Assembly: GCA_937934305.1 (NCBI GenBank)
Contig: CALHAG010000002.1
Location: forward strand, 142,192-206,191
Direction of reading: 5' to 3'
From: Candidatus Caldarchaeum subterraneum
Lineage (GTDB): Archaea; Thermoproteota; Nitrososphaeria_A; Caldarchaeales; Caldarchaeaceae
Length of the DNA: 64,000 nt
In this document: positions 1-64,000 of the stretch, in pieces
Position numbering within the stretch: the stretch's first letter is position 1
Layout of the letters: the number at the start of each line of letters is the position of its first letter
Made by a program: the position numbers and the translations under genes
The notes under the pieces: generated by a model
Databases searched by the model: none
What the model was told of the DNA's origin: nothing
What the model saw: only the letters and a program-made list of their open reading frames with translations

Positions 1-1091
1 GCGCCTTCTAGGCCTGTCACCTGTCTGCCCAGCTCCGCTAAAGAGTATGCAAGCCCTCCAATCATGGGGGTGTCTAAGAACTCTGCGTTTGGTATCTGTC
101 TATAGGTGAGGAGCACCACTATGGGTCCTGTGACCGGCCCTGCGCCGAGGCAGTTGTCTGAGACCGGTAACCCATAGGAGTCGGATGTCTTGAGAAAATG
201 CCTGTCCAGCTTTGTTCTGCATGTCAGCGTCAGGGTTGAGCCCGCGGCCACCCATGTCTGGTAGGCGCCTTTTACGAGGATTTCTTGACCGTTTATGGTC
301 ACAGGCGCCTCAGCGCCCTCGGCGATTACGGTGAGCCTGTATTCCGTGGCGTAGTTGACCTTGGCTAGGCTGAGCAACTGCTTGGGTATGGGCTTATCCA
401 TTGGGAAGGTTTTATCGGCCACGGTGTATGACTGAGGTATTTTTCTCTCGTTGTCGCTTACCCTGACCGGCTCAGCATTTATTGTTGTGAATTGGTCAAG
501 CGGGTAATATTCGTCGAGGAACTTCACGTACGTGTAGTAGTAGGCGGTTAAGTTGACGGAGCCTGGCGGTAGCTTGATGGTTATCTCTGGCTGGGAGTAT
601 ATGTTTCCGAGAGCCTCCGCATAGAGATAGATGTATTTGTTCTCGCCCAATATTATCTCGGGTGGGAAAACATAGCTTATGGTTTCGCCCACCCTCGCTA
701 CCAGGGGACCGGGGCGGAGCTCTTTCGGCAGAGATATGTTGAGGACGGGGTTGACGACGGCTCTCTCTATCACCTCTCCGCCCGGTCCTGTGTAGAGCCT
801 CTCGAAGACTGCTTTAGCCTCAAAGTCTCCGTCGATGTAGAAGAAGAACGGGTTGGCGGAGGTGTAGTTGAACGGCATGCCTTTGCTGATTACCCATCCC
901 ATGAACCTGCAGTTGGTCGTCGGCCTAGCCTCTATCCTCACCTGCGCGCCGGCGGGGTATCTGCCTGCGCCGGCTATGGAGAGGATGCAGTCTGACGGCT
1001 CCCCTGTCAATGTAACGCTGTAGCTCTCCTGCGCGTAGACGGGGAACATCAATAGAAACATCAATATCGTGAACAACAGGACCTGCTTCAT
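1..1091 (-). CDS. Secreted hypothetical protein, partial; the N-terminus is in the window and the C-terminus runs off the left edge
   Basis: ATG at 1089-1091 on the minus strand, immediately downstream of the platform gene. I translated MKQVLLFTILMFLLMFPVYAQESYSVTLTG..., which has a signal-peptide-like N-terminus. I checked positions 1-300 in this frame by hand and found no stop. It is not in the ORF track because it is truncated at the edge. Confidence 0.45.
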   Translation of the reverse strand, partial: MKQVLLFTILMFLLMFPVYAQESYSVTLTGEPSDCILSIAGAGRYPAGAQVRIEARPTTNCRFMGWVISKGMPFNYTSANPFFFYIDGDFEAKAVFERLYTGPGGEVIERAVVNPVLNISLPKELRPGPLVARVGETISYVFPPEIILGENKYIYLYAEALGNIYSQPEITIKLPPGSVNLTAYYYTYVKFLDEYYPLDQFTTINAEPVRVSDNERKIPQSYTVADKTFPMDKPIPKQLLSLAKVNYATEYRLTVIAEGAEAPVTINGQEILVKGAYQTWVAAGSTLTLTCRTKLDRHFLKTSDSYGLPVSDNCLGAGPVTGPIVVLLTYRQIPNAEFLDTPMIGGLAYSLAELGRQVTGLEG

Positions 1092-1095
1092 GTCT

Positions 1096-2916
1096 CTACA
1101 CCTGGCTTGGGAACAATGTGGCTCTCACCAGCTCGGACATCAGGGGGACAGAGTAGTAGGCGGGTATGAACAGGAACGCTGTGATGGCTACTCTATGTAG
1201 GCCGAATGGATGAGAGTCTATGGCGTAGCTGATGGTCAGCGCCATCGTCGATGCCGCTATAATCATCATCAGGAAGCCCATGTCTATCATCTGGGCTGCG
1301 AGCTCGGGGCTTGGGTTGAAGCTCGGCCCTCCCTGCGGAGCCTCGGGAAGCTCAAGGTTTGTGCCGCCGAACGCTGTGCCGGCTATGAGTGGATGAACCA
1401 TGCCGAACATCATCGAGGCTATGAATGGCGTGGCGTATGTCAGGTATAGGAAGAGCTTGGTTCTACCTCTCTGGGCTTCTCTGGCGGCGCTGTAGTATGT
1501 CAACGCTGTAATAACCTTCTCCATTAGCTGGGGGCTTGCTCCCCCCAGCCTGTCCACCATGTCTATGAGCCAGAGAATCACGCGGGTGAGCCAGCTACGC
1601 GCGGTGGAGGCTGCATGGTATATTCCGAGGCCCATTGTCAGCCTTGTGGAGAACCCTTTGACGAATGCTTGGAAGTGCCGGCTGTACCGCTGTGCCGCGG
1701 CGGTCTTCAGGCTATGATACATGGTTTTCCCGGCTTTTCTCTCCTCGACCGCTATCCTCACAAACCGTTTCAGCTCCCTCTCAGCCTCTTCTATCTCACC
1801 CACCTGATGGCGCATGGATGCGTAGACAAGGAGAGCCGTGACGCCTACTCCCGCCGCTATTATGACTGGATACGGAACCGGTATACCCGCTGCCTGAACC
1901 ACATAAGCAATGGCGGCTGAAGCCGCGGCAACGGATAAAGCCTTCGCCAAGGTGGCCGTGTCTAGGGATATTCTATTAGGTATCTTCGGCATAGCGTTCC
2001 TGACTGCTAGCAGTAACACGAGGCCGAGGAACGGTGTGATGAAGGTGTTTAGAAGCACCATTCCCTGCGTGGATTCTCCGCCGACTATCACGGTGAGGCT
2101 CATCCCCAGAGGCAGTAGAACAAGTGCGGTGAAGAGGATTTCGATATAGGCGGCTATTGATGACGTGAATCTTTCAAACTTCTCTGTCATGTATTTCAGC
2201 GCCTCTTCCGCGAGGTCCTCCAGCGTAGACACCATGTCCCCGCCTGTTCTCCAGACGCTTGTCGTCGTCAGCAGCGCCCGGCTGAACTCTTCATGCGGTA
2301 TGGTTTCGGCGTGGGCTTCCACGCTCTTGACCGCCCCCACCCCTGCGAAGACCGCTTTCCGCTCAATCTCTGCAGCCTCTTTGCTGACCTGCTTAAAGAC
2401 ATCCGTCGCTTTTTTGACATGCTGCAGCGCCATGTAGATGGTGCCGCCGCAGTAGGCGACTATGCTGCTGAAAACCATGAAGAAGGGATACTCGGTGGAG
2501 AGGGCTGTCTTCCTGTTTGAGGCTGAGTTCGAGGCGGATAGCATCGTCATGAATATTGGAGCTGCCGCGGGGCCGAAGCCCGCTAAAACAAGCGGGTTAA
2601 AGGAATGTGTAAATAGCGAGATAAGCGCCACGGCCGCAATAACCAATACTGAGGCAATGGATGCGCCTATCGCCGACGATATTTTCTCCGCGAGCTCGTA
2701 GGAGGATACACGCTTCATCGAGGCCCTGGCCACTTTAACCGCGTATCCCTCAAATCTTGCCGAGAATTTTTTGCCAAGTGATGAGCCGGCGAAAGCGGCG
2801 ACAGGCGCTGTGACCGCTCCCACCATCATCGGAATATTTCCAGAAAAGACGGCTAAAGGCCCTATTATCCCGGCTGAGAGTGCTGGGATGATGGACATGA
2901 CTGTGCCGTCCTGCAT
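1096..2916 (-). CDS. Type IV pilus/archaellum-type assembly platform membrane protein (FlaJ/TadC/GspF-like, polytopic)
   Basis: 606 aa with multiple hydrophobic helices separated by charged cytoplasmic domains. Its start overlaps the stop of the upstream secretion ATPase (position 2916). Pairing a platform protein with a FlaI/PilB ATPase is the canonical type-IV-filament core. Confidence 0.6.
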   Translation of the reverse strand: MQDGTVMSIIPALSAGIIGPLAVFSGNIPMMVGAVTAPVAAFAGSSLGKKFSARFEGYAVKVARASMKRVSSYELAEKISSAIGASIASVLVIAAVALISLFTHSFNPLVLAGFGPAAAPIFMTMLSASNSASNRKTALSTEYPFFMVFSSIVAYCGGTIYMALQHVKKATDVFKQVSKEAAEIERKAVFAGVGAVKSVEAHAETIPHEEFSRALLTTTSVWRTGGDMVSTLEDLAEEALKYMTEKFERFTSSIAAYIEILFTALVLLPLGMSLTVIVGGESTQGMVLLNTFITPFLGLVLLLAVRNAMPKIPNRISLDTATLAKALSVAAASAAIAYVVQAAGIPVPYPVIIAAGVGVTALLVYASMRHQVGEIEEAERELKRFVRIAVEERKAGKTMYHSLKTAAAQRYSRHFQAFVKGFSTRLTMGLGIYHAASTARSWLTRVILWLIDMVDRLGGASPQLMEKVITALTYYSAAREAQRGRTKLFLYLTYATPFIASMMFGMVHPLIAGTAFGGTNLELPEAPQGGPSFNPSPELAAQMIDMGFLMMIIAASTMALTISYAIDSHPFGLHRVAITAFLFIPAYYSVPLMSELVRATLFPSQV

Positions 2917-4754
2917 CAGGCGACACCCGCCACTGTGTAGTAGCGCTGTTTGAGGAATTCGTGGTACTCGAGCGCGTCTGATATGTTTTTCTCGATTCCT
3001 TCGACGATTACCGCCGCCTTTCTCTCAATATCGGCTATTATCTTCTCCTCGGATGCCCCGAATCTATCGACCAGGATGTTGAGTTTAGCGCTCTTCTTGA
3101 AAGCTTCCTCGGGGCTGTCGGGTTCGAACGTGTCTGACGACTCCCTCCATCTAAACACCTGATGAATCCTGAAGCCGGTGGCTGAACTGTCTGGAACTAT
3201 CTCCGCTATCTCCATCATGCGCCTCAGCCTGCCGTTGGGTGTGTCGGTGTAGGACATTATGCCGCAGCCCCAGAAGAAGCTGAGCAGGCTCTCGCTGAGG
3301 TCGGCTTTTCTCAACATGATGGCGAGCCTGCTGAAGAAGGCTGAGGCGGAGTCGGCGTGGAACGTGAACCCTCCGCCATGGCCTGTGAAGGCGGCGTTCA
3401 ATAGATGGTATATCGCGTCCTCGCTTCTCACCTCGCCTACCACGATGTAGTCAGGCCTCATACGTAGAGCCATTTTTATCAGCTCGGCTTCTGTGACCTG
3501 CACTTCTCTAGCGGTCATCATGCTCGGCCTCTTCACGGTCATGGCTCTCCAGCCGCGGGCGGGCAGGTAGAGCTCGTACGTGTCCTCGATGGTGTAGAAC
3601 ATGCTGTTGGGGTGGAGGCATGCAAGCAATGCGTTGAAGAGGCTTGTCTTACCGCTTCCCGTGGGGCCGGCCAGCCCGACGATAGCCTTCTGCTCTAGAG
3701 CATACCATAGATAAGCAGCCATTAACGGCGATAGCACCCCGCTTTTGACCATATGTGGCAGGCTCCATGGCATGACGGCGAATTTTCTGATGGTGAATCC
3801 CGGGCCTCTAGCGGCTATGTCTCTGCCGAATATGCCTGCGAACCTGTCTCCGCTCGGTAAAGCGAAGTCGCCGTATGGCTTTGCGACTGTTAGCCCGTGC
3901 CCAACCGCGTGTGCGAGCTTGTTCATGAAGTCGTTTACTTCGTCGTCGTCTCTGAAGTAGGCGTTTGACCATAGCCAGCGGTAGTGGCTGAAGCTTCTAT
4001 GGTAGACCCCGATGTATAATCCCGGGCCTATGCAGTTGATGTCCTCGATTTCAGGGTCCTCGACCATGATGTTTAGCACACCGTATCCGAAAAGCTCTCT
4101 CGCGATGTAGTATGTGACCTTCGTCCTTGTCTCGTCGTTGTCTATCCCAAGTGTTTTGAGCGCTGAGCGTATATGGGGTTCGAGGGCTTGGCTCAGGTTT
4201 ATGCTGGCTTTCTTGACGACGACATCTGTTCTATGGCTTCTTTTTGAAAGCGTCGTGACAACGTCTTCGGGGATTTCAGCCTTCATGTAGATGTTCTCGA
4301 GGGCCATGCTGTATCCCAGTATATCCTCCGGCTCCAGCTCAGGCTCTGAGACGAAGTATCTGCCTGTCATCCCCTCGGCGGCTATCCTTATGCTGGCGAG
4401 GCCTATCCTGTAGCTCTTCAACGTGACCCCTGTCCCAGGGTCTCTTAGGACAAGCGGTATCCTGGCGGCTGAGGAGAGGAACCTCTCCAGTAGCTTGAGG
4501 CGTTCCTGAGCCTTGGCCAGTATCTTCTCCTCTTTCTTGTCGAGCTGCTTGGCTGGTAGCCTGATGACCGGTGGCGGAGCCGCGGGCTCCTTGTCCGCCT
4601 TATCCTGTTTACGTGTCTTCTTTGCCTCAGGCTCTATTGCTTCTACTGTTTTCGTTTTCAGCGACTCTCCGCAGTTGGGGCAATGTAGTAGCTGTATCCC
4701 TTCTTCCTCTATGATGGGGGGCAGTTTTTCGCCGCATGCTGGGCACTTATCCAC
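2916..4754 (-). CDS. Type II/IV secretion-family ATPase (FlaI/PilB/VirB11 family) with an N-terminal C4 zinc ribbon and a Lys/Glu-rich linker
   Basis: Walker A is GLAGPTGSGKTSLFNALL. Walker B-like is PDYIVVGEVRSEDA. The N-terminus carries CPACGEKL...CPNCGESL. The gene sits next to the platform gene and the pilin genes. Confidence 0.8.
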   Translation of the reverse strand: MDKCPACGEKLPPIIEEEGIQLLHCPNCGESLKTKTVEAIEPEAKKTRKQDKADKEPAAPPPVIRLPAKQLDKKEEKILAKAQERLKLLERFLSSAARIPLVLRDPGTGVTLKSYRIGLASIRIAAEGMTGRYFVSEPELEPEDILGYSMALENIYMKAEIPEDVVTTLSKRSHRTDVVVKKASINLSQALEPHIRSALKTLGIDNDETRTKVTYYIARELFGYGVLNIMVEDPEIEDINCIGPGLYIGVYHRSFSHYRWLWSNAYFRDDDEVNDFMNKLAHAVGHGLTVAKPYGDFALPSGDRFAGIFGRDIAARGPGFTIRKFAVMPWSLPHMVKSGVLSPLMAAYLWYALEQKAIVGLAGPTGSGKTSLFNALLACLHPNSMFYTIEDTYELYLPARGWRAMTVKRPSMMTAREVQVTEAELIKMALRMRPDYIVVGEVRSEDAIYHLLNAAFTGHGGGFTFHADSASAFFSRLAIMLRKADLSESLLSFFWGCGIMSYTDTPNGRLRRMMEIAEIVPDSSATGFRIHQVFRWRESSDTFEPDSPEEAFKKSAKLNILVDRFGASEEKIIADIERKAAVIVEGIEKNISDALEYHEFLKQRYYTVAGVA

Positions 4755-5460
4755 CCTGCTCCACCTCCCCAGCCGCTTCCTCTATCGACCAGGCCCCTCC
4801 ATATGGCACTACGCCGCTTACCTGTACGTCTTGTATGTGTCGGCCTTCTGAGTCAAGTATCTTGAATTGTAGGGTTATTTTGCCTACGTCTCTCATCCAG
4901 TTGACGAAGCTGTATAGGTCTGTGACGGGTACTATGACTGTGACGCTTGCTTCGAAGTTATTCGGCCTGATAACTATCCTGCCCTGTGAATCGGTTGGAA
5001 AACCATCCAATATCTCGGCTGACGTGGCTAGCCCAGGGGTCAGCACTATTACTTTTTCTCTAGGCGAGATGTAGCTGTTCTGTGTCCCAAGCTCTGTGAA
5101 CTTGACGATTATTGTCACGGATTTTTCGTTTGGCGGCGGGCATCCTTTAGGGATGTTGAGTGTCTCGTTTTCCTGTGGGGGCCCGCCTTTTATTCCGCAT
5201 GTATAGATGGCATAGGCGGAGAAGGGGGCTGGCTGATTGGTTTTCTGGACAGTTGTCGCCGCTATGGACACGGTTTGTGTTATGGTTTGTCCCTGGATGA
5301 CTGTTATTGTTTGAGAGGGTTTGGAGGCCGCTGGACTCGCTAGATATCCTAGGATAAATCCTGTTAGGAGGAAGACTGCTGCCGTGGCCGCCGCCGTCTT
5401 GAGATTTTTAGGACCAATACCGCCGCGGAACATGCCGCGGCTATGAAAACTATCGTCCAT
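4747..5460 (-). CDS. Membrane-anchored hypothetical protein in the pilus operon
   Basis: N-terminal hydrophobic segment KTAAATAAVFLLTGFILGYLA followed by a Thr/Gln-rich extracellular region. The ORF overlaps the upstream 914-aa gene by ~97 nt, so the true start is uncertain. Confidence 0.35.
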   Translation of the reverse strand: MDDSFHSRGMFRGGIGPKNLKTAAATAAVFLLTGFILGYLASPAASKPSQTITVIQGQTITQTVSIAATTVQKTNQPAPFSAYAIYTCGIKGGPPQENETLNIPKGCPPPNEKSVTIIVKFTELGTQNSYISPREKVIVLTPGLATSAEILDGFPTDSQGRIVIRPNNFEASVTVIVPVTDLYSFVNWMRDVGKITLQFKILDSEGRHIQDVQVSGVVPYGGAWSIEEAAGEVEQGG

Positions 5461-8108
5461 GTAGATAAAGGAATAACTATGGTTGCTTCTGTGGCGTCGG
5501 CTGCTAGGGCTGTCTCCCCTCCTCCCAATGGGCTTGAAGCCTTTATTGTTGTTTCGGTGGGGGGTGCCGCCGGCAGCTTGGCTTGGCCGTCATAGGCTGT
5601 GGTGGCCCTGATGTCGGGGTATATCCACGCCTCTGTGAAGGGCGCGGGAATGCCTAGCACGTCTACGGCCTTTATCCTCACCGTTTTCAGCCCTGTCCTG
5701 AGCCTGTATTCTCCCGGCCCCTGTATAGATACTGTCTGTTCTACGTTGACCTCTGCTTCACGGTACCTTATGGAGACGGTTCTCCATGTTCCGCTGTCTA
5801 TGTATGCCATGGGTGGGGTGTATACTCTCGTTTCCCCGCCTCCTTCGAGGACCACGTTGTCAGGCTCGGCCAGGTATCCTTCGCCAGCCTCCAAGGCCAT
5901 TGATACAAGGTACTGGGGCAGGTATTCTACGCGGATATGCATCGGCTTGCTGACCGTTATCAGCCACGACCCTGTCCTAGCCCCGTCCACGTAGACGGCT
6001 TTAAGCGCCAGCCTAGTGGCGTTCCCCAGCTCAACGGTCTCGGGAAGCCATCGCCTAACATCTATCGATGAGCCGTTCTCAACCCTCTCCTCAAAGCTCT
6101 TGACAACGCTATCTACACGTATTGTCTGGAGTATTCTCCACTCAACCTTGACAGTGGCTGGCTGTGTCAAGGTATACTTCACCATAGCCATGTTCCCCCG
6201 GCTTAGGGACTGGTTCCACGTGGCTAGGACAGCCCCGTCCTGACCATATACGGTCATGTTCCTCAGCTCCACCACTGTCCCGTTCCCGAACTCCTGAACA
6301 ATGGGCATGAGGGTGTAGAGGGTCTCATTGGCTGTGAAGTACTTCTCCTCACTCAGGATATACCTGCTCTCTATCCTCACCTTGTGCTGCCTCTCCCAGA
6401 TGGGCTTGAGGGTCAGCGGCTTGTCCACAACTATCTCGGTTCCGTTGTATCCCTCGAACCCCTTGAAAACAAGCCTTGTACCGTTTCCAAGGTCAACTAC
6501 ATCCTTCTCCGGATGTATCTGCACCGTTGAGCCCTTGTCAACCCAGACGCTCTTGAACAATCCGCTGTATAGGCCCTCAACCCTTACGAGGTACTGAGGC
6601 TTCCAAAGCCTGTCCACAAGGTTCATAGGCGATGTGACGTTCACCACAGCATCCTGCCCGCGCCAAACCATTCTCACATCCTCGGATAACTGGAAGGATT
6701 CAGCCGCCGGCGCGAGCTTCACGACACTTTTCCTCAGAGCCCATACGTGTTTGCCGTCGTGGTAAGCCCAGCCTGACACGGCTTCTACCTTGACAGGGCC
6801 AGCCTCAAGCCTATACGCCCTCTCAAACCTAAGCTCAGCCAAGAGCCTGTCCTTGAGGCTCTCGAAGCATAGGCTCTGACCATTCATGGTCAAGGCTGTG
6901 AAGTTATCCCAGCCGGGGCCTATGCCGTCGTAAATAAGTATACGGTATACATTGGATTCGTTGATGTAGGGCATGACGTACTTCAGCAGCTTTTTAGGCA
7001 CTAAGGTGTAAGTGTAGTAAGTCTGCGATGAGCCGCCTACTCTGGTGACCTCCTCGGTCAACGTAACCCTCTGAACATCGTATGAGTGGAGAACGAGCCT
7101 AGTCCCGTTACCATAGTCAGATACAAACGGGAGATTTTCGCCAGACTTATCCTTGAAAGGCTTGATACATAGCGTCTCGCGGTAAATACCTTCGGTGACG
7201 GTGATGGGTGCGATGGGATAGGATAGACTAATCCAACCCTCCCCCTCGTCAAAGACGTTGTAGTGATACACCCATACCTCACCCGGCATGCTTATAACAG
7301 TGAGGTTGCTGGGCGGGCTGAGCCAGCCGCCGCCAAACTTCAGCACATCGTCGGCGGAGGCGTTTCTTAGTGAGCTAAACCTAACAGCCAATGCGTAGAG
7401 AACAAATGTATCTGGTGGACCAAATATTGGATAAGGTCGCCAAGCGTCGCCGGGATACCAGCCGCCTATTCTGAACCCTCTCCAGTCAAAACCATATTGA
7501 TAGCTTCGTGGGTATCCATCGTTATGGCCGAGGCCTATGGCGTGGCCAAACTCATGAGATAAAAACGCAAGGTTGCCTAAAACCTTCACATATGGTTCCT
7601 CGAGAGTCGCAGAGATTGTGCAAGCACCGTTCCCGCAACGACGTGTGGGGTCTATAATTATGTCGGGTGTAGGTATTGTTTCGTTTACACCTTCTATGTA
7701 GAATTTGAACCTTATTTTTGGGAGGTGTCTAGCCCATTCATAGTGTTCTGCGGCGTATTGTAACGCGGCTTGCCACGTTCTAACCACCCTCGATGCAAAC
7801 AACACATGCTCCCAGCCATACTCTGTTTGGATGACCTTAATCCTACTATAATCAAGATACTCTATGGTGGTTCCGGGCCTGTACTTGAGCAGTATGTTGT
7901 ATGTGTATCCTCCGTCCTCCTCCACGGTCTGCCTCGGGTTCCACCACTGGTTTATGGGGAAAACCTCTATTCTCTGCGTCAGCCTATCTCCTTTGAAGTC
8001 GTTGACCCATGTCACCTCCCAGCCCGGGTACTGGAACTCTTCACCATGTATGGGCAGGAGGACAAACAGTATGCAGACGGTTGCAAGCGCTGCTAACGCA
8101 GCCCTCAT
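5364..8108 (-). CDS. Large secreted, C-terminally anchored surface protein with a metzincin-type zinc-metalloprotease motif
   Basis: N-terminal signal MRAALAALATVCILFVLLPIHG. LSHEFGHAIGLGHND matches the metzincin HExxHxxGxxH(D/N) zinc-binding consensus. The C-terminus is a hydrophobic helix followed by an RRRRPRQQ tail. Confidence 0.6.
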   Translation of the reverse strand: MRAALAALATVCILFVLLPIHGEEFQYPGWEVTWVNDFKGDRLTQRIEVFPINQWWNPRQTVEEDGGYTYNILLKYRPGTTIEYLDYSRIKVIQTEYGWEHVLFASRVVRTWQAALQYAAEHYEWARHLPKIRFKFYIEGVNETIPTPDIIIDPTRRCGNGACTISATLEEPYVKVLGNLAFLSHEFGHAIGLGHNDGYPRSYQYGFDWRGFRIGGWYPGDAWRPYPIFGPPDTFVLYALAVRFSSLRNASADDVLKFGGGWLSPPSNLTVISMPGEVWVYHYNVFDEGEGWISLSYPIAPITVTEGIYRETLCIKPFKDKSGENLPFVSDYGNGTRLVLHSYDVQRVTLTEEVTRVGGSSQTYYTYTLVPKKLLKYVMPYINESNVYRILIYDGIGPGWDNFTALTMNGQSLCFESLKDRLLAELRFERAYRLEAGPVKVEAVSGWAYHDGKHVWALRKSVVKLAPAAESFQLSEDVRMVWRGQDAVVNVTSPMNLVDRLWKPQYLVRVEGLYSGLFKSVWVDKGSTVQIHPEKDVVDLGNGTRLVFKGFEGYNGTEIVVDKPLTLKPIWERQHKVRIESRYILSEEKYFTANETLYTLMPIVQEFGNGTVVELRNMTVYGQDGAVLATWNQSLSRGNMAMVKYTLTQPATVKVEWRILQTIRVDSVVKSFEERVENGSSIDVRRWLPETVELGNATRLALKAVYVDGARTGSWLITVSKPMHIRVEYLPQYLVSMALEAGEGYLAEPDNVVLEGGGETRVYTPPMAYIDSGTWRTVSIRYREAEVNVEQTVSIQGPGEYRLRTGLKTVRIKAVDVLGIPAPFTEAWIYPDIRATTAYDGQAKLPAAPPTETTIKASSPLGGGETALAADATEATIVIPLSTWTIVFIAAACSAAVLVLKISRRRRPRQQSSS

Positions 8109-8172
8109 ACCTTGGACACATTATTCGCAGGAATATAAACGGAGAAGGCCTGAAAAAATGTATGGGTGTTTA

Positions 8173-10125
8173 TTAAAGGTCGCAGTCTGTGATTATTGTT
8201 GCACCCGGTGGAACATTGCATGTTATGGTGTTCCCGTTCTTGCTACATTGATACACTTCGTTCTTGCTATATGTCCCGGCTCCGGGCGCCACAAAGGCGT
8301 TGCATTTGCCTGGATTGCTTGTGCCAAAGGAGACGGATATGGAGTTCGGCGGCGGGCTATCGCATGGCACGTTTACTCCTAAGCCGCTGTTGGTCCATAC
8401 TTGGGTTCCTACGTCGCTGCTCTCGCATATGCCGACGACGTAGCTCTTCATGCATGGGGGCGAGCTGGGCGGCGGTGGCGGCGGTGGCAGCCGTTCAATT
8501 GTTCTGTCGTAGGTGTATACTGCTACTATGCCTAATGGGCGGTCTGCGTAAACCCTCAGCGTGCCGTTGGTGGAGTAGGCTACGATGTTGGTGGTGTTCC
8601 AGAGGTCTACGACCGCCACGTAAGCCAGCTTGTGGATGGCTGTTGAAAAGTAAGATGTTTCGACTAAGTAGTAGCTATAATAATTTCTCTCTACATAAAA
8701 CCGACTGTGCCACTCAAGTGTGGTCGGAAAACTCACCTCCCCATAGTACCTACGGGGCTGGGAGAGGTATGTGTACTGGACGTATACATCGACCGTGTTG
8801 CCTGAAACAACTGTATACGTAACCGTGAGCGGACTCCCGTTGTCGAGGGGGATGCTCACGTCCTGAGAGAGTGTTACCGAAGAGCTTCTGGAATTAGCAT
8901 CACTTATCGTCAGACTGACCGGGCTGGTGATGCCTCCATTAATGAGCCAATAATAACAATAACCACCCCATGAGTAGGAGCAGCTTGAGCTGGTGATTTT
9001 GACTGTTATTTTCCTGACTGTTATTGGGTAGCGGTCCGCGGGGAAGGTTATGTCCACGCTGCCTGCTCCGGTTAAGCCTGTTACCGATGCGGTGTCTGTA
9101 AGCGTATCTTGTACCAGATTGTCCATGTTCCGTAGGCTGTTTTCAGGGAAGAAGTACTCCTGCCCACCTACCGGGATAGCTCCTCTACCTCCATATCCAT
9201 TACATACACTTACCGTTTCATAGTTTACAGCCACGAATCGTGGGCCATAGTCAGAGGATGGTGTAGGGCGCCATATCGAAAACGGAGTATATGGGTCACT
9301 CCACGCTCTTCTATCGCATGGATCCCAATAACTTACCGACCCCTGTCTGTAGCCCTTTTTATATGTCATGGTGAACTGGGGTATCTTTATGACGGATGAG
9401 TCGGTGACGTTCACTATTCTATTGCTGGGGTCTTTGGCCTGTAGACCGGGTAGCAGACCCCACGACGGGAATGTAACGTCTTCTCTATACGCTCCTCTCG
9501 GGTAGGCTACGCCGGTGTATACTTTGATGGGCCAGTGGCTCGGGTTGTCTATTATGACTGTCGCCGTCCAACTGGTCAATGTTTGTGTGGTCTCGACCAC
9601 TGTTAGCGACTCGGTGGATGTTACCTGCGAGGTCAGAGTTGTTCTGCTGGTTTCATAGGCCGCCACCTCCACCACCGGCGGCGCGAGGTACCTGCTGCCG
9701 TACACTCTTCCCCTGAATGTTTTGAAGTAGGCTGCTGATAATGAGCTATAGGTGTCATCATATGTTCTGTATTCTTCTCCCGCTAATGTGGCGAAGGGCA
9801 TTGTCCTATACTGCTGTGGGCTAAGCTTCAACGTCTCGTTGAGCTTAACAGCCTTCACGACGCCGCCGGCCCTGTCGACAAGCACTATATCGGTTACCTC
9901 GAGCGCCACCTTGCCCGCGTTCCTCAGCGTAAGCAGCGTGTTGTTGGTTGACACGTCGCGGTAAACATAGGCGTGAAGCAGCTCAGACGACGCCTCAGCC
10001 TCTAGAGCAGACTCCCTAAGCTCAGCCGCCTTCACCGCGTAGACGTTTAGATACGTCAGCGACGCCGCCGAGAACCCGGCCAGCAGCACCAGAACCGTGA
10101 GCAAAGCGCTAACCGACGAGTTCAC
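8173..10125 (-). CDS. Large secreted protein with a poly-Pro linker and a C-terminal Cys-rich module (putative adhesin/tip protein)
   Basis: N-terminal hydrophobic leader MNSSVSALLTVLVLLAGFSAAS. Contains PPPPPPPSSPP. The last ~100 aa carry 8 Cys, suggesting a disulfide-knot-like domain. It is embedded between pilin-like genes. Confidence 0.5.
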   Translation of the reverse strand: MNSSVSALLTVLVLLAGFSAASLTYLNVYAVKAAELRESALEAEASSELLHAYVYRDVSTNNTLLTLRNAGKVALEVTDIVLVDRAGGVVKAVKLNETLKLSPQQYRTMPFATLAGEEYRTYDDTYSSLSAAYFKTFRGRVYGSRYLAPPVVEVAAYETSRTTLTSQVTSTESLTVVETTQTLTSWTATVIIDNPSHWPIKVYTGVAYPRGAYREDVTFPSWGLLPGLQAKDPSNRIVNVTDSSVIKIPQFTMTYKKGYRQGSVSYWDPCDRRAWSDPYTPFSIWRPTPSSDYGPRFVAVNYETVSVCNGYGGRGAIPVGGQEYFFPENSLRNMDNLVQDTLTDTASVTGLTGAGSVDITFPADRYPITVRKITVKITSSSCSYSWGGYCYYWLINGGITSPVSLTISDANSRSSSVTLSQDVSIPLDNGSPLTVTYTVVSGNTVDVYVQYTYLSQPRRYYGEVSFPTTLEWHSRFYVERNYYSYYLVETSYFSTAIHKLAYVAVVDLWNTTNIVAYSTNGTLRVYADRPLGIVAVYTYDRTIERLPPPPPPPSSPPCMKSYVVGICESSDVGTQVWTNSGLGVNVPCDSPPPNSISVSFGTSNPGKCNAFVAPGAGTYSKNEVYQCSKNGNTITCNVPPGATIITDCDL

Positions 10126-10131
10126 ACACCA

Positions 10132-11988
10132 TCACCATGGAAGGCAATACACCAAATACTTGACAATGACGCCGAATCCCACACCGGAGCCGCCTCCTCC
10201 GCCAGAGCTGCCTCCACCATCTCCGCCGCTCGATCCTCCGCCAGTCACAGGTACCGTAACAGAAACAGCCGTCACATCACATGTAGGAGGGGGGTTAAAC
10301 GTGCAGCTCTGACCGGGACCGCAGGAGCTGGTCGGGCCCATGTACACCCCTGACGGAGCGGGGGGCGATGGCGTGTAGATGTTGCATTCGACCTTGTCCA
10401 CGTAGTAGTACCTGTGAATTGTGTAGCTGTTCTCGGTGACTTGGAAGTGGTTGACGTAGACCGGGTTCTCCGGGCCGACTGTATAGGTTGGCAGGGCTGA
10501 TATCCGGGCCTGCCAAGCGTACCATGCGCGGTCTCCATAGGCGGTGGTGACGGGTGCTGTTCGTGTTGTCACCACCATATTGACCGGGTGGTGGGGATTG
10601 TCTCCCGGCCTGACGAACCTCGTCCCACTGTATAGGAGGGCGGCGGTGAAGGTTCCACGGTAATAGTTGTTGAATGTGAGTGCTGGGCCTGCCGGGTACA
10701 CACGAGTCCCGTATAATGTTGTGACATATTGCCTCCCCCATTCATCCCAGTCTGTTCTCACTGCTGTTGGCCATGTATATGTGGTTGGATAATGCGTCAT
10801 GGACACGTATTCTCCCTGCCGCATGTACGTGGCCGTGGGTGTGGGGTAGTTGGGCGGGGCGGGCTGTACATCTACTCTCCGCAGACTATACACCGCTGTG
10901 CATAATGAGTTGATTGCGGCTATGTTTATCGACACGATTAGGGACCTTGGCGCGTTTATGTTGGTGTAGTAGGTGCCTCTCTCCACGTAGACGGTTTTCG
11001 TGTCATCCGATGCGTCGGCCCAGCCGCCGGCAGGCTGCCAAGCCCATAGCAGGTAGTACCACCCGTTATAACCCCACGGCGGGACCTCCCACTGGACGTT
11101 TATGGCGTTTCTCCAGTCGGGTAATGGTGCTGACGGTGAGCCGTCCTCGGGGAGTCCTGTCACCGAGGCTGAGTAGTAGATGCCTCCTCCTGCAGGCAGC
11201 CCCCTCGCCAGTATGTTGATTTTCTCGAAGTGGTTTACGGCCCGTATGGTTGAGTAGGTTATAGGCGCTGGAGGGTTGAGGGTTATGGTCCTGTTCACGT
11301 AGAAGGTGTTGTTTATAGTGGTGAAGGATGGTACCTGCCATACTTCTGTGGTTGTGTAGTTGTATGTGGTTACGGTGGTTGCGCCTACTAGGTTGTCTTC
11401 GCGCGGGTAGCCCCATGTGCTGCCGAAGCTGTTGCCGGCGTCGGTGTATGCTATCAACGCCGCCATGTTGCCTGCGAGCTGTCGGAAGCTTGTGAAGCTG
11501 AGCCCTAGCTGCTCCGGGCTAAGCGTAACCTTTGTGCCCGGCGGAACAATTATCTGCCTGCTTATCTCTATGACTTGCCTGTTTTGGCTGGGCTGCGGCC
11601 TGTACACCGCCAGTAGCTTGGTTATGTTTGTCGGGAAGCCCCATGCGTTGACTATCGTTATTCTCGGTGGGCTGTTGATGTCTGAAGAGTTTTCGGCGTG
11701 GATGTATATGCGTATAAGCTCCTGGTCCTTGGCCGCCTGCCTCCTCAGCTCCTCCATCATCTGCCTGTTCTGGGCCGAGTACGTGTTTGAGACATAGGTT
11801 GTTGCGAGCACTCCTGCTGTGACTACAGCCATCACCATTATGGCCGCTATTACGCCGGATAACCCGGATGAGCTTTTCCTTTTCAAGGCATCAGAGAGAA
11901 AAAGAGCTGATGCATATAAGGCGATAAACCTCCCCGACCAATCTTGGTCAGGGAGGGGCATACACAGCTTCAACAAAATAATGGTCAT
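10132..11988 (-). CDS. Large pilin-like protein (class III signal peptide) with a Gly/Ser-rich C-terminal tail
   Basis: N-terminus KRKSSSG|LSGVIAAIMVMAVVTAGVL matches the archaeal prepilin (PibD) cleavage pattern G|[LIV]S shared by five neighbours. 618 aa with C-terminal GGGSSGGDGGGSSGGGGGSG. Confidence 0.55.
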   Translation of the reverse strand: MTIILLKLCMPLPDQDWSGRFIALYASALFLSDALKRKSSSGLSGVIAAIMVMAVVTAGVLATTYVSNTYSAQNRQMMEELRRQAAKDQELIRIYIHAENSSDINSPPRITIVNAWGFPTNITKLLAVYRPQPSQNRQVIEISRQIIVPPGTKVTLSPEQLGLSFTSFRQLAGNMAALIAYTDAGNSFGSTWGYPREDNLVGATTVTTYNYTTTEVWQVPSFTTINNTFYVNRTITLNPPAPITYSTIRAVNHFEKINILARGLPAGGGIYYSASVTGLPEDGSPSAPLPDWRNAINVQWEVPPWGYNGWYYLLWAWQPAGGWADASDDTKTVYVERGTYYTNINAPRSLIVSINIAAINSLCTAVYSLRRVDVQPAPPNYPTPTATYMRQGEYVSMTHYPTTYTWPTAVRTDWDEWGRQYVTTLYGTRVYPAGPALTFNNYYRGTFTAALLYSGTRFVRPGDNPHHPVNMVVTTRTAPVTTAYGDRAWYAWQARISALPTYTVGPENPVYVNHFQVTENSYTIHRYYYVDKVECNIYTPSPPAPSGVYMGPTSSCGPGQSCTFNPPPTCDVTAVSVTVPVTGGGSSGGDGGGSSGGGGGSGVGFGVIVKYLVYCLPW

Positions 11989-12745
11989 CCATTAACAGGT
12001 TGAGCGGGTTTAAGCCATATGTAACCGTGTCCCTGTAGCCTGTGAAGCTCACCTCCCAGTGCTTGAAAACATACTGCGTGTTACCTATCGTTATCGCCGG
12101 CTCCGCCTCTATACGGGCTATCTCATAGGGTGAGTAGTTGCGGTTTCCGGGAGGCGGGTTAACGGCTGACGAGCATGAGCCGCACACCTGCCTGCCAGAA
12201 CCGGTTTCCAGCAAAACCCTTATGTTGACCGTGTATACACCGGGTCTTTCAGGCGGGTCGCGCCCACATGGATAAACCTCGTCAGGCTCGACCCAGCTCC
12301 TCTGATAGGCTTTACCCACTGCGCCGCTGGAGAAGTGGATGACTATGCTCGTGTTGGCGTAGCCGTTGATAGACCTCGGCAGCCCCAGCCTCTCCAGCCT
12401 GATTATCCTACAGGCTCCGGCGTCGAATACCTCGTTTATTCTAGCCGACGTGACAGAGCCCATCCGGTCAACTAGGATATCGAGCAATGTGTCGCCCTCG
12501 CCGCTGTCTTCATGGATTAGGAGATATGCTTTCGGACTCCAGCCGGGAGGTATCCCCGGCATCAATGTGGCTCTCACCTCATGCTTGCCTCTGTCATATA
12601 ATTCCTCCAAGTTTCTCCTCGCCGTGAAAGTGTTTGAGAAGGCTGAGACAGAGAGATAGGCGGCTACGGTGGTCATCATGACTATGGCGAGGGCGAAGAC
12701 TATCACAGACGCTGAGGATACTCCCCGCCTCCTCATCTTGTCCAC
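11948..12745 (-). CDS. Type IV pilin-like protein (class III signal peptide)
   Basis: MDKMRRRG|VSSASVIVFALAIVMM. 265 aa. Confidence 0.55.
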   Translation of the reverse strand: MDKMRRRGVSSASVIVFALAIVMMTTVAAYLSVSAFSNTFTARRNLEELYDRGKHEVRATLMPGIPPGWSPKAYLLIHEDSGEGDTLLDILVDRMGSVTSARINEVFDAGACRIIRLERLGLPRSINGYANTSIVIHFSSGAVGKAYQRSWVEPDEVYPCGRDPPERPGVYTVNIRVLLETGSGRQVCGSCSSAVNPPPGNRNYSPYEIARIEAEPAITIGNTQYVFKHWEVSFTGYRDTVTYGLNPLNLLMDDHYFVEAVYAPP

Positions 12746-13134
12746 TCCTTTGTCAGGACATGAAGCGCTCCGGAAGATGTTTTAACAGCTAATGCCGAGC
12801 CGCTGGGTAGGCTGAAGACCTGCATCTGTCTAGGCGCTAATGTGGCGTTCCCCGACCATGCAAGGTTGGCGTCCACATATATCTGGATAACCGTGACAGG
12901 GTCTGGGCCGTCGTTAGCTATCCATGCTCTGCCGTCGCTGGCCCAGTAGACAAGCGTGAGCCTCTCAGATATCTTGACAGCCTGGTTTCCCGACTCTTTC
13001 TCAAAACCTGCCACGGCGGCGGATGTGTTTCTAGCGTATATTCCATAGGCAGCCAGGGCCACGGCTAATGCGACCAGCAGAGCCGCCGCCGCTGCCGCTG
13101 CCTCGCTTATCCCACTGCGGCTACGGTGAACCAT
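12733..13134 (-). CDS. Type IV pilin-like protein (class III signal peptide)
   Basis: MVHRSRSG|ISEAAAAAAALLVALAVALAA. 133 aa. Confidence 0.6.
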   Translation of the reverse strand: MVHRSRSGISEAAAAAAALLVALAVALAAYGIYARNTSAAVAGFEKESGNQAVKISERLTLVYWASDGRAWIANDGPDPVTVIQIYVDANLAWSGNATLAPRQMQVFSLPSGSALAVKTSSGALHVLTKEWTR

Positions 13135-13547
13135 GCTGAAGCACCCTCCACGGTCCTAACAGTTAGATAATATTTCTCGCCGAGGGTAACCGGTGCACAG
13201 CGATACGTGAACTCAACCGATTCAGATGGCTTCACATTGGTGGAGCCTCTCACATGCGTAAGCGTGCATACAGGGTTTCCCGCTCCCTGTATAGATAGAC
13301 CGGAATAGGTAACGGGCTCGGAGCCCTTGTTCGTCACCGAGAAGGTGAGGAGATAGCTGCTCCCCAATGCTCTGACGAGCTGGGCCGAGGAGATGGATAT
13401 GCTGTATGACTTGGAATGGGGGCCTAGCCAGCCGGAGGCCAGAGAGCCCACGAGGATTACAAGCGCGACACTCACTATAGCGAGCACCGCGACGGTTGCC
13501 GCGGGTGATAAACCCGAGACAACGCGTTGAGCCAAGCACATCACCAA
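13107..13547 (-). CDS. Type IV pilin-like protein (class III signal peptide)
   Basis: QRVVSG|LSPAATVAVLAIVSVALVIL. 146 aa. Confidence 0.6.
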   Translation of the reverse strand: MVMCLAQRVVSGLSPAATVAVLAIVSVALVILVGSLASGWLGPHSKSYSISISSAQLVRALGSSYLLTFSVTNKGSEPVTYSGLSIQGAGNPVCTLTHVRGSTNVKPSESVEFTYRCAPVTLGEKYYLTVRTVEGASAWFTVAAVG

Positions 13548-13563
13548 AAAAGGTGAGGAGGTT

Positions 13564-14034
13564 TTAGGTTACTGGAACAGAGCGCTGGTGGCTTGTGCTT
13601 CCCCCCGGGATGTTGCCGCTCACCCTGATGGTCAGCATGTCGCCGCGCCCTATGCCGGACGCCGCTGCACAGCCGCTCGCCGAGCCGCTGGAGCCCGGGT
13701 TAAGAGAGGCTGGGAAACCGCTCAATGGCACCGCTACAGGAGCGGTTTGAGCGGTTATGCTGGTGACAGGGCTTCCGCCGGTGTTCTTCACCTGCACCGT
13801 TACGCAGAGCTGCTGGCTTCCCAGCGGGCCCACCAAAGCCGCAGAGACATCTTCTATGATTATGCCTTCTTTTCTAGCCCATCCGCCAAGCTGGCCTCCC
13901 ACAATGCTTCCCACAAGGAGGGCGAGCGATACACCGACTATCACGAGAATCAGCACCACAACCGTCTCGCTTAGCCCCTTGCGGCTAAGGTTCTTGGATT
14001 TTCCAAAAAAATGAAGAGGGTTTTTAGCGGCCAT
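13564..14034 (-). CDS. Type IV pilin (class III signal peptide)
   Basis: LSRKG|LSETVVVLILVIVGVSLALLVGS is a textbook archaeal prepilin N-terminus. 156 aa. Confidence 0.7.
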   Translation of the reverse strand: MAAKNPLHFFGKSKNLSRKGLSETVVVLILVIVGVSLALLVGSIVGGQLGGWARKEGIIIEDVSAALVGPLGSQQLCVTVQVKNTGGSPVTSITAQTAPVAVPLSGFPASLNPGSSGSASGCAAASGIGRGDMLTIRVSGNIPGGSTSHQRSVPVT

Positions 14035-14050
14035 GGTTTCTCATCCCCGT

Positions 14051-14500
14051 TTAGGTGTGGGCTACCCCGGTCTTGGTGTCGCTTACTGTCTGTCCGTTGG
14101 GCGCGGTGCACTGAACCCTGAAAGTGTAGACATCGCCGAGAACCGTGCCCGCTACGTTGTCCGCGGTGAATGTCTGGCTTCTGCCAGCGGCTATGTCCTG
14201 GCTAGTCGGGTCGAATATAGCGCCTGGGAGGTTGATTGCGGTTACTTGGCAACCAGTTAGAACTGAGCCTCCTGCATTGCGCACATCTACTGTGATGAAG
14301 CCGTTGCCGTTTGTGTCAACTAGGATGTCCACCTTCTCTATGCTGACTTTTGGCGCGGCACCCCATCCGAAGAGGAAGCCGCCGGCGATGCTGGCTGCTA
14401 CAAGGGCTAGGGCTACGCCGACCACTAGGAGGATTAAGGCGAGGATGGGCCCGCTGAGCGCCTTGTTGTCGGGTTTCTTCACAAGGTTTTTCACTTTCAT
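14051..14500 (-). CDS. Type IV pilin (class III signal peptide), first gene of the pilus operon
   Basis: KKPDNKA|LSGPILALILLVVGVALALVAASIAGG. 149 aa. Confidence 0.65.
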   Translation of the reverse strand: MKVKNLVKKPDNKALSGPILALILLVVGVALALVAASIAGGFLFGWGAAPKVSIEKVDILVDTNGNGFITVDVRNAGGSVLTGCQVTAINLPGAIFDPTSQDIAAGRSQTFTADNVAGTVLGDVYTFRVQCTAPNGQTVSDTKTGVAHT

Positions 14501-14584
14501 GGCGTCTAAGACAACTAATCATCATGCATTTATTTCAATAATCTGATTAGGCTGAGGAGACTTCCTGTAGGGCCTTCGGAGAGG

Positions 14585-14870
14585 GTGAAGCTCAGACAAT
14601 GTTTATCAAGCCTATACGATATGTTGTGGTTAGAGCAGGCATGTATGGCTGCCCATATATGGTCAAACCCTATTCCCAGAAAGCCGAAATTTTGGCGAAT
14701 TAGGCCCGATTATCTGGTGACCGAAAATACCCGAAAAGTATTACCGCTTTTTGACCATATATGGTCAACCTGCCTCCGTAGAAGCGGGAAATTTCCGGGA
14801 ATTAGACCCAATTTCTTCCTGACCGAAATTATTCAAATCGTCATACCGGTTATTTGATTATATGCAGAGT
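14585..14870. repeat. Two tandem copies of a composite intergenic repeat unit (palindrome TTGACCATATATGGTCAA + GAAATTTYCGGGMATTAG box + GACCGAAAATACYCGAAAAGTATTAC hairpin box)
   Basis: Perfect 18-bp palindrome at 14749-14766 and a partial one at 14654-14666. The same unit recurs at 22262-22535, 36588-36720 (inverted), 56366-56440 and 56636-56760. Confidence 0.7.
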
Positions 14871-14883
14871 TGTTTCATAATAA

Positions 14884-15405
14884 GTGGTGAAGTGTAGAGG
14901 GTGCGGGGTTAGCCTGCCCCGTGATGCGCGGTACTGTTTCAACTGCGGCTCAAGGGTGGGTAGACGTGGGATACTCGCCAAGCTTGTGCCAATTTTCCTT
15001 GTAATAGCCCTGCTCATGTTAGCCTTGGGGAGCCCGTTGACTAACGGGGGCAACGTTGTGCTGGAGAGGGTTAGGGCTGCGGGGTTCAACGCAATGGTTG
15101 AGCGCGGCGGCTACGTGGCTGTAGTCGCCGACCATACATGGTCGGTTGTTGATTTCGTATCATTGGAGAAGGTGCTTAAAGAAATAGACGCGAGGTGGGT
15201 TATTCTTAGAAACATGGTTGAGCGCGGCGATGCCGACAAGGCTCAGAAGGTGGCGGACATGGTTAACGGACTAGAGGATGTTCGGGGTGTTTACAGAGAC
15301 GGTGGGCTGGTGATGGTGACGGTTAAGACACCCTCAGCGCAGCTTCTCCACATGATTTTCAAGCTTGCGGGGCAGGATGTGGCTCTGGTCATCAGGTTCT
15401 CCTAG
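14884..15405 (+). CDS. Zinc-ribbon membrane protein, hypothetical
   Basis: N-terminal CRGCG...CFNCG zinc ribbon, then one TM helix LVPIFLVIALLMLALG, then a soluble domain. Confidence 0.4.
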   Translation: MVKCRGCGVSLPRDARYCFNCGSRVGRRGILAKLVPIFLVIALLMLALGSPLTNGGNVVLERVRAAGFNAMVERGGYVAVVADHTWSVVDFVSLEKVLKEIDARWVILRNMVERGDADKAQKVADMVNGLEDVRGVYRDGGLVMVTVKTPSAQLLHMIFKLAGQDVALVIRFS

Positions 15406-15437
15406 CCTGTATACTGTTTTATCCCCCGTGGAATATC

Positions 15438-15896
15438 ATGGGCTGCATGAGCTATGTGGAGGTGCCCTTCGAGGTCTTGAAAGAACAGTGGAACACTTAC
15501 TATTTGGAGGATGGTGCGCGAATCAGGGCCCGTGTCATTCTTCTCAAGGTAATCCTTGAACCTGTGGATGACAATGTGAGGCTTAGGCTTGACGCAAACA
15601 ACATAATAGTTGTCAGCGCGCCTCCGAACCTATGCGGGGAGGCCGGCAGCCCTCTCACCATGGAGGAGATGCTGAGTTTTGCGCGGCATGGTGTCGCGGT
15701 GAAAGTGCTGAAGGCTGATGAGAGATACAATGTCTACAAAATCTTGCCCAGAGGACCGGTTTTCAAAACCAAGCTGGTCGCATCCGATATGGCATTCAGG
15801 CTGGTGAATAGATATGATGAGGATGGCCAGCCGGTTTACCTGCTCGGCACCACATTGGCTGTCATGATGCCGCATAACTATCATGTATTAGGCTGA
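15438..15896 (+). CDS. Hypothetical protein
   Basis: 152-aa ORF directly downstream and co-directional with the zinc-ribbon protein. No recognisable motif. Confidence 0.3.
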   Translation: MGCMSYVEVPFEVLKEQWNTYYLEDGARIRARVILLKVILEPVDDNVRLRLDANNIIVVSAPPNLCGEAGSPLTMEEMLSFARHGVAVKVLKADERYNVYKILPRGPVFKTKLVASDMAFRLVNRYDEDGQPVYLLGTTLAVMMPHNYHVLG

Positions 15897-15899
15897 AGG

Positions 15900-16223
15900 C
15901 TATGAGCGCCACCTAGCCAACGCCAGAGCAAGGCCTATCCCGGCGCCTACCACGAAGCCTAGTGCGCCGTAGGGGCGTGAAGCCAGCAGCCCCGCAAACA
16001 TCTCCAGCCCCTTCACAACAGCGTCTAAGATGTTTTCAGGAGTGATTGGGAGGCTCAAACCCATGAACGCGAGCGCCACCGGCGCAAGAAAAGCGGCCAC
16101 CAAACCTATCAGAATGATTTTCCACAGCCTGATAAGGGCGAGGCCTGTCCCGAACCCTATGAAAAACCATAGAATAGTGAGAATGGTCTCCCTCTCCGCA
16201 ACGACGTCGAGCAGGGAGGTCAT
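15900..16223 (-). CDS. Small membrane protein, hypothetical
   Basis: 107 aa with three hydrophobic helices. Confidence 0.3.
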   Translation of the reverse strand: MTSLLDVVAERETILTILWFFIGFGTGLALIRLWKIILIGLVAAFLAPVALAFMGLSLPITPENILDAVVKGLEMFAGLLASRPYGALGFVVGAGIGLALALARWRS

Positions 16224-16229
16224 CCGGAT

Positions 16230-16763
16230 TCATCCATACTTGATTAGATAAGCCATGTTAAGCGCTGAAGCCGCTGTCAACACGGCTCCAACCGCTATGA
16301 AAGCTGTTCTCCATCTTAGGTTCATGTATTTAGCGTCGCTGCTCCGCGGGGCGCCTGACAGGGCCACGGTTATCGAGAGGAGCAACGCGACCGTGGAGAC
16401 TGGTTTAAACCATTGCGAGAGAACGAGCGCGGCAACTGTGTATGCGATAGTCACCAAGGGCCCTGCAACCGCTCCCTTCAAAGCCTTACCCGGGTCCACG
16501 GGCTCGGGCACCCTAACCGCTCCGCCGAATGAGAATATGAAGCTCAGGGGCGACGCTATGACGGCGTTCACGCCCTGCTTTCTAAAAGCAGCCCTATGAC
16601 CAAGCTCATGGGCCAGAGGAGCCGAGGCCAACAAAAGCCATGCGAGAGCCAGCCCATCCGCGTCCATGAGCCAGGGAGTCCTAGCCACCATCATGGTCAG
16701 GAGTATGAGCGAGAAGAACGCCGACGACGCGAGAGTTATGATTATTGACCTAACCTCACTCAC
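16230..16763 (-). CDS. Putative intramembrane zinc metalloprotease-like protein (HExxH in a TM helix)
   Basis: Polytopic 177-aa protein with LAHELGHRAAF inside a hydrophobic segment. I did not find a second conserved LDG-type motif, so the assignment is weak. Confidence 0.35.
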   Translation of the reverse strand: MSEVRSIIITLASSAFFSLILLTMMVARTPWLMDADGLALAWLLLASAPLAHELGHRAAFRKQGVNAVIASPLSFIFSFGGAVRVPEPVDPGKALKGAVAGPLVTIAYTVAALVLSQWFKPVSTVALLLSITVALSGAPRSSDAKYMNLRWRTAFIAVGAVLTAASALNMAYLIKYG

Positions 16764-16989
16764 GGCTGGATATGCATCCGCCGTGGATAAAAAAATATAC
16801 CCATTTTCGGGCTGCTCTCACCCAGCGATGGTATCCGGATAAGCGTCTTCTGACCCCGCTCCTTATCGTGTTTTGGATGGAGTTCGTTCTCGTGTCTGAC
16901 GTGTTAGAAAATGTGAGAGATTCTGCGGGTACCCCTTCTCACCATCATGCCTCCTCTATTGTTTCAATGAGGAATGTGAGCCGTAAATC

Positions 16990-17006
16990 CTAGTTTTTTA
17001 AAGCTT
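16990..17006 (+). promoter_or_regulatory. Candidate archaeal TATA/BRE promoter for the R-M gene
   Basis: AGTTTTTTAAAGCTTAAAT lies ~30-45 nt upstream of the ATG at 17036. AT-rich TATA-like elements about 27 nt upstream of the start are typical of crenarchaeal promoters. Confidence 0.35.
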
Positions 17007-17035
17007 AAATCGCATAATCATTTTCATCAGCGTGG

Positions 17036-20000
17036 TTGAGTAGGGAAGCCGTATTTCAAGACAAGCTTAAGGAGCTTATTCAAGCTGCTTCTAAATTCCG
17101 ATTCGATGGTTTAGAGGTCTCTAGGGTTGAAAGGGACCATCCTGTAGATTCTAGGGAGGTGGACATAGCGGTATTCATTAGAGGGGGCTTGCCGTTCCTG
17201 CTCATAGAGACAAAGAAAAAAGCTGAGGGGAAAAGGGATAGGGGGCTTTTCGACCCCCTCGCTTTGGCGGTCGTAGGCCAGGCGATAAGCTACGCCGCTC
17301 TATATGGGAGAAGGGGACTTCACGTACCATATTTTGCCACCGCTAACCCAAAGTCAATCGCGGTTTTCAAAACACCTAAGGATTTGAACGAGTACGTGAA
17401 TTATGCGAAGATAGAGAAAAGAGACTACAGCAATGTAATTAGGCAAGAGAAGTTCAGCGACCTGATTAAAAACTATCTGATAATAAGAGAGGAGCTGAAG
17501 TTAACAGAGGAATACATCCAAAATCTGCTTGACAGATTAGCCAAAGACTTTCTAGAGAAAAGGGCTCTAAAAGTAGAGCTCTCTTTCGCTTTAATAAACC
17601 AGTTCAGGTCGTTTGTAGAGGACCTGAGTGAACAGTGTAGGGACTTGCTTGAGCTGAAAATGAAGGATGACCTCGCGTTAAAAACAGAACTTGATAAGAT
17701 GGAAAAAGAGCTGGGTTACAAGCCATCTTCAGAAGAGCTGGTCAGGATGATGTCCTATGTTTTGATGAACAAGCTGATATTTTACAAAGTATTGGAGGAG
17801 AAGTACAAACTACGTAGGTTGACGGATTTGGATACGTCTTCCAGTACAAGCTTCCGAGAGCAACTCTTAAAGTATTTTGATGAAGCCGTGAATGCCACTA
17901 AAGACTTCGAGCCAGTATTCAAGACAGGCATCTACGATATGCTCCCCATTCCCGACGACCCGAACGTCATGGAGAGAATCAACGACTTCATATCCTTTCT
18001 CGATAACGTAAAAGTCGAGGAGGTAGGAGACTTAGCTGGCTACATTTACGAAGAGCTGATACCCCCTGAAGAAAGGCACAGGCTAGGCCAGTTCTATACC
18101 CCTCCAGCTATATGCGAGCTGATAACCAAGTGGACCATAAGGAGTCCAGAAGATATTGTATTGGACCCTGGGTGCGGCAGCGGGGGCTTTCTCCTACAGG
18201 CCTATAGAAGGCTGCTTAAGCTCAAAACTGGCAGAGACGTTTTACCTGCATCAAAAGAAGTTCATGAAAGGATTTTAAATCAACTGTATGCTGTGGATAT
18301 CAACCCCTTCCCAGCCCATTTAACGGCGGTCAACCTCTCTATGAAGAACGTCAGGGCGCCATCGAGTCAGATGAACGTGATAGTCCAGGACTTTTTCTCA
18401 ATCATGCCCGGTCATGAACTCATATTACCGTACAGAATTAAGACGGCTGCAGGAGAGGTTGAGCGTAAAATTACGATGCCGAAAAAAGCGGACGCCATAG
18501 TGGGCAACCCTCCTTACACGAGATGGGTGGAGATTCCCGAGAAAACGAAGAAACAAGTCTTGGAGCGTCTAAGAAGGGGAAGGGACTTGATTGGTATGTA
18601 CGGCTTGACGCCTCAGGTATCCAGAGGGGTTGAGCCCGGAATATACACCTACTGGATAATGCATGCTACGGGCTTCCTCAAGGACGGGGGAAAGCTTGGA
18701 ATGATTATATCCAATCTATGGATGCAGACGGATTATGGGATAGGTTTCGGGAAGTTCCTATTGGATAACTATAAGGTAAAGGCGATTATAGACTTCACTC
18801 TCCGCCTCTTCACCGCACTCATTTCAACCTGTGTAATCCTTTTGGAGAAGGAAAAAAATCAAGAAAAGAGGCTTAACAACGAGGTGGTCTTCATCCACAT
18901 ACCTGGCACAATCGAGAGCGTGAACGTAGAAGAAATCCTTGAAGTAGTAGAGAGTAAGAAGTCGGATAAGTTCTACGTTAAAGTAATGAAGCAAGGCGAA
19001 ATACCTGCTGATAGAAAGTGGATGGACGTTTTCTTCGGGAAAAAGGAGGTCTACGAATCCAACCTTCTCGTGAAATTGAGTGAACTTTTCGACGCATCAT
19101 ACGGTAACATCAAATATCTCGTATTGGTCTCTACAGGTAAGTTAAGGGGGGTTCGAAACCCTGGTGCAAGTGAGTTCCATTATCTCACACCCTCAAAGGT
19201 CAAGGAATTCAAATTAGAGAAATATGCGTATCCTAATTCTGATTTAAAGGACGCTTTAATCTGGCCTGCAATAACGAGTGCGAGGCAGGCGGAGTTCTTC
19301 ACGTTTACGGAGGACGATTGGAAACAAATGTATGGGAATGATGAGAAGTGCTATATGTTTATAGGACATAAGCCGAGGAGCAAGCTACCTGAGGAGGTCA
19401 GGAAATATGTAAAGTGGGGAGAAACGGAATGTGTAACTAGGATTAGGGAGAGCAGAGGAGGAGGTAGGCTGGCTAACCAGACGGAGTCGGCTAAGGTTAG
19501 GGCTGGTTCGAAGGAGTTCTATGGCTGGTATGATTTGGGTGGAGTAGTTCCAGCACCTATATTTGCTATCTACCAAGCTTGGTACAAAACTAGGTTCATT
19601 TTGTGTAGATTTCCAGTAGCTATGTACCACGCATTAATAACCCTCGTGCCACGAAATAGTGTCTCTTTAAACGAGGAACAGGTAAACGCGCTTCTCGCTT
19701 ATTTGAATTCTTCATTCATACAATACTATGTAGAGACTCATGGACGGAGAAGCGGGGGTGGAATAATCGGTCTCGAAATCAACATCGCTAGGGACATGCC
19801 GGTTCTGGACGTCAGAAAACTAACTAAGGAGCAGGTCGAAAGCCTAGCCCATAAATTCGGCGAGCTTGAAGCCGAGGCGAGAAGAATAGGAGGGGCTTCA
19901 ATGAAGGAGCAGATAGAGAAGCTCAAACCAAAAATATATGAAATCGACCACATTATAGGCGAAATCCTAAGTTTAAAGCCGGAAGATGTGGAAGATATGC

Positions 20001-20182
20001 AGAAAACAGTTGAAGACTTGGTTGAAAGACGTATCATGGGAGCTAAGGAAGCTATGCCGGAATCCGTTAAAGGAGAAGCAGAATTAAGGATTAAACCACC
20101 CAAAAAAGCTAAAAGAAAAAAGGAGAAAAACGCAACAACAAAACAACTTGATGAATTCTTTGAAGGTTTACAGAGTAAATAA
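17036..20182 (+). CDS. Type IIG restriction-modification fusion enzyme: N-terminal PD-(D/E)xK nuclease plus gamma-class N6-adenine DNA methyltransferase plus C-terminal specificity region
   Basis: N-terminal EVDIAVFIRGGLPFLLIETKKK looks like a PD-ExK nuclease. Motif X/I is QFYTPPAICELITKW...LDPGCGSGGFLL. Motif IV is IVGNPPYTRW (NPPY). 1048 aa. The gene is much more AT-rich than its surroundings. Confidence 0.75.
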   Translation: MSREAVFQDKLKELIQAASKFRFDGLEVSRVERDHPVDSREVDIAVFIRGGLPFLLIETKKKAEGKRDRGLFDPLALAVVGQAISYAALYGRRGLHVPYFATANPKSIAVFKTPKDLNEYVNYAKIEKRDYSNVIRQEKFSDLIKNYLIIREELKLTEEYIQNLLDRLAKDFLEKRALKVELSFALINQFRSFVEDLSEQCRDLLELKMKDDLALKTELDKMEKELGYKPSSEELVRMMSYVLMNKLIFYKVLEEKYKLRRLTDLDTSSSTSFREQLLKYFDEAVNATKDFEPVFKTGIYDMLPIPDDPNVMERINDFISFLDNVKVEEVGDLAGYIYEELIPPEERHRLGQFYTPPAICELITKWTIRSPEDIVLDPGCGSGGFLLQAYRRLLKLKTGRDVLPASKEVHERILNQLYAVDINPFPAHLTAVNLSMKNVRAPSSQMNVIVQDFFSIMPGHELILPYRIKTAAGEVERKITMPKKADAIVGNPPYTRWVEIPEKTKKQVLERLRRGRDLIGMYGLTPQVSRGVEPGIYTYWIMHATGFLKDGGKLGMIISNLWMQTDYGIGFGKFLLDNYKVKAIIDFTLRLFTALISTCVILLEKEKNQEKRLNNEVVFIHIPGTIESVNVEEILEVVESKKSDKFYVKVMKQGEIPADRKWMDVFFGKKEVYESNLLVKLSELFDASYGNIKYLVLVSTGKLRGVRNPGASEFHYLTPSKVKEFKLEKYAYPNSDLKDALIWPAITSARQAEFFTFTEDDWKQMYGNDEKCYMFIGHKPRSKLPEEVRKYVKWGETECVTRIRESRGGGRLANQTESAKVRAGSKEFYGWYDLGGVVPAPIFAIYQAWYKTRFILCRFPVAMYHALITLVPRNSVSLNEEQVNALLAYLNSSFIQYYVETHGRRSGGGIIGLEINIARDMPVLDVRKLTKEQVESLAHKFGELEAEARRIGGASMKEQIEKLKPKIYEIDHIIGEILSLKPEDVEDMQKTVEDLVERRIMGAKEAMPESVKGEAELRIKPPKKAKRKKEKNATTKQLDEFFEGLQSK

Positions 20183-20280
20183 GCCATCAGTATTCCACGC
20201 AGGTGAATAAAGATTCGTATCCGGAGACTACCACTACCAACCACCAAAAATCTTAATACATCTTCTCCATAGATTAGGCA

Positions 20281-20568
20281 TTGTCCCAGGCAGATGAGCA
20301 TGTTGTGTATGTGGGCAATAATCATCCAGAGTATTATGTTAAGGAGATGAGGAAAGGCCTCGATAATGGCGCCAAGAGAATTATCCTCAGGGCTAGGGGA
20401 AGGGCAATCAGCAGAGCTGTCGACGTCTCGCAGGTGTCTTCAAGGATTCTAGGACTACGGGTCGACTCCATAAAAATCGACACAGAGAGGAAGAGGCTGA
20501 AGGATGGAAGAGAAATTGGCATAAGCACTATCGAGATAACTATGGAGGTCGCTACCCCCTCTCTATAG
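20281..20568 (+). CDS. alba: Alba (Sso10b-family) chromatin/nucleic-acid-binding protein
   Basis: AKRIILRARGRAISRAVDVSQVSSRIL...EIGISTIEITME matches the Alba KARGRAIS...STIEI signature. Confidence 0.85.
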   Translation: MSQADEHVVYVGNNHPEYYVKEMRKGLDNGAKRIILRARGRAISRAVDVSQVSSRILGLRVDSIKIDTERKRLKDGREIGISTIEITMEVATPSL

Positions 20569-20666
20569 AGGCCGCGGCTCCATGAGCTGTTACCAGAACT
20601 ACTCCGTCGAAAACCTCGGTTGTTCCAAAGTCAACGCCGACGCTCGCCTCCTACAAGACAAAGTCA

Positions 20667-21026
20667 TCAGTTTTTTCTCCAAACCCAGAGCCTACTGGTC
20701 AGATAATTTACCAGGGTTCCTGCAAAGATTCCGACAAGGTTGGAAAACAGGTAGAATATTCCCAGCTCCGTGAAGAGGTATAGGATGGCCAGGGACATGA
20801 TTGAGCCGGCAACCCTCGACACATGAAACTTAAGCATCCTCTCAAACACCCCAACCGATTCCGTTAAGTCTCTGAATGTCCAGCGCTCATTTAGAACAAA
20901 ATTGCTGATTATCGCGGCTTCTAGGCCTATGACCGCGGCGACCATGTATAGTCCCGCCCCGAGGACATAGCCTGTTAACAGGTATAGAATACCCGTGTTG
21001 ACTAGGATTCCCGAGCCTCCGACCAT
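20667..21026 (-). CDS. GtrA-like small membrane protein
   Basis: 119 aa with four TM helices, VGGSGILVNTGILYLL and IISNFVLNERWTFRD. This is typical of the GtrA family. Confidence 0.55.
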   Translation of the reverse strand: MVGGSGILVNTGILYLLTGYVLGAGLYMVAAVIGLEAAIISNFVLNERWTFRDLTESVGVFERMLKFHVSRVAGSIMSLAILYLFTELGIFYLFSNLVGIFAGTLVNYLTSRLWVWRKN

Positions 21027-21091
21027 GCAGAAAACCTGACGAGCTCGGCTCTGCTTAGCATATCAAAAAAAGGTGATGAGAGTTTGATGCT

Positions 21092-21679
21092 CTACCGTGC
21101 CGTGAGCTGGGCCCTTACCTCTCCGCTTGGAAACTTCTCCGTGTCTATCTGTATGTAGAGCGAGTTATGCATCAGCAGGGTCATGAACCCTTCAAAGTCC
21201 CCCGCCTCGACACCCTGTACGCCCTGTATCTCCTCAGCCTTCAGGTAAAGCGGCGGAACAACGTTGTATGTTATTTCGCCCCATGTCTTCGGCGGGCAGG
21301 CGGGCTTGTCTCCGCCTCCGCATAGCCAGACGATTACCGGCCCCGTCTGCCCCTGTTTACCCACCGCGATGTAGATTTTCGTTGGCGGCGAGCTCAGCCT
21401 CATCCACGAAAGCGTGTAGTACACCTCGTAGCCATAGTTTCCGTCTTCTCCCCTGACCCTTCTAGCGGTCATCTCTAGATGCGCCATGGCGTCGCTGTAC
21501 ACCGGGGGCACGACCTCGAAAGGCGTCAGAGTAACATTTATCCTAGTGCCTGTGTTGCCCAGCGGCAGGTATGGGGAGGAGGCGAATGCTGTTAGCATGA
21601 CTGCTACGGCGACGGTGGCAGCAAGCCCAGCTAGCCAGAAACCTTTCAACTTCATTGCATCAGAAGAATTTCGGGGCAT
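21092..21679 (-). CDS. Secreted hypothetical protein
   Basis: Signal-like N-terminus LKGFWLAGLAATVAVAVMLTAFASS. 195 aa. Confidence 0.4.
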   Translation of the reverse strand: MPRNSSDAMKLKGFWLAGLAATVAVAVMLTAFASSPYLPLGNTGTRINVTLTPFEVVPPVYSDAMAHLEMTARRVRGEDGNYGYEVYYTLSWMRLSSPPTKIYIAVGKQGQTGPVIVWLCGGGDKPACPPKTWGEITYNVVPPLYLKAEEIQGVQGVEAGDFEGFMTLLMHNSLYIQIDTEKFPSGEVRAQLTAR

Positions 21680-21702
21680 TCATTTATCTCGATAAAGAGA
21701 CG

Positions 21703-21990
21703 TTATTTCTTCCCAGTTTTCCGGGGCTCGAGGGTTATCTCCATCGTGCTTACGCTCACTTCTTTGTCTCCCTTGTTCAGCTTCTGTGTACCTATGTCGA
21801 CTTTGGATACCTGGATATGTGGGGCAAGTCTGGTGACAAGCTGGGACACGTTCACGGCATCGTTTATCCTAGCTCCACGCGCCTTCAGGATAACCGACTT
21901 GTACCCGCTTGCGAACGCAGCTATGCAGCCCAATGCGTAGAAGCTTATCCTCCTCTTACCTATCGGAATCTCGTGAACATCCTTTGTCAA
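21703..21990 (-). CDS. alba: Alba paralog (Sso10b-family)
   Basis: SVILKARGARINDAVNVSQLV...EVSVSTMEITLE. Second, divergent copy 1.1 kb from the first and in the opposite orientation. Confidence 0.85.
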   Translation of the reverse strand: MTKDVHEIPIGKRRISFYALGCIAAFASGYKSVILKARGARINDAVNVSQLVTRLAPHIQVSKVDIGTQKLNKGDKEVSVSTMEITLEPRKTGKK

Positions 21991-22261
21991 ACCTGAGCCA
22001 CCTCCATCTCGGGCAGACTTCCTCTGATTATAATCCTCCTATGCCTGCCCCCTTTAATCCGGCTGACCTCCAGAACATCAACCGTCCCCGTGTCGTGCCG
22101 AAGCCCGTCAACATAGTCCCGCATATGCTTTTTACACAGCTCCAGTATGACATGGGTTGTCAGGTTCTCAACCCTGTAGACAGCTCTTCGCCTGCAGCCA
22201 CCCGCCCACAGACAATGCATAACCCTACCTACGCCGGCTTGGATTAAACAGTATAGAACGG

Positions 22262-22535
22262 GTAAGTTGACCATATATGGTCAACCCCTCCCTGTAGAAA
22301 GCCGAAATTTTGGCGAATTAGGGCGCTGTAATACCTGACCGAAAATACTCAAAAAGTATTACGCCTAAGATAAATGCTTGACAATATATGGTCAACTCAC
22401 TTTCCCAGAAACCCGAAATTTCCGGGAATTAAGCCCAATTTATCCCTGACCGAAAATACTCGAAAAGTATTACCTCTGTTGACAAAATATGTTCAAACAC
22501 TTCTCTAGAAACCGGAGATGTTATTTGGCTGGAAT
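22262..22535. repeat. Two and a half tandem copies of the composite palindrome-containing repeat unit
   Basis: Palindromes at 22267-22284 (perfect), 22378-22395 (1 mismatch) and 22479-22496 (degenerate). Each is followed by the GAAATTTYSGG..ATTAG box and the GACCGAAAATACTCGAAAAGTATTAC box. Confidence 0.7.
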
Positions 22536-22537
22536 TA

Positions 22538-24616
22538 TCATCTTCTCGCAATCAGTTTTTTGAAAACGAGGACGGCGCCTATGGCGGCTATTCCGAAGAG
22601 GGCTAGGAGCTGTATGTCCGCTGGTAATGCTATGGGCTGGGCTTGTTGATTGCCTGTGCCGGGTTTAGCGATGTTGATGGCTATGCTGGTTGACCGGCCT
22701 TGGTACAGCAGGTTTACCGCAGCAGAGCCCTCTGGAGCCTCTGGATACGCTGAGAGCTCTAGTGAAGCCTTGGATGGGCATAGCGGGTCTAAAGTGGCTG
22801 AAAGTATTCGGGGATTCACCGATAGATACTGGCCTAGGCCTGTGGCTGATATGCTTATCTCAGCCTTGCCCGAGTACCCGTATCTCGGGAGAAGCGTGAG
22901 CTCGATTTTCCGCGACGAGCCTGAGAAGACATCCATGTTTCTCGGAGCCTTCACCTCGAAGAACGGGTTGGGGAGGCCTAGCTCAACCAGCCTGTAAACG
23001 GCTTTGGAGGTGGCTATGATAGCCGTGCGCTCATCTATCCATGCTATCGCCCTGACCTCCTCAGGCAGGGCTGTGGGAAGAACCGTGGCATTGTAGCCAT
23101 CATACATAACCAGCTCACCCTTCATGCCGCCTGCCAATGCATAGGCTCCCCGTGGGTTGACAGATACGGTTGTGAGTTTAGGCTTGCCTGCGACTTGAGA
23201 CTTTGTTATCGAGTCTTTCCTCAGGTAGACTACTTCTCCTGAGTCGGAGACGGCTATCGCACCACATGCCGTTGACTGTACGTCCACCAGCTTAGATTCC
23301 TGTTTAGAGACCCTTGTCTCAGGCCCAAGCATCACAGCCACCTTGTCTCCTACAGCGAATCCTCTGGTGACGGCTAGTAGGTTGTTTGTGGTTGGCTGCT
23401 CCGTGGAAAGCTCGCCTCCCCTACCCACCTCGGCTACTTTTCCTCCGGCGCCGACAAGTGTTACCCAGAGAGTGGAAGAAGGAGCTATGTCATTGAAGTC
23501 CTCGGCCCTGACAGCCGCCTGAACCGCCTTCAACTCACCCCTATCGAAAACCCATAGACCCTGCCTACCCAGGATAACTATGTCTCCGTAGACAAGCGCC
23601 ATCGCCTTCGGCTGGTCACCCATCAGATAGGCTGTGAAGACCCCGTCACGATAGTGGAGAAGCGAGCCTGTCTTCGATGCCACTAATACTCCTCCGCCGC
23701 CGTCCGAGACCGCTGCCGCATACTCCATCATAGGAGCCGCTAGCCTCCGCTCAACACCTTCTTCCACAATCGCTAGATAGCCTGAGGGGCCTACGGCAAC
23801 AAACGCTTCACCATAGGCCACTATGTCGCTAGCTTTCTGGAGAAGGTTGGCTACAGTGTATAGTTTACGGTCTATGACGTCGTAGAAGCTTACTAGCTGG
23901 TCTCTGTATAGGATGAAGCCCCTTGGAACAGGCTTCATTCCTGAGAACTGGCCGGGAAGCGTTAGGTTGCCGTCAACCATTAAGCCCTTGTCCGTGAGAA
24001 CCCACAGCCGGCCATTTATGTCATAGACATTAACCATCTTCATGTTTTTGTTCTCCATGAGCAGCTTTGACGAGCCTGTTTCAGGGTCGAGCGAAAGTAT
24101 CCTGCCTCCCGCCGCTACAAGGACCTCGGAGCCGCGCCACGTTATAGAGGACACGTCCGCCCCCACATCTATCGTCCGTGAGATGACGCCTCCGAGCCTG
24201 TAGATTAGAACCTCTGTCCGAGCCGCTATGGCCGCTGTTCCCCCGCTTAACGCGGCCCTCGACAAATCCTTCTGAGAAACCGTGTAAGACCTGTATGTTT
24301 CAGCATGTGGGTCTATCTCGGCTACCACTCCTTTAGCCCCTACCGCCACGCATATCCTCTCCATGCATGAGATGGAGAGGAGGTCGCTCTGCGACACGGA
24401 GAAAATAGACAACCTATCATGTCCCCATATCACGACAGAGCCTGACCTGCCCACCGCAACTACCCTATCCTGAGACAATGCGGCCGAGTAAAGGTCTCCA
24501 CCAATGGTCAGAGGCTCTATCCGGATTTTGAGAAACGGCTCCTCCGAGGCCGATACATGGGTAATCAATGTCGAGAAAAGCAGAGACAATGATATGAGAA
24601 AGACTATGCTCCTCAT
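22538..24616 (-). CDS. Secreted, C-terminally membrane-anchored surface protein (possible beta-propeller/repeat architecture)
   Basis: N-terminal signal MRSIVFLISLSLLFSTLITHVSA and C-terminal TM LLALFGIAAIGAVLVFKKLIARR. Gly/Val-rich repeats. Its start overlaps the stop of the upstream 833-aa gene. Confidence 0.45.
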   Translation of the reverse strand: MRSIVFLISLSLLFSTLITHVSASEEPFLKIRIEPLTIGGDLYSAALSQDRVVAVGRSGSVVIWGHDRLSIFSVSQSDLLSISCMERICVAVGAKGVVAEIDPHAETYRSYTVSQKDLSRAALSGGTAAIAARTEVLIYRLGGVISRTIDVGADVSSITWRGSEVLVAAGGRILSLDPETGSSKLLMENKNMKMVNVYDINGRLWVLTDKGLMVDGNLTLPGQFSGMKPVPRGFILYRDQLVSFYDVIDRKLYTVANLLQKASDIVAYGEAFVAVGPSGYLAIVEEGVERRLAAPMMEYAAAVSDGGGGVLVASKTGSLLHYRDGVFTAYLMGDQPKAMALVYGDIVILGRQGLWVFDRGELKAVQAAVRAEDFNDIAPSSTLWVTLVGAGGKVAEVGRGGELSTEQPTTNNLLAVTRGFAVGDKVAVMLGPETRVSKQESKLVDVQSTACGAIAVSDSGEVVYLRKDSITKSQVAGKPKLTTVSVNPRGAYALAGGMKGELVMYDGYNATVLPTALPEEVRAIAWIDERTAIIATSKAVYRLVELGLPNPFFEVKAPRNMDVFSGSSRKIELTLLPRYGYSGKAEISISATGLGQYLSVNPRILSATLDPLCPSKASLELSAYPEAPEGSAAVNLLYQGRSTSIAINIAKPGTGNQQAQPIALPADIQLLALFGIAAIGAVLVFKKLIARR

Positions 24617-27114
24617 TTCTTTAAGAGCGCCTCCGCTTTCTTCCTAGCTTTTGAGAAGAGCAGCAGAGCGGCTACAGCCACGCCGACCGCGACAAGCGGT
24701 GTGATGATTGTCTGTAGCTCAGCCAATGAAAGCGGCACACCTAAGACAGCGGCGACGGGTAAAGTGATGCTAGCCTCGTTCACGGGCTTGTCTAAAACAA
24801 CCTGCTTCTCTGCGCTCTTCGTCCCATAACTGGCGCGTATGATGTAGGCGCCTGAGGGAAGGTTGCTGAAAACCGCTTCGGCCCCGCTATGTTTAGCCAC
24901 AAGCCTTCCACCTCTCACAAGCTCTATCTCGACCTCGAGAGGAGAACCCAGCTCGTTGACAGCTTTCACCACAAGCCTAGTCAAAAGAATGGTTACCTTA
25001 GCGGGGGAGCCGGGGGTGAGGGTTCCAGTCGCCGCCTCAACCCCGTTGTACAGCACTCTGTAGGGGTAGCTGCGTATGGGGACCTGCTGGAAAACCGCTG
25101 AACCATCTGCGGCCGTGGCTGCTTTGGCTAAGCCTACAACCTCGGCCTCGGCGTTGGGTATAGGTGCTCCGCTCTGCTCGACAACCGTCACGACAGGCCT
25201 TGCTACATCGACTGTTATGGTTGTCTCAGAAGAGGCTATGCTGACCTGCCCCCTGAAGACCTCAGCCCCCATATACCTGACCGTGGCAGGGTATCCGCCC
25301 TCAGGGAGATAGGCTTGAGAAGGCTTGCCATCCTTTATCTGGAGACTTGTCGGCTTTCCAGACACCTCTATAGTTACTTCGCCTGATGCGAGAGGCTCAT
25401 CATCCCTCGTGGTCACCAAAATCTTGAGCGGATGAATCTTCAGCCTCACCTCTACGTCTGGAGAAGAGATGTCAACTGCTTCGTCGAAAACAGCGACGCC
25501 CATGTAGGTCACGCTTATCCTATACCGTCCAGCGGTTATGCCGTAGAGCGTCGCATAGCCGCCTGCCACGGAAAACTCTTCACCCTCTATGACGGCTTTC
25601 TCGACGGGGGCCGGCGACCCGTCCGAGGCCACCGGCTTGACTCTGGCGTCGAATATGGCTAGCCTCGCTTCATGCTCCCCATGGTTATCCGGTATGCTGA
25701 AGACATACCTGCCGACCTCGACATCTTTCTTTAACAGCCTGTTATAGGCCGTGGCTGACAAGATATACTCGCCTCTAGGCAGCATGGTGAAGACGGCTGT
25801 ATCCGAGGCGGTTACGGTCTCACCTGCTGGCTGAATGGTTACCGTAACATTTGTTCCAAGCCTTCTGCCGAGCGTGTCTCTTAGGTGAAGCACGATGTCT
25901 CCCACCTCAACTGTGGCCTCTAGCAAGCCGCCGGGGCTTGGTCTGGCGAGCGGCTCATCCACCGAAACGCTTCCCTGAAAAACCTTTACTCCACGCCAGT
26001 AAGCCTCCACCCTATACTGTCCCCTCGGCACGTTTCTGAAAACCGCAACAGCCTCGGAACGGGTGTCTGAGGCCTGCGCAATCTCCGCCACCTGTTTCAC
26101 GTTGCCAAGATACACCTCCGCTTCAACAGGTTTACCCGATAGAGACTTCACCTTCACATGGGCCTCGTAGAGCTTGTTCCTTATCACAGGGTTGGCTGCA
26201 AGGTCTGCGAGGACAGGGGAGAGCATATTGACCATCGTCTTCTCATTTGTGTAGGGAGAGTCATAAAGCACCGTCAACCTGTAAGCTCCTTCAGGTATCC
26301 TCTGTAGAAGAACAGCTCCTGAACCATTTGCCTTGAACACATACTGGCCCCCTGTCAAGCTGCTCTCCAACACAAGCGTTGCATTCGGAACCACGTTAAT
26401 CCCCCAGTAGTCAAGCAGTTGGACGACCATGGTCCTATAGCTCTGCACCATGACGTAGCCAAGGTCGGAGATTATTGTGAGGGGGCCCAAGGCTCTGCCG
26501 TCTGGCTGCCTATACGTAGCCTTCAAACGCAGCTCAGCCTTCAGCCTACCCGTGGGCGAGTCCTGAGGAGGCGCCACCGTCATGTTGAAGAACTTCTCAA
26601 CCTTCTCCAGAACAGCTCCCGAAGGCATATCCAATCTGGATATGGGGCTGTTGTAACCGGCCACCCATATCTCCAGCCTAGTTATGTTGAAGACCCCGTC
26701 TTCGAGGTTTTTCAGCTTGAGCATTGCCCAGCCTCTTCCACCAGCGTGTATGTCGCCCTGCCACATTGTGATTTCTGACACAATGTTCCAGAAGCCCTCC
26801 GTGGCTTTGAAGAGGCAGATGCTGAAGACCATGCCGGCTGTGAAACGGGCTTCTCCGCCCCTCGTCCTATACCCCTGCATCGAAACATAGTAGCTGTAAT
26901 CGCCGGCAGGTAGGTTGATATATGCATGCCCCGTGGCATTGGTTGACGCGACATCGGCAGATGCTCCACGCAGAACCGCTACAATGGCTCCTACAATCGG
27001 CGCCCCTGTCTCGCAATCCGTTACGTGGAAATAGAACCCTCTCCCAGCTTGGGCGAATACAACAGGTAGCAAAGCCATCACAGCAACAATGAAAACCAGG
27101 ATACGGGTCATCAA
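24613..27114 (-). CDS. Large secreted, C-terminally anchored surface protein with repeated beta-sandwich (CarboxypepD_reg/Ig-like) modules
   Basis: Signal MMTRILVFIVAVMALLPVVFAQA. Repeated ~80-aa segments. C-terminal TM plus KARKKAEALLKK tail. Confidence 0.45.
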   Translation of the reverse strand: MMTRILVFIVAVMALLPVVFAQAGRGFYFHVTDCETGAPIVGAIVAVLRGASADVASTNATGHAYINLPAGDYSYYVSMQGYRTRGGEARFTAGMVFSICLFKATEGFWNIVSEITMWQGDIHAGGRGWAMLKLKNLEDGVFNITRLEIWVAGYNSPISRLDMPSGAVLEKVEKFFNMTVAPPQDSPTGRLKAELRLKATYRQPDGRALGPLTIISDLGYVMVQSYRTMVVQLLDYWGINVVPNATLVLESSLTGGQYVFKANGSGAVLLQRIPEGAYRLTVLYDSPYTNEKTMVNMLSPVLADLAANPVIRNKLYEAHVKVKSLSGKPVEAEVYLGNVKQVAEIAQASDTRSEAVAVFRNVPRGQYRVEAYWRGVKVFQGSVSVDEPLARPSPGGLLEATVEVGDIVLHLRDTLGRRLGTNVTVTIQPAGETVTASDTAVFTMLPRGEYILSATAYNRLLKKDVEVGRYVFSIPDNHGEHEARLAIFDARVKPVASDGSPAPVEKAVIEGEEFSVAGGYATLYGITAGRYRISVTYMGVAVFDEAVDISSPDVEVRLKIHPLKILVTTRDDEPLASGEVTIEVSGKPTSLQIKDGKPSQAYLPEGGYPATVRYMGAEVFRGQVSIASSETTITVDVARPVVTVVEQSGAPIPNAEAEVVGLAKAATAADGSAVFQQVPIRSYPYRVLYNGVEAATGTLTPGSPAKVTILLTRLVVKAVNELGSPLEVEIELVRGGRLVAKHSGAEAVFSNLPSGAYIIRASYGTKSAEKQVVLDKPVNEASITLPVAAVLGVPLSLAELQTIITPLVAVGVAVAALLLFSKARKKAEALLKK

Positions 27115-27157
27115 GGTTGAACCAGGTCTTCAAGCATAAAAACAGATGAGGCCTATT

Positions 27158-28207
27158 CTATACCTGTCTATGGTTTAAACCAATCGGAGCAGCCCTGTAA
27201 ACAGTCATCCACATGCCTATGAGTGCCGCAGCCCTTAGAAGAGACATGGTCTGGGGAGGGGTCCAAGGCATTATTGGAGAGTCTGTGGCGAACCATGTCA
27301 GGATGATTCCAGCGTTAGCGGCTTCCAAAAGAGGTAGCCATAGCCAAAGCCGGGTATTAGCCGCGATTAACGGTATGAGCCAGAGAACCATCTGCGGAGT
27401 AAACGTTGGCGAGCCTATGAGAAACCCTGAAAGCACGAGAAAAGCCTTGGACTCATACGATGCCGATGCGCCATAGGCCCTGAAAACGAGAATAGCCGCT
27501 GTGAGAAAACCTAGGAACTTGGAGGATGGTGAGAAGGGGTTGTTTGACAGCCAGATAATCCAAGAGTTTTCAAGGCCCCAAGATGCATGGAAAGATAGAA
27601 AGTCGGGCAGCCATCTAGGGTTTAGCAGGAGAACAGGCAGCCAGAAAGGCAGAGCGCCGGCGATGAAGTGGAAAAGGACGTGAAGACGCCTCCTCCACTC
27701 ATTCACTTCGGCCAATAAAATGGGGAGAAGCAGAACAGTGAAGAGCTTAACCGAGAAGCCCAGCCCGAGGAAAAATGCTGAGACACCTATTCTGCCACGG
27801 GTGTATGCTAGTAGCGAGGCTATTAGAAAAACCGACAAAAAATGGTCAAAGTTATAGACCCCGTAAAGCACCATGCTGGGAGCTATGATGAATAATGAGG
27901 CGGTTAATCCTGCAAACCTTTTCAGAGTCAACGCAATACCTATGTATGCTGGCAGACTCAGAAGCGAGAACACCACGTAGTAGCCGACGAGCCCACCTCC
28001 ACCCAGCATTCTAGAAACATACGTGATGAGGCATGAGGCGGGAGGATACTCGAAGAAATACTGGAGACAAGGAATAAGGCTGGCTTGGAGACGCGGCTCA
28101 CGATGCCAGAACGAGACGATGTCGCTGTAAACGCTGCCCTCAACCATTGGATGATGGATGTAGAAGCTAATCAGCCAGCTAGAGAAAGCCATAGCCAATA
28201 CAAGCAA
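27158..28207 (-). CDS. Polytopic membrane protein, possible GT-C-type glycosyltransferase/mannosyltransferase-like
   Basis: 349 aa with ~9 TM helices and W/L/P-rich loops. Upstream of the surface-protein genes. Assigned from topology only. Confidence 0.3.
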   Translation of the reverse strand: MLVLAMAFSSWLISFYIHHPMVEGSVYSDIVSFWHREPRLQASLIPCLQYFFEYPPASCLITYVSRMLGGGGLVGYYVVFSLLSLPAYIGIALTLKRFAGLTASLFIIAPSMVLYGVYNFDHFLSVFLIASLLAYTRGRIGVSAFFLGLGFSVKLFTVLLLPILLAEVNEWRRRLHVLFHFIAGALPFWLPVLLLNPRWLPDFLSFHASWGLENSWIIWLSNNPFSPSSKFLGFLTAAILVFRAYGASASYESKAFLVLSGFLIGSPTFTPQMVLWLIPLIAANTRLWLWLPLLEAANAGIILTWFATDSPIMPWTPPQTMSLLRAAALIGMWMTVYRAAPIGLNHRQV

Positions 28208-28327
28208 ATCATCTAATCACCTCACCACGAATTCAAACAATCCTTCTCAGCCATTTAAGAGAAAAACTGGATGTGAGAGACAGTATTCATCTAAGGATAT
28301 ATTTAGGTCATTTATCTATGAAAAGAC

Positions 28328-29959
28328 ATGGATTTCTTGCTTGGAGATTTGATGCCAAAGCTTGAACAAGGGGAGTACATTGTCCCCGACATACAGAGGC
28401 CTTTTGTGTGGCGGAACAACCAGATACTTGAGCTCGCGGATTCTATTTATAACCGTTTCCCGATAGGGTCGATATGCGTTGCCGAGATACCGCCACAGGT
28501 GCGGGATGAGCTGGAGTCAATTTTCAGGCCAATCGCAGATGACATGAGTATGAAGAACGGTCGCTACATACTAATAGATGGGAGGCAGAGGCTGACATCA
28601 CTCCTCCTGATAAAGCATGGTGAAATCAAAATCAACAACGAGGTAAAGCGGATTAACCTTCTATTCGATGCGTTGAATGAGAAATTCGTTCTCGGACGGG
28701 GCAAGGCAAGGCCAAGCAGTTATACTTACAGCGTAGCAGAGGTTTTGCAGGTAAACGACCTTTCTGAAATTTCTGAATCTTATCAGAAACTGCCCGAGCA
28801 GACGCCGAAAATAACTCAAAACCTGATGAGGCTTTGGACAAACTTCTACCACTATAGAGTCACCTTCATGGAGGTATCGGTAAACTGGAACGTGATTGAC
28901 CATCTCGAGCCTTTCGAGAGAATATCGAGAATGTTTGTGGCGTTGAACAGGCAGGGCACCAAGGTGAAGCTACACGACCTCGTCCTAGCTCTCCTTTCCG
29001 GCAAAATCATACGTGAACAGGGTAGGAGGTTTAGGGACCAGTTTGAAGATTTGCTGAATCGTCTGCAAAACAGGGGCTATGATGTCGACGCCCCGCCGCT
29101 TATACGGGCCTACCTAGCAATCTCAACCGGTCAGATAAAGTTTAAGCAGGCTCTAGCTGAGCTGGAGAAACATAATGCAGAGACATTACTCGGATATCTA
29201 AACAGTACATCGGAGGCTTTCCAAAGGGTTTTAGACATATTCCAGGAATACGGTGCCAGGCCCAAGTTCCTAGTATCACACTACCTTCCCGTCATGCCAG
29301 CCATAATTATGCATAACAGGTATCTAACGCCGAAAAAACAGGTTGACAAGAAGTTTAAACATGAACTGCTTAGATGGCTTGTGCTTGCATCATTCGAGGG
29401 CAGATATACCGGGAGACTAGAAAGCGACCTGCTAGAAGATTTGGAATCTGTGAAGGATGGTTGGGATATTAAACGCTTGATTGAAAACCTAAAGGTTAAG
29501 GAGCTATTGCCCGACTATTTAGAGCAGGAGTTTTCCAACGAGCATCGAACCCTATTATCCATTCTCCTCAAATTCTCTAATGCCCGTGACTTGGTTCACA
29601 GAGATTGGAGCACCAACGATAATCTGAAAACAAGTAAGATATGGGAGCTAGGCGACGAGAATATAAACGAGCATCATATCTTCCCACAATATCTTTTCAA
29701 AAAGAAGCTCTTGGACCCGGAGCTGGAGAATGATGCAGCTAACATTACATTTCTCTCACAACACACCAATAAAGCATTGAGAGACAAGGAGCCGTCAGAT
29801 TATCTCCCCAAACTCTACGAAGAAGACGCCTCCATGCTAGAGGAACACTGTATCCCACTTGAGTCCGAGCTATGGAAACGCGAAAACTATGGAGAATTCT
29901 TGAAGGAGAGAAGGAAGATTATACTCGACAGATGGAACAAATTCCTAGCGTTTATTTAA
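28328..29959 (+). CDS. GmrSD-family Type IV (modification-dependent) restriction endonuclease-like protein (DUF262 + DUF1524)
   Basis: N-terminal YIVPDIQRPFVWRNNQILELADSIYNRFPIGSI matches the DUF262 DGQQR-type signature. C-terminal NEHHIFPQYLF matches the DUF1524 His-Me finger. AT-rich relative to neighbours. Confidence 0.75.
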   Translation: MDFLLGDLMPKLEQGEYIVPDIQRPFVWRNNQILELADSIYNRFPIGSICVAEIPPQVRDELESIFRPIADDMSMKNGRYILIDGRQRLTSLLLIKHGEIKINNEVKRINLLFDALNEKFVLGRGKARPSSYTYSVAEVLQVNDLSEISESYQKLPEQTPKITQNLMRLWTNFYHYRVTFMEVSVNWNVIDHLEPFERISRMFVALNRQGTKVKLHDLVLALLSGKIIREQGRRFRDQFEDLLNRLQNRGYDVDAPPLIRAYLAISTGQIKFKQALAELEKHNAETLLGYLNSTSEAFQRVLDIFQEYGARPKFLVSHYLPVMPAIIMHNRYLTPKKQVDKKFKHELLRWLVLASFEGRYTGRLESDLLEDLESVKDGWDIKRLIENLKVKELLPDYLEQEFSNEHRTLLSILLKFSNARDLVHRDWSTNDNLKTSKIWELGDENINEHHIFPQYLFKKKLLDPELENDAANITFLSQHTNKALRDKEPSDYLPKLYEEDASMLEEHCIPLESELWKRENYGEFLKERRKIILDRWNKFLAFI

Positions 29960-30079
29960 ATGGCATTTTCTAATAGGGCTTGCCTTCACCACTGTCGGTG
30001 TAGTGCTGATACGTCTTGGAATGAAGAGGTAACGTTACGCCTGTTTACTGAGGATGCATCACCAAGCAAGCGCCTCCTT

Positions 30080-31027
30080 TTATCTTCGAATAGGTGGCTG
30101 TCTCGGAGGCCGCCACACATCACCGGCACGGTCAGCCTCAACCACCCTATATCTCTCGTCAACCCCCATAATCCATGCGAGGTGGTTGCCCAGCCTCAGC
30201 AGCAGAGTGTGAGGCGTCTGATGCAGCCAAACCATGCCGTTCACCTTCATTATGCCTAGGAGGCATGTTGACATTATGCGGAAGTAGGGGCTGTTGTCTA
30301 AACTGCTGGCTAACTTGATTTTCACCGCTATTAGGTAGATTACCTCGTTCTCATCCCCCCGGTCCACCTTATCCAGTATCTGAACCCCGGCTCTCCTTAT
30401 ACGAAGCATCTTCTCCAACTCCTTCGGAGGCCGGTAAAATATGAGCGTCCTCTTGGAGCTGTCGTACTCGAGCGAGTAAAACCGTCGAAACAGGGTCGTG
30501 TATTCGGTCTTAAGCCTAATCCCATAAAGTTCCAGCTCCTTTGCAAAAGTTTCTCTGGTGAGCAATAGAGGGTCGTTAGATTCTCTACCTATTCTCCCGA
30601 TAAACCTTCCATGTAGAAGAAAAACCAATTCGTCTTCAGTCACGGGAATAAACCTAAACTGCTTGCCGCAGCATTCGCATCGCACAATCCTGTAACATGT
30701 AAACCCCACAACCCGCCCATCCTCCATAAGCAGTTTATAGGGCCTAACTCTATAGAACGAGTGAGGGCCGACTGGATAAAGCCACGCGTTCACCCATCTT
30801 CTCAAACGCCGTGTAGATAATTCACCTATAAGCCCGCTGAACAGAACAAGGGCAGGGATGTATAATGGCGTTAAGAGCATGTAAAGAACAGGGTGTAACA
30901 CTAACATCGATGGTGTAGGAAGAAAGACGTATATGAGTAATCCAACTGTGATAGAGGCTGCGAGCCATACATAAAACGGCGCCAGCATAACATACCATGG
31001 ACGATGGATGAGCTTGACTATGCTCAA
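30080..31027 (-). CDS. Membrane protein with a cytoplasmic Cys-containing C-terminal domain, hypothetical
   Basis: N-terminal 3-4 TM helices, then CYRIVRCECCGKQF. Confidence 0.3.
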   Translation of the reverse strand: MSIVKLIHRPWYVMLAPFYVWLAASITVGLLIYVFLPTPSMLVLHPVLYMLLTPLYIPALVLFSGLIGELSTRRLRRWVNAWLYPVGPHSFYRVRPYKLLMEDGRVVGFTCYRIVRCECCGKQFRFIPVTEDELVFLLHGRFIGRIGRESNDPLLLTRETFAKELELYGIRLKTEYTTLFRRFYSLEYDSSKRTLIFYRPPKELEKMLRIRRAGVQILDKVDRGDENEVIYLIAVKIKLASSLDNSPYFRIMSTCLLGIMKVNGMVWLHQTPHTLLLRLGNHLAWIMGVDERYRVVEADRAGDVWRPPRQPPIRR

Positions 31028-31425
31028 TCAGAGACGGGCCTCCCGAGGTACCTGTCCAGGTTCTTTATGAAATCCTCCCTATCAAACTCCCTTACACGTG
31101 ACAATACATAGGCGCCGGGTGGAATAGTGAGAGGCATATGCTCAGGATGCTCCAAAACAGACTCCTCCTTCACCAAGACGTAGACCTGCCCGTTGGCGGA
31201 GTATGCCTCGTATCTTCCGACCAGCCTGTGAACATTACCTGTCTCGCCCTTTACAGCCACCTCCGCAACCCTTTCACCATTCCTTGGAACATGGAACGGG
31301 TGGATACGTCTCAAAAGAACATCGCCCTGCCGATAAACCAGCATACATCCGCAGACGACGCCACGCATATAAACAGATAAGGGCAGACGCATCATGTATG
31401 ATTGGGTTACAGGTTTGAGGGACAT
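31024..31425 (-). CDS. Hypothetical protein
   Basis: 133-aa ORF whose stop overlaps the start of the downstream gene. Confidence 0.3.
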   Translation of the reverse strand: MSLKPVTQSYMMRLPLSVYMRGVVCGCMLVYRQGDVLLRRIHPFHVPRNGERVAEVAVKGETGNVHRLVGRYEAYSANGQVYVLVKEESVLEHPEHMPLTIPPGAYVLSRVREFDREDFIKNLDRYLGRPVSD

Positions 31426-31507
31426 AACAATAAACCATTCTACAGCCGGCTAAAATCACTCACTTAAATTAATCAAATGCTTATATATCTACTGAAGGCT
31501 TGTAAGA

Positions 31508-32080
31508 TTGTTGAAGTTAAGCCTGATGAAGACTATTTTTCTATCTATCACATTAGTATTGATTGTTTTCGTCATTGTTTGGGTCACTCAATATAGTTAT
31601 GAGTCGGTTGAAGTTAGAACATTTTCGGAGCCAATAACTATAACACAAACGACCTTCATTAGGACAAGCTTCACTAAAGAAGGACATGGCTCTGTGTCTG
31701 GAAGGGACCTGAGTGAAGTAGCCGAGGCGGTTCATTTAGGTCCTATCAAAGCAGGAAGTGAGGTTTCCGTTAAAGTTATGGCATCGAATCCTGTATTGGT
31801 GCTCGTTACAGACACGGGTAGCGCCATCCTTTTCGACCTTTCGGGAGCCTATAGTGAAGAATATATCCTAGCAAGTGGATTGGGAACAGATGTGGATGTA
31901 AAATTGTTAATTACTGAGGATGGGAATTACTCCGTTGTAATTGGAAAAACTGCAGGCAATTACGGGGCCAGTTTTGTGGTGCAAGCCACGATTGTGGGGC
32001 TGCGCGAAACCACTATAACTACAACCACAGAAACTATGATAACCACAACTATAACCACTACAAAGAAACTTTTCTCATAG
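31508..32080 (+). CDS. Secreted/anchored hypothetical protein with a C-terminal poly-Thr tract
   Basis: N-terminal TM/signal IFLSITLVLIVFVIVWV. C-terminal TTITTTTETMITTTITTTKK. AT-rich gene. Confidence 0.35.
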   Translation: MLKLSLMKTIFLSITLVLIVFVIVWVTQYSYESVEVRTFSEPITITQTTFIRTSFTKEGHGSVSGRDLSEVAEAVHLGPIKAGSEVSVKVMASNPVLVLVTDTGSAILFDLSGAYSEEYILASGLGTDVDVKLLITEDGNYSVVIGKTAGNYGASFVVQATIVGLRETTITTTTETMITTTITTTKKLFS

Positions 32081-32153
32081 TAGACCAACGTTTCAACCCT
32101 CTAAAAGAAGGAAGGCAAAGTCGTCAGAAAAATATGATGGATAGAGCTTCTAT

Positions 32154-32777
32154 TTAGGTGACCTTCTCCACGGTGAGTTCCCAGTTGCAATTAGCAGAGA
32201 CTATTCTTATGTACCAATTGCCGGGTGGGATTGCTGCGGCGTAGAACTCGAACGTGCCCTGCTCCTCATCAACTGACCCGCGCTTATAGAAGATATCCTC
32301 ACCCACTCCATACAAGTACCACCACAATGCAACATAACGGAGGTTGGCTCTAGCGTTTATGGTGATTTTTATCTTCAGGTCCGAAGTTGCCTCTAGCGTA
32401 AAAGGCTGCGTCTCCTTATCGCCGCTACCCCTATCTCTAACCAACACAGTTCCAGAAACAGCAGGATAAACTGTTGACACCACTGTCGTGGTCGAAGTCG
32501 TGGTTAATGTGGCTGTGGTCTTGACGGTGGAGACGCTGGTGGTGGTTGAGGTCAACGTGGTCCGCATGGTGACAAAAAATGTGGTGAACCGTTGGAGCGT
32601 CTGGTATGAGGTCACAGTTACAGGTAGAGTTGTTGTCACGGGTTTAGTCTCTGTGCTTGTGCTTGTAACCGTATAAGTCTGGACCATGGTTCTAGTGAAG
32701 GCTAACGAGCCGCTTAAGAAACCAGCCAACAACCCTATAACAAGTAATAGGATAGGGAAAAACCTCAGAATGCTCAT
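32154..32777 (-). CDS. Secreted protein with a long Thr/Ser/Val-rich (likely O-glycosylated) linker
   Basis: Signal MSILRFFPILLLVIGLLAGFLSGSLA, then a ~100-aa T/S/V low-complexity stretch, then a C-terminal globular domain. Confidence 0.4.
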   Translation of the reverse strand: MSILRFFPILLLVIGLLAGFLSGSLAFTRTMVQTYTVTSTSTETKPVTTTLPVTVTSYQTLQRFTTFFVTMRTTLTSTTTSVSTVKTTATLTTTSTTTVVSTVYPAVSGTVLVRDRGSGDKETQPFTLEATSDLKIKITINARANLRYVALWWYLYGVGEDIFYKRGSVDEEQGTFEFYAAAIPPGNWYIRIVSANCNWELTVEKVT

Positions 32778-33288
32778 AATGTAGTTGGGATTTCGCGAGG
32801 TTTAAGCTTTTCAAAGAATGAATATTCTCTCATCTCACAGAGACACATAGGGGGCTGTCGTTGGTTATCATGAATACCTGGCTCATCATTTCTGGCCTAA
32901 ACAATTTTTATTCATCGGCTATTGATTATGCTCCATGAGCAAGCAGAAGAAAGTCCTCAAGGTGTTGCCTTCTCTGCCTCCGTCCGCGTTCTCAAGCCTT
33001 TTCCCAAACTTCTGTATACAGGTCTCGACCTCCTCTCTCGAGGAGCTTTCGACCGACGCAAGAAAGTATGATGACGTCATTGTCTATATCAGGCATTCGC
33101 CGACGGTTAAACTGTTGGAGAAATGGTTGCCAAGGTTCATGGTCGGGGATTCCGCGGAGGTCGGCGGAGAAAGGTTCTATGTTGTCTCAGCTCCGCAGAG
33201 AACTCCGGTCTCGGGACAAGACGTTCCAGTAGACGAGAAAAATGTACTGGTTCTGAGATGCGTGGCTGCGAAAGGTATCTGGCTTTGA

Positions 33289-34536
33289 CTATTTTTCGTC
33301 AAGGTAGTCTACAGGCAGGGCGAATCCTGAGCCTGTTTCGATGTCTAGGTATATTTTTTCTCCGCTCCATTTTCTGGGCTCGGTCCCGATGTGGATTATC
33401 GCTCTTCTGTCCCCTAGTCTGATGCTTTTTTTTCTGAGTAAGAGCAGGTGGTTAGGCCCCTCGCCCCAGACTTTTCGAAGCATTTTTGCGAAGAAAGAGT
33501 ACGACCTTGCGGCTAGAATGGTTGGGAAAAGGTCTTGGGGCGGGAGGATTCTTCTATATCTCGGCCTCTCCCCCTCATACCATAGCCAGAGATAGAGGCC
33601 TTCACCGCATAGTTTGGCGGCTTTTATCAGCAGTGGATAGTATTCTCCGGCCAGCTCCTCCAGAGCCTGAAACGCTTCTTCACTCTCTATTCTGTAGAGG
33701 TTTTCGCCAACTTTTGTGCCGTAGGTCTGTATCTTGACTATTGCTGCTCTGCCTCTGCTGTCGGGGACGACTCCATCACGCTCTCTATATATGCTGAGCA
33801 CTTCGCCGAAACGCTGGTCATACGGGGTAATGTATCCCAGATGCATATGCGTGGCTGGAGTCTTCGCACCTGAGCTGAAGTACACGCCTAGTGTTCCCGG
33901 CAGAAGCAGCGGGGACAGCATCTGGATAGGGTATCCTGTCCTCCTGTAGACAGAGGCCGCGTAGCCGTTCACGAGGCCCGCAAGCCTCAGATAATCGCCG
34001 TGAGATATTTTCCGGAACTTCTCAGCCATCTTCTCGGGGATACCGAGATAAGCCACATCTAATCTATCCGGTTTCTCGAGGTTAACATAATCTGTGAACC
34101 TGCCGCCTTCCTCCGCGTCGTCGAGCCTGATAAAAACACTATGATAGGGGCTTACAGTGTTTACCCAATGAGACATCTTGACATGTATCTGCCCCTCTAT
34201 GCGGTAGAGGAGAGGCGTTGGATTATTCATCCAATAGACTGGGTCAGGCGCGTTAACCACCTCGCCTGAGGCTTTCATGAACCTGATAAAGTCCTCGCCT
34301 TTGACGGGGAGTTGGCTCTCCTCCTCACCAAGGTCTTCGAAAAACTTGGCCACCAGAGCGTCCTCAAACCCCTGGTCGATAAGAGACTCGATGAACTTCA
34401 CGGTCTGCGCCAGAGCTGCAAGGTTCATGGCATGATACTGTGCACCGGGATATCCTTGTCTAAGAGTCTCCTCATACCATCCCAGCTCTTTTTGATGCAT
34501 TCGGAGTAATCTAGAGAGCTTAACCACAATAGCCAA
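33289..34536 (-). CDS. Hypothetical cytoplasmic protein (415 aa)
   Basis: Long ORF with no motif I can recognise. Confidence 0.35.
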   Translation of the reverse strand: MAIVVKLSRLLRMHQKELGWYEETLRQGYPGAQYHAMNLAALAQTVKFIESLIDQGFEDALVAKFFEDLGEEESQLPVKGEDFIRFMKASGEVVNAPDPVYWMNNPTPLLYRIEGQIHVKMSHWVNTVSPYHSVFIRLDDAEEGGRFTDYVNLEKPDRLDVAYLGIPEKMAEKFRKISHGDYLRLAGLVNGYAASVYRRTGYPIQMLSPLLLPGTLGVYFSSGAKTPATHMHLGYITPYDQRFGEVLSIYRERDGVVPDSRGRAAIVKIQTYGTKVGENLYRIESEEAFQALEELAGEYYPLLIKAAKLCGEGLYLWLWYEGERPRYRRILPPQDLFPTILAARSYSFFAKMLRKVWGEGPNHLLLLRKKSIRLGDRRAIIHIGTEPRKWSGEKIYLDIETGSGFALPVDYLDEK

Positions 34537-34579
34537 TTCACATAAACCATCTCATGCCAACGTAAAAATGCTTTCTGGC

Positions 34580-35710
34580 CTAGAAGCTCACTAGACCAAA
34601 GCGTCCATAGCTCAAACCCATGTTAGCGACAAGAAGAGCTATCGAGAGGCCCGAGAGGTAGTAGATGGCTGGGTTGACATGTCTGAAGCCCACGCGCTCG
34701 AGCAAAGCCCTCAGCATCAACTCGCCGTCGAGCATCTTTATCGGCAGCATGTTGAAGACCGCGACCCCTAGCGAGACAAGCTGCAGCCAGAAAAACACCT
34801 TGAAAACAACCTGGGAAATGAACGGCGGGGAATCAAACCTAGCCTGTACAAAGGGCTCCACATCAGCCACGCCCAGGGACCTGAGAACACTTGCGAGGTT
34901 CATCTCCCTCCCAACATGCTTTGGGTCAACGCTGTAGACCCTCTCCCCTCTATCAGTCTCCAGCTTTATCTCTGGGCGAAGAGTGATTGTTTTCATGATG
35001 GTCGAGCTCCGGACAGGCATGTCGTCTATGCTCTTCACCACCTCCCCCACCTGCACCACGGAGCCTGCGTCTATCTCGGAAACATAGAGGCCTGTCTCAG
35101 CCATTGTGAAGAATGATAATAGACAGGCTACGGCAACTAATCCGATGAAGAGGTTGGCGAAGGAGCCGGCGGCGGCTATCCTCATCCGCGCCCCGGGGCT
35201 AGCTGATTTGAAGGCTTTCTCATCAGGCTGCACGAATCCGCCGGGAAAAACAAATGCGAGAAACACGCCGGAGGACTTTACCGGAATACCCTCCAGCCTA
35301 GCTACCACTCCATGCATCCCCTCGTGAGTGGCCAGCACTATGACCAGCGCGATGAGTAGGTAGGGCAGGTTCTGTGGCTTGATGGTTATGCCGGGGATGA
35401 GGGGGAGGACAACGTTGCGGATAGAGGCTTCAGCAGGCCTGAACAGGTATGTGGAGAGGTTGTTGGAGAGCAGGTAGAAGGCGAAAAACATCATGCCGAA
35501 CCCAGCTATGACAGCAATCCTTGAAACAATTCTCCACAGCCTAGGCGAGGCCGACAGAATTCGGTCAAAAATACTCTGCAACGAGTAGAGGTGTAGGATG
35601 ACGAGGAAGGGATAAACCTGAAGCCTTCCACCTCTATACCTGCGTATAATGAGGGACGCCACTAACCAGACAACAGCCAATATTATGAATGCTTCTATCA
35701 CCGAATTCAT
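34580..35710 (-). CDS. Site-2 protease (M50 family) intramembrane zinc metalloprotease with a PDZ domain
   Basis: LATHEGMHGVVA is an HExxH in a TM helix. Polytopic. The central soluble domain (GSVVQVGEVVKSIDDMPV) is PDZ-like. Confidence 0.7.
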   Translation of the reverse strand: MNSVIEAFIILAVVWLVASLIIRRYRGGRLQVYPFLVILHLYSLQSIFDRILSASPRLWRIVSRIAVIAGFGMMFFAFYLLSNNLSTYLFRPAEASIRNVVLPLIPGITIKPQNLPYLLIALVIVLATHEGMHGVVARLEGIPVKSSGVFLAFVFPGGFVQPDEKAFKSASPGARMRIAAAGSFANLFIGLVAVACLLSFFTMAETGLYVSEIDAGSVVQVGEVVKSIDDMPVRSSTIMKTITLRPEIKLETDRGERVYSVDPKHVGREMNLASVLRSLGVADVEPFVQARFDSPPFISQVVFKVFFWLQLVSLGVAVFNMLPIKMLDGELMLRALLERVGFRHVNPAIYYLSGLSIALLVANMGLSYGRFGLVSF

Positions 35711-35732
35711 CTAAGCATCACACCCATCGTGG

Positions 35733-36299
35733 CTAGAAAGACAGCAGCTCCTCCATCGCGAAGCTCAGCATGTCGTAAGATTGCTCACCTGCTAGCATAC
35801 GTACAACGACTCCTTCAGGTGATATGAAGAAGTACGTTGGAGTCCCTCTCACACCATAGTCGAGAAACGTCTTCATGTCTGGGTCGTAGACAGATGTCCA
35901 GCTTATGCCATGTTTCTGGATGAATTCAGCAGACTTCTCTGGAGTTGTCCCCTGACTGCCTAAAACCGTTAGAAAGACCACCCTGTCACCATATTCTTGA
36001 TGCAGTTTCTTAACCGATGGCGCCATGTTGTTACAGTGTGGGCACCATTCGAACACAAACTCGATAAAAACAGGCTTACCTCTCAGGCTTGAGAAAGATA
36101 ATGTTCTGCCGGTTAAGCCATTGGCATCAAGCACCTCCAGCGTGAAGTCTGGAGCGCTGGTTCCCATGCTGCCCACCTGTGTCGGCGCCTGCGCTGGCAT
36201 CTGAGGAGGCGTCAGCATGAGAAAGATGATGAGGAAAGCGAGCAATGCGGCGGGCATGAAAGCCAGGTACCTAGTTTTCCCATGAGCTTTCTTAGGCAT
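35733..36299 (-). CDS. Membrane-anchored thioredoxin-fold thiol:disulfide oxidoreductase (TlpA/ResA-like)
   Basis: N-terminal TM followed by the FEWCPHCNNMAP CxxC active site. Confidence 0.7.
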   Translation of the reverse strand: MPKKAHGKTRYLAFMPAALLAFLIIFLMLTPPQMPAQAPTQVGSMGTSAPDFTLEVLDANGLTGRTLSFSSLRGKPVFIEFVFEWCPHCNNMAPSVKKLHQEYGDRVVFLTVLGSQGTTPEKSAEFIQKHGISWTSVYDPDMKTFLDYGVRGTPTYFFISPEGVVVRMLAGEQSYDMLSFAMEELLSF

Positions 36300-36587
36300 A
36301 CGGTATCCAAGGGCTGGGATGGATTTATCACGATAAGCTTTTAAGGCCAGCCTCAGCCCGCATCATGTGTTAGAAACCCTGACACATAGAAGACGAAACG
36401 GGAAAAAGCTGCTTAGTCCATACGCCAACGGATTCGGATACTGTTCAATGTGTAGAGAATATTATCCTGCGTATGAGGAGACATGCATATACCACAAAAT
36501 CAGGCTTCGGCTACGGGCGAGAACAAGGACAAAGAAAGAATATCCAAGAATAGTTGTGGAGTAATCCAAGAAAGTTCCGGAGCTTTA

Positions 36588-36720
36588 TAGGATGTACCAA
36601 ACCATACATGTTCGGAAAAGGTAATACTTACCAAGTAATTTTGGTCAGGGAGAAATCGGGCCTAATTCCTCAAAATTTTGGCTTTCTACGGAGGCGGGTT
36701 GACCATATATGGTCAACGCC
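36588..36720. repeat. Inverted-orientation copy of the composite palindrome-containing repeat unit
   Basis: GTAATACTTACCAAGTAATTTTGGTCAGG...GGCCTAATTC...CAAAATTTTGGCTTTC...TTGACCATATATGGTCAA, with a perfect palindrome at 36699-36716. It lies at the 3' end of the 15-gene array. Confidence 0.65.
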
Positions 36721-37522
36721 GGCTTCGGCTAGACTTGTTCTCGGGTGGAGAGCGGCGTGCTATGATGGTTAGCACGGTCATAGCCTGCTGTAGGTCGCCT
36801 CCATGCGCGTATCTAGCTACTCTCAGCACGTCTCTGGCGCTTCTGAAACCGTTGGCCCACATGGTTCTGGCTAGTGTTTTAGCCGACTGTTCGTCGAAGC
36901 CATGTTCCACGAATATTCGGAGAGCCACTTTCTCGAAGTCTCCAGCGTCGTATTGAGGCAGGTACAGTATCATGAAGCGGTCAAGGACTTCTGGAGGAAT
37001 CTTTTCGAGGTAGTTGGCGGTGGCCATGACCGTGGCGAGGCATGTTTTCTCGGCCTCGATGTTTCCTTTTAGTACAGTTATCCGCCCTGTCTGCATCAGG
37101 CTGAGCAATACGTCGTAGTCCGTCTTCCCCATCTTGTCCAGCTCATCTATCAGGACCAGCTCTATTTGGTCCCCGGCCATCAGCAACTTGTTCCGTAGAC
37201 CGGCTTTGCTTACTTGGCTGCCCAGCAGGAAGAGCCGCTTCTCCTGAGGCACCTCTTTCTCAACCGATAACAGCAGCATTGTTTTCGCTATTCCCGGCGG
37301 GCCGGCGAGCAGGACATGTATCCTCTGGTCTATGTTTGTCAGAATCGTCCGCCTCATCATCTCCATGCTCCGCTCCAGCACTATCTTCACGTCGTCAAAG
37401 CCCTCAACCATCTTGAAGTTCTGCCCCTCATAGCGTAGAGGAACCTGTGAAATAGCTGGAGCGGGGGAAGGTTTCTCCCTCTCCGGCTTCCCTCTCCTGA
37501 GAAAATCAAAGAGCGGCGGCAT
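36713..37522 (-). CDS. MoxR-like AAA+ ATPase (small)
   Basis: Walker A LLAGPPGIAKTMLL fits the GxPGxAKT MoxR-type P-loop. Walker B is ELVLIDELDKM. 269 aa. Confidence 0.5.
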   Translation of the reverse strand: MPPLFDFLRRGKPEREKPSPAPAISQVPLRYEGQNFKMVEGFDDVKIVLERSMEMMRRTILTNIDQRIHVLLAGPPGIAKTMLLLSVEKEVPQEKRLFLLGSQVSKAGLRNKLLMAGDQIELVLIDELDKMGKTDYDVLLSLMQTGRITVLKGNIEAEKTCLATVMATANYLEKIPPEVLDRFMILYLPQYDAGDFEKVALRIFVEHGFDEQSAKTLARTMWANGFRSARDVLRVARYAHGGDLQQAMTVLTIIARRSPPENKSSRSRR

Positions 37523-38138
37523 TCACCACCTCCTCCACCATCACAACCTCTTTCCCGACTAAGGTATCCATGGATTTCTCCAGATATATGGTCAGGTATC
37601 TGCCGCTTCTGCTGGTTCTGAGGACGACCGCCGGGTCAAGAGTTTGACCAAAATGCCCCCTTAGCTGCCACGATGTGATAATCACTGTCGCGCCCTGCCC
37701 GGTCAGAGAGCGGATAAAGTGGTTGAAGACGGCGTGTTTCTCACGCGCGTAGCCCGGGTTCTCGAGGTATAGCAGGTGGAACGGGGCTGAGGCGCTGTCT
37801 ACAACCACGAGGACTAGAGGAGGGTTTAGGTAACGGAGCCTGCTGTTTATCTCTGCGAGCTTCTCTAGGAACGGGTTAACCTCGTGGCACTCGTAGTAAG
37901 CGACGCCCTTTGGAGGCGATGTAATCTTCGACTCCGTGTCGAGGTAGAAGACCACGCCTCCCCGAGAAGAAAACAGCTTAGAAGATGCTATGCAGATGCT
38001 TGTCTTGAGGCTCGCTGGAGGGCCGTAGACCACATTAACCCTTCCTACCGGCCAGCCCCCCGCGAGCAGGCTGTCTAGCCTCTCGACCCCCGTCGGTATC
38101 TTCATCTGAGGCAACCACAACAGCCTCTTCTTCGACAA
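37506..38138 (-). CDS. KaiC/RadB-like RecA-superfamily ATPase (single domain)
   Basis: RVNVVYGPPASLKTSICIASS is a Walker A. VVFYLDTES is the KaiC-like motif. 210 aa. Confidence 0.55.
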   Translation of the reverse strand: MSKKRLLWLPQMKIPTGVERLDSLLAGGWPVGRVNVVYGPPASLKTSICIASSKLFSSRGGVVFYLDTESKITSPPKGVAYYECHEVNPFLEKLAEINSRLRYLNPPLVLVVVDSASAPFHLLYLENPGYAREKHAVFNHFIRSLTGQGATVIITSWQLRGHFGQTLDPAVVLRTSRSGRYLTIYLEKSMDTLVGKEVVMVEEVVNAAAL

Positions 38139-39006
38139 GCCTCCGCCTCATCTCGTTCTCAAGCCGCGTAGGCTTAGCCCCCTGCGCCGGGACTAGGCCT
38201 CTATCGGTTAGGCGCATGTACAACCCTATGTTGTCAGGCTTTTCTCGATGAGCCTCGATGACGAAAAACCTGAGGTCGCCCTGTAGCCTCCAAATCCTCG
38301 CTATTACTTTAGCTATGTATCCAAGAAAACGGCCGCCGATGTAGTCTTCACCATAGGTCCCCAACACGATGTCCAAATCTCTGACGTCTATGAGGCCTTT
38401 TTTCGCAGCCTTCTCAAGCTCCCTGATTTGATGCTGCTCGAAAGCCTTCTTAGCCTTGGACGCGCTCCATGAGGTGAAAAGAACCGTGGCTCCGCTGTTT
38501 TTTGCATAGTTTAGCAAGGTCTTGGTCTGAAGCTCCAGCTTACCCATAAGCTCTCTGGCCACAGACCCCACATGCTCCGTTGGCGCGTTCATGACACGCT
38601 GGTGATAATGCCAAGCTATGGAATCGATAACAAACATTCCAACCTCCGCTTTTTTCACAAGCCCTCCCCATTCATCCATGACGATTTTATGCTGTTCAGA
38701 CAGCTCCCCGGCTTGATAGATAAGCACATTCGAGATGAGCCTGTGTATCAGCTCCTGCTTCACACCCATCGCCGCCGCTAGATTGTATAGCCTAAGCTGG
38801 CTGACGCCGCCTGACTCCGTATCCAGGTAAAGGATTTGCCGGCCTTCTTCAGCAACCTTCAACGCGGCCTGCATAGCGAAAGTGGTTTTACCGGCTTTCT
38901 GGCTGCCGTATATCAGGGCTAAGCCCGCCCGCGGCAGGCCATACATGAGCTCGTCCAGCTCAGGCACGCCGGTTGTCCTGTAGAAGCGGCGAATCATCTC
39001 CTCCAT
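38035..39006 (-). CDS. KaiC-like RecA-superfamily ATPase
   Basis: LALIYGSQKAGKTTFAMQAAL is a Walker A. QILYLDTESGG is present. Walker B-like is GMFVIDSIA. 323 aa. Confidence 0.6.
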   Translation of the reverse strand: MEEMIRRFYRTTGVPELDELMYGLPRAGLALIYGSQKAGKTTFAMQAALKVAEEGRQILYLDTESGGVSQLRLYNLAAAMGVKQELIHRLISNVLIYQAGELSEQHKIVMDEWGGLVKKAEVGMFVIDSIAWHYHQRVMNAPTEHVGSVARELMGKLELQTKTLLNYAKNSGATVLFTSWSASKAKKAFEQHQIRELEKAAKKGLIDVRDLDIVLGTYGEDYIGGRFLGYIAKVIARIWRLQGDLRFFVIEAHREKPDNIGLYMRLTDRGLVPAQGAKPTRLENEMRRRLVEEEAVVVASDEDTDGGREARQPARGGLAGRKG

Positions 39007-39007
39007 G

Positions 39008-40138
39008 TCATTCTTCCTCTGGTTTCCAAATGTCCTTGTTCGGGAAACCGCATTCCAAACATGCTACAGGAGCCCCGTGCGCCAACCCTCTCAGAACAGA
39101 GGAGCAGCTTGGGCATAGAAGCACCCGAACATTGTCAAGCGGCGGGTTGAGGTTTACGACTGGATAATAGGAGGGGAAGGGTGAGGTGTCCGCGGATATT
39201 AGCTTCATGAAGGCTCTCGGGTTTCTCGGGATGCTCAGGATTGCTTCAGGGCGTTTGAGCACTTCATGCAGATACGGTCCCTGCTTCACGGCTTTGAAGA
39301 GGTGCGGCCGCCAATCCAGCATCTTTACAGCTTCTTCGGGGCTCGGCAGCGGCTCACGCCGCTCCTCCACAGGCTGAGAACCGGTGTCTTGTTTCTTGTC
39401 TTCAGGCTTTGCTTTTAGACGCTTCACCGCTTGGAAAAACTTCGTGGCAGTTGTTTTCTTGACTCCGTTGACGAGGTGTTTTTCCTTAGACCGCCTATCC
39501 ACCACATGTATGCCCTCTTCTTCAAGCAGCTTTCTGGCGTCGAATCTCTCGACCATTGAGCGAACAGTTTCGAAAGGCAGGTTAAGCGATTCTGCCACTT
39601 TTCTCCATGAGCCGAGGAATTTATGGAGAGCGACTAGGCCTTCATAGAACTCCTCCTCGCTTAGAGGCAGTGTCTTGCCTTCGTCGCTTAATGCCCAGAG
39701 AAGGGCCTCCTTATCGCTTAAATCGAAAACATAGCAAGGTATCTCCTGTATCCCTGCTATGCGTGCGGCTTCGACACGGCGGGACCCTCTGACCACTCCA
39801 TATGTCCCATCTGGAAGCGGCCTGACGGCCACTGCTGAGACGAAGCCATGTTTAACTATGTCTTCCACCAACGGTTTCAGGTCACCAAGATTCTCTCTCG
39901 GGTTCATTGGGTCTTTCACTAGCTTGCTCAACGGCAGGGTTACGAGCTTAGGCTCGATTACCTGACCCATCATATTATTGCTCTTCGGAGGTATATTAAA
40001 GGAGTCTGGGCCATTTTCGGTCATCTCTCTCTCACCACCTCCAGTACACGGGCAGCCGTGGATTGACCAATTATTTTCGCCAAATGTTCGGTGGATATCC
40101 GGCGGAGGTCTTCCACCCTCCTGATACCAGCGTTCCAT
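39008..40138 (-). CDS. ParB-like nuclease-domain protein with a C-terminal zinc ribbon
   Basis: VRPLPDGTYGVVRGSRRVEAARIAG matches the ParB/Srx GxRRxxAA box. C-terminal CPSCSSVL...CLECGFPN. The likely true start is the ATG at 40024, which would give an ATGA overlap with the hel308 stop. Confidence 0.55.
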   Translation of the reverse strand: MERWYQEGGRPPPDIHRTFGENNWSIHGCPCTGGGEREMTENGPDSFNIPPKSNNMMGQVIEPKLVTLPLSKLVKDPMNPRENLGDLKPLVEDIVKHGFVSAVAVRPLPDGTYGVVRGSRRVEAARIAGIQEIPCYVFDLSDKEALLWALSDEGKTLPLSEEEFYEGLVALHKFLGSWRKVAESLNLPFETVRSMVERFDARKLLEEEGIHVVDRRSKEKHLVNGVKKTTATKFFQAVKRLKAKPEDKKQDTGSQPVEERREPLPSPEEAVKMLDWRPHLFKAVKQGPYLHEVLKRPEAILSIPRNPRAFMKLISADTSPFPSYYPVVNLNPPLDNVRVLLCPSCSSVLRGLAHGAPVACLECGFPNKDIWKPEEE

Positions 40139-42063
40139 AGAGCCCTGGCCCTGACCCTTCCTATGCCCGGCAGCGAGCAGAGCGGGAGCAGCTCCTCTCT
40201 CACGCCATGCTTGATTCTTTCAGACAATACTAGGAAGGTTTTAGATGCCTGTCGCCGGCCGACCATGGCCGCAAGCTCCGAAGCAGCCTGAGCTATCCAA
40301 GAACCTGATTCGCTGAGGACATATATGTCCCCCGGAGCTGCTCCGAACCGGCTCTCTATAGTGGACTCCCCCATCTCCTCCACCCATGCCTTGAGGACAC
40401 TGGCTTTGGCGATGGCTGGGCCGTCGAAGTCTCCGTAGTCCCTGAACCAGTCGAGGGCAGGCTGTATATGGGATAGAAGCTCGATGTCGGGTGTGGAGCA
40501 GATGGTCAGGAGCGCAACGTCGTCAGCCTTCGGACCTGCTTTCTCAACATCCTCAAGCCTCGAAAGGATTATACGGGCCGACAGTGGGTCGATGTAGAGG
40601 TCCGCAACCCTCTTACCCAGCCTCGTCGCCCTCCATCCTCCGCCATCATGTTTTATGAACTTGGCCGCTTCGAGGTAAGACAATGCGCTGTCAACCTTTT
40701 CCATCAAGCCGCTATCCTGCCGCGACGCCAAGGTTTTCTCGAAGAAAGCCACAAGCTCATTATGGTCTGAGAAACCGCTTGATACAAGCCCCAGCGTATG
40801 AAACCTGAGCCTCCTCTGGTCGGAGAGCCTGCTTACAATCGGCTCAAGCTGCCCATGAACATATCTCCTCATCATCTCATTCCTCTGCCTAGAATTCTTC
40901 GCAATAATCACAGCCAGCCCCTCTTTATCGAAGCCAGGCCTCCCAGCTCGGCCGCATAACTGCTTATACTCCATCACGGACATATCTTCCCCACCTCGTT
41001 TGACATCGGGTATTATGACGGCTCGCGCAGGCAGGTTGACTCCGGCGGCCAGCGTAGGCGTCGCGACTATTGCCTTCAGCAACCCCGCACGGAAAGCATC
41101 CTCAACAGCTTTCCGCTGATGCGGATACAGCCCGGCGTGATGGAAGGCTGTGCCACGTCTAATGTATCTGGCTAGACGCGTGGAGCAGTCTCCCCCATCG
41201 TATACTGTTTCAGCCAAAGCCGAGAGCTGAGCAGCCTCTCCCCCAACTACTCTAAGGGCCGAGGCGAGGTCGTCAGCAATTCCTTCAGCGGCCCTTCTAC
41301 TAGAAGCGAATACCAGCACCTGCCCACCGATTGATACAATGTTTAGGACAAGGTTCTTCACCGGGTCGCTGCTCAGCCTAGGCAGCCTCTCGGATGAGCC
41401 GTCGGAGAAGAATAGCTCGTCCCTGTCTTGCTGATACACGGCTTCTCGGAGGGGCACGGGCCTCCAGCTCGAGGAAACTATGTCGGCGCCAGTATACTCA
41501 GCCAGGTCCTCGACGTTTCTAATGGTCGCGCTCAGCAAAAGAAACTGGGCATTCGGAAGCTCGGTTAACAAACGTGTTATAAGCACTTCAAGGGTTGAGC
41601 CTCTTTCCTCAGCCGCCAACATGTGTACCTCGTCTACCACAACAAGTGAAGTGGATTTGACCCATGAGGCGCTGTGCCTCAGCATGCTGTCCATCTTCTC
41701 ATTTGTCGAGACCACGATGTCGTAGCCTCTAAGCCACTCCTCAGGCTGGTCATAGTCCCTGCTGACGGCGGCCACCTTGTATCTATCGCCGAAAAGCTCC
41801 TCGAAAAACTGCTTCTTCTCACTGGTTATGGCTCTCAGAGGAGAAAGGTAAACCACTCTGCCTCCCCTATCCAAATGCTTGGACGCAGCCAAAGCAGCTA
41901 GAAGAGTTTTGCCGCTCGCCGTCGGAGTGGCCACCAGCAGGTTGCGGCCGTCCAGCAACCCTTTGGAAACGGCTTCAGCCTGAGGCGGGTACAGAGCCTC
42001 GACACCTATGCCCCGCAGCTTATCCACCAAGTAAGAAGGTATGGGGAGCTGGTTCACCATCAC
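40021..42063 (-). CDS. hel308: Hel308/Hjm-family Ski2-like DNA helicase
   Basis: Motif I is LLVATPTASGKTL. Motif II is VVDEVHMLAAEERGSTLEVLITRL. Motif III is LLSATIRNVEDLAEY. Motif VI is QLCGRAGRPGFDKEG. C-terminal HhH LPGIGRVRARALWNAGIRRVEDL. N-terminal ...RGIGVEALYPPQAEA is Hel308-typical. Confidence 0.85.
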   Translation of the reverse strand: MMVNQLPIPSYLVDKLRGIGVEALYPPQAEAVSKGLLDGRNLLVATPTASGKTLLAALAASKHLDRGGRVVYLSPLRAITSEKKQFFEELFGDRYKVAAVSRDYDQPEEWLRGYDIVVSTNEKMDSMLRHSASWVKSTSLVVVDEVHMLAAEERGSTLEVLITRLLTELPNAQFLLLSATIRNVEDLAEYTGADIVSSSWRPVPLREAVYQQDRDELFFSDGSSERLPRLSSDPVKNLVLNIVSIGGQVLVFASSRRAAEGIADDLASALRVVGGEAAQLSALAETVYDGGDCSTRLARYIRRGTAFHHAGLYPHQRKAVEDAFRAGLLKAIVATPTLAAGVNLPARAVIIPDVKRGGEDMSVMEYKQLCGRAGRPGFDKEGLAVIIAKNSRQRNEMMRRYVHGQLEPIVSRLSDQRRLRFHTLGLVSSGFSDHNELVAFFEKTLASRQDSGLMEKVDSALSYLEAAKFIKHDGGGWRATRLGKRVADLYIDPLSARIILSRLEDVEKAGPKADDVALLTICSTPDIELLSHIQPALDWFRDYGDFDGPAIAKASVLKAWVEEMGESTIESRFGAAPGDIYVLSESGSWIAQAASELAAMVGRRQASKTFLVLSERIKHGVREELLPLCSLPGIGRVRARALWNAGIRRVEDLRRISTEHLAKIIGQSTAARVLEVVRER

Positions 42064-42674
42064 TCGGCGACCACCTCAGGCCTTGACCAACCCAGCTCCG
42101 GAAGCTCCATGACCTCAACCATCCTAGCGTCTACGCTTTCGCCGGGCAGGAAGGAGAGGACCTTGGCGTAGAGGTTGCCCAGCATATCTCTAGAAAGGGA
42201 CACCACCTCTCCGACGTAGTAGGTTCTGCCGCCGCATTCAAGCTTTTTACCAGCGACGCTACATGGCCCAACCAAGGATTCATGGCTGTATGGATCCCTC
42301 CAGAAGACAACGGGCCTACCGGTTTCCCCACATCCAAGGCATGAATAGTCTTTCTGCAGAGATGTTTCTAGAACGGCTCCGCACTCTCTACATTTCATGG
42401 CCCAGAGACAGGGTAGGCGCCGGAAGATGCTGGGTTTTCCGCGGAAATGCTTAACCAGGTCATATTCCCTGCTGTTGATGAGAAGCCATAAAGAGCCTTC
42501 CCTGTCGATGTAGACGCGTTCCAGCTCGGGTAACGGAAGCCCGAGAGCGGGCTGGATACCGTGGGACGCCAGCTTCTCCCTGATTTTCTTATTGTGGACA
42601 ATAAAGTCCACGTACCGGTCTCTGTATATCCATGACGTGAAAGGCCCCACCATGAACCTGCCCAGCCTAGCCAT
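42060..42674 (-). CDS. Zinc-ribbon hypothetical protein, coupled to hel308
   Basis: CRECGAVL...CLGCGETG. Its stop overlaps the hel308 start. Confidence 0.35.
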   Translation of the reverse strand: MARLGRFMVGPFTSWIYRDRYVDFIVHNKKIREKLASHGIQPALGLPLPELERVYIDREGSLWLLINSREYDLVKHFRGKPSIFRRLPCLWAMKCRECGAVLETSLQKDYSCLGCGETGRPVVFWRDPYSHESLVGPCSVAGKKLECGGRTYYVGEVVSLSRDMLGNLYAKVLSFLPGESVDARMVEVMELPELGWSRPEVVAE

Positions 42675-44901
42675 CGCCGCTCACCTCTTCCGACAAATTC
42701 TGGTCAGCAAGCGTCTCCGAGAAGACCGCCACACGCTCGGCCAAGCTGATTAACAGCTCCGCCGCATCAGCCATCCTCTTCCTATCCTCCTCGGAGACCG
42801 GCTGGCCGTCCGCAACCTGTTTAGAGAGCCTCTTCGCCTCAATGTTTGCAGCATATAGTTTCCTAGCCTCTTCCTCAGATATCTTGAGAACACCTCTTTC
42901 AGCCGCTTTGGCTGCGAGGTCGGGTAAATGCCCCTTCTCCTCTCCGAGAAGCTTCTTGAGAGAGGTGACGGCGGCCTTGTACGCTATGCCAACAGCGGCT
43001 AGGCTATCGCCTCTGAGCAGGTGTTTCCTAGCCCTCGCCACAAGCGTGTCAACATCATGTATCTCGCGGGGTTTGCGCTGCTGCGTGTAGGAGCCGAGGC
43101 CCGTCTGCAAAGCGATGGCGGGCTGCGCCGAGCTCCCGCCAGCCTCGTCACTTGTTTTCTCCTCCCTCGACTTCGACTCCCAGTCCTTGAGGGCCTGCTC
43201 GCCCAGAGCCGTTAAACCCAGCACGCCGCCGGGGTCCACCATGAGGTATTGTTTCTCGAGAAGCATTTTCAAAGCCTTCCCAGCCTCGGGAAACAATTGG
43301 GAGACCGAGTCCGAGGTGGGTGACTGCAGCCTCTTCACCGTTCGAAGCAGGCTGTAGCAATGCTCGGCATAGTCTGCGAAATCGGCGTAGAGAAGCGTGT
43401 CGCGATAGGCTCCGAGCAGCTCCTCCCTTAGAAGCGATATTTTTCTCTCGGCCTCGGCTTCTAGAGCCTTCAGGTCGCATACAGGGGACTGGAGAAGCTC
43501 TCCCTCGAAAAGGTAGCTGCGGCCATCCGGTGTAGCCCGTGTATAGACCAGGGCGTATCCAACCGGTATAGACGAGGGGTTGACCTCGACACCTATTCTC
43601 TCCGACAGCTCCCTTCTAACATGGGACGGGCCTCTCGTGACAATATATGTCCCAGCCAAGTCGAGAAGCTCGGGAGCAAGCAACCCGGTGCTGCTGGATA
43701 TCACGAATCCTCCACAGCCCCTAAGCCTCTCCACCGTCTTCAGAGTCCTCAGCCACACATGCCTAGCATCGTATGGCAGAAGCTGCAGCTCCGGTAGGCC
43801 CAGCTCAGCGCTGTCAAAAACTATGACACAGCCTTGGAAGAGGCGGGGAGCATCGTAGAGCAGGTACATGCCTATGAAGAGCTGGCTGGCTTGGCTGAGG
43901 TTTCGAAGGTCTATCACCAACTGCTGCCAATCGCCTGCGAAGAGCTTGTCAGGCTCCGGATAGCCCTCTCCAAAGAACTGCGTCAACATGCCGAGTGCGT
44001 CTTTCAGCCTAGCCGAGCCCGTGGGCCCATACTCGGCGACAAGCTTGTCTACGTCGTCGGGCAACACCCTTGAGCCTCTAAACTTCTCCAGAAACCGTAT
44101 CACCATCCCAGCCTCAGCCGTGTCAAGCCCAGCGGCCACGGCAAGGGGCACAGCGATGTTCTCGGCCCAGCGCCTCAGACCGAACTTGTCGGAGGAAGAG
44201 GGCTTGAGAACATTGATGGAGGTTTTTCCAAGCGGTACATAATGTGTCTTGGCATGTGATGCAGCCATGTATGGTGAGCCTATCACCACCACTCTCCGGC
44301 CAAGTTTCAGCATCGCGTCGACGAGAACCCGGGCGGCGGGTATCGAGGCTTCGCCGAACACTATTACGCCGCTGTCGAACGCCTGTCTGTATATACAGCC
44401 TCTCGAGCGGCCAAACCATCCACCGGGCCTAGACACTATGCATACATCAGCTTTCTTGGGGGAATCCTGTATAACCTGGCTACCCTGCTTAGACACCACA
44501 GGGGATGGTTTAGAGCCTTTCCCCACCGCTATGCTGCGTGTGGCTGTGACAGGGGCGCTTGTTTTTGTAAAGCTTTTCACAGCCAATAAGCCTGCCAAGC
44601 CGCCTATGAGGAAGGCTAGCAACATGCCTGCAGCGGGTCCAGCGATTAGAGAGGCTCCTGTTACAAGCAAAGCCGCCAGCGACAGCGCGGCGAACGGCGC
44701 AATGAATCTCCTGAAAAAGCCTGTAAATGTTCTGACGCCGGAGAAGATAACCCATCCCCCGGGCAGCAATATGGTGACGACAACCAGAAGCAGTAGGGCG
44801 ACTATGCCTATTAGCGCGAGCTGTGCGAGAATCGGCTGGACAACCATGAAGCCTAGGCCGCCAAGTATGAAGGCGAGGATATCTCTAGAATTCATGCCCA
44901 A
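42667..44901 (-). CDS. Membrane-anchored P-loop NTPase-like protein with a degenerate Walker A (putative inactive HerA/VirD4-like paralog)
   Basis: Three N-terminal TM helices. A P-loop-like VVVIGSPYMAASHAKT lacks the GK[ST] lysine context. Walker B-like is CVIVFDSAELG. 744 aa. Confidence 0.4.
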   Translation of the reverse strand: MGMNSRDILAFILGGLGFMVVQPILAQLALIGIVALLLLVVVTILLPGGWVIFSGVRTFTGFFRRFIAPFAALSLAALLVTGASLIAGPAAGMLLAFLIGGLAGLLAVKSFTKTSAPVTATRSIAVGKGSKPSPVVSKQGSQVIQDSPKKADVCIVSRPGGWFGRSRGCIYRQAFDSGVIVFGEASIPAARVLVDAMLKLGRRVVVIGSPYMAASHAKTHYVPLGKTSINVLKPSSSDKFGLRRWAENIAVPLAVAAGLDTAEAGMVIRFLEKFRGSRVLPDDVDKLVAEYGPTGSARLKDALGMLTQFFGEGYPEPDKLFAGDWQQLVIDLRNLSQASQLFIGMYLLYDAPRLFQGCVIVFDSAELGLPELQLLPYDARHVWLRTLKTVERLRGCGGFVISSSTGLLAPELLDLAGTYIVTRGPSHVRRELSERIGVEVNPSSIPVGYALVYTRATPDGRSYLFEGELLQSPVCDLKALEAEAERKISLLREELLGAYRDTLLYADFADYAEHCYSLLRTVKRLQSPTSDSVSQLFPEAGKALKMLLEKQYLMVDPGGVLGLTALGEQALKDWESKSREEKTSDEAGGSSAQPAIALQTGLGSYTQQRKPREIHDVDTLVARARKHLLRGDSLAAVGIAYKAAVTSLKKLLGEEKGHLPDLAAKAAERGVLKISEEEARKLYAANIEAKRLSKQVADGQPVSEEDRKRMADAAELLISLAERVAVFSETLADQNLSEEVSGDG

Positions 44902-45232
44902 TCCTCCTCGGCTCCCTCCTCTTTCTCCGCCTAGCTAGGGCAAGCATGCTGGCAAACAGGGTGGCTAAGGGCAAAGTGACCACGAGCATCGAAGGGTTGA
45001 CAACAGCCGTAGCCATCGCCGTGAAGACGATGATGTAGAAAACAGACTTGGCCGATAGAATCCCTTTGCCAACCTCGTCAGCACCCTGCTCTTCTCCATG
45101 TTTCCTCCGTGGAGGAGCTCTTGTCTGGGCTTCATGATAATCAGGCTCATATGCCGGCGGCTGCGATGCCATGCTCTCGTAAATCCTCTGGTTGATAATG
45201 TATTCATCCAAATAGCTGTCATCAGATGACAT
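44885..45232 (-). CDS. Small membrane protein, hypothetical
   Basis: 115 aa with one central TM (VFYIIVFTAMATAVV). Overlaps both neighbours by 11-17 nt. Confidence 0.3.
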   Translation of the reverse strand: MSSDDSYLDEYIINQRIYESMASQPPAYEPDYHEAQTRAPPRRKHGEEQGADEVGKGILSAKSVFYIIVFTAMATAVVNPSMLVVTLPLATLFASMLALARRRKRREPRRIGHEF

Positions 45233-47387
45233 ATTGCTTCATCTCCTCGAAATGCTTCAGCAATAGAATTCCGGGAATAGTCTTCTTATACCTCGTTCCA
45301 TCCATCCAAACTAGGCCATACTTGATGTAGTCATGAATGGAGGACTTGTCTTTCCAATTGCGGCAGAACCTGACAGCCACCGATGTGGGCAGTTTTCTAA
45401 GAATCTCGGCAGCCTCCTTGTTGATGGTTCTCTTTATCGCTAACTCTTTAGCGGCTATAACGTTGGACAGAAGCTCAAACTCCTCCGGGTCAAATTCTTG
45501 TGTATCGGTTTTTCTAGTCTCCTGCTTCTCTTCTACAGGTTCTTCTCCCGTGTTCGTTGCCTTGACTAAAGTCCTCTCCTTTGTCTCCTTTTCCTGTTTC
45601 TTCTTTTCAACATGTTTTCCGAGACAGCGACCATCGCTGGTCAGCACTCTGCCGCATTCGCTGCATGGCTTCGGCAGCCCGGGAGCCTTGTCTCCGCCAA
45701 GTTTCTCCCTCCGCATTTTGAAGATATAGCCATCCACGATGATTCTGGCCGGGTCTTGCCGGGACAGTGTCCTTATCCTCGCCGGCGTGACGAACCTGAT
45801 GTATGCCTCGCCTATCCCCAGCTCTGTTATCACGCGTCTGATGCTCTCGGGCGAGGTTTGGGAAAGAACCCACACATCCTCTGGAGAGGAGGTGTTGAAC
45901 ACGACCCACCGGTAGCAGGACTGTCTAATTCCGTCGGCTATGTCCGACAGCCTCTGCGTGACAAGAATCAACGCGACGGCGTAGCTTCTAGCGGTTCTGG
46001 CTATGTCTTCGAGCTTGCTACGGCTCCCCGAGTCCCTGCCGCCTCTGAGCTGGATAGGCTTGGTGACTAGGTACGCCTCGTCTATGACGACCACGACAGG
46101 CTTTTCTCTAGTGAAAGCCAGCGGCCCACGTTTCAGCATCATCTTGGCAAGCTTCCTAAGCAGGAACTCTAGGACTATTGCTCTGGTTTTCTCGTTCACA
46201 TCAGCCATGTTGAGCACCACGAGAGAGGGGCCATCCGCCGCAAACAATGGGCTATAGAGGTCGGAGACGCCGTAGGCATCTGTTTTAAAGACCGTCTTCA
46301 GGTCATACATCTTGTCGTAGATGCCTTCTATGGCGTCTTTGGTCTGCGGCCCATACTTCAGCTTCCCCTCCATTATTTCCCTCTCCACCTTCTCCAGTTT
46401 ATCCATCAGGTTTTCATACGTCAACTCGATGTTGGCGTGGCGCAGCTCGGCGTAGGCCACTCTGATGAAGTGAGCCTGCTTAGAGCCAACCTCCTCCAGA
46501 ACAGATATGCTGTCCATGAGGTCCTCAACCATCTGAGGCTCCGTCTCCCCCTCAAGGGCCTTGAACGGGTCTATGCCCGTGTGTGAGACCATGTAAATAG
46601 CCGCTCTCCCGTCGTCCACGTATCCGAGCTTGTAAAACGCTTCGGTGAAGTCGCCTTTGACATCGAAGAGCAAAACCTTGTAGCTCCCCATTAGCTGGGT
46701 GACTAGGCTAAACACTGTAGTTGTCTTGCCCGCCCCGCTCGCGCCAGCTATTATCATGTGCGGGTTGAACTCCCGCTCGCTCACGACCGGGGAATACCTC
46801 AGCTCTATGTTTCCGGGAATGGTGCGTACGAGGATATGGGTCTTGAGCTGAGCATCTTCATTGGTTTCGCGGTAGGGCTGCTCAACCATTCTCACGCTTT
46901 TGGAGACGGTGCCGAGGACGGCTGAGGACTCCTTGTTACCGGTTTCGACGTCTCTTCTAACCCTTCTGATTGTTGATGCCTGCTCAGCCACCGCGACTAT
47001 CGACGCTATGGTCGTCACCATCGGTATCGAGGGGAGGTTGGCTAGGACGATTGTGAAGGCTTTATGATATTCGAGCTGGGCGAAAACGGCTGCGATAACT
47101 AGGTCCAGCACAAGGCTTAGTATGAAGTAGTAGGCGCCCAAGCTCTTGGCGGCATACGCTATCGGAGCCGCGATGGAGGCGGGTCCCGAGCCTATCGGCC
47201 CCCAAGCCATCAAAGCCAGCATGATGGCGAAAAACACTCTGCCGACAATGAGTGCGCGAAGGCTCTTGACGGGCTTTATCTCAGGCGCGTTGCCTTCCCT
47301 AACCATGTAAAGGAATATGAAGGCTAGGATGTAGTTTAGGGCAAGGGCCGATGCTCCTAGGAAAGTTATCTCCATGTCACCATACAC
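45222..47387 (-). CDS. Membrane-anchored HerA/FtsK/VirD4-like P-loop ATPase with a C-terminal zinc ribbon
   Basis: N-terminal ~150-aa polytopic region. Walker A is MIIAGASGAGKTTTVFSL. Walker B is PVVVVIDEAYLV. C-terminal CSECGRVLTSDGRC. Confidence 0.6.
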   Translation of the reverse strand: MYGDMEITFLGASALALNYILAFIFLYMVREGNAPEIKPVKSLRALIVGRVFFAIMLALMAWGPIGSGPASIAAPIAYAAKSLGAYYFILSLVLDLVIAAVFAQLEYHKAFTIVLANLPSIPMVTTIASIVAVAEQASTIRRVRRDVETGNKESSAVLGTVSKSVRMVEQPYRETNEDAQLKTHILVRTIPGNIELRYSPVVSEREFNPHMIIAGASGAGKTTTVFSLVTQLMGSYKVLLFDVKGDFTEAFYKLGYVDDGRAAIYMVSHTGIDPFKALEGETEPQMVEDLMDSISVLEEVGSKQAHFIRVAYAELRHANIELTYENLMDKLEKVEREIMEGKLKYGPQTKDAIEGIYDKMYDLKTVFKTDAYGVSDLYSPLFAADGPSLVVLNMADVNEKTRAIVLEFLLRKLAKMMLKRGPLAFTREKPVVVVIDEAYLVTKPIQLRGGRDSGSRSKLEDIARTARSYAVALILVTQRLSDIADGIRQSCYRWVVFNTSSPEDVWVLSQTSPESIRRVITELGIGEAYIRFVTPARIRTLSRQDPARIIVDGYIFKMRREKLGGDKAPGLPKPCSECGRVLTSDGRCLGKHVEKKKQEKETKERTLVKATNTGEEPVEEKQETRKTDTQEFDPEEFELLSNVIAAKELAIKRTINKEAAEILRKLPTSVAVRFCRNWKDKSSIHDYIKYGLVWMDGTRYKKTIPGILLLKHFEEMKQYVI

Positions 47388-47901
47388 CTCTTCTCAAGAC
47401 ATACACCATGCTGCTGACCATTGCGCTGAAGCTGGTCACGGCGACGAAGGTCCACAGCCTGCTCTCCACGTTGAAAACCCGCTCCACAACGTCTCCATGG
47501 CTGGTCTCCATCCTCACTATGAACGTGGCCCTCGGGTAGGAGAATATGCGCCAAGAGGTTTCAGCGACACCTGATTCATCTGTGGAAACCTCTATAGATT
47601 CTCTAAACTCGGCATACTGTATCCTCAGCCTAGTGTTCGCAACGGGTCTGCAGACCGATGCATCCATTATTGTTGTCCCGTTGTCGAGAACCTTCCAGCA
47701 CCTCCCCCCGCTTCCAACCAGGTCTTCCACAACCAGTATCCGGAAAGTATATGGCCATAGGAAGTGAGCCTCCTGGGTTCTGTCGAAGAAGATTACGACC
47801 TTGGTGGGGTTGAAGCCGTCGGTGTTTTCATCGCCTATAGCCAGTGGCGCGGCCAGAGCCAGCAGCGCCAGAGACAATAGAAGAAGGTTAAGCGGTTTCA
47901 T
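47377..47901 (-). CDS. Secreted hypothetical protein
   Basis: Signal MKPLNLLLLSLALLALAAPLAIG. 174 aa. Embedded between the two ATPase genes. Confidence 0.35.
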   Translation of the reverse strand: MKPLNLLLLSLALLALAAPLAIGDENTDGFNPTKVVIFFDRTQEAHFLWPYTFRILVVEDLVGSGGRCWKVLDNGTTIMDASVCRPVANTRLRIQYAEFRESIEVSTDESGVAETSWRIFSYPRATFIVRMETSHGDVVERVFNVESRLWTFVAVTSFSAMVSSMVYVLRRGVW

Positions 47902-50683
47902 ACAGCATCTCCCTCCTGCTCATCCTCCTGCTCACCAGGGCCCTCTTGTCAGGCTCTATGCGGAAGAACAGCGGCCTGGGGTCGACGCTCCACTTGAGGA
48001 AGGCCTCGCCTGTCCCGAAGCCCTCCAGCCTCCTCCTCTCCTCGTCTGTCAGGTTAAGCAGCCTCTGGGCGTTCAGGGCCTCGCCCGGGTTACCGTAGCC
48101 GAAGGCAATCGTTGTGGAAACGAGTGCCGCCACGGTCGGGACACCTCTTCTCTTAGCCATGTCAGCCTCCTGAAGCAGGTCGTCGAGCAGATGCGTTATC
48201 ATGACGTAGCTGGTGCCGAACTTTCTCTCCTCCCTGAGGTGGGTACCGAGAGGGACTTCGCCGGCTTTTCCCAGCAAGAACTTGTGGCCCTCGTCGATTA
48301 TCACCATAAGCCTCACACCCTCCTTAACCTCTTGGCTGAGCATGTAATCATGTATGTGCTCGAGAATGCTCCAAGTGATTAGCCTCTGCATGTCGTCGCT
48401 CATACGCACCTGCCCGCCGCCAGACTGGGCGCGGAAACTCACTATCACGACACCTCCCTCCACCAGCAAATCCTTCAACATCACATCGGTCCTATCAAGC
48501 GCGAAAGCGCCCTCCGCATAGGGCCTCAGCCTCCTCTCTAGGTCAAGCAGCAGCGTTACGGCTGCGTCGAGCTCAGGCGAGCCTCCCCGCGAGATAACCA
48601 GCTTCTCAGCCTCTCTTCTCCTCCACGCAACATATGCATAGAGCTGGGCCATAGTACATTTAGACAGGTTCTCATCCCTCCATGTGGAGGGGTCTGAGTC
48701 ATCAACTCCGCCTATCCTCTTGTACATCAGCTTAAGCCCTTGGTAGAGTATGCTGGATTGGGTGGGCTGAAGCGGTATAGCATTGGGCAAAACCGCGTCC
48801 ACGAATCTGCTTATCCTCTGCTCGGGCGCTAGGCCTGAGAGAAGCAACGGGTTGTATTTCTTGTTGCAGAGGTCTACGACGGTGACCTTCAAGCCCATGG
48901 AGCGGAGCTCGTCAGCCTCGGCGGCGTATTCTCCGGCCGGGTCTATTATGATGACGGCGGGAGGCTTCCCCGTGCCAGAGTATTTGCTGAGGCCATCTAT
49001 CCTGAAGAGCAGCGTCTTTATCAGGGTGGACTTGCCGGTGCCGGGCGAGCCTAGCACAAGCATATGCGGGTTATGCAGCATCGACGGGTTCCAGTACACA
49101 GGCCTGCCATACTCGTCTCTGCCGAGGTATACGCCGTCCTTGGGCATTATTGGCCGGCGTCTGAAAGCCAGCGGGCTGACGGCCACGAAGTCCCTCGTCA
49201 ACGCTTTGACAACCGGTATCGGGTTGGGGTCGAAGACGGCTCTACGCGGCTGAGGAAGGTACATGAACCTGTGGCACAGCGCCGCTCCCCAGCCGTCTCC
49301 AACCACCTTTGTCGTGAAATTCATTGTGTCGAGGAGGCTGCGGGCCTCGTGAAGCTCCTTATCCAGCTTATCCAACTCTCTCCAGGAAACGTCTCCCGAG
49401 GCTCTAGCCCTAACCTCTACAACAAGGCTCATCAGGTAGGGCCTCTCCCCATGAGTTATTCTATCCGCCACATTCATGCTGCGGCCCGCTTTCAAGTAGC
49501 CGGACACGGCGCCGCCGACCTGAGCATCCATGCCGTACAGGTCAGCCCTTGCCATGGCGAGCTTGATTGTGTCGCCCACGGGCTGGGGAACTATGTGGAG
49601 AACAACCCTGAAGTCTTTGAGGGTGTAGATGAGGTTGTTGAAAGATGCGAGATACATGGCCAGCCTCCGCTCAATGTCTTCGGATGACAGGTCTCTGTTG
49701 TTGTTTCCAGTGACGGATAGATACTTCGATGCAATGGTCTCGCCATTGACGCGTCTAACCAATACGCCGTCCTCAAGGATGGAGTATTCCCCGCCTCCAA
49801 GGCTCCAGTGGGTATGTCTACCGGACAGCTTGCAGGTGGCTTTGGATACGCTGTTCGCCGCCCTGACGGTTAGTAGGAGGCCGATTATCCCGCTGATGAG
49901 GATTGTTGTCCCCAGTATTCCCAGCCCCGTGCTGAGCATTGATGTAAACAATGTCGCAAACGATGCGCTGCCGAGGATTATCACATGGTGCTTGGAGGGC
50001 TTGTAGGCGGCCTCGTCGCTGACGGCTATTTGATGACCCATGTATGACGCGTCGTCTATCACAACCGTTCCAATGCCTTCCATGCTTGTTGCAAGCGTTT
50101 TAGCAGCGGCCTCGACAGCGTGTACAGCGCCCTCCTCATCGCCCTCAACCACCTCGGAGTAGAGAACTATGTACGCGTATTCTCCTTGAGGCGACCTATC
50201 GATGATAAGCTTCGCCTCAACGTCGGCGAGGCCCTCTACAGCCTTCACCATTCTATCTAGTAGAAGCATCCTCTCATGCGCCGTCGTTGTTTCATAGTTT
50301 TTCTGCACGTCGGCTATCTTCAGCATCTTGACGGCGTAGCCTCTGCGCCTCCTCCTATCCTCGAAGAGCAGGGTTACTTCGCCGGGTTTTCTGGGGCCCT
50401 CGAAGAGCCTTATCTTGGTGGGCACACGCAGAGAATATGGGATATCAGGTGCGACGGCGAACCAGAAAGCCGTGGATGGAACGTTTTTCCTAAGGTATCC
50501 GACGGCGGCTGGATAGCTTCTCCTAGCGGCCAGCAGGGCTAGAAACACCGCCGGAAACAGGATAGCCATGTAGGGGGTATACGGAGCCAGTTGAGGGCTT
50601 AAGCCTATTATAGCTAATGTAACCAGTATAAGCCCGCCGAAGAAAAGCGGCCCGATGCCCAGAACCTTAGCAAGAACCCCCAT
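47888..50683 (-). CDS. VirB4/TrbE/CedB-like conjugation-type ATPase with N-terminal TM helices
   Basis: Walker A HMLVLGSPGTGKSTLIKTLL in the C-terminal half. Walker B is RLMVIIDEGHKFL. N-terminal hydrophobic helices. 931 aa. Confidence 0.65.
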   Translation of the reverse strand: MGVLAKVLGIGPLFFGGLILVTLAIIGLSPQLAPYTPYMAILFPAVFLALLAARRSYPAAVGYLRKNVPSTAFWFAVAPDIPYSLRVPTKIRLFEGPRKPGEVTLLFEDRRRRRGYAVKMLKIADVQKNYETTTAHERMLLLDRMVKAVEGLADVEAKLIIDRSPQGEYAYIVLYSEVVEGDEEGAVHAVEAAAKTLATSMEGIGTVVIDDASYMGHQIAVSDEAAYKPSKHHVIILGSASFATLFTSMLSTGLGILGTTILISGIIGLLLTVRAANSVSKATCKLSGRHTHWSLGGGEYSILEDGVLVRRVNGETIASKYLSVTGNNNRDLSSEDIERRLAMYLASFNNLIYTLKDFRVVLHIVPQPVGDTIKLAMARADLYGMDAQVGGAVSGYLKAGRSMNVADRITHGERPYLMSLVVEVRARASGDVSWRELDKLDKELHEARSLLDTMNFTTKVVGDGWGAALCHRFMYLPQPRRAVFDPNPIPVVKALTRDFVAVSPLAFRRRPIMPKDGVYLGRDEYGRPVYWNPSMLHNPHMLVLGSPGTGKSTLIKTLLFRIDGLSKYSGTGKPPAVIIIDPAGEYAAEADELRSMGLKVTVVDLCNKKYNPLLLSGLAPEQRISRFVDAVLPNAIPLQPTQSSILYQGLKLMYKRIGGVDDSDPSTWRDENLSKCTMAQLYAYVAWRRREAEKLVISRGGSPELDAAVTLLLDLERRLRPYAEGAFALDRTDVMLKDLLVEGGVVIVSFRAQSGGGQVRMSDDMQRLITWSILEHIHDYMLSQEVKEGVRLMVIIDEGHKFLLGKAGEVPLGTHLREERKFGTSYVMITHLLDDLLQEADMAKRRGVPTVAALVSTTIAFGYGNPGEALNAQRLLNLTDEERRRLEGFGTGEAFLKWSVDPRPLFFRIEPDKRALVSRRMSRREMLYETA

Positions 50684-50687
50684 GCTT

Positions 50688-51089
50688 TCACCTCCTCATC
50701 TTCACAACCAGCGCCACGGCGAAGGTGGACACGCCCACGATTAACGCGGCGAGCAGATGACCACTTATAGCCAGAACACCTGTGAACACGCCGCCGATTA
50801 TCAGGTATTTGCGCAGGCCAGCGTCGTAGGACACTTTCCTAGACGAGGGGCGCCTGCCACCTTTCTTGAGCAGGTCGACGGGCCTGCCGTTTTCATCCCT
50901 GATGTATGGGTCGTCGGGGTCTCTCGGCGTAGCCTCCTCCTCTCTTCGCCAGCCTCTCCTCAAGCCAAACTCATCTTCCTCACTCATTTTTCTCCTCACC
51001 ATTTTTCTTGTTTGAATTCTCCCCAGCCTGCCTCCATTCGGGAGGCATCTGGGACTCGGTATCGCCCACATCATTCTCCTTTTTTCCAA
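50688..51089 (-). CDS. Small C-terminally TM-anchored protein (VirB3-like position immediately upstream of the VirB4-like gene)
   Basis: C-terminal TM YLIIGGVFTGVLAISGHLLAALIVGVSTFAVALVV. The likely real start is the internal MSEEDEF, because the annotated N-terminus overlaps the upstream gene. Confidence 0.3.
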   Translation of the reverse strand: MEKRRMMWAIPSPRCLPNGGRLGRIQTRKMVRRKMSEEDEFGLRRGWRREEEATPRDPDDPYIRDENGRPVDLLKKGGRRPSSRKVSYDAGLRKYLIIGGVFTGVLAISGHLLAALIVGVSTFAVALVVKMRR

Positions 51090-54000
51090 AGTCTCCCCAA
51101 CTCATGTGTTCCGAAACATCCTGCGGCTCGGCGCTGGGCTCGCTTCCCGCCGTCCACCACGGCACCTTGAACTCGCCATCTGATTCGGAGCCAACCCGTT
51201 CAACAAAAGAGGCAGCGTCCTCCCTCTTTCCCAGAGAGTCGGCTACGCTGAAGAACTCGTCCAGAGTCCTCGGGTCATCGGCACCGGAGAAAATCTTCTC
51301 CCTGAGGCTATCCATGTACTGCTGCTGGGCCTCGGCCACGCCGGGGTCCGGCTGATAATCCGCTGGAGAGACATCGTAGCCCTTCGCCGGAGCAGCATGG
51401 GACATGCGCGCCCCCATCTCCTCCATCACTTTCATGAACTCGTCCAGCTCGTTCTTCGACACCTCGTAGGTCCCCATGTTCGTCTCCACGACAACCCTGT
51501 CGCCGCCGTCCACGAGGTTGGTGAGCCTGAAGTCAGGGTCATACGGGTTGGCGACAATCCACATATACTCGCCGATTCTCTCCTCGAATCTTCTAAAGTC
51601 CTCGGGCGTGCCGTAGGACCTGTGCATGTCGTAGGCGTGTTTGACGTCCGATGGGTCTCCTCCATAGTCATGCTGCTTTATGACGGGCTGCTCAGCCGTC
51701 CCCGCTGGGTGAAGTATGCCGGTCCTGAACTCAGGAACATAGGCAGGCGTCACCAACGGCCTAACGCCCTCGGGGGTGAAGGGGTTGTTATCCGCGGCGA
51801 GGCTGAACGCCGCCGGAGCCCTTATCTTTCCGTCGAGCTGGTCAGATATGTATCCGAAGAAGGCGCCGGCGCTTACATGGCCTGAGGCTGACAGCCTCGT
51901 GCTCATCCAGTCAGCAGCCTTCCCAACCGTTGGGGAGAGGATGCCCTCGACAAGGGATGCGCCAACAACGTGTTTGCCGAAGTCGCTTTTCGCGAAGCTG
52001 TCAACCAAGGCAATTCTCTCCGACATTGTTGAGGACTTGAGCATGTTTGCGAAGCCTTGCGCCACCTTCTCTGGACGCGCCTCAACCATCCTGCTCTGCT
52101 TAGCCCATCCTATCAAGAGGTCAGCCTTACGCATGGCCTCCTCCTGTGAATAGCCTTTCATCATGAGCCTCTCCGCATAGGCGTTTCTCACGGCTTCGGC
52201 GAACTTCGGGTCGCTTCTGACAGCGGACATGGCGACATTGGCGGTGTAGCTCCTTGTCATCACTCCGAGAACCAGCCTCTCAGCCCTTGCGACAATGCCT
52301 CTCTTGCCCTCAAGCTCCCGCTTCTTGTCCAGCATCCGCTCCATGACGCCGGAGAACCTTGTCCTCTCAGCGAATTTTTCCCACGACGCCCTGTTCCTCT
52401 CCCTCGCCTCTGTGGCGGCTTTGAGAAGCTGGTTCTCCTGCCTCCTCTGAATCCATCTAGCGATAAAGTCCACCCGGGACATCCGCTTAACCGCTGAAGC
52501 ATATGTTGTGAAGAACTTGGCCGCATGAGTGATGTTGCCAACCTTTGAGAAGAAGAAATGCATCATCACGCTTTGACCACCTACAAGCGACTGGAAAGTA
52601 TCTATGATGAGGGCTAGAAGACCAACAGCGATGCCTATGGCGAACGCCTGCCCTATCAATTCAGAGAGAGGCTTCAGAATAGCGACGCTCCCCGACCCAA
52701 CCATCAGGATGGGCAGAGTAGATATCGGAATATTGCTTCCAGCATACGCTCCATACGCGTTTCTGTAAAACGTCTCCGAAATGGTTCTGGCGAGAGGAAT
52801 GTTGGTGTCGAACACTGTGGCGTTAGTCTCCCAGTTCTGCTCCCTGTATGTGAGGAGGGCTGCGTTTATTCTCCGTGTAGCCTCATGACTAGGCCCATCC
52901 CTGTAAAGCCCCTGCCTAAAGTTCTGGTACCTAGCCCACTCGCCTCTAAAATTGTCCACGGAAATGCCTAGAATATTGTCGGGCACGTAGCCTCCCGACG
53001 CGAGCTGCCGAGTATACTCCCTGTCCTCGTCGAACTTGTGCCACTCTACCGGAGGCAGGTAAGGCATGGACTCGGAGGCCGTGAAGATGACCCTGAAGCT
53101 GTAGCTTAGGCTGTCGGGGACCTCTGGATAGCCGTCGTAGCTATCCCTTATGATTGTCTGGTTAGCTGTCACGAAGACTTTCTTCTGCTGGGTTGGGGCA
53201 TTCAATTCAAGAGGCTCGTTGCGGTCGATTGCTTCTACGCTCTGCGGCAGAGTGTAGGGGCCGTATCCATCTATGAAGCCCGCCGCCATAATCTCCTCGA
53301 AGCTTGAATCCAGAACGGTATGGTTCCATGTAGGTGGGTTTGATGTGGACGGCCTAAACTCGTAACTCCATGATGGTGTGCCGAGGCGTCTCTCGCATAC
53401 GTCGGTGCCGTTGACCGGGCCTCCATATATCGGGTCTATATGCCAGCAGACATCATAGTCATCCATGTTGAGGTAGACGAAGTATACGCTCTTGTTTCCG
53501 CTATAGTCGCCGCGGGTGTAGTAGTGCCAGCGCCAACAAGTCTCGGTGGTGGAGGAGTTGCCATCGGTCTCGCATGTGTATGTCTCGTTAACCGCCCACC
53601 TAAGCTCCCTCACCTTGGGCAGGGTTATACCATATATGTTCAGGTCCTCTTTCTTGGTTCCCCATGGCTGCTCCGTGAACCAGACGAAGGTTGTGTTCCT
53701 GTTGGCGGCCACCATCCAGAGACTTGTCTCGTTGTACAGGCTCGTGGACCTCCAGAAACTTTCCCACCTCTCTTTCCAAATCAGGTACGGGTTGCAAGAG
53801 ATTGAGCCATCGTCCCATCCGCCGAAGAAGAACTCCCGGTCAGGGTCAGTTCCGGTGCAGGCCATGGCGCTAGGGTCAGGGTCCTCGGGAACCTTGTGAA
53901 CTGTTATGTTGCGTGGAGAAGTGTCGTAGAGGGTCACCCACATGTTCAGGAACCAGACGCGCCTCGCGTAGGTGCCGTTAATCAGGGACATGCGGTAGCC

Positions 54001-55077
54001 CTCATCATAGGCGTTGTAGTATCCTCCGCCACCTGTGTCAAATATGGTCTTCTGAGGAGTCTTCAAAACATCTCTCATTATTTCTATTATTTGTTCGCAG
54101 GTCAGGTTGCCTCCGCGGGGCAGGTTAGCGCATACCTTGTCCCTATCTATCTCAGGAGGCTGAGTAAACTCGGCTGTTAGAAACGGGTACCACAATGTGT
54201 CGTTCTCCCTGTCATAAACCGTGTACCTCACGCCTCCCTCCATTTCGCCAACGCTCCTGCTGGCTATGCTAAGCTTCTGGATATCAGCGGCCTCCATGAT
54301 GCTGTTCTCAGCATAGCCCGGCGGAGGAGAAGCGGCTACAATGGCTACTGGGAGAGCGATGGTGAGGGTTGCACCGAGAACCATGAAGGTTTTGCCGACG
54401 CGCCTAGCGAAGGGTATCGCGAAAAGTACCAGGCCTATGGTGAATATGGCTGGGGCTACGAACTTAGCGAAGGACACGAATGCCACAACCCCCTCCATGA
54501 AGAGGACCACGCCGCTAAGCACCTTCGCTATAAACTGCAGCATGGCGAAGACGGCTCCGAAGATGAAGCTCGCTATCGCTGAGAGAAGTATTCCCACGCC
54601 CGATATCCAAGCCGGCAGAAGAGCCAGCATCATGATTGACTGGAGGGTGCCGAGAGCTATCGCCGCGTATGAAACCGCCTTCATCCACTCGAAAGCCATG
54701 TCCCTGCTGGCGCGAGCGGATGCGATGGCGTCGTCGAAGGTGGCTGTAAGCGGGAAACTGTATCCAAGGGAATGTAGGTAGCTTGAGACAATTGGTTTGA
54801 TGAGAGCTATGCTTCCTACAACGGCTAGAACCGCCACGGTTGACCAGCTATGCATCATCGCTGTGAAGCCCCAGCGCCTGAACTGGAGAATCGGGAGCCT
54901 GAACAATGCTATGCCAGAGGCATACACCAGCGCAGCCAAGCCGAAAACAATCTCAGCCTCCATAGCCATCACCCAAACCCGAGCGAAGCAGCCACCCCGC
55001 CTATGCCCTTTGAAAGGGCCGCGGCCGCAGCCGTCACTATCCCCCATCCCGCCAGCGAGCCTAACGCGAACCTCCAC
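50980..55077 (-). CDS. Giant (1365 aa) membrane protein: N-terminal polytopic domain (VirB6/CedA-like?) plus ~1000-aa extracellular W/Y/N-rich domain
   Basis: ~7 TM helices in the first ~330 aa, then ASPPPGYAENS, followed by many NxT/S sequons (NDTL, NGTY, NITV, NETS, NRTT, NGTD...). The likely real start is the internal MAMEAEIVFGL. Confidence 0.5.
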   Translation of the reverse strand: MEVRVRLAGGMGDSDGCGRGPFKGHRRGGCFARVWVMAMEAEIVFGLAALVYASGIALFRLPILQFRRWGFTAMMHSWSTVAVLAVVGSIALIKPIVSSYLHSLGYSFPLTATFDDAIASARASRDMAFEWMKAVSYAAIALGTLQSIMMLALLPAWISGVGILLSAIASFIFGAVFAMLQFIAKVLSGVVLFMEGVVAFVSFAKFVAPAIFTIGLVLFAIPFARRVGKTFMVLGATLTIALPVAIVAASPPPGYAENSIMEAADIQKLSIASRSVGEMEGGVRYTVYDRENDTLWYPFLTAEFTQPPEIDRDKVCANLPRGGNLTCEQIIEIMRDVLKTPQKTIFDTGGGGYYNAYDEGYRMSLINGTYARRVWFLNMWVTLYDTSPRNITVHKVPEDPDPSAMACTGTDPDREFFFGGWDDGSISCNPYLIWKERWESFWRSTSLYNETSLWMVAANRNTTFVWFTEQPWGTKKEDLNIYGITLPKVRELRWAVNETYTCETDGNSSTTETCWRWHYYTRGDYSGNKSVYFVYLNMDDYDVCWHIDPIYGGPVNGTDVCERRLGTPSWSYEFRPSTSNPPTWNHTVLDSSFEEIMAAGFIDGYGPYTLPQSVEAIDRNEPLELNAPTQQKKVFVTANQTIIRDSYDGYPEVPDSLSYSFRVIFTASESMPYLPPVEWHKFDEDREYTRQLASGGYVPDNILGISVDNFRGEWARYQNFRQGLYRDGPSHEATRRINAALLTYREQNWETNATVFDTNIPLARTISETFYRNAYGAYAGSNIPISTLPILMVGSGSVAILKPLSELIGQAFAIGIAVGLLALIIDTFQSLVGGQSVMMHFFFSKVGNITHAAKFFTTYASAVKRMSRVDFIARWIQRRQENQLLKAATEARERNRASWEKFAERTRFSGVMERMLDKKRELEGKRGIVARAERLVLGVMTRSYTANVAMSAVRSDPKFAEAVRNAYAERLMMKGYSQEEAMRKADLLIGWAKQSRMVEARPEKVAQGFANMLKSSTMSERIALVDSFAKSDFGKHVVGASLVEGILSPTVGKAADWMSTRLSASGHVSAGAFFGYISDQLDGKIRAPAAFSLAADNNPFTPEGVRPLVTPAYVPEFRTGILHPAGTAEQPVIKQHDYGGDPSDVKHAYDMHRSYGTPEDFRRFEERIGEYMWIVANPYDPDFRLTNLVDGGDRVVVETNMGTYEVSKNELDEFMKVMEEMGARMSHAAPAKGYDVSPADYQPDPGVAEAQQQYMDSLREKIFSGADDPRTLDEFFSVADSLGKREDAASFVERVGSESDGEFKVPWWTAGSEPSAEPQDVSEHMSWGDFGKKENDVGDTESQMPPEWRQAGENSNKKNGEEKNE

Positions 55078-55811
55078 ATCTTCATCAAAGTGTTGTTTTC
55101 AGGGTTGAGGAGCCACGCAACCAAGTCGAAGACGTTCTGCGGATTGGGTAGAACAAAGTCAGCCAGACTACATGCGTTTGCCTCTCCGGCTCCGCATGCG
55201 AGCAACCCTATAGCGGGTATGTAGGGCCCTGCGGCCACGAAAGCTATTGAAGCCGCTATAAACCATGCGCCTATTCCCCTGAGCTTTCCTCCGGGGACAG
55301 CCAGCAGGGCCACGCCAAGGGGAGCGAGGACCACTGCTAGCGAGCCGAAGACCGTTAAAAACACCATCAAGGTGAAGCTTGTTATAAGCGTCACGGAGAG
55401 GGCTAGACCCGGCAGAGAGGCGATTACGCTAAAGATGTTGGCTATCGCCGGCCCCACTATAGGTATCAGAGCGGTCCCCATTCCTATCCCCGTAATGATG
55501 GCCAGCAGCGAGAAGGCCTTATTGCCTACAGTCAAATACAGCGTTGGAAGGTCAGAACACTCAATCCTCGGAGCGGCTATAGAAGATGAAACAATATTGA
55601 TTAAACCATTGATAGAATTGGCTACGCCTAGGACGGCTACGACGCCGGCAGCCACGAGGCTGTATGAGATTAGGTGACCGCCCCATGAGCTGCCGCTTCC
55701 GCCCGGCAAAGGGGTTCTATGCAGGGCTAAGCCAACCGCATAGCCCAGGCTGACAAGGGCCCAGGCGACGGCGGCGTATTCACCCAACCCCGCGTAGGTA
55801 CAGCTAATCAT
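54969..55811 (-). CDS. Polytopic membrane protein (CedA/VirB6-like candidate)
   Basis: 280 aa with ~7 hydrophobic helices. Sits between the pilin candidate and the giant membrane protein. Confidence 0.4.
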   Translation of the reverse strand: MISCTYAGLGEYAAVAWALVSLGYAVGLALHRTPLPGGSGSSWGGHLISYSLVAAGVVAVLGVANSINGLINIVSSSIAAPRIECSDLPTLYLTVGNKAFSLLAIITGIGMGTALIPIVGPAIANIFSVIASLPGLALSVTLITSFTLMVFLTVFGSLAVVLAPLGVALLAVPGGKLRGIGAWFIAASIAFVAAGPYIPAIGLLACGAGEANACSLADFVLPNPQNVFDLVAWLLNPENNTLMKMWRFALGSLAGWGIVTAAAAALSKGIGGVAASLGFG

Positions 55812-55848
55812 CTAAACCGCCTCAAAAAAAGGAGGGGGGATGTGGTGT

Positions 55849-56373
55849 TCAACTTGGCACGTCCCAGGGACCGCCTATAGGTATAGACGAGCCCTGCCCT
55901 GACGCTGCCACAGCCACGTCGGCTGCGAATTTTATGATGTAGAGGCCCAGCGCGGTCAGCCCGCCGACTATCAGCGCGCTGTCAATCAGTTGTCCGGCGC
56001 CCTCCTTGGTCCTGTGAGACCCTAGAGGCAGGAACTTTATCGCTATCCCCGCGCCCAGCAGAGCCATCGCAATCAGCAGGAGAAGCTGCTGAAACCCTTG
56101 CAACGGCTCCCTAATCAAGTTTGCAACCCCTCCCGCGCCCGCTGCGTGAACCGTCTGAGACGCCAGAGCCGTCGCCGCCAGTTGCACAGCCGTCAATGCC
56201 GCAGGCCTGAGCCGTGCCAACACCTTTCCCATTCTCCAAGCCTTGTGGGTTTTCATGGTCGCTTCGAGACCGTCTCCGAACATGATAATAGATAAACTTT
56301 TGGTGGCAAACCTGAACGAGAACTGAACGAAAGTTGAACGTAAGTTGAACGAGGAGAAACTATTTTCGGTCAA
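55849..56373 (-). CDS. VirB2/TrbC/CedA1-like pilin candidate; the probable true start is the ATG at 56256
   Basis: From the internal Met: MKTHKAWRMGKVLARLRPAALTAVQLAATALA (signal-like), then two hydrophobic helices separated by a short charged loop (GSHRTKEGAG). The annotated N-terminal 39 aa read through the promoter/repeat region. Confidence 0.4.
   Translation of the reverse strand: MTENSFSSFNLRSTFVQFSFRFATKSLSIIMFGDGLEATMKTHKAWRMGKVLARLRPAALTAVQLAATALASQTVHAAGAGGVANLIREPLQGFQQLLLLIAMALLGAGIAIKFLPLGSHRTKEGAGQLIDSALIVGGLTALGLYIIKFAADVAVAASGQGSSIPIGGPWDVPS
56282..56300 (-). promoter_or_regulatory. Candidate TATA-like promoter for the 15-gene minus-strand array
   Basis: The minus strand reads AAAAGTTTATCTATTATCATG ~27-45 nt upstream of the ATG at 56256. 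It lies immediately next to the TGAACG array. Confidence 0.3.
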
Positions 56374-56481
56374 GGTATCTGTGAAGTGGCTGAATTTTGG
56401 CGAATTAGGCTGACCATAATTACTCGGCCGTCGTTCAATTCTCGTTCAGTTTACGTTCAACTTTGCCACCAAAAATTTATA
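56295..56481. repeat. ~55-bp inverted repeat (arms 56295-56354 and 56428-56481) carrying TGAACG boxes at exact 11-bp phasing
   Basis: Left arm TTTTGGTGGCAAACCTGAACGAGAACTGAACGAAAGTTGAACGTAAGTTGAACG has TGAACG at 56313, 56324, 56335 and 56346. Right arm CGTTCAATTCTCGTTCAGTTTACGTTCAACTTTGCCACCAAAAA has CGTTCA at 56432, 56443 and 56454. A third direct copy of the right arm is at 56880-56934. Confidence 0.7.
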
Positions 56482-56635
56482 TAGGGTTCTTCATGATGTC
56501 AACTAGGCTATTTAAAGGTAAATGGTTAATGCCATGTAAAAAATCGGCTTATTTCGCCATAACTCGCCAATCCAGAAGAAATGGTGGAAGAGACGGAAAA
56601 AGCCCAGTTTTAGTGGATTGACGTAATGCAAGCTC

Positions 56636-56760
56636 GTTTTTGACAATATTTGGTCAACCCCCATCCGTGGAGAGGCGAAATTTCCGGGAATTAGGGCGGA
56701 TTATATGTTGACCGAAATTAGTCAGAGTTTGGTATTACGCCCCGTTTCTAGAGCCTAGAG
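56636..56760. repeat. Copy of the composite palindrome-containing repeat unit (degenerate palindrome TTGACAATATTTGGTCAA)
   Basis: TTGACAATATTTGGTCAACCCCCATCCGTGGAGAGGCGAAATTTCCGGGAATTAGGGCGGATTATATGTTGACCGAAATTAGTCAGAG. Confidence 0.6.
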
Positions 56761-56879
56761 AGGATGAGTTTCGGGTCTTTAAGTCTACGGATTCCGCAAA
56801 ACAGACAAATATTAAGACATTTGACGAAAAAATGGATATGATGAGTGATGGTTTTAGACGGTGACCGAAATTACTCAGC

Positions 56880-56934
56880 CGTCGTTCAAATCACGTTCAA
56901 TTCTCGTTCAAGTTTGCCACCAAAAATTTATAAG
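56880..56934. repeat. Direct repeat of the right arm (CGTTCA x3 at 11-bp phasing + TTTGCCACCAAAAATTTATA)
   Basis: ~90% identical to 56428-56481. CGTTCA at 56882, 56893 and 56904. Confidence 0.65.
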
Positions 56935-56989
56935 CCATCAGTTTTGAGACAGTCCCAGACCAAGCCCTTAACCGAGGGGTTTGGTCCCA

Positions 56990-57410
56990 TAAACCCTACG
57001 TGAAATACCGATGAGGCCCTGTTGCGGCAGGGCTGAGCTGGAGAGGCGCATGCGGAGCGTCCCGTGACGGGGTTCGTCAGATACCTCGTCACCCGAGGGC
57101 TGGGAGCCGGCATGCCTGGCCCAAGGCCCCGGACACTCACGTAGGGTGTGCCGAAGCCGGCGATGCATAGGTGCTGCGGACGCTTGGTAGAGGGGCACCC
57201 CCGCCACCGAAGCGACCAACGGACCCACAAGGCTTGGAGGTGGATGCAGGGATGCCCCATAGGGAGGAGAATAAGCCTCCTTATAGGGCTTCCCACCCTC
57301 TCCAACGCCTACGAGAAGAGCTACCGGTGACTATAAGGGGTACTAACGGGACTGGTGACATGCGGTGTCCGGTGACCTATGTAGGTCTCCGAAGTGACTA
57401 AGGGGCAGGC
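56990..57410. ncRNA. GC-rich hairpin-dense non-coding segment (candidate structured RNA of unknown class)
   Basis: No coherent ORF; the tracks show only Arg/Pro-rich spurious frames. There are many local hairpins (GCCCTGttgcggCAGGGC, CCCGtgaCGGG, GGCATGCC). A 10-bp perfect inverted repeat CCCTACGTGA (56993) / TCACGTAGGG (57141) closes a ~140-nt domain. I compared it to RNase P and SRP RNA motifs and the resemblance was partial and inconsistent. Confidence 0.25.
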
Positions 57411-57490
57411 TTAGGGGTTGGATAGATTATCCAAGAGGGCTCTAAGGAGACGGCTGAGGTGTTGGATAGATTATCCAAGGGGGTTGGATG
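57408..57490. repeat. Three copies of the palindrome TTGGATAGATTATCCAA spaced 44 and 22 bp apart (iteron/operator-like)
   Basis: Copies at 57408-57424, 57452-57468 and 57474-57490 (the third is TTGGATGGATTATCCAA). Each is flanked by G-runs. The spacings are multiples of 11 bp. Confidence 0.7.
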
Positions 57491-57916
57491 GATTATCCAA
57501 GGGGCTGGCTACGACAACTTGGGGGTGGCTAAGGGGTTGGTAACAAGAATTGTTCTAACCCATTAGAACCCTCTACCATGCGTGTAATGGGCTTCCGCGC
57601 CCGGGCTGACCATGCGCCCAAAAGGCCTCCGAAAAGGGAAATCCCCGGAACCGCAGCAGGGGAGAAGAGGCCGAAGACATGGCAACAGACCCGGGACAAG
57701 GGGGAGAACGGTTGGCTGACTCTCCCCGCCATCCCGGAGCCCACTCCCGGGAAACTCTTCCCGGCAACGCCCGTTCACGCGGGCGGGGGGCTCAACAACA
57801 CATGCCCCCCGAAGATGCCAGAAGAAAGGCCGGGATGGGCTCCGGCCATCGACGACAGGCGGGGGGAGAACTCCCCGGTGGCCCGCCGGGGAGGAGGTGA
57901 AAAGAATGAAGAGGAG

Positions 57917-58165
57917 TTGTTAGCACTCATAAACGGTGGCGCCATTGGGTCACAAATTGCTTCTGCTATACGCGAGATTGTGATGCTGGTGTTCGAAATC
58001 TTGACGCCGATTGTCAACATCCTAGGTGTCGCCATGATTGCGATAGGACTGTTGATTGCATTGGGATTGAGACAAGAGTTTTTGGGGTTCCGCTTGGTAA
58101 TTGGTGGAGCCTTAGCACTGGCCACAGTCCACTTGATTGTACCGCTACTGCTTACATACATCTGA
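57917..58165 (+). CDS. Small two-helix membrane protein (VirB2/CedA1-like pilin-like); uncertain start (TTG 57917 or ATG 57983)
   Basis: ...MLVFEILTPIVNILGVAMIAIGLLIALGLRQEFLGFRLVIGGALALATVHLIVPLLLTYI has two hydrophobic helices around a short charged loop. A GGAGGAGGTGA Shine-Dalgarno-like run sits upstream of the TTG. The long annotated N-terminus (57578 onward) is low-complexity and probably not translated. Confidence 0.3.
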   Translation: MLALINGGAIGSQIASAIREIVMLVFEILTPIVNILGVAMIAIGLLIALGLRQEFLGFRLVIGGALALATVHLIVPLLLTYI

Positions 58166-58599
58166 CGACTTCGATTGACCAACCCAACCCCCCTCCTTTT
58201 TTTCCATGGAGGCTTTCTCCCCCCTCTCTCTTTTCCTCTTTCCCCGCCCGCGAGGGCGGAGCCTCTTTGACTCCCCGAGTCCGGGAGGCGCCGCCCTTGT
58301 GGGGGAGAGGGGCGGAAGCCTCCCGGCGGGAGGGGATGGCGAGCGAGTTCCAACGCATCTGGGGGAACGAGACTAACTATATCCGCGCCCAGAGACGTCA
58401 CCGCCGCGGTGAACGCGGCGATGGGGAGTGGATGGAGTTAGTCTCGTTCCTACTAAACCAGCTTTTCTGAGTTTCTGAGCTGGCTGCTCAACGCCAGCCA
58501 GCCAAACACCCCTAATTTTTTTCCCTTGTCAAATAACTTCTACGCCTGAAACATGGCGTCCACCCCGTTTAATGATTGTGGGGTGGCGGGGGTGGTTGG

Positions 58600-58870
58600 C
58601 TGGCTCGCGCCTGGCTCCATGCGCATGTGCTGGAGCTGCGTAGTCCTTGCGCATGTGCGGGTCTATGCATCCTGCGCCCTATACACCGGCCATCCCCGCA
58701 GGGTCTTGCGCATGTGCAGGCCCTGTGATGAGCTCGCGCATGAGCGGCTCCGGTGTATGGGGGGCCTGCTCGCGTATGTGCGGCGGGCGCGGCCACTTGC
58801 GCATGTGCAGTGGCTGCCGCAGGCAGGCGCTTGAGGCGGGTGACAGGTGTGTCTCCTGCGCCATGTGTCT
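58600..58870. repeat. Cluster of seven GCGCATGTGC-like 10-mers arranged as three doublets (27-28 bp within a doublet)
   Basis: Copies at 58621, 58649, 58708, 58736 (GCGCATGAGC), 58772 (GCGTATGTGC) and 58799, plus a weaker one at 58858. All three forward frames and several reverse frames are open, which is typical of a GC-rich non-coding repeat. Confidence 0.55.
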
Positions 58871-59596
58871 GCCGGACTTGCCCGTGAGCGGTCCGCATAC
58901 ATGTGGGGAGCCTTCCTGCCCGTGCGCGGTTGGCTCCAGCGGGAGACACCCAAGCAGACGACATACAGACGATGTTCAGAGGTTGTTCAGATGCTCCGCC
59001 AGAGGAGTTCAGGAGCCATCTTATCCGTGGGAGAGGCATGGTGTCTCTTCCATGGGTTTACTCTATCAGGGCGCCATGGAGGCGTTTTGATGGAGAGGCT
59101 CCTAGCCCTGTTGGCGGAGACAGGTGAACAATGGTTTACTGATGTTTCGAGGATTGACACTGGTTCTATGGATTAAGCAACCGATTCAATAACACCTTGG
59201 AGATACAGGGGTTCATGGTATTCTGATGAGCATCAGATGATATGTGGCTGAAAAGGTCCGATGATTCTAGATATCTACGATGGTCTCAACAGGTCTCTAA
59301 TAAACGCCGACAAAAACAGGTCAAGAAACATCGACGACACTTAGCACCTCCCTCGGCGGGCCATACCTCGGGAACAGGGGCTGGGAGGATGCGGAGACTC
59401 TCCCGGGCCGCATAGGCCCGCCTCCCCACAAAAACACGGGGAGGTGAAAAAGAAATGAGGTCTGTATCCTCCTTCCCCTGGATCCCGGGGGTAAGGTCGC
59501 CCACTGGGCATTTGACCAGGGACCGCCTGCGGCCTGTGTTCCCGAGGGCCGTGGGCGGACTCTGCCCATCGGGGAGAGGAAGAGAGGTGTAGAGCG

Positions 59597-59773
59597 ATGA
59601 CTAGTAGAATGCTGGGGCCAGCATTAATAGCCGTTGCCTTGGTTCATGCAATCAACGCAATCATCGAGGGGCGGATATTCGAAGGCGTACTGCTGGTTGT
59701 CCTTGGTCTTGCTGGCGGACTTTACGTCGAGTACTTGTTTGCGAAGCTCCAAGAGAAGCCCCGACGGGTCTAA
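59597..59773 (+). CDS. Small (58 aa) two-helix membrane protein immediately upstream of the VirD4/HerA-like ATPase
   Basis: ATG at 59597. MTSRMLGPALIAVALVHAINAIIEGRIFEGVLLVVLGLAGGLYVEYLFAKLQEKPRRV. Below the ORF-track size cutoff. A GGGAGAGGAAGAGAGG purine-rich run lies upstream. Confidence 0.3.
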   Translation: MTSRMLGPALIAVALVHAINAIIEGRIFEGVLLVVLGLAGGLYVEYLFAKLQEKPRRV

Positions 59774-59787
59774 GAGGGTGTGCAGGC

Positions 59788-61216
59788 ATGTGGGCTAGAG
59801 TTTTTGTGACACTGATAATCATCTTTGGCTTCATGGCTTACGCCTATGTTGCCGCGCTGAATGCTGCCACCCAACTATACAACAGAGGTATACTGAAGAC
59901 CCCACCACCTGCTTTAATCAACGTTGCGGATTTGACATGGGGGTCTATCATGGTGGTTTCAGCGATAGTCGTCATCACGCTAATCATCTCATTAGCGATG
60001 GCTATCTCTAGGTCACGGCGGTTGCTCGGAATAATCCCCGTCAACGATTTCCGAAGACACCTGCTGCTACTCGGACCCACTGGGTCCGGGAAAACAAACG
60101 CAGCCAAGAAGGCTATATCGCTGGCTATCCGCAGAGGTGTCAAGGTCATCGTCATCGACTGGAAAGCCCTCTCCTCCCCGCCAATATTTTTACATCTCTC
60201 ACGGGACGTCTGTAGAGTCGCATGGTGGAGCTGGGAGGGCCCAGAGAGGTGAATACGTTAACTTCGTCAAGGGAGCCACCGTTATCCGGAAGGTGAATCC
60301 GTGGGACAACGGAGGCTACACAGCGCGTCAGAGAGCTGTAATCGCTGTCGAAATGCTACGAGAAATCACCAGAGACATCGCTGACGTTTCTTCAGCATCT
60401 TCCGCAGTTCTCCTCCGAGAATTAATCAAGCTCTACGGAAAGGGGGTTCCGAAGAGCTCCGATGTCGTCAACAGGCTCGAGGAATTTTTCAGGACGGCGA
60501 TGATGGAGAGGCGTCTCGCAGAGGCTAACATGGCAGCGGCTTTGCTGCGGAGGCTGCAGTGGCTTGTCATCGATGAACAAAGAACAACAAAAAACGTCAT
60601 GGGTTCTGACGCCATTGTTATCTATGACCTATCAGAAATCCACAGCGTTTACTTGAAAACGTTATATGCGTTGACAGTGTTTCACAAAAACTACTACGAA
60701 GCTATGAGAGAGGGGTTGACAAACAGGCTGACGACTCTTCTGGTGGCCGAGGAATGCCAGAACTATGTCCACCCTCGACGTTTCGATGAACCACCCTCTC
60801 TTGGTGAGAGGGTGGTCAACGAGCTCAGAGGTTATGGCGTAGGAGTTCTGATGATATCGCCCGACCCGCTACAGATACCGATTCATTTACCACGTGATGT
60901 TGGCGCTGTGGCTTGCTTCGGAGCGCAGGCAGTTCCCGACTTCATCAGAGACATGCTGAGGGTGCTTCCACGTCAGCCAAAGATGGGAGAAGCCATCGTC
61001 TACCACAACGGCAGAATCAAGACAGCTAGGCCTCCGAAGAGGCCTCCTAAGACAATAGACCTGAAGACTGAGACAAAGGAGGTGATTGAAGAGGCTAAGC
61101 CTGAGGAGGCTGTCGAAACTCCTGCTACAATTCAACAACCTCAGGCGGAGGATGCTCAGACAAACCCGATAGAGCAGGAAGAGCCTTTGGAGGAGGCCCA
61201 GAGAGGCTCGAAATAG
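59788..61216 (+). pseudogene. Frameshifted membrane-anchored VirD4/TraG/HerA-like P-loop ATPase (two overlapping ORFs, 59788-60252 and 60137-61216)
   Basis: ORF 1 has two N-terminal TM helices plus Walker A LLLLGPTGSGKTNAAKK and then VKVIVIDWKA. ORF 2 (+1 frame) continues with a Walker B-like TLLVAEECQNYVHP. The frames overlap at 60137-60252 and there is a TATTTTT run at ~60190-60198. Confidence 0.5.
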
Positions 61217-61469
61217 AGAGCCGGGGAAACCTCCTCTAAGGTTCGAAGAAGACGAAGAACCCGAGACTGAAGAAGAACAGCCAGAAACTGAGGAGCTGGA
61301 GGCTGAGGCCCCGCATGGGCGCATACCCCCACGGGAGGGAGTCCCGCCAAGATGATGTGGTGGTGGCTGTGGGCGCCCCGGGAGAGCCGAGCCTCCAACA
61401 CCTCAGCAAACAGCAGAGGCTGTTCCAGAAGAGTCTGCTGAGGGCTTCCCCCTCCACGGCCACATAGTC

Positions 61470-62021
61470 GTGGAGGAAGAGGGGGCCCTACGATGCGTCA
61501 GATGTCATGCCTCGGTATCTCTGACCGAGGCGCCGACATTGGCGGAGATGCGATGTAGTAACGATGACAGCAAGAACAATGAGGTGTTGAAGTGTCAAGC
61601 CTGCAGAAGGCCGGCCACTCAAAAGCTTCCGCTAATTAACTTCAAGGGGGAGTTCGAGGACTTCAATGCATGCGATGCCTGCTCTAATGACTACCTTAGA
61701 CTGTTACGTCAGGGGCCTTCCCTTGGTCATGGCAAGGGAAGACTACCGCCAGACAGCTACTACTTCGACTCTCTCCGAACCGTTTTCCAGAGGCTTGGCG
61801 GGGTTTTCCCATGTCCTGCTTGCGATGAATTCTTCGACGACTTGCACTCTGTGGTCAAACATTTCTATGATAAACACCACGACAAACCACGGTCATTAGA
61901 GATGGACATTGATGGGGTGCCGGTCCTGAGGACATGGCAGTACATCTGGTGCAAGAGGTGTTTGAAGTGGTTCGAGAACGAACGTCACTTCCGCTCCCAC
62001 ATCAGAGAGCACATGGGGTGA
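61470..62021 (+). CDS. C2H2-type zinc-finger protein (plus N-terminal CxxC pairs)
   Basis: CPACDEFFDDLHSVVKHFYDKHH and CKRCLKWFENERHFRSHIREH. N-terminal CVRCH...CQACRRP. Confidence 0.5.
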   Translation: MEEEGALRCVRCHASVSLTEAPTLAEMRCSNDDSKNNEVLKCQACRRPATQKLPLINFKGEFEDFNACDACSNDYLRLLRQGPSLGHGKGRLPPDSYYFDSLRTVFQRLGGVFPCPACDEFFDDLHSVVKHFYDKHHDKPRSLEMDIDGVPVLRTWQYIWCKRCLKWFENERHFRSHIREHMG

Positions 62022-62425
62022 AGTCATTGAAGTTCAGCGGCAAAGTTTACGTGGACGGTAGAGGGCGACTCAAGATAGTCTTCAACAAACCCGTCCCACG
62101 TGGGAGGGCGACCCTGATACTGACGAAGGTGGACGGTAAAACCGCTGAAATCCGATTCGATACAACCATTACCAATAACGACTTTAAGAGACTCAAATGC
62201 AAAATTCCACCGTTCCCGGGGCTGAGGCCCGGGGCGGTGGTCGAGGGGTTCATCGAAGACGAGCTAAGATGCCGATGGTGCGGAGCCAAGTGCTCCGCGC
62301 TTATCAACAACCTCTGCGACCATTGTTTCGAGGTATTCTACAGCCCCTACAAACCCCTTCTCTATGAAGGGTTGGGGATGGCTGACGTAGACCATCGGCC
62401 AAAAACCCCAACCTCCGGGCGGTGA
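61934..62425 (+). CDS. Hypothetical protein; overlaps the 3' end of the zinc-finger gene in another frame, so the start is uncertain
   Basis: 163-aa ORF with a CRWCGAKCSALINNLCDHC Cys cluster. Possibly a programmed or accidental frame change relative to the upstream gene. Confidence 0.25.
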   Translation: MAVHLVQEVFEVVRERTSLPLPHQRAHGVKSLKFSGKVYVDGRGRLKIVFNKPVPRGRATLILTKVDGKTAEIRFDTTITNNDFKRLKCKIPPFPGLRPGAVVEGFIEDELRCRWCGAKCSALINNLCDHCFEVFYSPYKPLLYEGLGMADVDHRPKTPTSGR

Positions 62426-62464
62426 CCCGGGCTAGCAAACCGGGCGCCCCCGGCTATTTTTTCC

Positions 62465-63439
62465 ATGGGGCGTGTCCCGTCGGGAGAGCTCCCGGCGGGG
62501 CATGCGCCCCTTGGCCGGGAGGCTCCCTCAGAGGGCCGCTCCGGAGGTAAGAGAATGGATGAGAAATGGCGTAGACATCTGCCGGTGGTCTATGTGCCGT
62601 GGTGGGATTATGATGACCTTCTCGAGGTTGTCGTCGAGGATGAAGAGATTGCTGGATTCTATGTTGTCTACTGCTGGTTCTACTGGAGCCATGACTGGAG
62701 GATACCAACACTTGATAGGCCGGAATATGAGCCGCTAGCGATAGCTTATAGAGATGGAGTGGCTATAATGGCCTTCTGGCGTCCCCATGATAGACTTAAG
62801 TACGGTGCCCCACTACGTGATGACGGTAGACCTATTGTCTACGTCTCGCCTTTTGGGCATCCGCCGAGGGCGACGAGGTCTTGGGCGATACTATCCATGC
62901 TTGCTGAGCCGCTGATAACCTTCAACATCCACATCTTCCATAGAAAGGTCGAGTGGGAGAAGTTCGTCTACGGCCATCCGCCTGATAGTGCAGACATCTG
63001 GAAGGGGCGGAGCTTCAAAGAGTTCGTTAGACTATGCTTGTCAAGGCCTGAAACAGATAAAAACACCGTCAGCAAAGGTTGGCTTGGGAAGTTGCTGAGG
63101 TTTCTCTGGCACATCACAATGGCCTCACGAGCGGCCAGAAGAGGAGACTTGAAAACCTTCTACAGACGGCTCATAAAAGCCTTCCTGACGATGCCCTCAA
63201 GCTATCGGATGACGACCCTAGGCTGCGAAACCGTTAAAGACATACTAGGCGCCAAATACTACCTGAGCAATAACATAGAGATGGACCAGCGTCTCAGAGA
63301 GAAGATGACATGGAAATACAGCCCATTAACCCTGCTCACCACATTACCAGAACTATTCGCGGAACTCTTCGAAAAACCACATACAGAATGCTTCGAGAGA
63401 CACCTCAAAGACCTCAGAGACATATCGAAAACAGCTTAA
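62465..63439 (+). CDS. Hypothetical protein (likely real start at MDEKWRRH, ~62555)
   Basis: Long ORF. The N-terminal 30 aa are Gly/Arg/Pro-rich and probably untranslated. No recognisable motif. Confidence 0.35.
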   Translation: MGRVPSGELPAGHAPLGREAPSEGRSGGKRMDEKWRRHLPVVYVPWWDYDDLLEVVVEDEEIAGFYVVYCWFYWSHDWRIPTLDRPEYEPLAIAYRDGVAIMAFWRPHDRLKYGAPLRDDGRPIVYVSPFGHPPRATRSWAILSMLAEPLITFNIHIFHRKVEWEKFVYGHPPDSADIWKGRSFKEFVRLCLSRPETDKNTVSKGWLGKLLRFLWHITMASRAARRGDLKTFYRRLIKAFLTMPSSYRMTTLGCETVKDILGAKYYLSNNIEMDQRLREKMTWKYSPLTLLTTLPELFAELFEKPHTECFERHLKDLRDISKTA

Positions 63440-63810
63440 CCCAAACCCTTTTTCCCAAACCACATGGTCCCGTCTGGGGTTTTCCCTGGGCGGGGCCATG
63501 TGGCTCCGCTCCGGGGGAGGCTCCATGATGGGTTGCGGCGTCCAACGCCCCTGTGACATGCCCCGAGGCGTGTGAGCGCGTAGGGGATGAGGGGCGAGGG
63601 CCTGGCCGCACAATCCATGTGGAGGCCGGGGTCTTTTTCCAGTCCCCTGACCCTCGGGCGCCATGCAGAGGGTTTGAGAGAGGTGTGGCTGAACACCGTG
63701 TCCCTATTCCCCTCATCTGGGAGGGGTGTCGGGATGCGGCTAGTAGGCCATGCTTCCTCAAATTCCTCTGCGTGGTTGTCGGAAAAAGGGGCTGGGGAGG
63801 TGATTTGAAG

Positions 63811-64000
63811 ATGGAGTTCCTAGTTTCGCTATTTACTGACAAAGAGCTTTTGAAAAAACTGCTGACCCCAAAGGTTGTCATTAATGATTATGGTTACACG
63901 ATTGTTCCGGCTAGGCTTGAATGCAGCCACTGTGAGCAGAAACTGCCTGTGAGGGAACCGGGAGGCTTTGCCCTCTTTGACACGGAGGGGACTCTATGGG
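63811..64000 (+). CDS. Hypothetical protein, partial (3' end runs off the right edge)
   Basis: ATG at 63811 preceded by GGGGAGGTGATTTGAAG, a Shine-Dalgarno-like GGAGGTGA 8 nt upstream. The frame stays open to the window edge. It contains CSHCEQ. Confidence 0.35.
   Translation, partial: MEFLVSLFTDKELLKKLLTPKVVINDYGYTIVPARLECSHCEQKLPVREPGGFALFDTEGTLW

What the first reader, a model, noticed from the sequence alone, without database searches (positions are those of the whole stretch)
57408..57490. Three palindromic TTGGATAGATTATCCAA sites with 44- and 22-bp spacing
Each site is a 7-bp inverted repeat around a GAT core. The centre-to-centre distances are four and two helical turns. All three sit between the structured GC-rich segment and a small pilin-like gene.

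This is the hallmark of a dimeric DNA-binding protein bound cooperatively, such as a repressor/operator or Rep iterons of an integrated plasmid.
Basis: seen in the sequence. Interest (0 to 1): 0.5.

Follow-up and report, generated by a model that had tools for sequence, protein, structure and literature searches.

The report
Operator-like palindromes in archaeal ICE leader
Three copies of a 17-bp palindrome in the control region of an integrated conjugative element of a hot-spring archaeon are most likely docking sites for a dimeric DNA-binding regulator, because the same sequence lies on the promoters of vitamin/haem/iron-uptake genes in related archaea.

Summary
TTGGATAGATTATCCAA lies at 57418-57434 and 57462-57478, and TTGGATGGATTATCCAA at 57484-57500. 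Spacing is 44 and 22 bp; about 0.1-0.2 matches are expected by chance in the window.

The window carries an integrated conjugative element (ICE) of Ca. Caldarchaeum (Aigarchaeota). The sites lie between its divergent transfer operons. They sit inside a conserved, non-coding, GC-rich leader of about 960 nt. No promoter is nearby: the nearest TATA-like box is about 490 bp upstream.

Related ICEs keep the motif with 3, 2 or 1 copies, and one clade has none.

The same 17-mer recurs in at least 26 Bathyarchaeia/Nitrososphaeria genomes. There it sits between the TATA box and the start codon of ECF S-component, BtuF-like and ChuX genes, which is an operator position.

Best reading (0.55): the sites are operators for a dimeric transcription factor of that specificity, probably host-encoded. 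It would gate read-through into the ICE's small membrane-protein gene.

Rivals:
- loading sites for the ICE's own ParB/KorB-like protein;
- RNA hairpins;
- oriT or Rep sites.

No cognate regulator was found in the window.

The parts
57418..57434 (.). Site 1: TTGGATAGATTATCCAA, 7-bp arms around GAT
   Evidence: It is identical in L184 and L233-L238. It is changed to TTGGATGGATTGTCCAA in L231/L232.
57462..57478 (.). Site 2: TTGGATAGATTATCCAA, 44 bp after site 1
   Evidence: In L231/L232 it shows the same change as site 1.
57484..57500 (.). Site 3: TTGGATGGATTATCCAA, 22 bp after site 2. This G7 form is identical to the commonest chromosomal operator form in Bathyarchaeia.
   Evidence: The site is absent from L231-L234, which lack the 22-bp unit. 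A single G7 site, TTGGATGGGTTATCCAA, is kept in L227/L250. For the Bathyarchaeia sites.
57398..57507 (+). Repeat scaffold that carries the sites: two 44-nt units (84% identical) plus one extra 22-nt unit
   Evidence: the repeat finder family D1; Tandem Repeats Finder row 57461-57504.
56950..57916 (+). Conserved non-coding GC-rich leader that holds the sites in its variable middle part. It is a candidate structured RNA.
   Evidence: - Indels that are not multiples of 3 break every ORF.
- It is 100% identical over 56752-57780 in three otherwise diverged elements.
- Folding z-score is -7.05 on the + strand.
- 53 pairs have changes on both sides, against 12-18 in slid controls.
- There is no Rfam match.
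56883..56934 (+). Promoter module P3: CGTTCA repeats with an 11-bp period, then GCCACCAAAAATTTATAAG (BRE/TATA-like). It is the nearest upstream promoter-like sequence, about 490 bp from site 1.
   Evidence: The same module occurs at 56300-56351 (facing the minus-strand operon) and at 56431-56481. It is conserved in L226. L227/L250 have GTTACGTAAC repeats instead. That it acts as a promoter is inferred from the sequence.
57552..57569 (.). A further conserved palindrome, GTTCTAA-N4-TTAGAAC, 52 bp after site 3
   Evidence: It is conserved in L227/L250 with a different spacer.
57917..58165 (+). Small membrane-protein gene (82 aa, TTG start; relatives use ATG ATG). It is the first gene downstream of the sites.
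   Evidence: The alignment of starts. Gene calls of 83-96 aa in relatives. No family match.
58197..58203 (+). T7 run directly after the small gene, an archaeal terminator-like signal
   Evidence: Sequence; also present in L250. That it terminates transcription is inferred.
39008..40024 (-). ParB/Spo0J/KorB-like protein (338 aa). It is the only recognisable sequence-specific HTH DNA-binding candidate in the element.
   Evidence: - Pfam ParB_N, 5e-12.
- PDB sequence match to Spo0J 1vz0, 2e-13.
- In the AlphaFold2 model most of residues 30-170 have pLDDT above 80.
- Foldseek matches over about 150-160 columns to ParB 6sdk, KorB 8qa9 and Noc 7nfu.

Best explanation
The three 17-bp palindromes are operator-type binding sites on double-stranded DNA for a dimeric, sequence-specific transcription factor. 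That factor has the same specificity as the one that controls corrinoid/haem/iron-uptake genes in Bathyarchaeia and Nitrososphaeria. It is most likely encoded by the host chromosome, because nothing suitable is seen in the element.

In this ICE the sites lie about 490-570 bp downstream of the P3 promoter and 417 bp upstream of the small membrane-protein gene. They sit in the variable middle of a long transcribed leader. Dimers on sites 2 and 3 (22 bp apart) and site 1 (44 bp away) would lie on roughly one face of the helix and could bind cooperatively. Bound protein would then block or slow RNA polymerase reading from P3 into the small gene. It might also loop to the divergent promoters. Expression of this ICE operon would thereby be tied to the host signal that the factor senses.

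**Shown:**
- the sites and their non-random clustering;
- their conservation and copy-number variation in related ICEs;
- the identity of the 17-mer with a promoter-overlapping element of a chromosomal transporter regulon.

**Inferred:**
- that a protein binds;
- which protein it is;
- cooperativity;
- the roadblock or looping effect.
For: 1. Three sites fall within 83 bp, where 0.13-0.19 matches are expected in the whole window.

2. The motif is kept across diverged ICE lineages while its surroundings decay.
   - L227/L250 align to the leader at only about 70-82% identity.
   - They still hold GGGGGTTGGATGGGTTATCCAAGG, with only the central base changed from site 3.
   - Variation is confined to inner positions 7, 9 and 12. 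The outer TTGGAT/TCCAA arms are invariant. This is the usual pattern for helix-turn-helix dimers.

3. In L231/L232 both sites carry the same two changes, although their flanks stay distinct. That is expected if both sites are read by one factor.

4. The genome scan with the ICE 17-mer returned 120 loci.
   - 27 of them are Bathyarchaeia.
   - 36 of 121 matches are followed by CC, against about 7.5 expected.
   - In 19 loci the site lies within 25 nt of the start of one homologous gene family, the ECF transporter S component (PF12822, 1.5e-10). A TATA-like box lies on the other side of the site, and either orientation occurs.
   - In 5-6 more loci it precedes BtuF-like Peripla_BP_2 genes (1e-40).
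   - In one Nitrososphaera locus it precedes a ChuX/HutX gene, with two sites 21 bp apart.
   - Both the A7 and G7 forms found in the ICE occur there.
   - A site between the TATA box and a start codon 1-25 nt away lies largely upstream of the transcript, so it acts on DNA.

5. Isolated RNA hairpins of the sites are marginal at the host's likely temperature. Their free energy is about -0.5 to -0.8 kcal/mol at 70 C and 0 at 80 C. The sites are AT-rich islands (29% GC) in flanks of 60-65% GC.

6. Copy number of 0, 1, 2 or 3 in otherwise intact relatives fits a tunable regulatory input. It does not fit an essential origin.
Against: - No cognate regulator is identified. Pfam and PHROGs find no wHTH, RHH, Lrp or DtxR-type protein in the window. 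No homologue of the genes next to the Bathyarchaeia sites is present either.
- In the ICE the sites do not overlap any TATA/TSS-like sequence, unlike every chromosomal example. Roadblock repression inside a leader is not an established archaeal mechanism.
- The conserved CCA flank of the chromosomal sites is replaced by G-runs in the ICE.
- It was not possible to test whether Caldarchaeales hosts have this regulon or its factor.
- All observed substitutions in the sites also keep RNA pairing on the + strand through G-U.
- The sites lie in a region with covariation-supported structure.
- The 44/22-bp phasing could simply reflect how tandem duplications arise.
Confidence: 0.55

Rival explanations
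1. The sites are loading or binding sites (parS / OB-like) for the ICE's own ParB/KorB-like protein. The protein would nucleate on the palindromes. It would then either partition the excised element or, like KorB of plasmid RK2, silence the flanking transfer promoters from a distance.
For: - The element encodes a ParB-family protein with an N-terminal domain plus HTH. KorB (8qa9) is among the best structural matches.
- ParB-like genes are typical of thaumarchaeal ICEs (PMC6563490).
- ICE lineages that have the palindromes and whose contigs reach that far (window, L233, L227) carry ParB_N genes. The L239-L243 lineage lacks the palindromes. At the syntenic position it has an unrelated 279-aa protein.
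- Action at a distance would explain why the sites are not at a promoter.
- From established knowledge: F-plasmid sopC is built of 43-bp repeats, each holding a 7-bp inverted repeat. That closely resembles the 44-bp units here.
Against: - It does not explain why the same 17-mer lies on chromosomal transporter promoters in Bathyarchaeia, where a ParB role is implausible.
- Known parS/OB/NBS sites are 13-16-bp palindromes without a 3-bp spacer.
- The presence/absence correlation rests on very few lineages.
- L231 and L233 differ in both sites, yet their DNA is identical downstream. Their ParB genes could not be compared.
Confidence: 0.15
2. The palindromes act as RNA (or single-stranded DNA) stem-loops of the + strand, inside a large structured leader RNA. 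Sites 2 and 3 pair with each other into a 16-bp hairpin with a GGGGG loop. The stem-loops would serve as structural or protein-binding modules that control stability or translation of the downstream small gene.
For: - The sites lie in a non-coding region downstream of a strong promoter-like module.
- That region folds far better than shuffles, with z = -7.05.
- It shows 53 base pairs with double changes, against 12-18 in slid controls, and many G-U-only variations specific to the + strand.
- At the aligned position of site 1, other clades have different hairpins: CCGGGT-CACT-ACCCGG and CCCCG-N8-CGGGG (helix 20).
- Every substitution seen in the sites (A7G, A12G) keeps pairing as G-U.
- The hairpin between sites 2 and 3 is predicted even at 80 C.
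Against: - Single-site hairpins are unstable at 70-80 C, yet L227/L250 keep just one site.
- The sequence itself is conserved, not just the pairing.
- The identical sequence functions upstream of transcripts in other archaea.
- The structure was derived from the same few sequences used to test it.
- The minus strand also folds well, with z = -6.1.
- Alignment in the variable part is uncertain.
Confidence: 0.13
3. The sites belong to an origin of transfer or replication. They would be recognition hairpins or iterons for a nickase, Rep or initiator of the integrated element.
For: - They lie between divergent transfer operons, where bacterial oriT regions often lie (established knowledge).
- The 3.3-kb region 56300-59590 is dense in repeats: CGTTCA x3-4 in three inverted modules, GCGCATGTGC x6-8, and CAGACGATGTT x3.
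- Assemblies often break here.
Against: - No relaxase or Rep gene was found. Relaxases are also unknown in archaeal ICEs (PMC6563490).
- The flanks are GC-rich rather than an AT-rich unwinding element.
- The sites are missing from the L239-L243 lineage and vary from 1 to 3 copies elsewhere.
- The sequence is shared with chromosomal promoters of another class, so it is not element-specific.
Confidence: 0.05
4. The array is a functionally neutral product of recent tandem duplication and recombination in a hypervariable stretch. Its match to the Bathyarchaeia operator would be coincidence.
For: - The region is a recombination mosaic. L233 combines a window-like left part with an L231-like right part, and all 38 differences between L231 and L233 fall within 56701-57650.
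- The 22-bp unit is present in some elements and absent in others.
Against: - The motif survives in lineages whose surrounding sequence has diverged by about 30%.
- Identical double changes occur in both L231 sites.
- By a rough estimate (inference), an exact 17/17 match to an independently conserved operator core has a chance probability well below 1%.
Confidence: 0.05

Closest known systems
Arrays of three palindromic operators bound cooperatively by archaeal or phage repressors: Ss-LrpB boxes in Sulfolobus, MDR1 operators in Archaeoglobus, lambda OR1-3 (from established knowledge, not tested here)
   Same: They use 15-17-bp dyad-symmetric sites with conserved outer arms and an AT-rich centre. 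Three copies are spaced by whole helical turns. Ss-LrpB's consensus, TTGYAWWWWWTRCAA, even shares the TTG...CAA ends.
   Different: Those arrays overlap or adjoin the regulated promoter and usually the regulator's own gene. Here the nearest promoter-like sequence is about 490 bp upstream, no regulator gene is adjacent, and the copy number is not fixed at three in relatives.
Host iron repressor DtxR acting on the tox operator carried by corynephage beta; LexA boxes on prophages and ICEs (established knowledge)
   Same: A mobile element carries binding sites for a chromosomally encoded, metabolite- or stress-sensing repressor. Element genes thereby follow a host signal. The chromosomal regulon that shares this motif is one of iron/haem/corrinoid uptake.
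   Different: The factor is unidentified and its family untested. The site position is intragenic or in a leader, not at a promoter. The host is an archaeon and the element is an ICE.
KorB-OB of plasmid RK2, and ParB-parS / SopB-sopC centromeres
   Same: The element encodes a ParB/KorB-like protein with an HTH. Palindromic sites lie between transfer operons and away from promoters. The 44-bp repeat units with 7-bp inverted repeats resemble sopC.
   Different: The motif's length and spacer differ from known parS/OB sites. The same motif occurs on chromosomal transporter promoters. No binding data exist.
RbkR operators of archaeal riboflavin regulons (PMC5397151)
   Same: They are palindromic 16-20-bp operators in front of vitamin biosynthesis genes and ECF S-component genes. 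They were found by comparative genomics and are often present as two adjacent sites.
   Different: The reported consensus sequences (TTAC-N10-GTAA in Thaumarchaeota, and others) do not match TTGGAT-N5-ATCCAA. This is therefore a different, apparently undescribed, regulon.

Membership tests
Transcription-factor operator array (dimeric repressor/activator sites) | Dyad-symmetric site of about 14-20 bp, repeated | tested here: met
   Each site has 7-bp arms around 3 bp. There are three copies. About 0.13-0.19 matches are expected by chance.
Transcription-factor operator array (dimeric repressor/activator sites) | The sequence is conserved in related genomes, with outer half-site positions more constrained than the centre | tested here: met
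   Related ICEs keep 1-3 copies. Only positions 7, 9 and 12 vary.
Transcription-factor operator array (dimeric repressor/activator sites) | The site overlaps or adjoins the core promoter (TATA/TSS) of the regulated gene | tested here: not met
   In the ICE the nearest TATA-like box (56925-56934) is about 490 bp upstream, and the flanks of the sites are G-rich. The feature is met for the same 17-mer in at least 26 chromosomal loci of other archaea.
Transcription-factor operator array (dimeric repressor/activator sites) | A cognate DNA-binding regulator is encoded nearby or identifiable | tested here: not met
   Pfam on about 60 ORFs of the window and PHROGs on 10 of them found no wHTH, RHH, Lrp or DtxR-type protein. 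There is one weak lead outside the window. In L029 a wHTH+DUF4443 protein is transcribed divergently from the S-component gene.
Transcription-factor operator array (dimeric repressor/activator sites) | Demonstrated protein binding and cooperativity | not testable with these tools
   This needs EMSA, footprinting or DAP-seq.
Rep iterons of a plasmid origin | Directly repeated, element-specific 17-22-bp units next to a rep gene and an AT-rich unwinding element | tested here: not met
   - The units are palindromic.
- The flanks are 60-65% GC.
- No rep gene is adjacent.
- Copy number is 0-3 among relatives.
- The same sequence occurs on chromosomal promoters of another archaeal class.
ParB-type centromere / KorB operator (parS, OB) | A ParB-family protein with an HTH is encoded on the same replicon | tested here: met
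   The protein at 39008-40024(-) matches Pfam ParB_N. It also matches Spo0J, Noc and KorB by sequence and by fold, including the helical DNA-binding part.
ParB-type centromere / KorB operator (parS, OB) | Sites and the ParB gene co-occur across related elements, and the site resembles known 13-16-bp parS/OB palindromes | tested here: inconclusive
   Co-occurrence is consistent in three lineages with sites and one without. That is too few lineages to decide. The motif is 17 bp with a 3-bp spacer, unlike known parS/OB/NBS sites.
Structured-RNA stem-loops | Pairing is kept by compensatory changes, and the stems are stable at the organism's temperature | tested here: inconclusive
   - Changes in the sites are wobble-compatible only.
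- The position of site 1 aligns with other hairpins in distant clades (helix 20).
- Single hairpins have a free energy of about 0 at 70-80 C, while the duplex of sites 2 and 3 is stable.

The most novel reading that the evidence does not exclude
An archaeal integrative conjugative element has wired one of its transfer-region operons to a host corrinoid/haem/iron-uptake regulator. It did so by planting 1-3 copies of that regulator's operator inside a new, roughly 960-nt, covariation-supported structured leader RNA. Conjugation-related expression would then respond to the host's cofactor or metal status through a roadblock or RNA-coupled mechanism not yet described in archaea. The operator and its chromosomal regulon in Bathyarchaeia/Nitrososphaeria also appear to be undescribed.
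Probability: 0.3. Interest if true: 0.65.

Novelty: new member of a known kind. Interest (0 to 1): 0.45.

Why it matters
Almost nothing is known about how archaeal conjugative elements are regulated. If these sites are operators for a host nutrient-sensing factor, they give a concrete and testable link between host physiology and an archaeal ICE.

The comparison also revealed a candidate operator, TTGGAT(G/A)GATTATCCAA(CCA). It lies in front of predicted corrinoid/haem/iron-uptake genes in Bathyarchaeia. No paper in the searched library contains the sequence.

The surrounding leader of about 960 nt is a candidate new structured RNA. It is associated with this family of Caldarchaeales ICEs.

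Tried and rejected
- **Genome-wide scan.** It never returned the source genome, so 'occurs only here in the host genome' could not be tested. Its hits nevertheless gave the Bathyarchaeia lead.
- **Other collections.** The two-site pattern found nothing in viral contigs. The region found nothing in PLSDB plasmids.
- **Rfam.** There was no match at gathering thresholds. At E up to 10 there were only weak matches, all far below their families' gathering scores; the best was SorX at E = 0.0086 on the minus strand at 57822-57900.
- **ORF 57578-58165 (195 aa).** It was rejected as a gene over its first 113 codons, because L184 carries frame-breaking indels there.
- **Small ORF after promoter module P2 (56493-56621, 42 aa).** It was rejected as a regulator, because it is not conserved in L226.
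- **RbkR as the factor.** This was rejected because the published motifs differ.
- **Searches for ThiR and for the exact sequence in papers.** Neither gave anything useful.
- **Genes neighbouring the Bathyarchaeia sites.** They have no homologue in the window.
- **PDB sequence searches.** The two small membrane proteins gave nothing. The C2H2-like 183-aa protein (61470-62021) gave only E above 0.2.
- **Fourth window match at 34218.** It was judged to be chance, because it lies inside a coding region.
Full report
**1. Observation**

The window holds TTGGATAGATTATCCAA at 57418-57434 and 57462-57478, and TTGGATGGATTATCCAA at 57484-57500. The finding's range (57408-57490) is about 10 bp too far left and cuts the third site.

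Sites 1 and 2 have 7-bp arms around GAT. In site 3, G7 faces T11, so only six arm pairs are complementary. Spacing is 44 and 22 bp.

Shuffles of the window give 0.13 matches for the 17-mer with up to 3 mismatches. They give 0.19 for TTGGAT-N5-ATCCAA with up to 1 mismatch. A fourth match at 34218 lies inside an ORF and is probably chance.

The array is built from two 44-nt units (84% identical) plus an extra 22-nt unit.

**2. Context**

Positions from about 36.7 kb to the window end are an integrated conjugative element (ICE). Recognised genes are:
- a VirB4/HerA-like ATPase (47888-50683);
- a second HerA-like ATPase;
- Hel308;
- a ParB-like protein;
- KaiC/RecA-like and MCM-AAA proteins;
- a VirD4-like protein split into two ORFs (59788-61216).

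Homologues are named Ca. Caldarchaeum, Aigarchaeota or Nitrososphaerota by their sources. ICEs with VirB4, VirD4 and ParB-like genes and no relaxase are known from the sister group (PMC6563490).

The sites lie in a gene-poor control region of about 3.3 kb (56300-59590) between divergent operons.

The region contains three copies of a promoter-like module. Each has CGTTCA repeats with an 11-bp period followed by GCCACCAAAA(A/G)TTTAT. One copy faces the minus-strand operon, whose first gene starts about 30 nt downstream. Two copies face right. The module is conserved in L226. L227/L250 and L239/L242 have other repeats in its place.

The third module (TATA-like box at about 56925-56934) is the nearest promoter-like sequence upstream of the palindromes. 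No TATA-like sequence adjoins the sites themselves.

**3. The surrounding sequence is a conserved non-coding leader**

No reading frame survives comparison. L184, L233 and L227 carry indels that are not multiples of three. The small gene really starts at 57917 (TTG; relatives have ATG ATG there).

Positions 56752-57780 are 100% identical in the window, L184 and L189. Yet L189 is only about 69% identical in the VirD4 region. The likely cause is recombination:
- L233 is a mosaic of window-like and L231-like parts;
- all 38 differences between L231 and L233 fall in 56701-57650;
- many contigs break here.

More distant elements (L227/L250, L239-L243) keep blocks of the leader.

As RNA, the + strand folds with z = -7.05 and the minus strand with z = -6.1. 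On nine sequences a consensus structure has 53 pairs changed on both sides, against 12-18 when partners are slid. It also has many G-U-only variations that fit only the + strand. One caveat applies: the structure was derived from the same sequences used to test it.

Rfam has no match at gathering thresholds and only weak sub-threshold matches at E up to 10. A T7 run follows the small gene.

The palindromes occupy the variable middle of this leader.

**4. Conservation of the palindromes**

| Loci | Sites |
|---|---|
| Window, L184, L235-L238 | three |
| L233/L234 | two (the 22-bp unit is missing) |
| L231/L232 | two, both changed identically to TTGGATGGATTGTCCAA, while their different flanks are kept |
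| L227/L250 (leader only about 70-82% identical) | one, TTGGATGGGTTATCCAA, in a conserved 25-nt patch |
| L239-L243 | none, although they keep the leader |

Only positions 7, 9 and 12 vary. It is an accessory feature with variable copy number.

**5. The same 17-mer is an operator-like element elsewhere**

The genome scan with TTGGATRGATTATCCAA stopped at 120 loci, roughly the number expected by chance. It never reached the source genome.

However, 27 of the 120 loci are Bathyarchaeia. Also, 36 of 121 matches are followed by CC, against about 7.5 expected.

- **ECF S-component genes.** In 19 loci the site lies within 25 nt of the start codon of one homologous family, the ECF transporter S component. 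A DUF4430 gene usually follows it. A TATA-like box lies 0-10 nt on the other side of the site, and both orientations occur.
- **BtuF-like genes.** In five or six further loci the site precedes BtuF-like Peripla_BP_2 genes.
- **ChuX/HutX gene.** In a Nitrososphaera locus it precedes a ChuX/HutX gene, with two sites 21 bp apart.

Both ICE variants (A7 and G7) occur in these loci. Left flanks are not conserved. The right flank is CCA.

A site between the TATA box and the start codon lies largely upstream of the transcript. It is therefore read as DNA. This is the classical position of archaeal repressor operators (established knowledge).

The regulon looks like corrinoid/haem/iron uptake. Its factor is unknown. 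Published RbkR motifs differ (PMC5397151), and no paper in the library contains the sequence. One locus (L029) has a divergently transcribed wHTH+DUF4443 gene.

By my rough estimate (inference), an exact 17/17 match between the ICE sites and an independently conserved operator core is very unlikely to be coincidence.

**6. Weighing DNA against RNA**

For RNA:
- the sites lie in a probable transcript;
- the substitutions are all wobble-compatible;
- other clades have other hairpins where site 1 aligns;
- sites 2 and 3 can pair into a 16-bp hairpin.

Against RNA:
- single hairpins have a free energy of about -0.5 to -0.8 kcal/mol at 70 C and 0 at 80 C, yet L227/L250 keep one site only;
- the sequence itself is conserved, not merely the pairing;
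- the same sequence acts upstream of transcripts elsewhere.

I therefore favour protein recognition of duplex DNA.

**7. Who binds?**

Pfam on about 60 ORFs of the window, plus PHROGs on 10 of them, gave no wHTH, RHH, Lrp or DtxR-type protein. The genes that neighbour the Bathyarchaeia sites have no homologue here.

The only recognisable sequence-specific candidate in the ICE is the ParB/KorB-like protein (39008-40024). It has an N-terminal domain plus an HTH. Its best structural matches are ParB, KorB and Noc.

ParB_N genes accompany the palindrome-bearing lineages whose contigs reach that far. At the syntenic position, L239-L243 have an unrelated 279-aa protein. That is too few lineages to decide. 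A ParB role also would not explain the chromosomal promoter sites.

A host factor is therefore my first choice, and the ParB/KorB-like protein my second.

**8. Mechanism proposed**

Dimers of a nutrient-sensing host factor occupy the one to three sites. With 22- and 44-bp spacing they lie on about the same helical face and may bind cooperatively.

Because the sites lie 490-570 bp inside the P3 transcription unit, the bound protein would hinder elongation into the small membrane-protein gene. Alternatively, it could loop to the divergent promoters.

Only the site anatomy, its conservation and the operator position of the same sequence elsewhere are shown. Binding, the identity of the factor, cooperativity and the regulatory effect are all inferred.

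**9. Verdict**

- binding sites for a dimeric protein on an integrated plasmid-like element: yes;
- Rep iterons: unlikely;
- a nearby cognate regulator: not found.

This is a new member of a known kind (an operator array) in an unusual position. It comes with two by-products: a candidate uptake-gene operator in Bathyarchaeia, and a candidate ICE-associated structured leader RNA.

Noticed in passing
window 56950-57916 (+); L227:1-760(-), L250:5410-6310, L239:4075-5140, L242:4105-5180: A non-coding, GC-rich leader of about 960 nt is conserved across diverged Caldarchaeales ICEs. It folds with z = -7 and has 53 base pairs with double changes, against 12-18 in slid controls. Strongly conserved blocks include GGGATGCCCC-ATAGGG-[hairpin]-CTTATAGGG and GGTTGGCTGA-CTCTCCCCGCCATCC. 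There is no Rfam match. It is a candidate new structured RNA.
   Followed up: partly
L006, L011, L017, L018, L023, L028, L029, L031, L036, L037, L039, L040, L043, L055, L077, L079, L082, L083, L086, L094, L102, L110, L112, L114, L115, L119 (site positions): TTGGAT(G/A)GATTATCCAA(CCA) lies between the TATA box and the start codon of three kinds of gene in Bathyarchaeia and Nitrososphaeria: ECF S-component (+DUF4430), BtuF-like Peripla_BP_2 and ChuX/HutX. It looks like the operator of an undescribed corrinoid/haem/iron-uptake regulon. In L029, a wHTH+DUF4443 gene (448-1071, minus strand) is transcribed divergently from the S-component gene.
   Followed up: partly
window 56300-56351, 56431-56481, 56883-56934: There are three copies of a promoter-like module. 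Each has 3-4 CGTTCA repeats with an 11-bp period, followed by GCCACCAAAA(A/G)TTTAT. One copy faces left and two face right. L226 keeps the module. L227/L250 have GTTACGTAAC repeats instead. L239/L242 have AAATTTTCG..GACGAAAATGTGACGAC. These are probably element-specific regulator sites at the ICE's divergent promoters.
   Followed up: partly
window 58620-58900 and 58955-58991: A second repeat-rich, gene-poor stretch holds about 6-8 copies of (T)GCGCATGTGC at irregular spacing and 3.4 copies of CAGACGATGTT. The GCGCATGTGC block is not conserved in L233 or L250.
   Followed up: no
window 59788-60252 and 60137-61216; L231-L243: The VirD4/TraG-like coupling protein is split into an N-terminal Walker-A ORF (141-166 aa) and a C-terminal ORF (302-347 aa). 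This holds in the window and in most close relatives. L250 has an unsplit gene of 475 aa, and a large JGI clade has one of 412 aa. The split therefore seems conserved rather than a sequencing error.
   Followed up: no
window 56752-57780 vs L184, L189/L238, L235-L237; L231 vs L233: A 1-kb block is 100% identical among ICE variants that are otherwise 69-97% identical. There are also clear mosaic recombination patches: all 38 differences between L231 and L233 lie in 56701-57650. Many metagenome contigs end in this region.
   Followed up: partly
L233:1-3440 vs L234:1-3522: L233 joins the same control region directly to the second HerA-like ATPase gene. It lacks the block of pilin-like, CedA-like, 1330-aa and VirB4 genes that L234 and the window have. 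It looks like a deletion derivative without the transfer apparatus.
   Followed up: no
window 59380-59595; L233, L235, L239, L242, L248, L250 (alignment): Another conserved non-coding stretch lies upstream of the small TM/zinc-ribbon gene that precedes VirD4. It includes a CCTCCCC...GGGGAGG hairpin, CCCCTGGATCCCGGGGGTAAGGTCG and CCAGGGACTCCGCGGATGGGCGGGTCCGACCCGTCCGTGGAAAC. The last block has diverged in the window itself.
   Followed up: no
L124, L127, L128, L138, L145, L148, L149, L151, L158, L160, L165, L170, L183, L192, L195, L203-L205, L212, L216, L217, L220, L225: An unrelated recurrent pair of palindromes appears in about 23 metagenome contigs of 47-65% GC. The pair is of the type TTGGATGATATATCCAA / TTGGATAATACATCCAA, with the two copies 22-23 bp apart. 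It is probably the operator pair of a widespread bacterial regulator.
   Followed up: no
window 61470-62021 (+): A 183-aa protein has two C2H2-like zinc-finger motifs (CPACDEFF..HSVVKHFYDKHH and CKRCLKWF..HFRSHIREH) downstream of VirD4. It has no significant family or PDB match. It is a possible DNA-binding protein of the ICE.
   Followed up: partly

What the first reader, a model, noticed from the sequence alone, without database searches (positions are those of the whole stretch)
57917..61216. Remnant second transfer module: small two-helix membrane proteins plus a frameshifted VirD4/HerA-like ATPase
Two small proteins (60-80 aa and 58 aa) each have two hydrophobic helices around a charged loop, which is VirB2/CedA1-like. 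They precede an ATPase with two N-terminal TM helices, Walker A GPTGSGKT and Walker B-like LLVAEE. The ATPase is split by a +1 frame change near the TATTTTT run at ~60190-60198.

This looks like either a decaying integrated conjugative plasmid adjacent to the chromosomal transfer system, or a gene that needs programmed frameshifting.

The sequence here is more AT-rich and uses a purine-rich Shine-Dalgarno-like run (GGAGGAGGTGA), unlike the overlapping, coupled genes upstream.
Basis: partly seen in the sequence, partly recalled or inferred. Interest (0 to 1): 0.5.

Follow-up and report, generated by a model that had tools for sequence, protein, structure and literature searches.

The report
Archaeal intron splitting a DNA-transfer ATPase gene
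The apparent frameshift in this membrane ATPase gene is an 82-base intron of the tRNA-splicing (bulge-helix-bulge) type, which has so far been reported inside only one archaeal protein-coding gene (cbf5).

Summary
The ORFs, motifs and the +1 frame change are real. The ATPase is neither decaying nor frameshifted. Intact homologs read ...VIVIDWK|GEYV... without interruption. The window has an 82-nt insert (60165-60246) exactly between those codons.

Eleven distinct homologs from Aigarchaeota (Ca. Caldarchaeum) carry an insert at this same site. Lengths run from 82 to 123 nt, all three phases occur, and 9 of 11 cannot be read through. All keep a bulge-helix-bulge (BHB) fold: CUGG / AAA bulge / covarying stem ... 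stem / CC[AG]G / [AG][AG]A bulge. Cutting after the second bulge nucleotide, as the archaeal splicing endonuclease does, gives AA|A-GGU = Lys-Gly, which is the intronless junction.

Both exons are under purifying selection (dN/dS about 0.2). The window's own split version is identical on 8 contigs. The neighbouring XPD helicase gene in related loci has a canonical BHB intron just after its Walker A lysine, in 5 of 5 loci examined.

The module is a conserved chromosomal part of a Ced/Ted-like DNA-exchange locus, not a plasmid remnant. It comprises a small two-helix protein, a 44-aa ORF, about 1 kb of conserved structured non-coding sequence, a second two-helix protein, the VirD4/HerA-like ATPase and a zinc-finger protein.

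No transcript evidence was available, so splicing is inferred.

The parts
57917..58165 (+). Small membrane protein sp1 (82 aa). It forms a helix-loop-helix. Many family members have a cleavable signal peptide, but this copy has none.
   Evidence: Codon-periodic substitutions against L006. 38 homologs, those with a source name all from Ca. Caldarchaeum. Alignment A5. AlphaFold pLDDT 89. No Pfam match, no significant PDB fold match and no hhalign match to the neighbouring TedC-like pilin.
58338..58472 (+). Conserved 44-aa ORF ending ...ELV..L.NQLF*
   Evidence: The same C-terminal motif occurs at the same relative position in L006, L130, L001 and L009.
58490..59530 (+). About 1 kb of conserved, GC-rich, structured non-coding sequence. 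It has three modules shared by five loci. Function is unknown.
   Evidence: Substitutions show no codon periodicity, yet identity to L006 exceeds 90% over 58540-59450. Modules at about 58492-58610, 58965-59134 and 59380-59500 are shared with L130, L005 and L001. The consensus fold of the first module has U-G variants that fit the + strand. No Rfam match at E<=1.
59597..59773 (+). Small membrane protein sp2 (58 aa, two helices). This copy lacks the C-terminal CxxC...CxxC zinc ribbon found in its 84-87 aa homologs, through an in-frame loss of 26 codons.
   Evidence: Codon periodicity. Homologs in L005, L001, L130, L006, L008 and L009 all carry the zinc ribbon.
59788..60164 (+). ATPase exon 1: two transmembrane helices, Walker A GPTGSGKT, and a beta-strand ending ...VIVIDW plus the first two bases of the Lys codon.
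   Evidence: DUF87 E 9.6e-08, TrwB_AAD_bind E 1.3e-04; dN/dS 0.22 against L002.
60165..60246 (+). 82-nt bulge-helix-bulge intron (inferred).
   Evidence: Insert lies exactly between invariant K126 and G127. An insert at the same site occurs in 11 distinct homologs, with lengths of 82-123 nt. Covariation is shown.
60159..60162 (+). 5' strand of the central 4-bp helix H (CUGG). It pairs with 60241-60244 (CCAG).
   Evidence: Predicted by unconstrained minimum-free-energy folding. 100% paired across 11 sequences, with U-A/U-G variation.
60163..60165 (+). 5' three-nucleotide bulge AAA. The inferred cut is after 60164.
   Evidence: Cleavage rule from PMC12397907.
60166..60173 (+). 5' strand of intron stem h' (GCCCUCUC). 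It pairs with 60233-60240 (GGGAGGGC).
   Evidence: In the 7 tested pairs of this stem, 5 show changes on both sides and 94.8% of cells pair.
60233..60244 (+). 3' strands of intron stem h' (60233-60240, GGGAGGGC) and of central helix H (60241-60244, CCAG).
60245..60247 (+). 3' unpaired triplet AGA. The inferred cut is after 60246. It lies opposite unpaired GA at 60157-60158, so the 3' site is relaxed. The flanking exon helix is 60152-60156 with 60248-60252.
   Evidence: (exon helix 74.5% paired across homologs).
60247..61216 (+). ATPase exon 2: completes the Lys codon, then GEYVNF..., the all-alpha insertion, Walker B LLVAEE and an acidic C-terminal tail.
   Evidence: (dN/dS 0.20 against L002).
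61470..62021 (+). Conserved downstream zinc-finger-like protein (183 aa). It is a syntenic partner of the ATPase.
   Evidence: Weak C2H2-type Pfam hits. Homologs follow the ATPase gene in L005 and L001.
56883..56931 (+). Third copy of a promoter-like element: an 11-nt-phased CGTTCA[AG] array abutting AAAAATTTATA. It faces the module. Other copies lie at 56289-56340 (-) and 56432-56483 (+).

Best explanation
The gene at 59788-61216 encodes one 448-aa membrane-anchored ATPase of the HerA/VirB4/VirD4 superfamily, built like a VirD4 coupling protein. Its coding sequence is interrupted by an 82-nt archaeal bulge-helix-bulge (BHB) intron at 60165-60246.

Shown by the sequence:
- The pre-mRNA can fold so that exon and intron form a 4-bp helix, CUGG/CCAG.
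- A 3-nt bulge (AAA) sits on the 5' side.
- Three unpaired nucleotides (AGA) sit on the 3' side.
- An 8-bp intron stem closes the motif.

Inferred:
- The tRNA-splicing endonuclease cuts after the second nucleotide of each bulge. In Caldiarchaeum this enzyme is heterotetrameric; the (alpha-beta)2 type is reported to have broad specificity.
- An RtcB-type ligase joins ...UGG AA to A GGU GAA..., restoring the invariant DWKGEY motif and the reading frame.
- Unspliced mRNA would yield only a 154-aa fragment carrying the transmembrane helices and Walker A.

Shown by synteny: the gene belongs to a conserved chromosomal module next to a Ced/Ted-like DNA-exchange system. The order is small two-helix protein, 44-aa ORF, about 1 kb of structured non-coding sequence, a second two-helix protein, the ATPase, then a zinc-finger protein.

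Inferred from context: the ATPase probably powers or couples DNA translocation in that system.
For: 1. Intact homologs (P0002 at 61% identity, P0003, and the JGI group of about 412 aa) read VIVIDWK-GEY without a break. D124-Y129 are invariant in 37 sequences.
2. The window's insert lies exactly between K126 and G127. Removing 60165-60246 gives GVKVIVIDWKGEYVNF.
3. Eleven distinct homologs have an insert at the same site. Lengths are 82, 83, 98, 99, 99, 113, 114, 114, 117, 120 and 123 nt, and close relatives differ by 1 nt. Nine of the 11 cannot be read through.
4. All 11 keep the BHB core. The six found through protein homology alone (the window plus five loci) were not selected for it. Overall 89.8% of cells pair, against 76% in shuffles (0 of 500 reach the observed value) and at most 64% in slid registers. 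Five of 7 pairs in the intron stem show changes on both sides.
5. Unconstrained folding finds the motif. The published cleavage position, between bulge nucleotides 2 and 3, reproduces the intronless junction exactly.
6. dN/dS between the window and L002 is 0.22 for exon 1 and 0.20 for exon 2.
7. The window's exon-1 read-through ORF is identical on 8 contigs. Exon-1-only ORFs form at least 6 clusters on about 39 contigs. Four independent MAGs share the 83-nt version.
8. Precedent in the same lineage: the XPD gene has a canonical hBHBh' intron after GLGK in 5 of 5 loci. 94% of cells pair, and the central helix covaries GGGA/UCCC with GGCA/UGCC.
9. Ca. Caldiarchaeum subterraneum has a heterotetrameric splicing endonuclease and many tRNA introns at non-canonical positions. 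The (alpha-beta)2 type is reported to have broader specificity, and relaxed BHB-like motifs are competent substrates for some of these enzymes.
Against: - No RNA data were available. The exact spliced proteins are absent from the protein collection, so splicing is inferred, not observed.
- The 3' splice site is not a clean 3-nt bulge. AGA faces two unpaired bases (GA), and the exon helix pairs in only 74.5% of cells across homologs.
- The fold energy of the region is unremarkable (z = -0.14).
- Naive BHB motif scans find hundreds of chance matches in the window. The case therefore rests on comparative evidence.
- Five of the 11 sequences were retrieved with a pattern that fixed part of helix H and the first two pairs of the intron stem.
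- Seven of 11 inserts are multiples of 3, and two of those are open, which is somewhat more than expected.
- The endonuclease and ligase genes were not located in this genome.
Confidence: 0.85

Rival explanations
1. Pseudogene or decaying remnant of an integrated conjugative element. An insertion has inactivated the ATPase and the module is eroding.
For: The gene cannot be translated as one ORF. The window's second small protein has lost its zinc ribbon. Identity to related loci is mosaic.
Against: dN/dS is about 0.2 on both sides of the insert. An insert at the same site, with a conserved and covarying fold, occurs in lineages whose ATPases are only about 50-65% identical. Synteny with chromosomal genes is conserved. 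No tRNA gene was found, and the ORFs downstream had no Pfam match, integrase included.
Confidence: 0.04
2. Programmed +1 ribosomal frameshifting, or translational bypassing, across the overlap 60137-60252.
For: The frames differ by +1, and a T-run lies in the overlap.
Against: Homologs would need +1, +2 or 0 shifts. In-phase inserts often carry stop codons. No slippery site is conserved. A frameshift product would carry about 27 extra residues between the invariant DWK and GEY.
Confidence: 0.03
3. The insert is never removed. The ATPase is made as two polypeptides that assemble: one with the transmembrane helices and Walker A, the other with the remainder. Alternatively, only the N-terminal fragment is functional.
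For: Gene callers predict two ORFs in many genomes.
Against: The first in-frame Met of exon 2 is 36 codons downstream in the window (P0001 starts at MLREI). Yet the codons before it (GEY..R.K.N.WD..G) stay invariant or nearly so, including in intron-bearing genes. No start codon or ribosome-binding site sits at the junction.
Confidence: 0.05
4. Sequencing or assembly artefact.
For: The source is a metagenome-assembled genome.
Against: The difference from intact genes is 82 nt, not one base. The exon-1 read-through ORF (P0160), which spans the whole intron, is identical on 8 contigs. Related versions recur in four independent MAGs.
Confidence: 0.01

Closest known systems
BHB intron in the cbf5 pre-mRNA of Crenarchaeota (Aeropyrum, Sulfolobales; Watanabe 2002, Yokobori 2009, PMC2738675)
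   Same: A short intron inside a protein-coding sequence, defined by a relaxed bulge-helix-bulge fold. The host has a heterotetrameric splicing endonuclease. Presence is patchy, with gain and loss among relatives.
   Different: A different phylum (Aigarchaeota/Caldarchaeales) and different genes: a membrane ATPase of a DNA-exchange locus, plus XPD. The cbf5 intron has been shown to splice experimentally; this one has not.
BHB intron in the 5' UTR of HVO_1309 in Haloferax volcanii (PMC7714728)
   Same: An mRNA that is a substrate of the tRNA-splicing endonuclease.
   Different: That intron lies in an untranslated region, so removing it does not restore a reading frame. The enzyme there is a homodimeric alpha2 type.
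Archaeal tRNA and rRNA BHB introns
   Same: The same motif geometry and the same inferred cleavage positions, between bulge nucleotides 2 and 3.
   Different: The host RNA here is a messenger, so intron length and phase decide whether the protein can be made.
VirD4/TrwB type IV coupling proteins
   Same: Two N-terminal transmembrane helices, a RecA-like P-loop domain and a helical insertion. Pfam TrwB_AAD_bind matches. Foldseek TM-score is about 0.5 to TrwB.
   Different: It does not reach the Pfam T4SS-DNA_transf cut-off. The best E-values are to HerA, with VirB4 ranking above TrwB. The Pfam scans and gene listings run on parts of the window and related loci did not turn up a relaxase. It lies in a chromosomal Ced/Ted-like locus, a kind of system that in Sulfolobales imports DNA.
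Ced (Sulfolobales) and Ted (Thermoproteales) DNA-exchange systems (PMC9905601)
   Same: Neighbouring genes include:
- a TedC/VirB2-like pilin with a signal peptide;
- a polytopic CedA-like protein;
- a 931-aa VirB4/HerA-like ATPase;
- HerA-like, Hel308, ParB-nuclease and RadA-like genes.

Small two-helix proteins resemble CedA1 and CedA2 in layout.
   Different: This is an aigarchaeal version. The Beltran et al. 2023 Ced/Ted paper makes no mention of Aigarchaeota. The extra 448-aa ATPase, the two-helix zinc-ribbon protein and the long structured non-coding region have no named counterparts there.

Membership tests
Archaeal BHB intron (substrate of the splicing endonuclease EndA) | A central 4-bp helix with a 3-nt bulge at the 5' splice site, followed by an intron stem | tested here: met
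   CUGG/CCAG, AAA bulge, 8-bp stem in the window. Helix H pairs in 100% of cells and the intron stem in 94.8% across 11 sequences.
Archaeal BHB intron (substrate of the splicing endonuclease EndA) | A 3-nt bulge at the 3' splice site, closed by an exon helix (strict hBHBh') | tested here: inconclusive
   Three unpaired nucleotides (AGA) are present but face two unpaired bases (GA). The exon helix pairs in 74.5% of cells. This is a relaxed form of the kind described for cbf5 and reported as a competent substrate for some broad-specificity endonucleases.
Archaeal BHB intron (substrate of the splicing endonuclease EndA) | Cutting between bulge nucleotides 2 and 3 at both sites gives a functional mature RNA | tested here: met
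   AA|A-GGU restores DWKGEY, identical to intronless homologs.
Archaeal BHB intron (substrate of the splicing endonuclease EndA) | The fold is conserved by covariation while sequence, length and phase vary | tested here: met
Archaeal BHB intron (substrate of the splicing endonuclease EndA) | The host encodes a splicing endonuclease and an RtcB ligase; spliced RNA and circular intron are detectable | not testable with these tools
   Only literature on Ca. C. subterraneum is available: a heterotetrameric endonuclease and 13 intron-bearing tRNAs. No RNA data.
VirD4/TrwB type IV coupling protein | N-terminal transmembrane helices plus a FtsK/HerA-superfamily P-loop domain with Walker A and B | tested here: met
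VirD4/TrwB type IV coupling protein | Sequence-family membership (Pfam T4SS-DNA_transf or TraG) and an all-alpha domain homologous to that of TrwB | tested here: inconclusive
   T4SS-DNA_transf scores E 0.3, below the cut-off. TrwB_AAD_bind reaches its cut-off only for the N-terminal P-loop stretch. AlphaFold shows a helical insertion at 152-236. Foldseek gives similar scores to HerA, VirB4 and TrwB.
CedB/TedB (VirB4-like ATPase of Ced/Ted systems) | A VirB4-type N-terminal domain ahead of the ATPase domain | tested here: not met
   Only two transmembrane helices precede the P-loop domain. The upstream 931-aa DUF87/AAA_10 protein is the better TedB candidate.
VirB2/TrbC/CedA1/TedC pilin (for sp1, 57917-58165) | A small protein with two hydrophobic helices joined by a short polar loop, often preceded by a cleaved signal peptide | tested here: met
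   AlphaFold hairpin. Signal peptides ending A-x-A occur in many family members, though not in the window copy.
VirB2/TrbC/CedA1/TedC pilin (for sp1, 57917-58165) | Detectable sequence, profile or fold homology to known pilins | tested here: not met
   No Pfam hit at E<=1. No significant Foldseek hit in the PDB. hhalign probability to the adjacent TedC-like protein is 0.2.
Programmed ribosomal frameshift site | The same shift direction and a conserved slippery sequence in homologs | tested here: not met
   Inserts occur in all three phases, several with stop codons.
Pseudogene | Relaxed selection downstream of the disruption | tested here: not met
   dN/dS for exon 2 is 0.20 against L002 and 0.13 against L006.

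The most novel reading that the evidence does not exclude
Endonuclease-dependent mRNA splicing may be a regular layer of gene expression in Aigarchaeota rather than a one-gene curiosity. Two DNA-handling genes in one neighbourhood carry BHB introns at conserved sites next to P-loop ATPase motifs: the DNA-exchange ATPase, and XPD just after its Walker A lysine. Splicing could act as a switch that licenses production of DNA-transfer and DNA-repair machinery, for example after DNA damage. This would be analogous to HAC1/XBP1 unconventional splicing in eukaryotes, which also ends with RtcB-type ligation. Unspliced mRNA would yield a truncated membrane fragment.
Probability: 0.2. Interest if true: 0.9.

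Novelty: new member of a known kind. Interest (0 to 1): 0.7.

Why it matters
In the papers I could search, cbf5 in Crenarchaeota is the only archaeal protein-coding sequence reported to be interrupted by a BHB intron. One further case lies in a 5' UTR in Haloferax. A 2023 review expected that more remain to be found.

Two more coding-region introns, in another phylum and in unrelated genes, would have several consequences:
- They would show that mRNA splicing by the tRNA endonuclease is broader than thought.
- They would give new natural substrates for studying relaxed BHB recognition.
- They bear on ideas about how protein-dependent splicing spread from tRNA to mRNA.

There is also a practical point. 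Gene callers split or truncate these genes in every MAG examined, giving annotations such as "hypothetical protein" and "DUF87 domain-containing protein". Genome annotation and pseudogene counts for this lineage are therefore biased.

Tried and rejected
- Rfam, at gathering thresholds over the whole window and at E<=1 over 56300-59700, gave nothing relevant. ARAGORN found no tRNA in the window.
- Naive BHB motif scans of the window are uninformative. The relaxed motif gave 3247 hits on the + strand alone, against about 2650 per shuffled sequence scanned on one strand. The strict hBHBh' motif gave 515 against about 400, both strands in each case.
- One scan hit joined two ORFs (12041-11930, minus strand). 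I rejected it because the downstream ORF has its own signal-peptide-like N-terminus and the fold does not form.
- The metagenome DNA-pattern scan was too loose once the tool required four plain starting bases. Only 5 of 120 loci were true homologs.
- The exact spliced proteins are not in the protein collection.
- A Foldseek search with the sp1 hairpin gave no significant hit. hhalign of the sp1 family against the TedC-like neighbour found nothing.
- I looked for C/D-box features in the intron by eye and found none.
- I considered that the inserts whose length is a multiple of 3 might be translated. This is rejected for 5 of 7 because they contain in-frame stops.
Full report
**What is in the sequence**

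- 57917-58165 encodes an 82-aa protein.
- 59597-59773 encodes a 58-aa protein.
- 59788-60252 encodes 154 aa with two hydrophobic N-terminal helices and GPTGSGKT.
- 60137-61216 lies in the +1 frame and carries LLVAEE.

Pfam places the first ATPase piece in the HerA/FtsK/TrwB P-loop group. DUF87 scores E 9.6e-08 and TrwB_AAD_bind E 1.3e-04. No tRNA gene and no Rfam family is found in the window.

**The frame break is an insert, not a frameshift**

I joined the two ATPase parts and searched with the result. This returned more than 300 homologs; those with a source organism name are from Nitrososphaerota / Ca. Caldarchaeum MAGs, and the rest are unnamed metagenome sequences.

Intact homologs read ...GVKVIVIDWK-GEYVGFVKGATVIRK... 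(P0002 at 61% identity, P0003, P0004 and the JGI group of about 412 aa). D124-W-K-G-E-Y129 are invariant in alignments of 10 and 37 sequences.

In the window the Lys codon ends at 60165 and the Gly codon starts at 60248. So 82 nt intervene. Removing them gives GVKVIVIDWKGEYVNFVKGATVIRKVNPWDNGG.

P0009 has a 38-residue in-frame insert at the same place. P0078, P0099 and P0113 are N-terminally truncated gene calls that begin just after it.

**The same site is interrupted in many lineages**

I fetched contigs for these proteins, for GTDB species representatives and for matches to a DNA pattern. Together they gave 11 distinct inserts at exactly DWK|GEY.

| Locus | Insert length (nt) |
|---|---|
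| window | 82 |
| L002-L005 | 83 |
| L101 | 98 |
| L006 | 99 |
| L120 | 99 |
| L123 | 113 |
| L001 | 114 |
| L119 | 114 |
| L008 | 117 |
| L091 | 120 |
| L009 | 123 |

- All three phases occur.
- Three close pairs differ by a single nucleotide: window/L002, L119/L123 and L101/L120.
- Five of the seven in-phase inserts contain in-frame stop codons.
- In all, 9 of 11 genes cannot be read through.

L007 and L130 have no insert. A fixed-direction ribosomal frameshift cannot explain this pattern, and neither can a translated loop.

**The inserts share a bulge-helix-bulge fold**

Unconstrained folding of the window region gives the following:
- an exon helix, 60152-60156 with 60248-60252;
- a 4-bp helix, CUGG (60159-60162) with CCAG (60241-60244);
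- a 3-nt bulge AAA (60163-60165);
- an 8-bp intron stem, GCCCUCUC (60166-60173) with GGGAGGGC (60233-60240);
- three unpaired nucleotides, AGA (60245-60247).

Every homolog keeps CUGG-AAA-GC...GC-CC[AG]G-[AG][AG]A-GG, while the intron stem changes. Examples are GCCCUCUC/GGGAGGGC, GCUGGGGGUGGC/GCCAC..CGGC and GCGGGU/ACCCGC.

I counted pairs on an ungapped 76-column core alignment.
- 89.8% of cells pair, against 76.1% in shuffles; 0 of 500 shuffles reach the observed value.
- Registers slid by 1-3 columns reach at most 63.6%.
- The intron stem has 5 of 7 pairs with changes on both sides.
- The 4-bp helix pairs in 100% of cells.

One caveat applies. Five of the 11 sequences came from a pattern that fixed part of the 4-bp helix and the first two stem pairs. 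The six sequences found by protein homology alone (the window plus five loci) were not selected in this way, and all show the motif.

The archaeal endonuclease cuts between the second and third bulge nucleotides (PMC12397907). Applied here, exon 1 ends at 60164 and exon 2 starts at 60247. The junction AA|A GGU encodes Lys-Gly, exactly as in intronless genes.

The 3' site is relaxed. AGA faces two unpaired bases, and the exon helix pairs in 74.5% of cells across homologs. The cbf5 motif is also described as relaxed. The (alpha-beta)2 endonuclease type is reported to have broader specificity, and relaxed BHB-like motifs are competent substrates for some of these enzymes.

**The gene is alive and the sequence is not an artefact**

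- dN/dS between the window and L002, both intron-bearing, is 0.22 for exon 1 and 0.20 for exon 2. Against L006, exon 2 gives 0.13.
- The codons between the junction and the first in-frame Met of exon 2 remain invariant or nearly so. This argues against a two-polypeptide enzyme.
- The window's 154-aa exon-1 read-through ORF spans the whole intron and is identical on 8 contigs, the longest 270 kb.
- Exon-1-only ORFs form at least six clusters on about 39 contigs.
- Four independent MAG assemblies share the 83-nt version.

**A second intron-bearing gene in the same neighbourhood**

In related loci the XPD helicase gene (Pfam DEAD_2) lies downstream of the ATPase gene. In every locus examined it is interrupted just after the Walker A lysine (GLGK|T). 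Inserts are 61, 61, 87, 91 and 88 nt in L131, L006, L002, L001 and L007.

Here the motif is a canonical hBHBh':
- a 7-bp exon helix, GGGGCUG/CAGCNCC;
- a 4-bp helix that covaries, GGGA/UCCC or UCCU against GGCA/UGCC or UGUC;
- 3-nt bulges AGA or AGU, and ACA or AUA;
- 94.3% of cells paired, against at most 60% in slid registers.

Splicing restores GLGK-TAPVWAAV. L007 lacks the ATPase intron but has the XPD intron. By alignment with L006, the window's own XPD gene would begin just beyond position 64000.

**What the module is**

AlphaFold models the spliced ATPase at pLDDT 78. It has two N-terminal helices, a RecA-like core and a helical insertion at residues 152-236.

Foldseek matches HerA (4d2i, E 2e-11), the VirB4 C-terminal domain (4ag6, TM-score 0.58 by target length) and TrwB (1gl7, TM-score about 0.5). 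The layout is that of a VirD4-type coupling protein. Sequence membership in that family is not established.

The minus-strand cluster upstream encodes:
- a TedC/VirB2-like pilin with a signal peptide;
- a polytopic protein whose L005 ortholog has a weak CedA1-family Pfam hit;
- a 1365-aa membrane protein;
- a 931-aa DUF87/AAA_10 ATPase, which is VirB4/TedB-like;
- a HerA-like ATPase;
- a Hel308-type helicase;
- a ParB-N nuclease-like protein;
- RadA/KaiC-like proteins.

This matches the gene content described for Ced/Ted DNA-exchange systems (PMC9905601).

The order sp1 - small ORF - non-coding region - sp2 - ATPase - zinc-finger protein recurs in L005, L130, L006 and L001. It sits on contigs of up to 702 kb, next to XPD and the primase large subunit. 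This is a chromosomal, conserved module and not a plasmid remnant.

sp1 belongs to a family of 38 proteins; those with a source organism name are from Ca. Caldarchaeum. Many members have an A-x-A signal peptide ahead of the two helices. AlphaFold gives a confident helical hairpin. No profile or fold homology to known pilins could be shown. The resemblance to VirB2 or CedA1 is therefore architectural only.

The window's sp2 is unusual. All homologs carry a C-terminal CxxC...CxxC zinc ribbon, which this copy has lost through an in-frame 26-codon deletion.

**Comparison with what is known, and novelty**

In the papers I could search, cbf5 of Crenarchaeota is the only BHB intron reported inside an archaeal coding sequence. 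HVO_1309 of Haloferax has one in its 5' UTR. Searches combining Aigarchaeota or Caldiarchaeum with intron terms found only tRNA and rRNA introns.

The kind of element is therefore known. The phylum and the genes are new, and there are two such genes side by side.

**Limits**

- No RNA evidence could be obtained.
- The endonuclease and ligase genes were not located in this genome. I rely on the Ca. C. subterraneum genome paper for these.
- Motif scans alone have no statistical power.

I put the confidence in the intron reading at 0.85.

Noticed in passing
L002 4925-5011; L001 3981-4071; L131 2533-2593; L006 10979-11039; L007 2926-3013: The XPD (DEAD_2) helicase gene is interrupted just after the Walker A lysine (GLGK|T) by a canonical bulge-helix-bulge intron of 61-91 nt, in all five loci examined. 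The central helix covaries. Gene callers split the gene or read its N-terminus in the wrong frame.
   Followed up: yes
window 58490-59530: About 1 kb of GC-rich (about 59%) non-coding sequence lies between the small genes. Identity to L006 exceeds 90%, although the adjacent ATPase gene is only about 68% identical. Three modules are also shared with L130, L005 and L001. It has hairpins with conserved stems and variable loops, a repeated motif (TTGCGCATGTGC here, TTGCCCGTGTGC in L006), and no Rfam match.
   Followed up: partly
window 56950-57400: A strongly structured GC-rich segment (fold z = -5.1) lies directly downstream of a TATA-like element. In a three-sequence alignment with L006 and L130, 18 of 76 predicted pairs show compensatory changes. 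There is no Rfam match. It is a candidate new non-coding RNA or long structured leader upstream of sp1.
   Followed up: partly
window 56289-56340 (-), 56432-56483 (+), 56883-56931 (+); L006 2760-2820 and 3020-3095; L130 5150-5175 and 5365-5395: Three copies of a promoter-like unit lie in the window. Each has 3-4 CGTTCA[AG] repeats at 11-nt spacing, abutting TTTGCCACCAAAAATTTATA. One faces the pilin operon and two face the module. Related genomes keep the layout but use a different repeat: GGTCGGCCA in L006 and GTTACGTAAC in L130. This suggests operators that are specific to each lineage.
   Followed up: partly
window 59597-59773: This copy of the two-helix protein sp2 has lost the C-terminal zinc ribbon (26 codons, in frame). 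The ribbon is present in L005, L130, L006, L001, L008 and L009.
   Followed up: yes
window 58338-58472: A conserved 44-aa ORF ends in ...ELV..L.NQLF. It is followed by a T7 run, and is also present in L006, L130, L001 and L009. In L009 the open frame ending in this motif also includes a signal peptide and an N-terminal segment resembling sp1.
   Followed up: partly
window 55801-58171 compared with 58172-61216: Relatedness is mosaic. The window is 96.5% identical to L005 up to the stop codon of sp1, then identity drops to 67-80%. The next 1.3 kb is instead closest to L006. This pattern suggests recombination between lineages within the DNA-exchange locus.
   Followed up: no
L003 and L130 (both from assembly GCA_038889995.1): One MAG holds both an intron-bearing and an intronless copy of the ATPase locus on different contigs. 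These are either true paralogous loci or two populations binned together.
   Followed up: no
window 1096-4754 (-); 17036-20182 (+); 28328-29959 (+): The window also holds type IV pilus assembly genes (T2SSF-like and T2SSE-like), which might play a Ups-like role. Two low-GC islands (about 44-47% GC) carry a type IIG-like N6-methylase/restriction gene and a GmrSD-family endonuclease.
   Followed up: no
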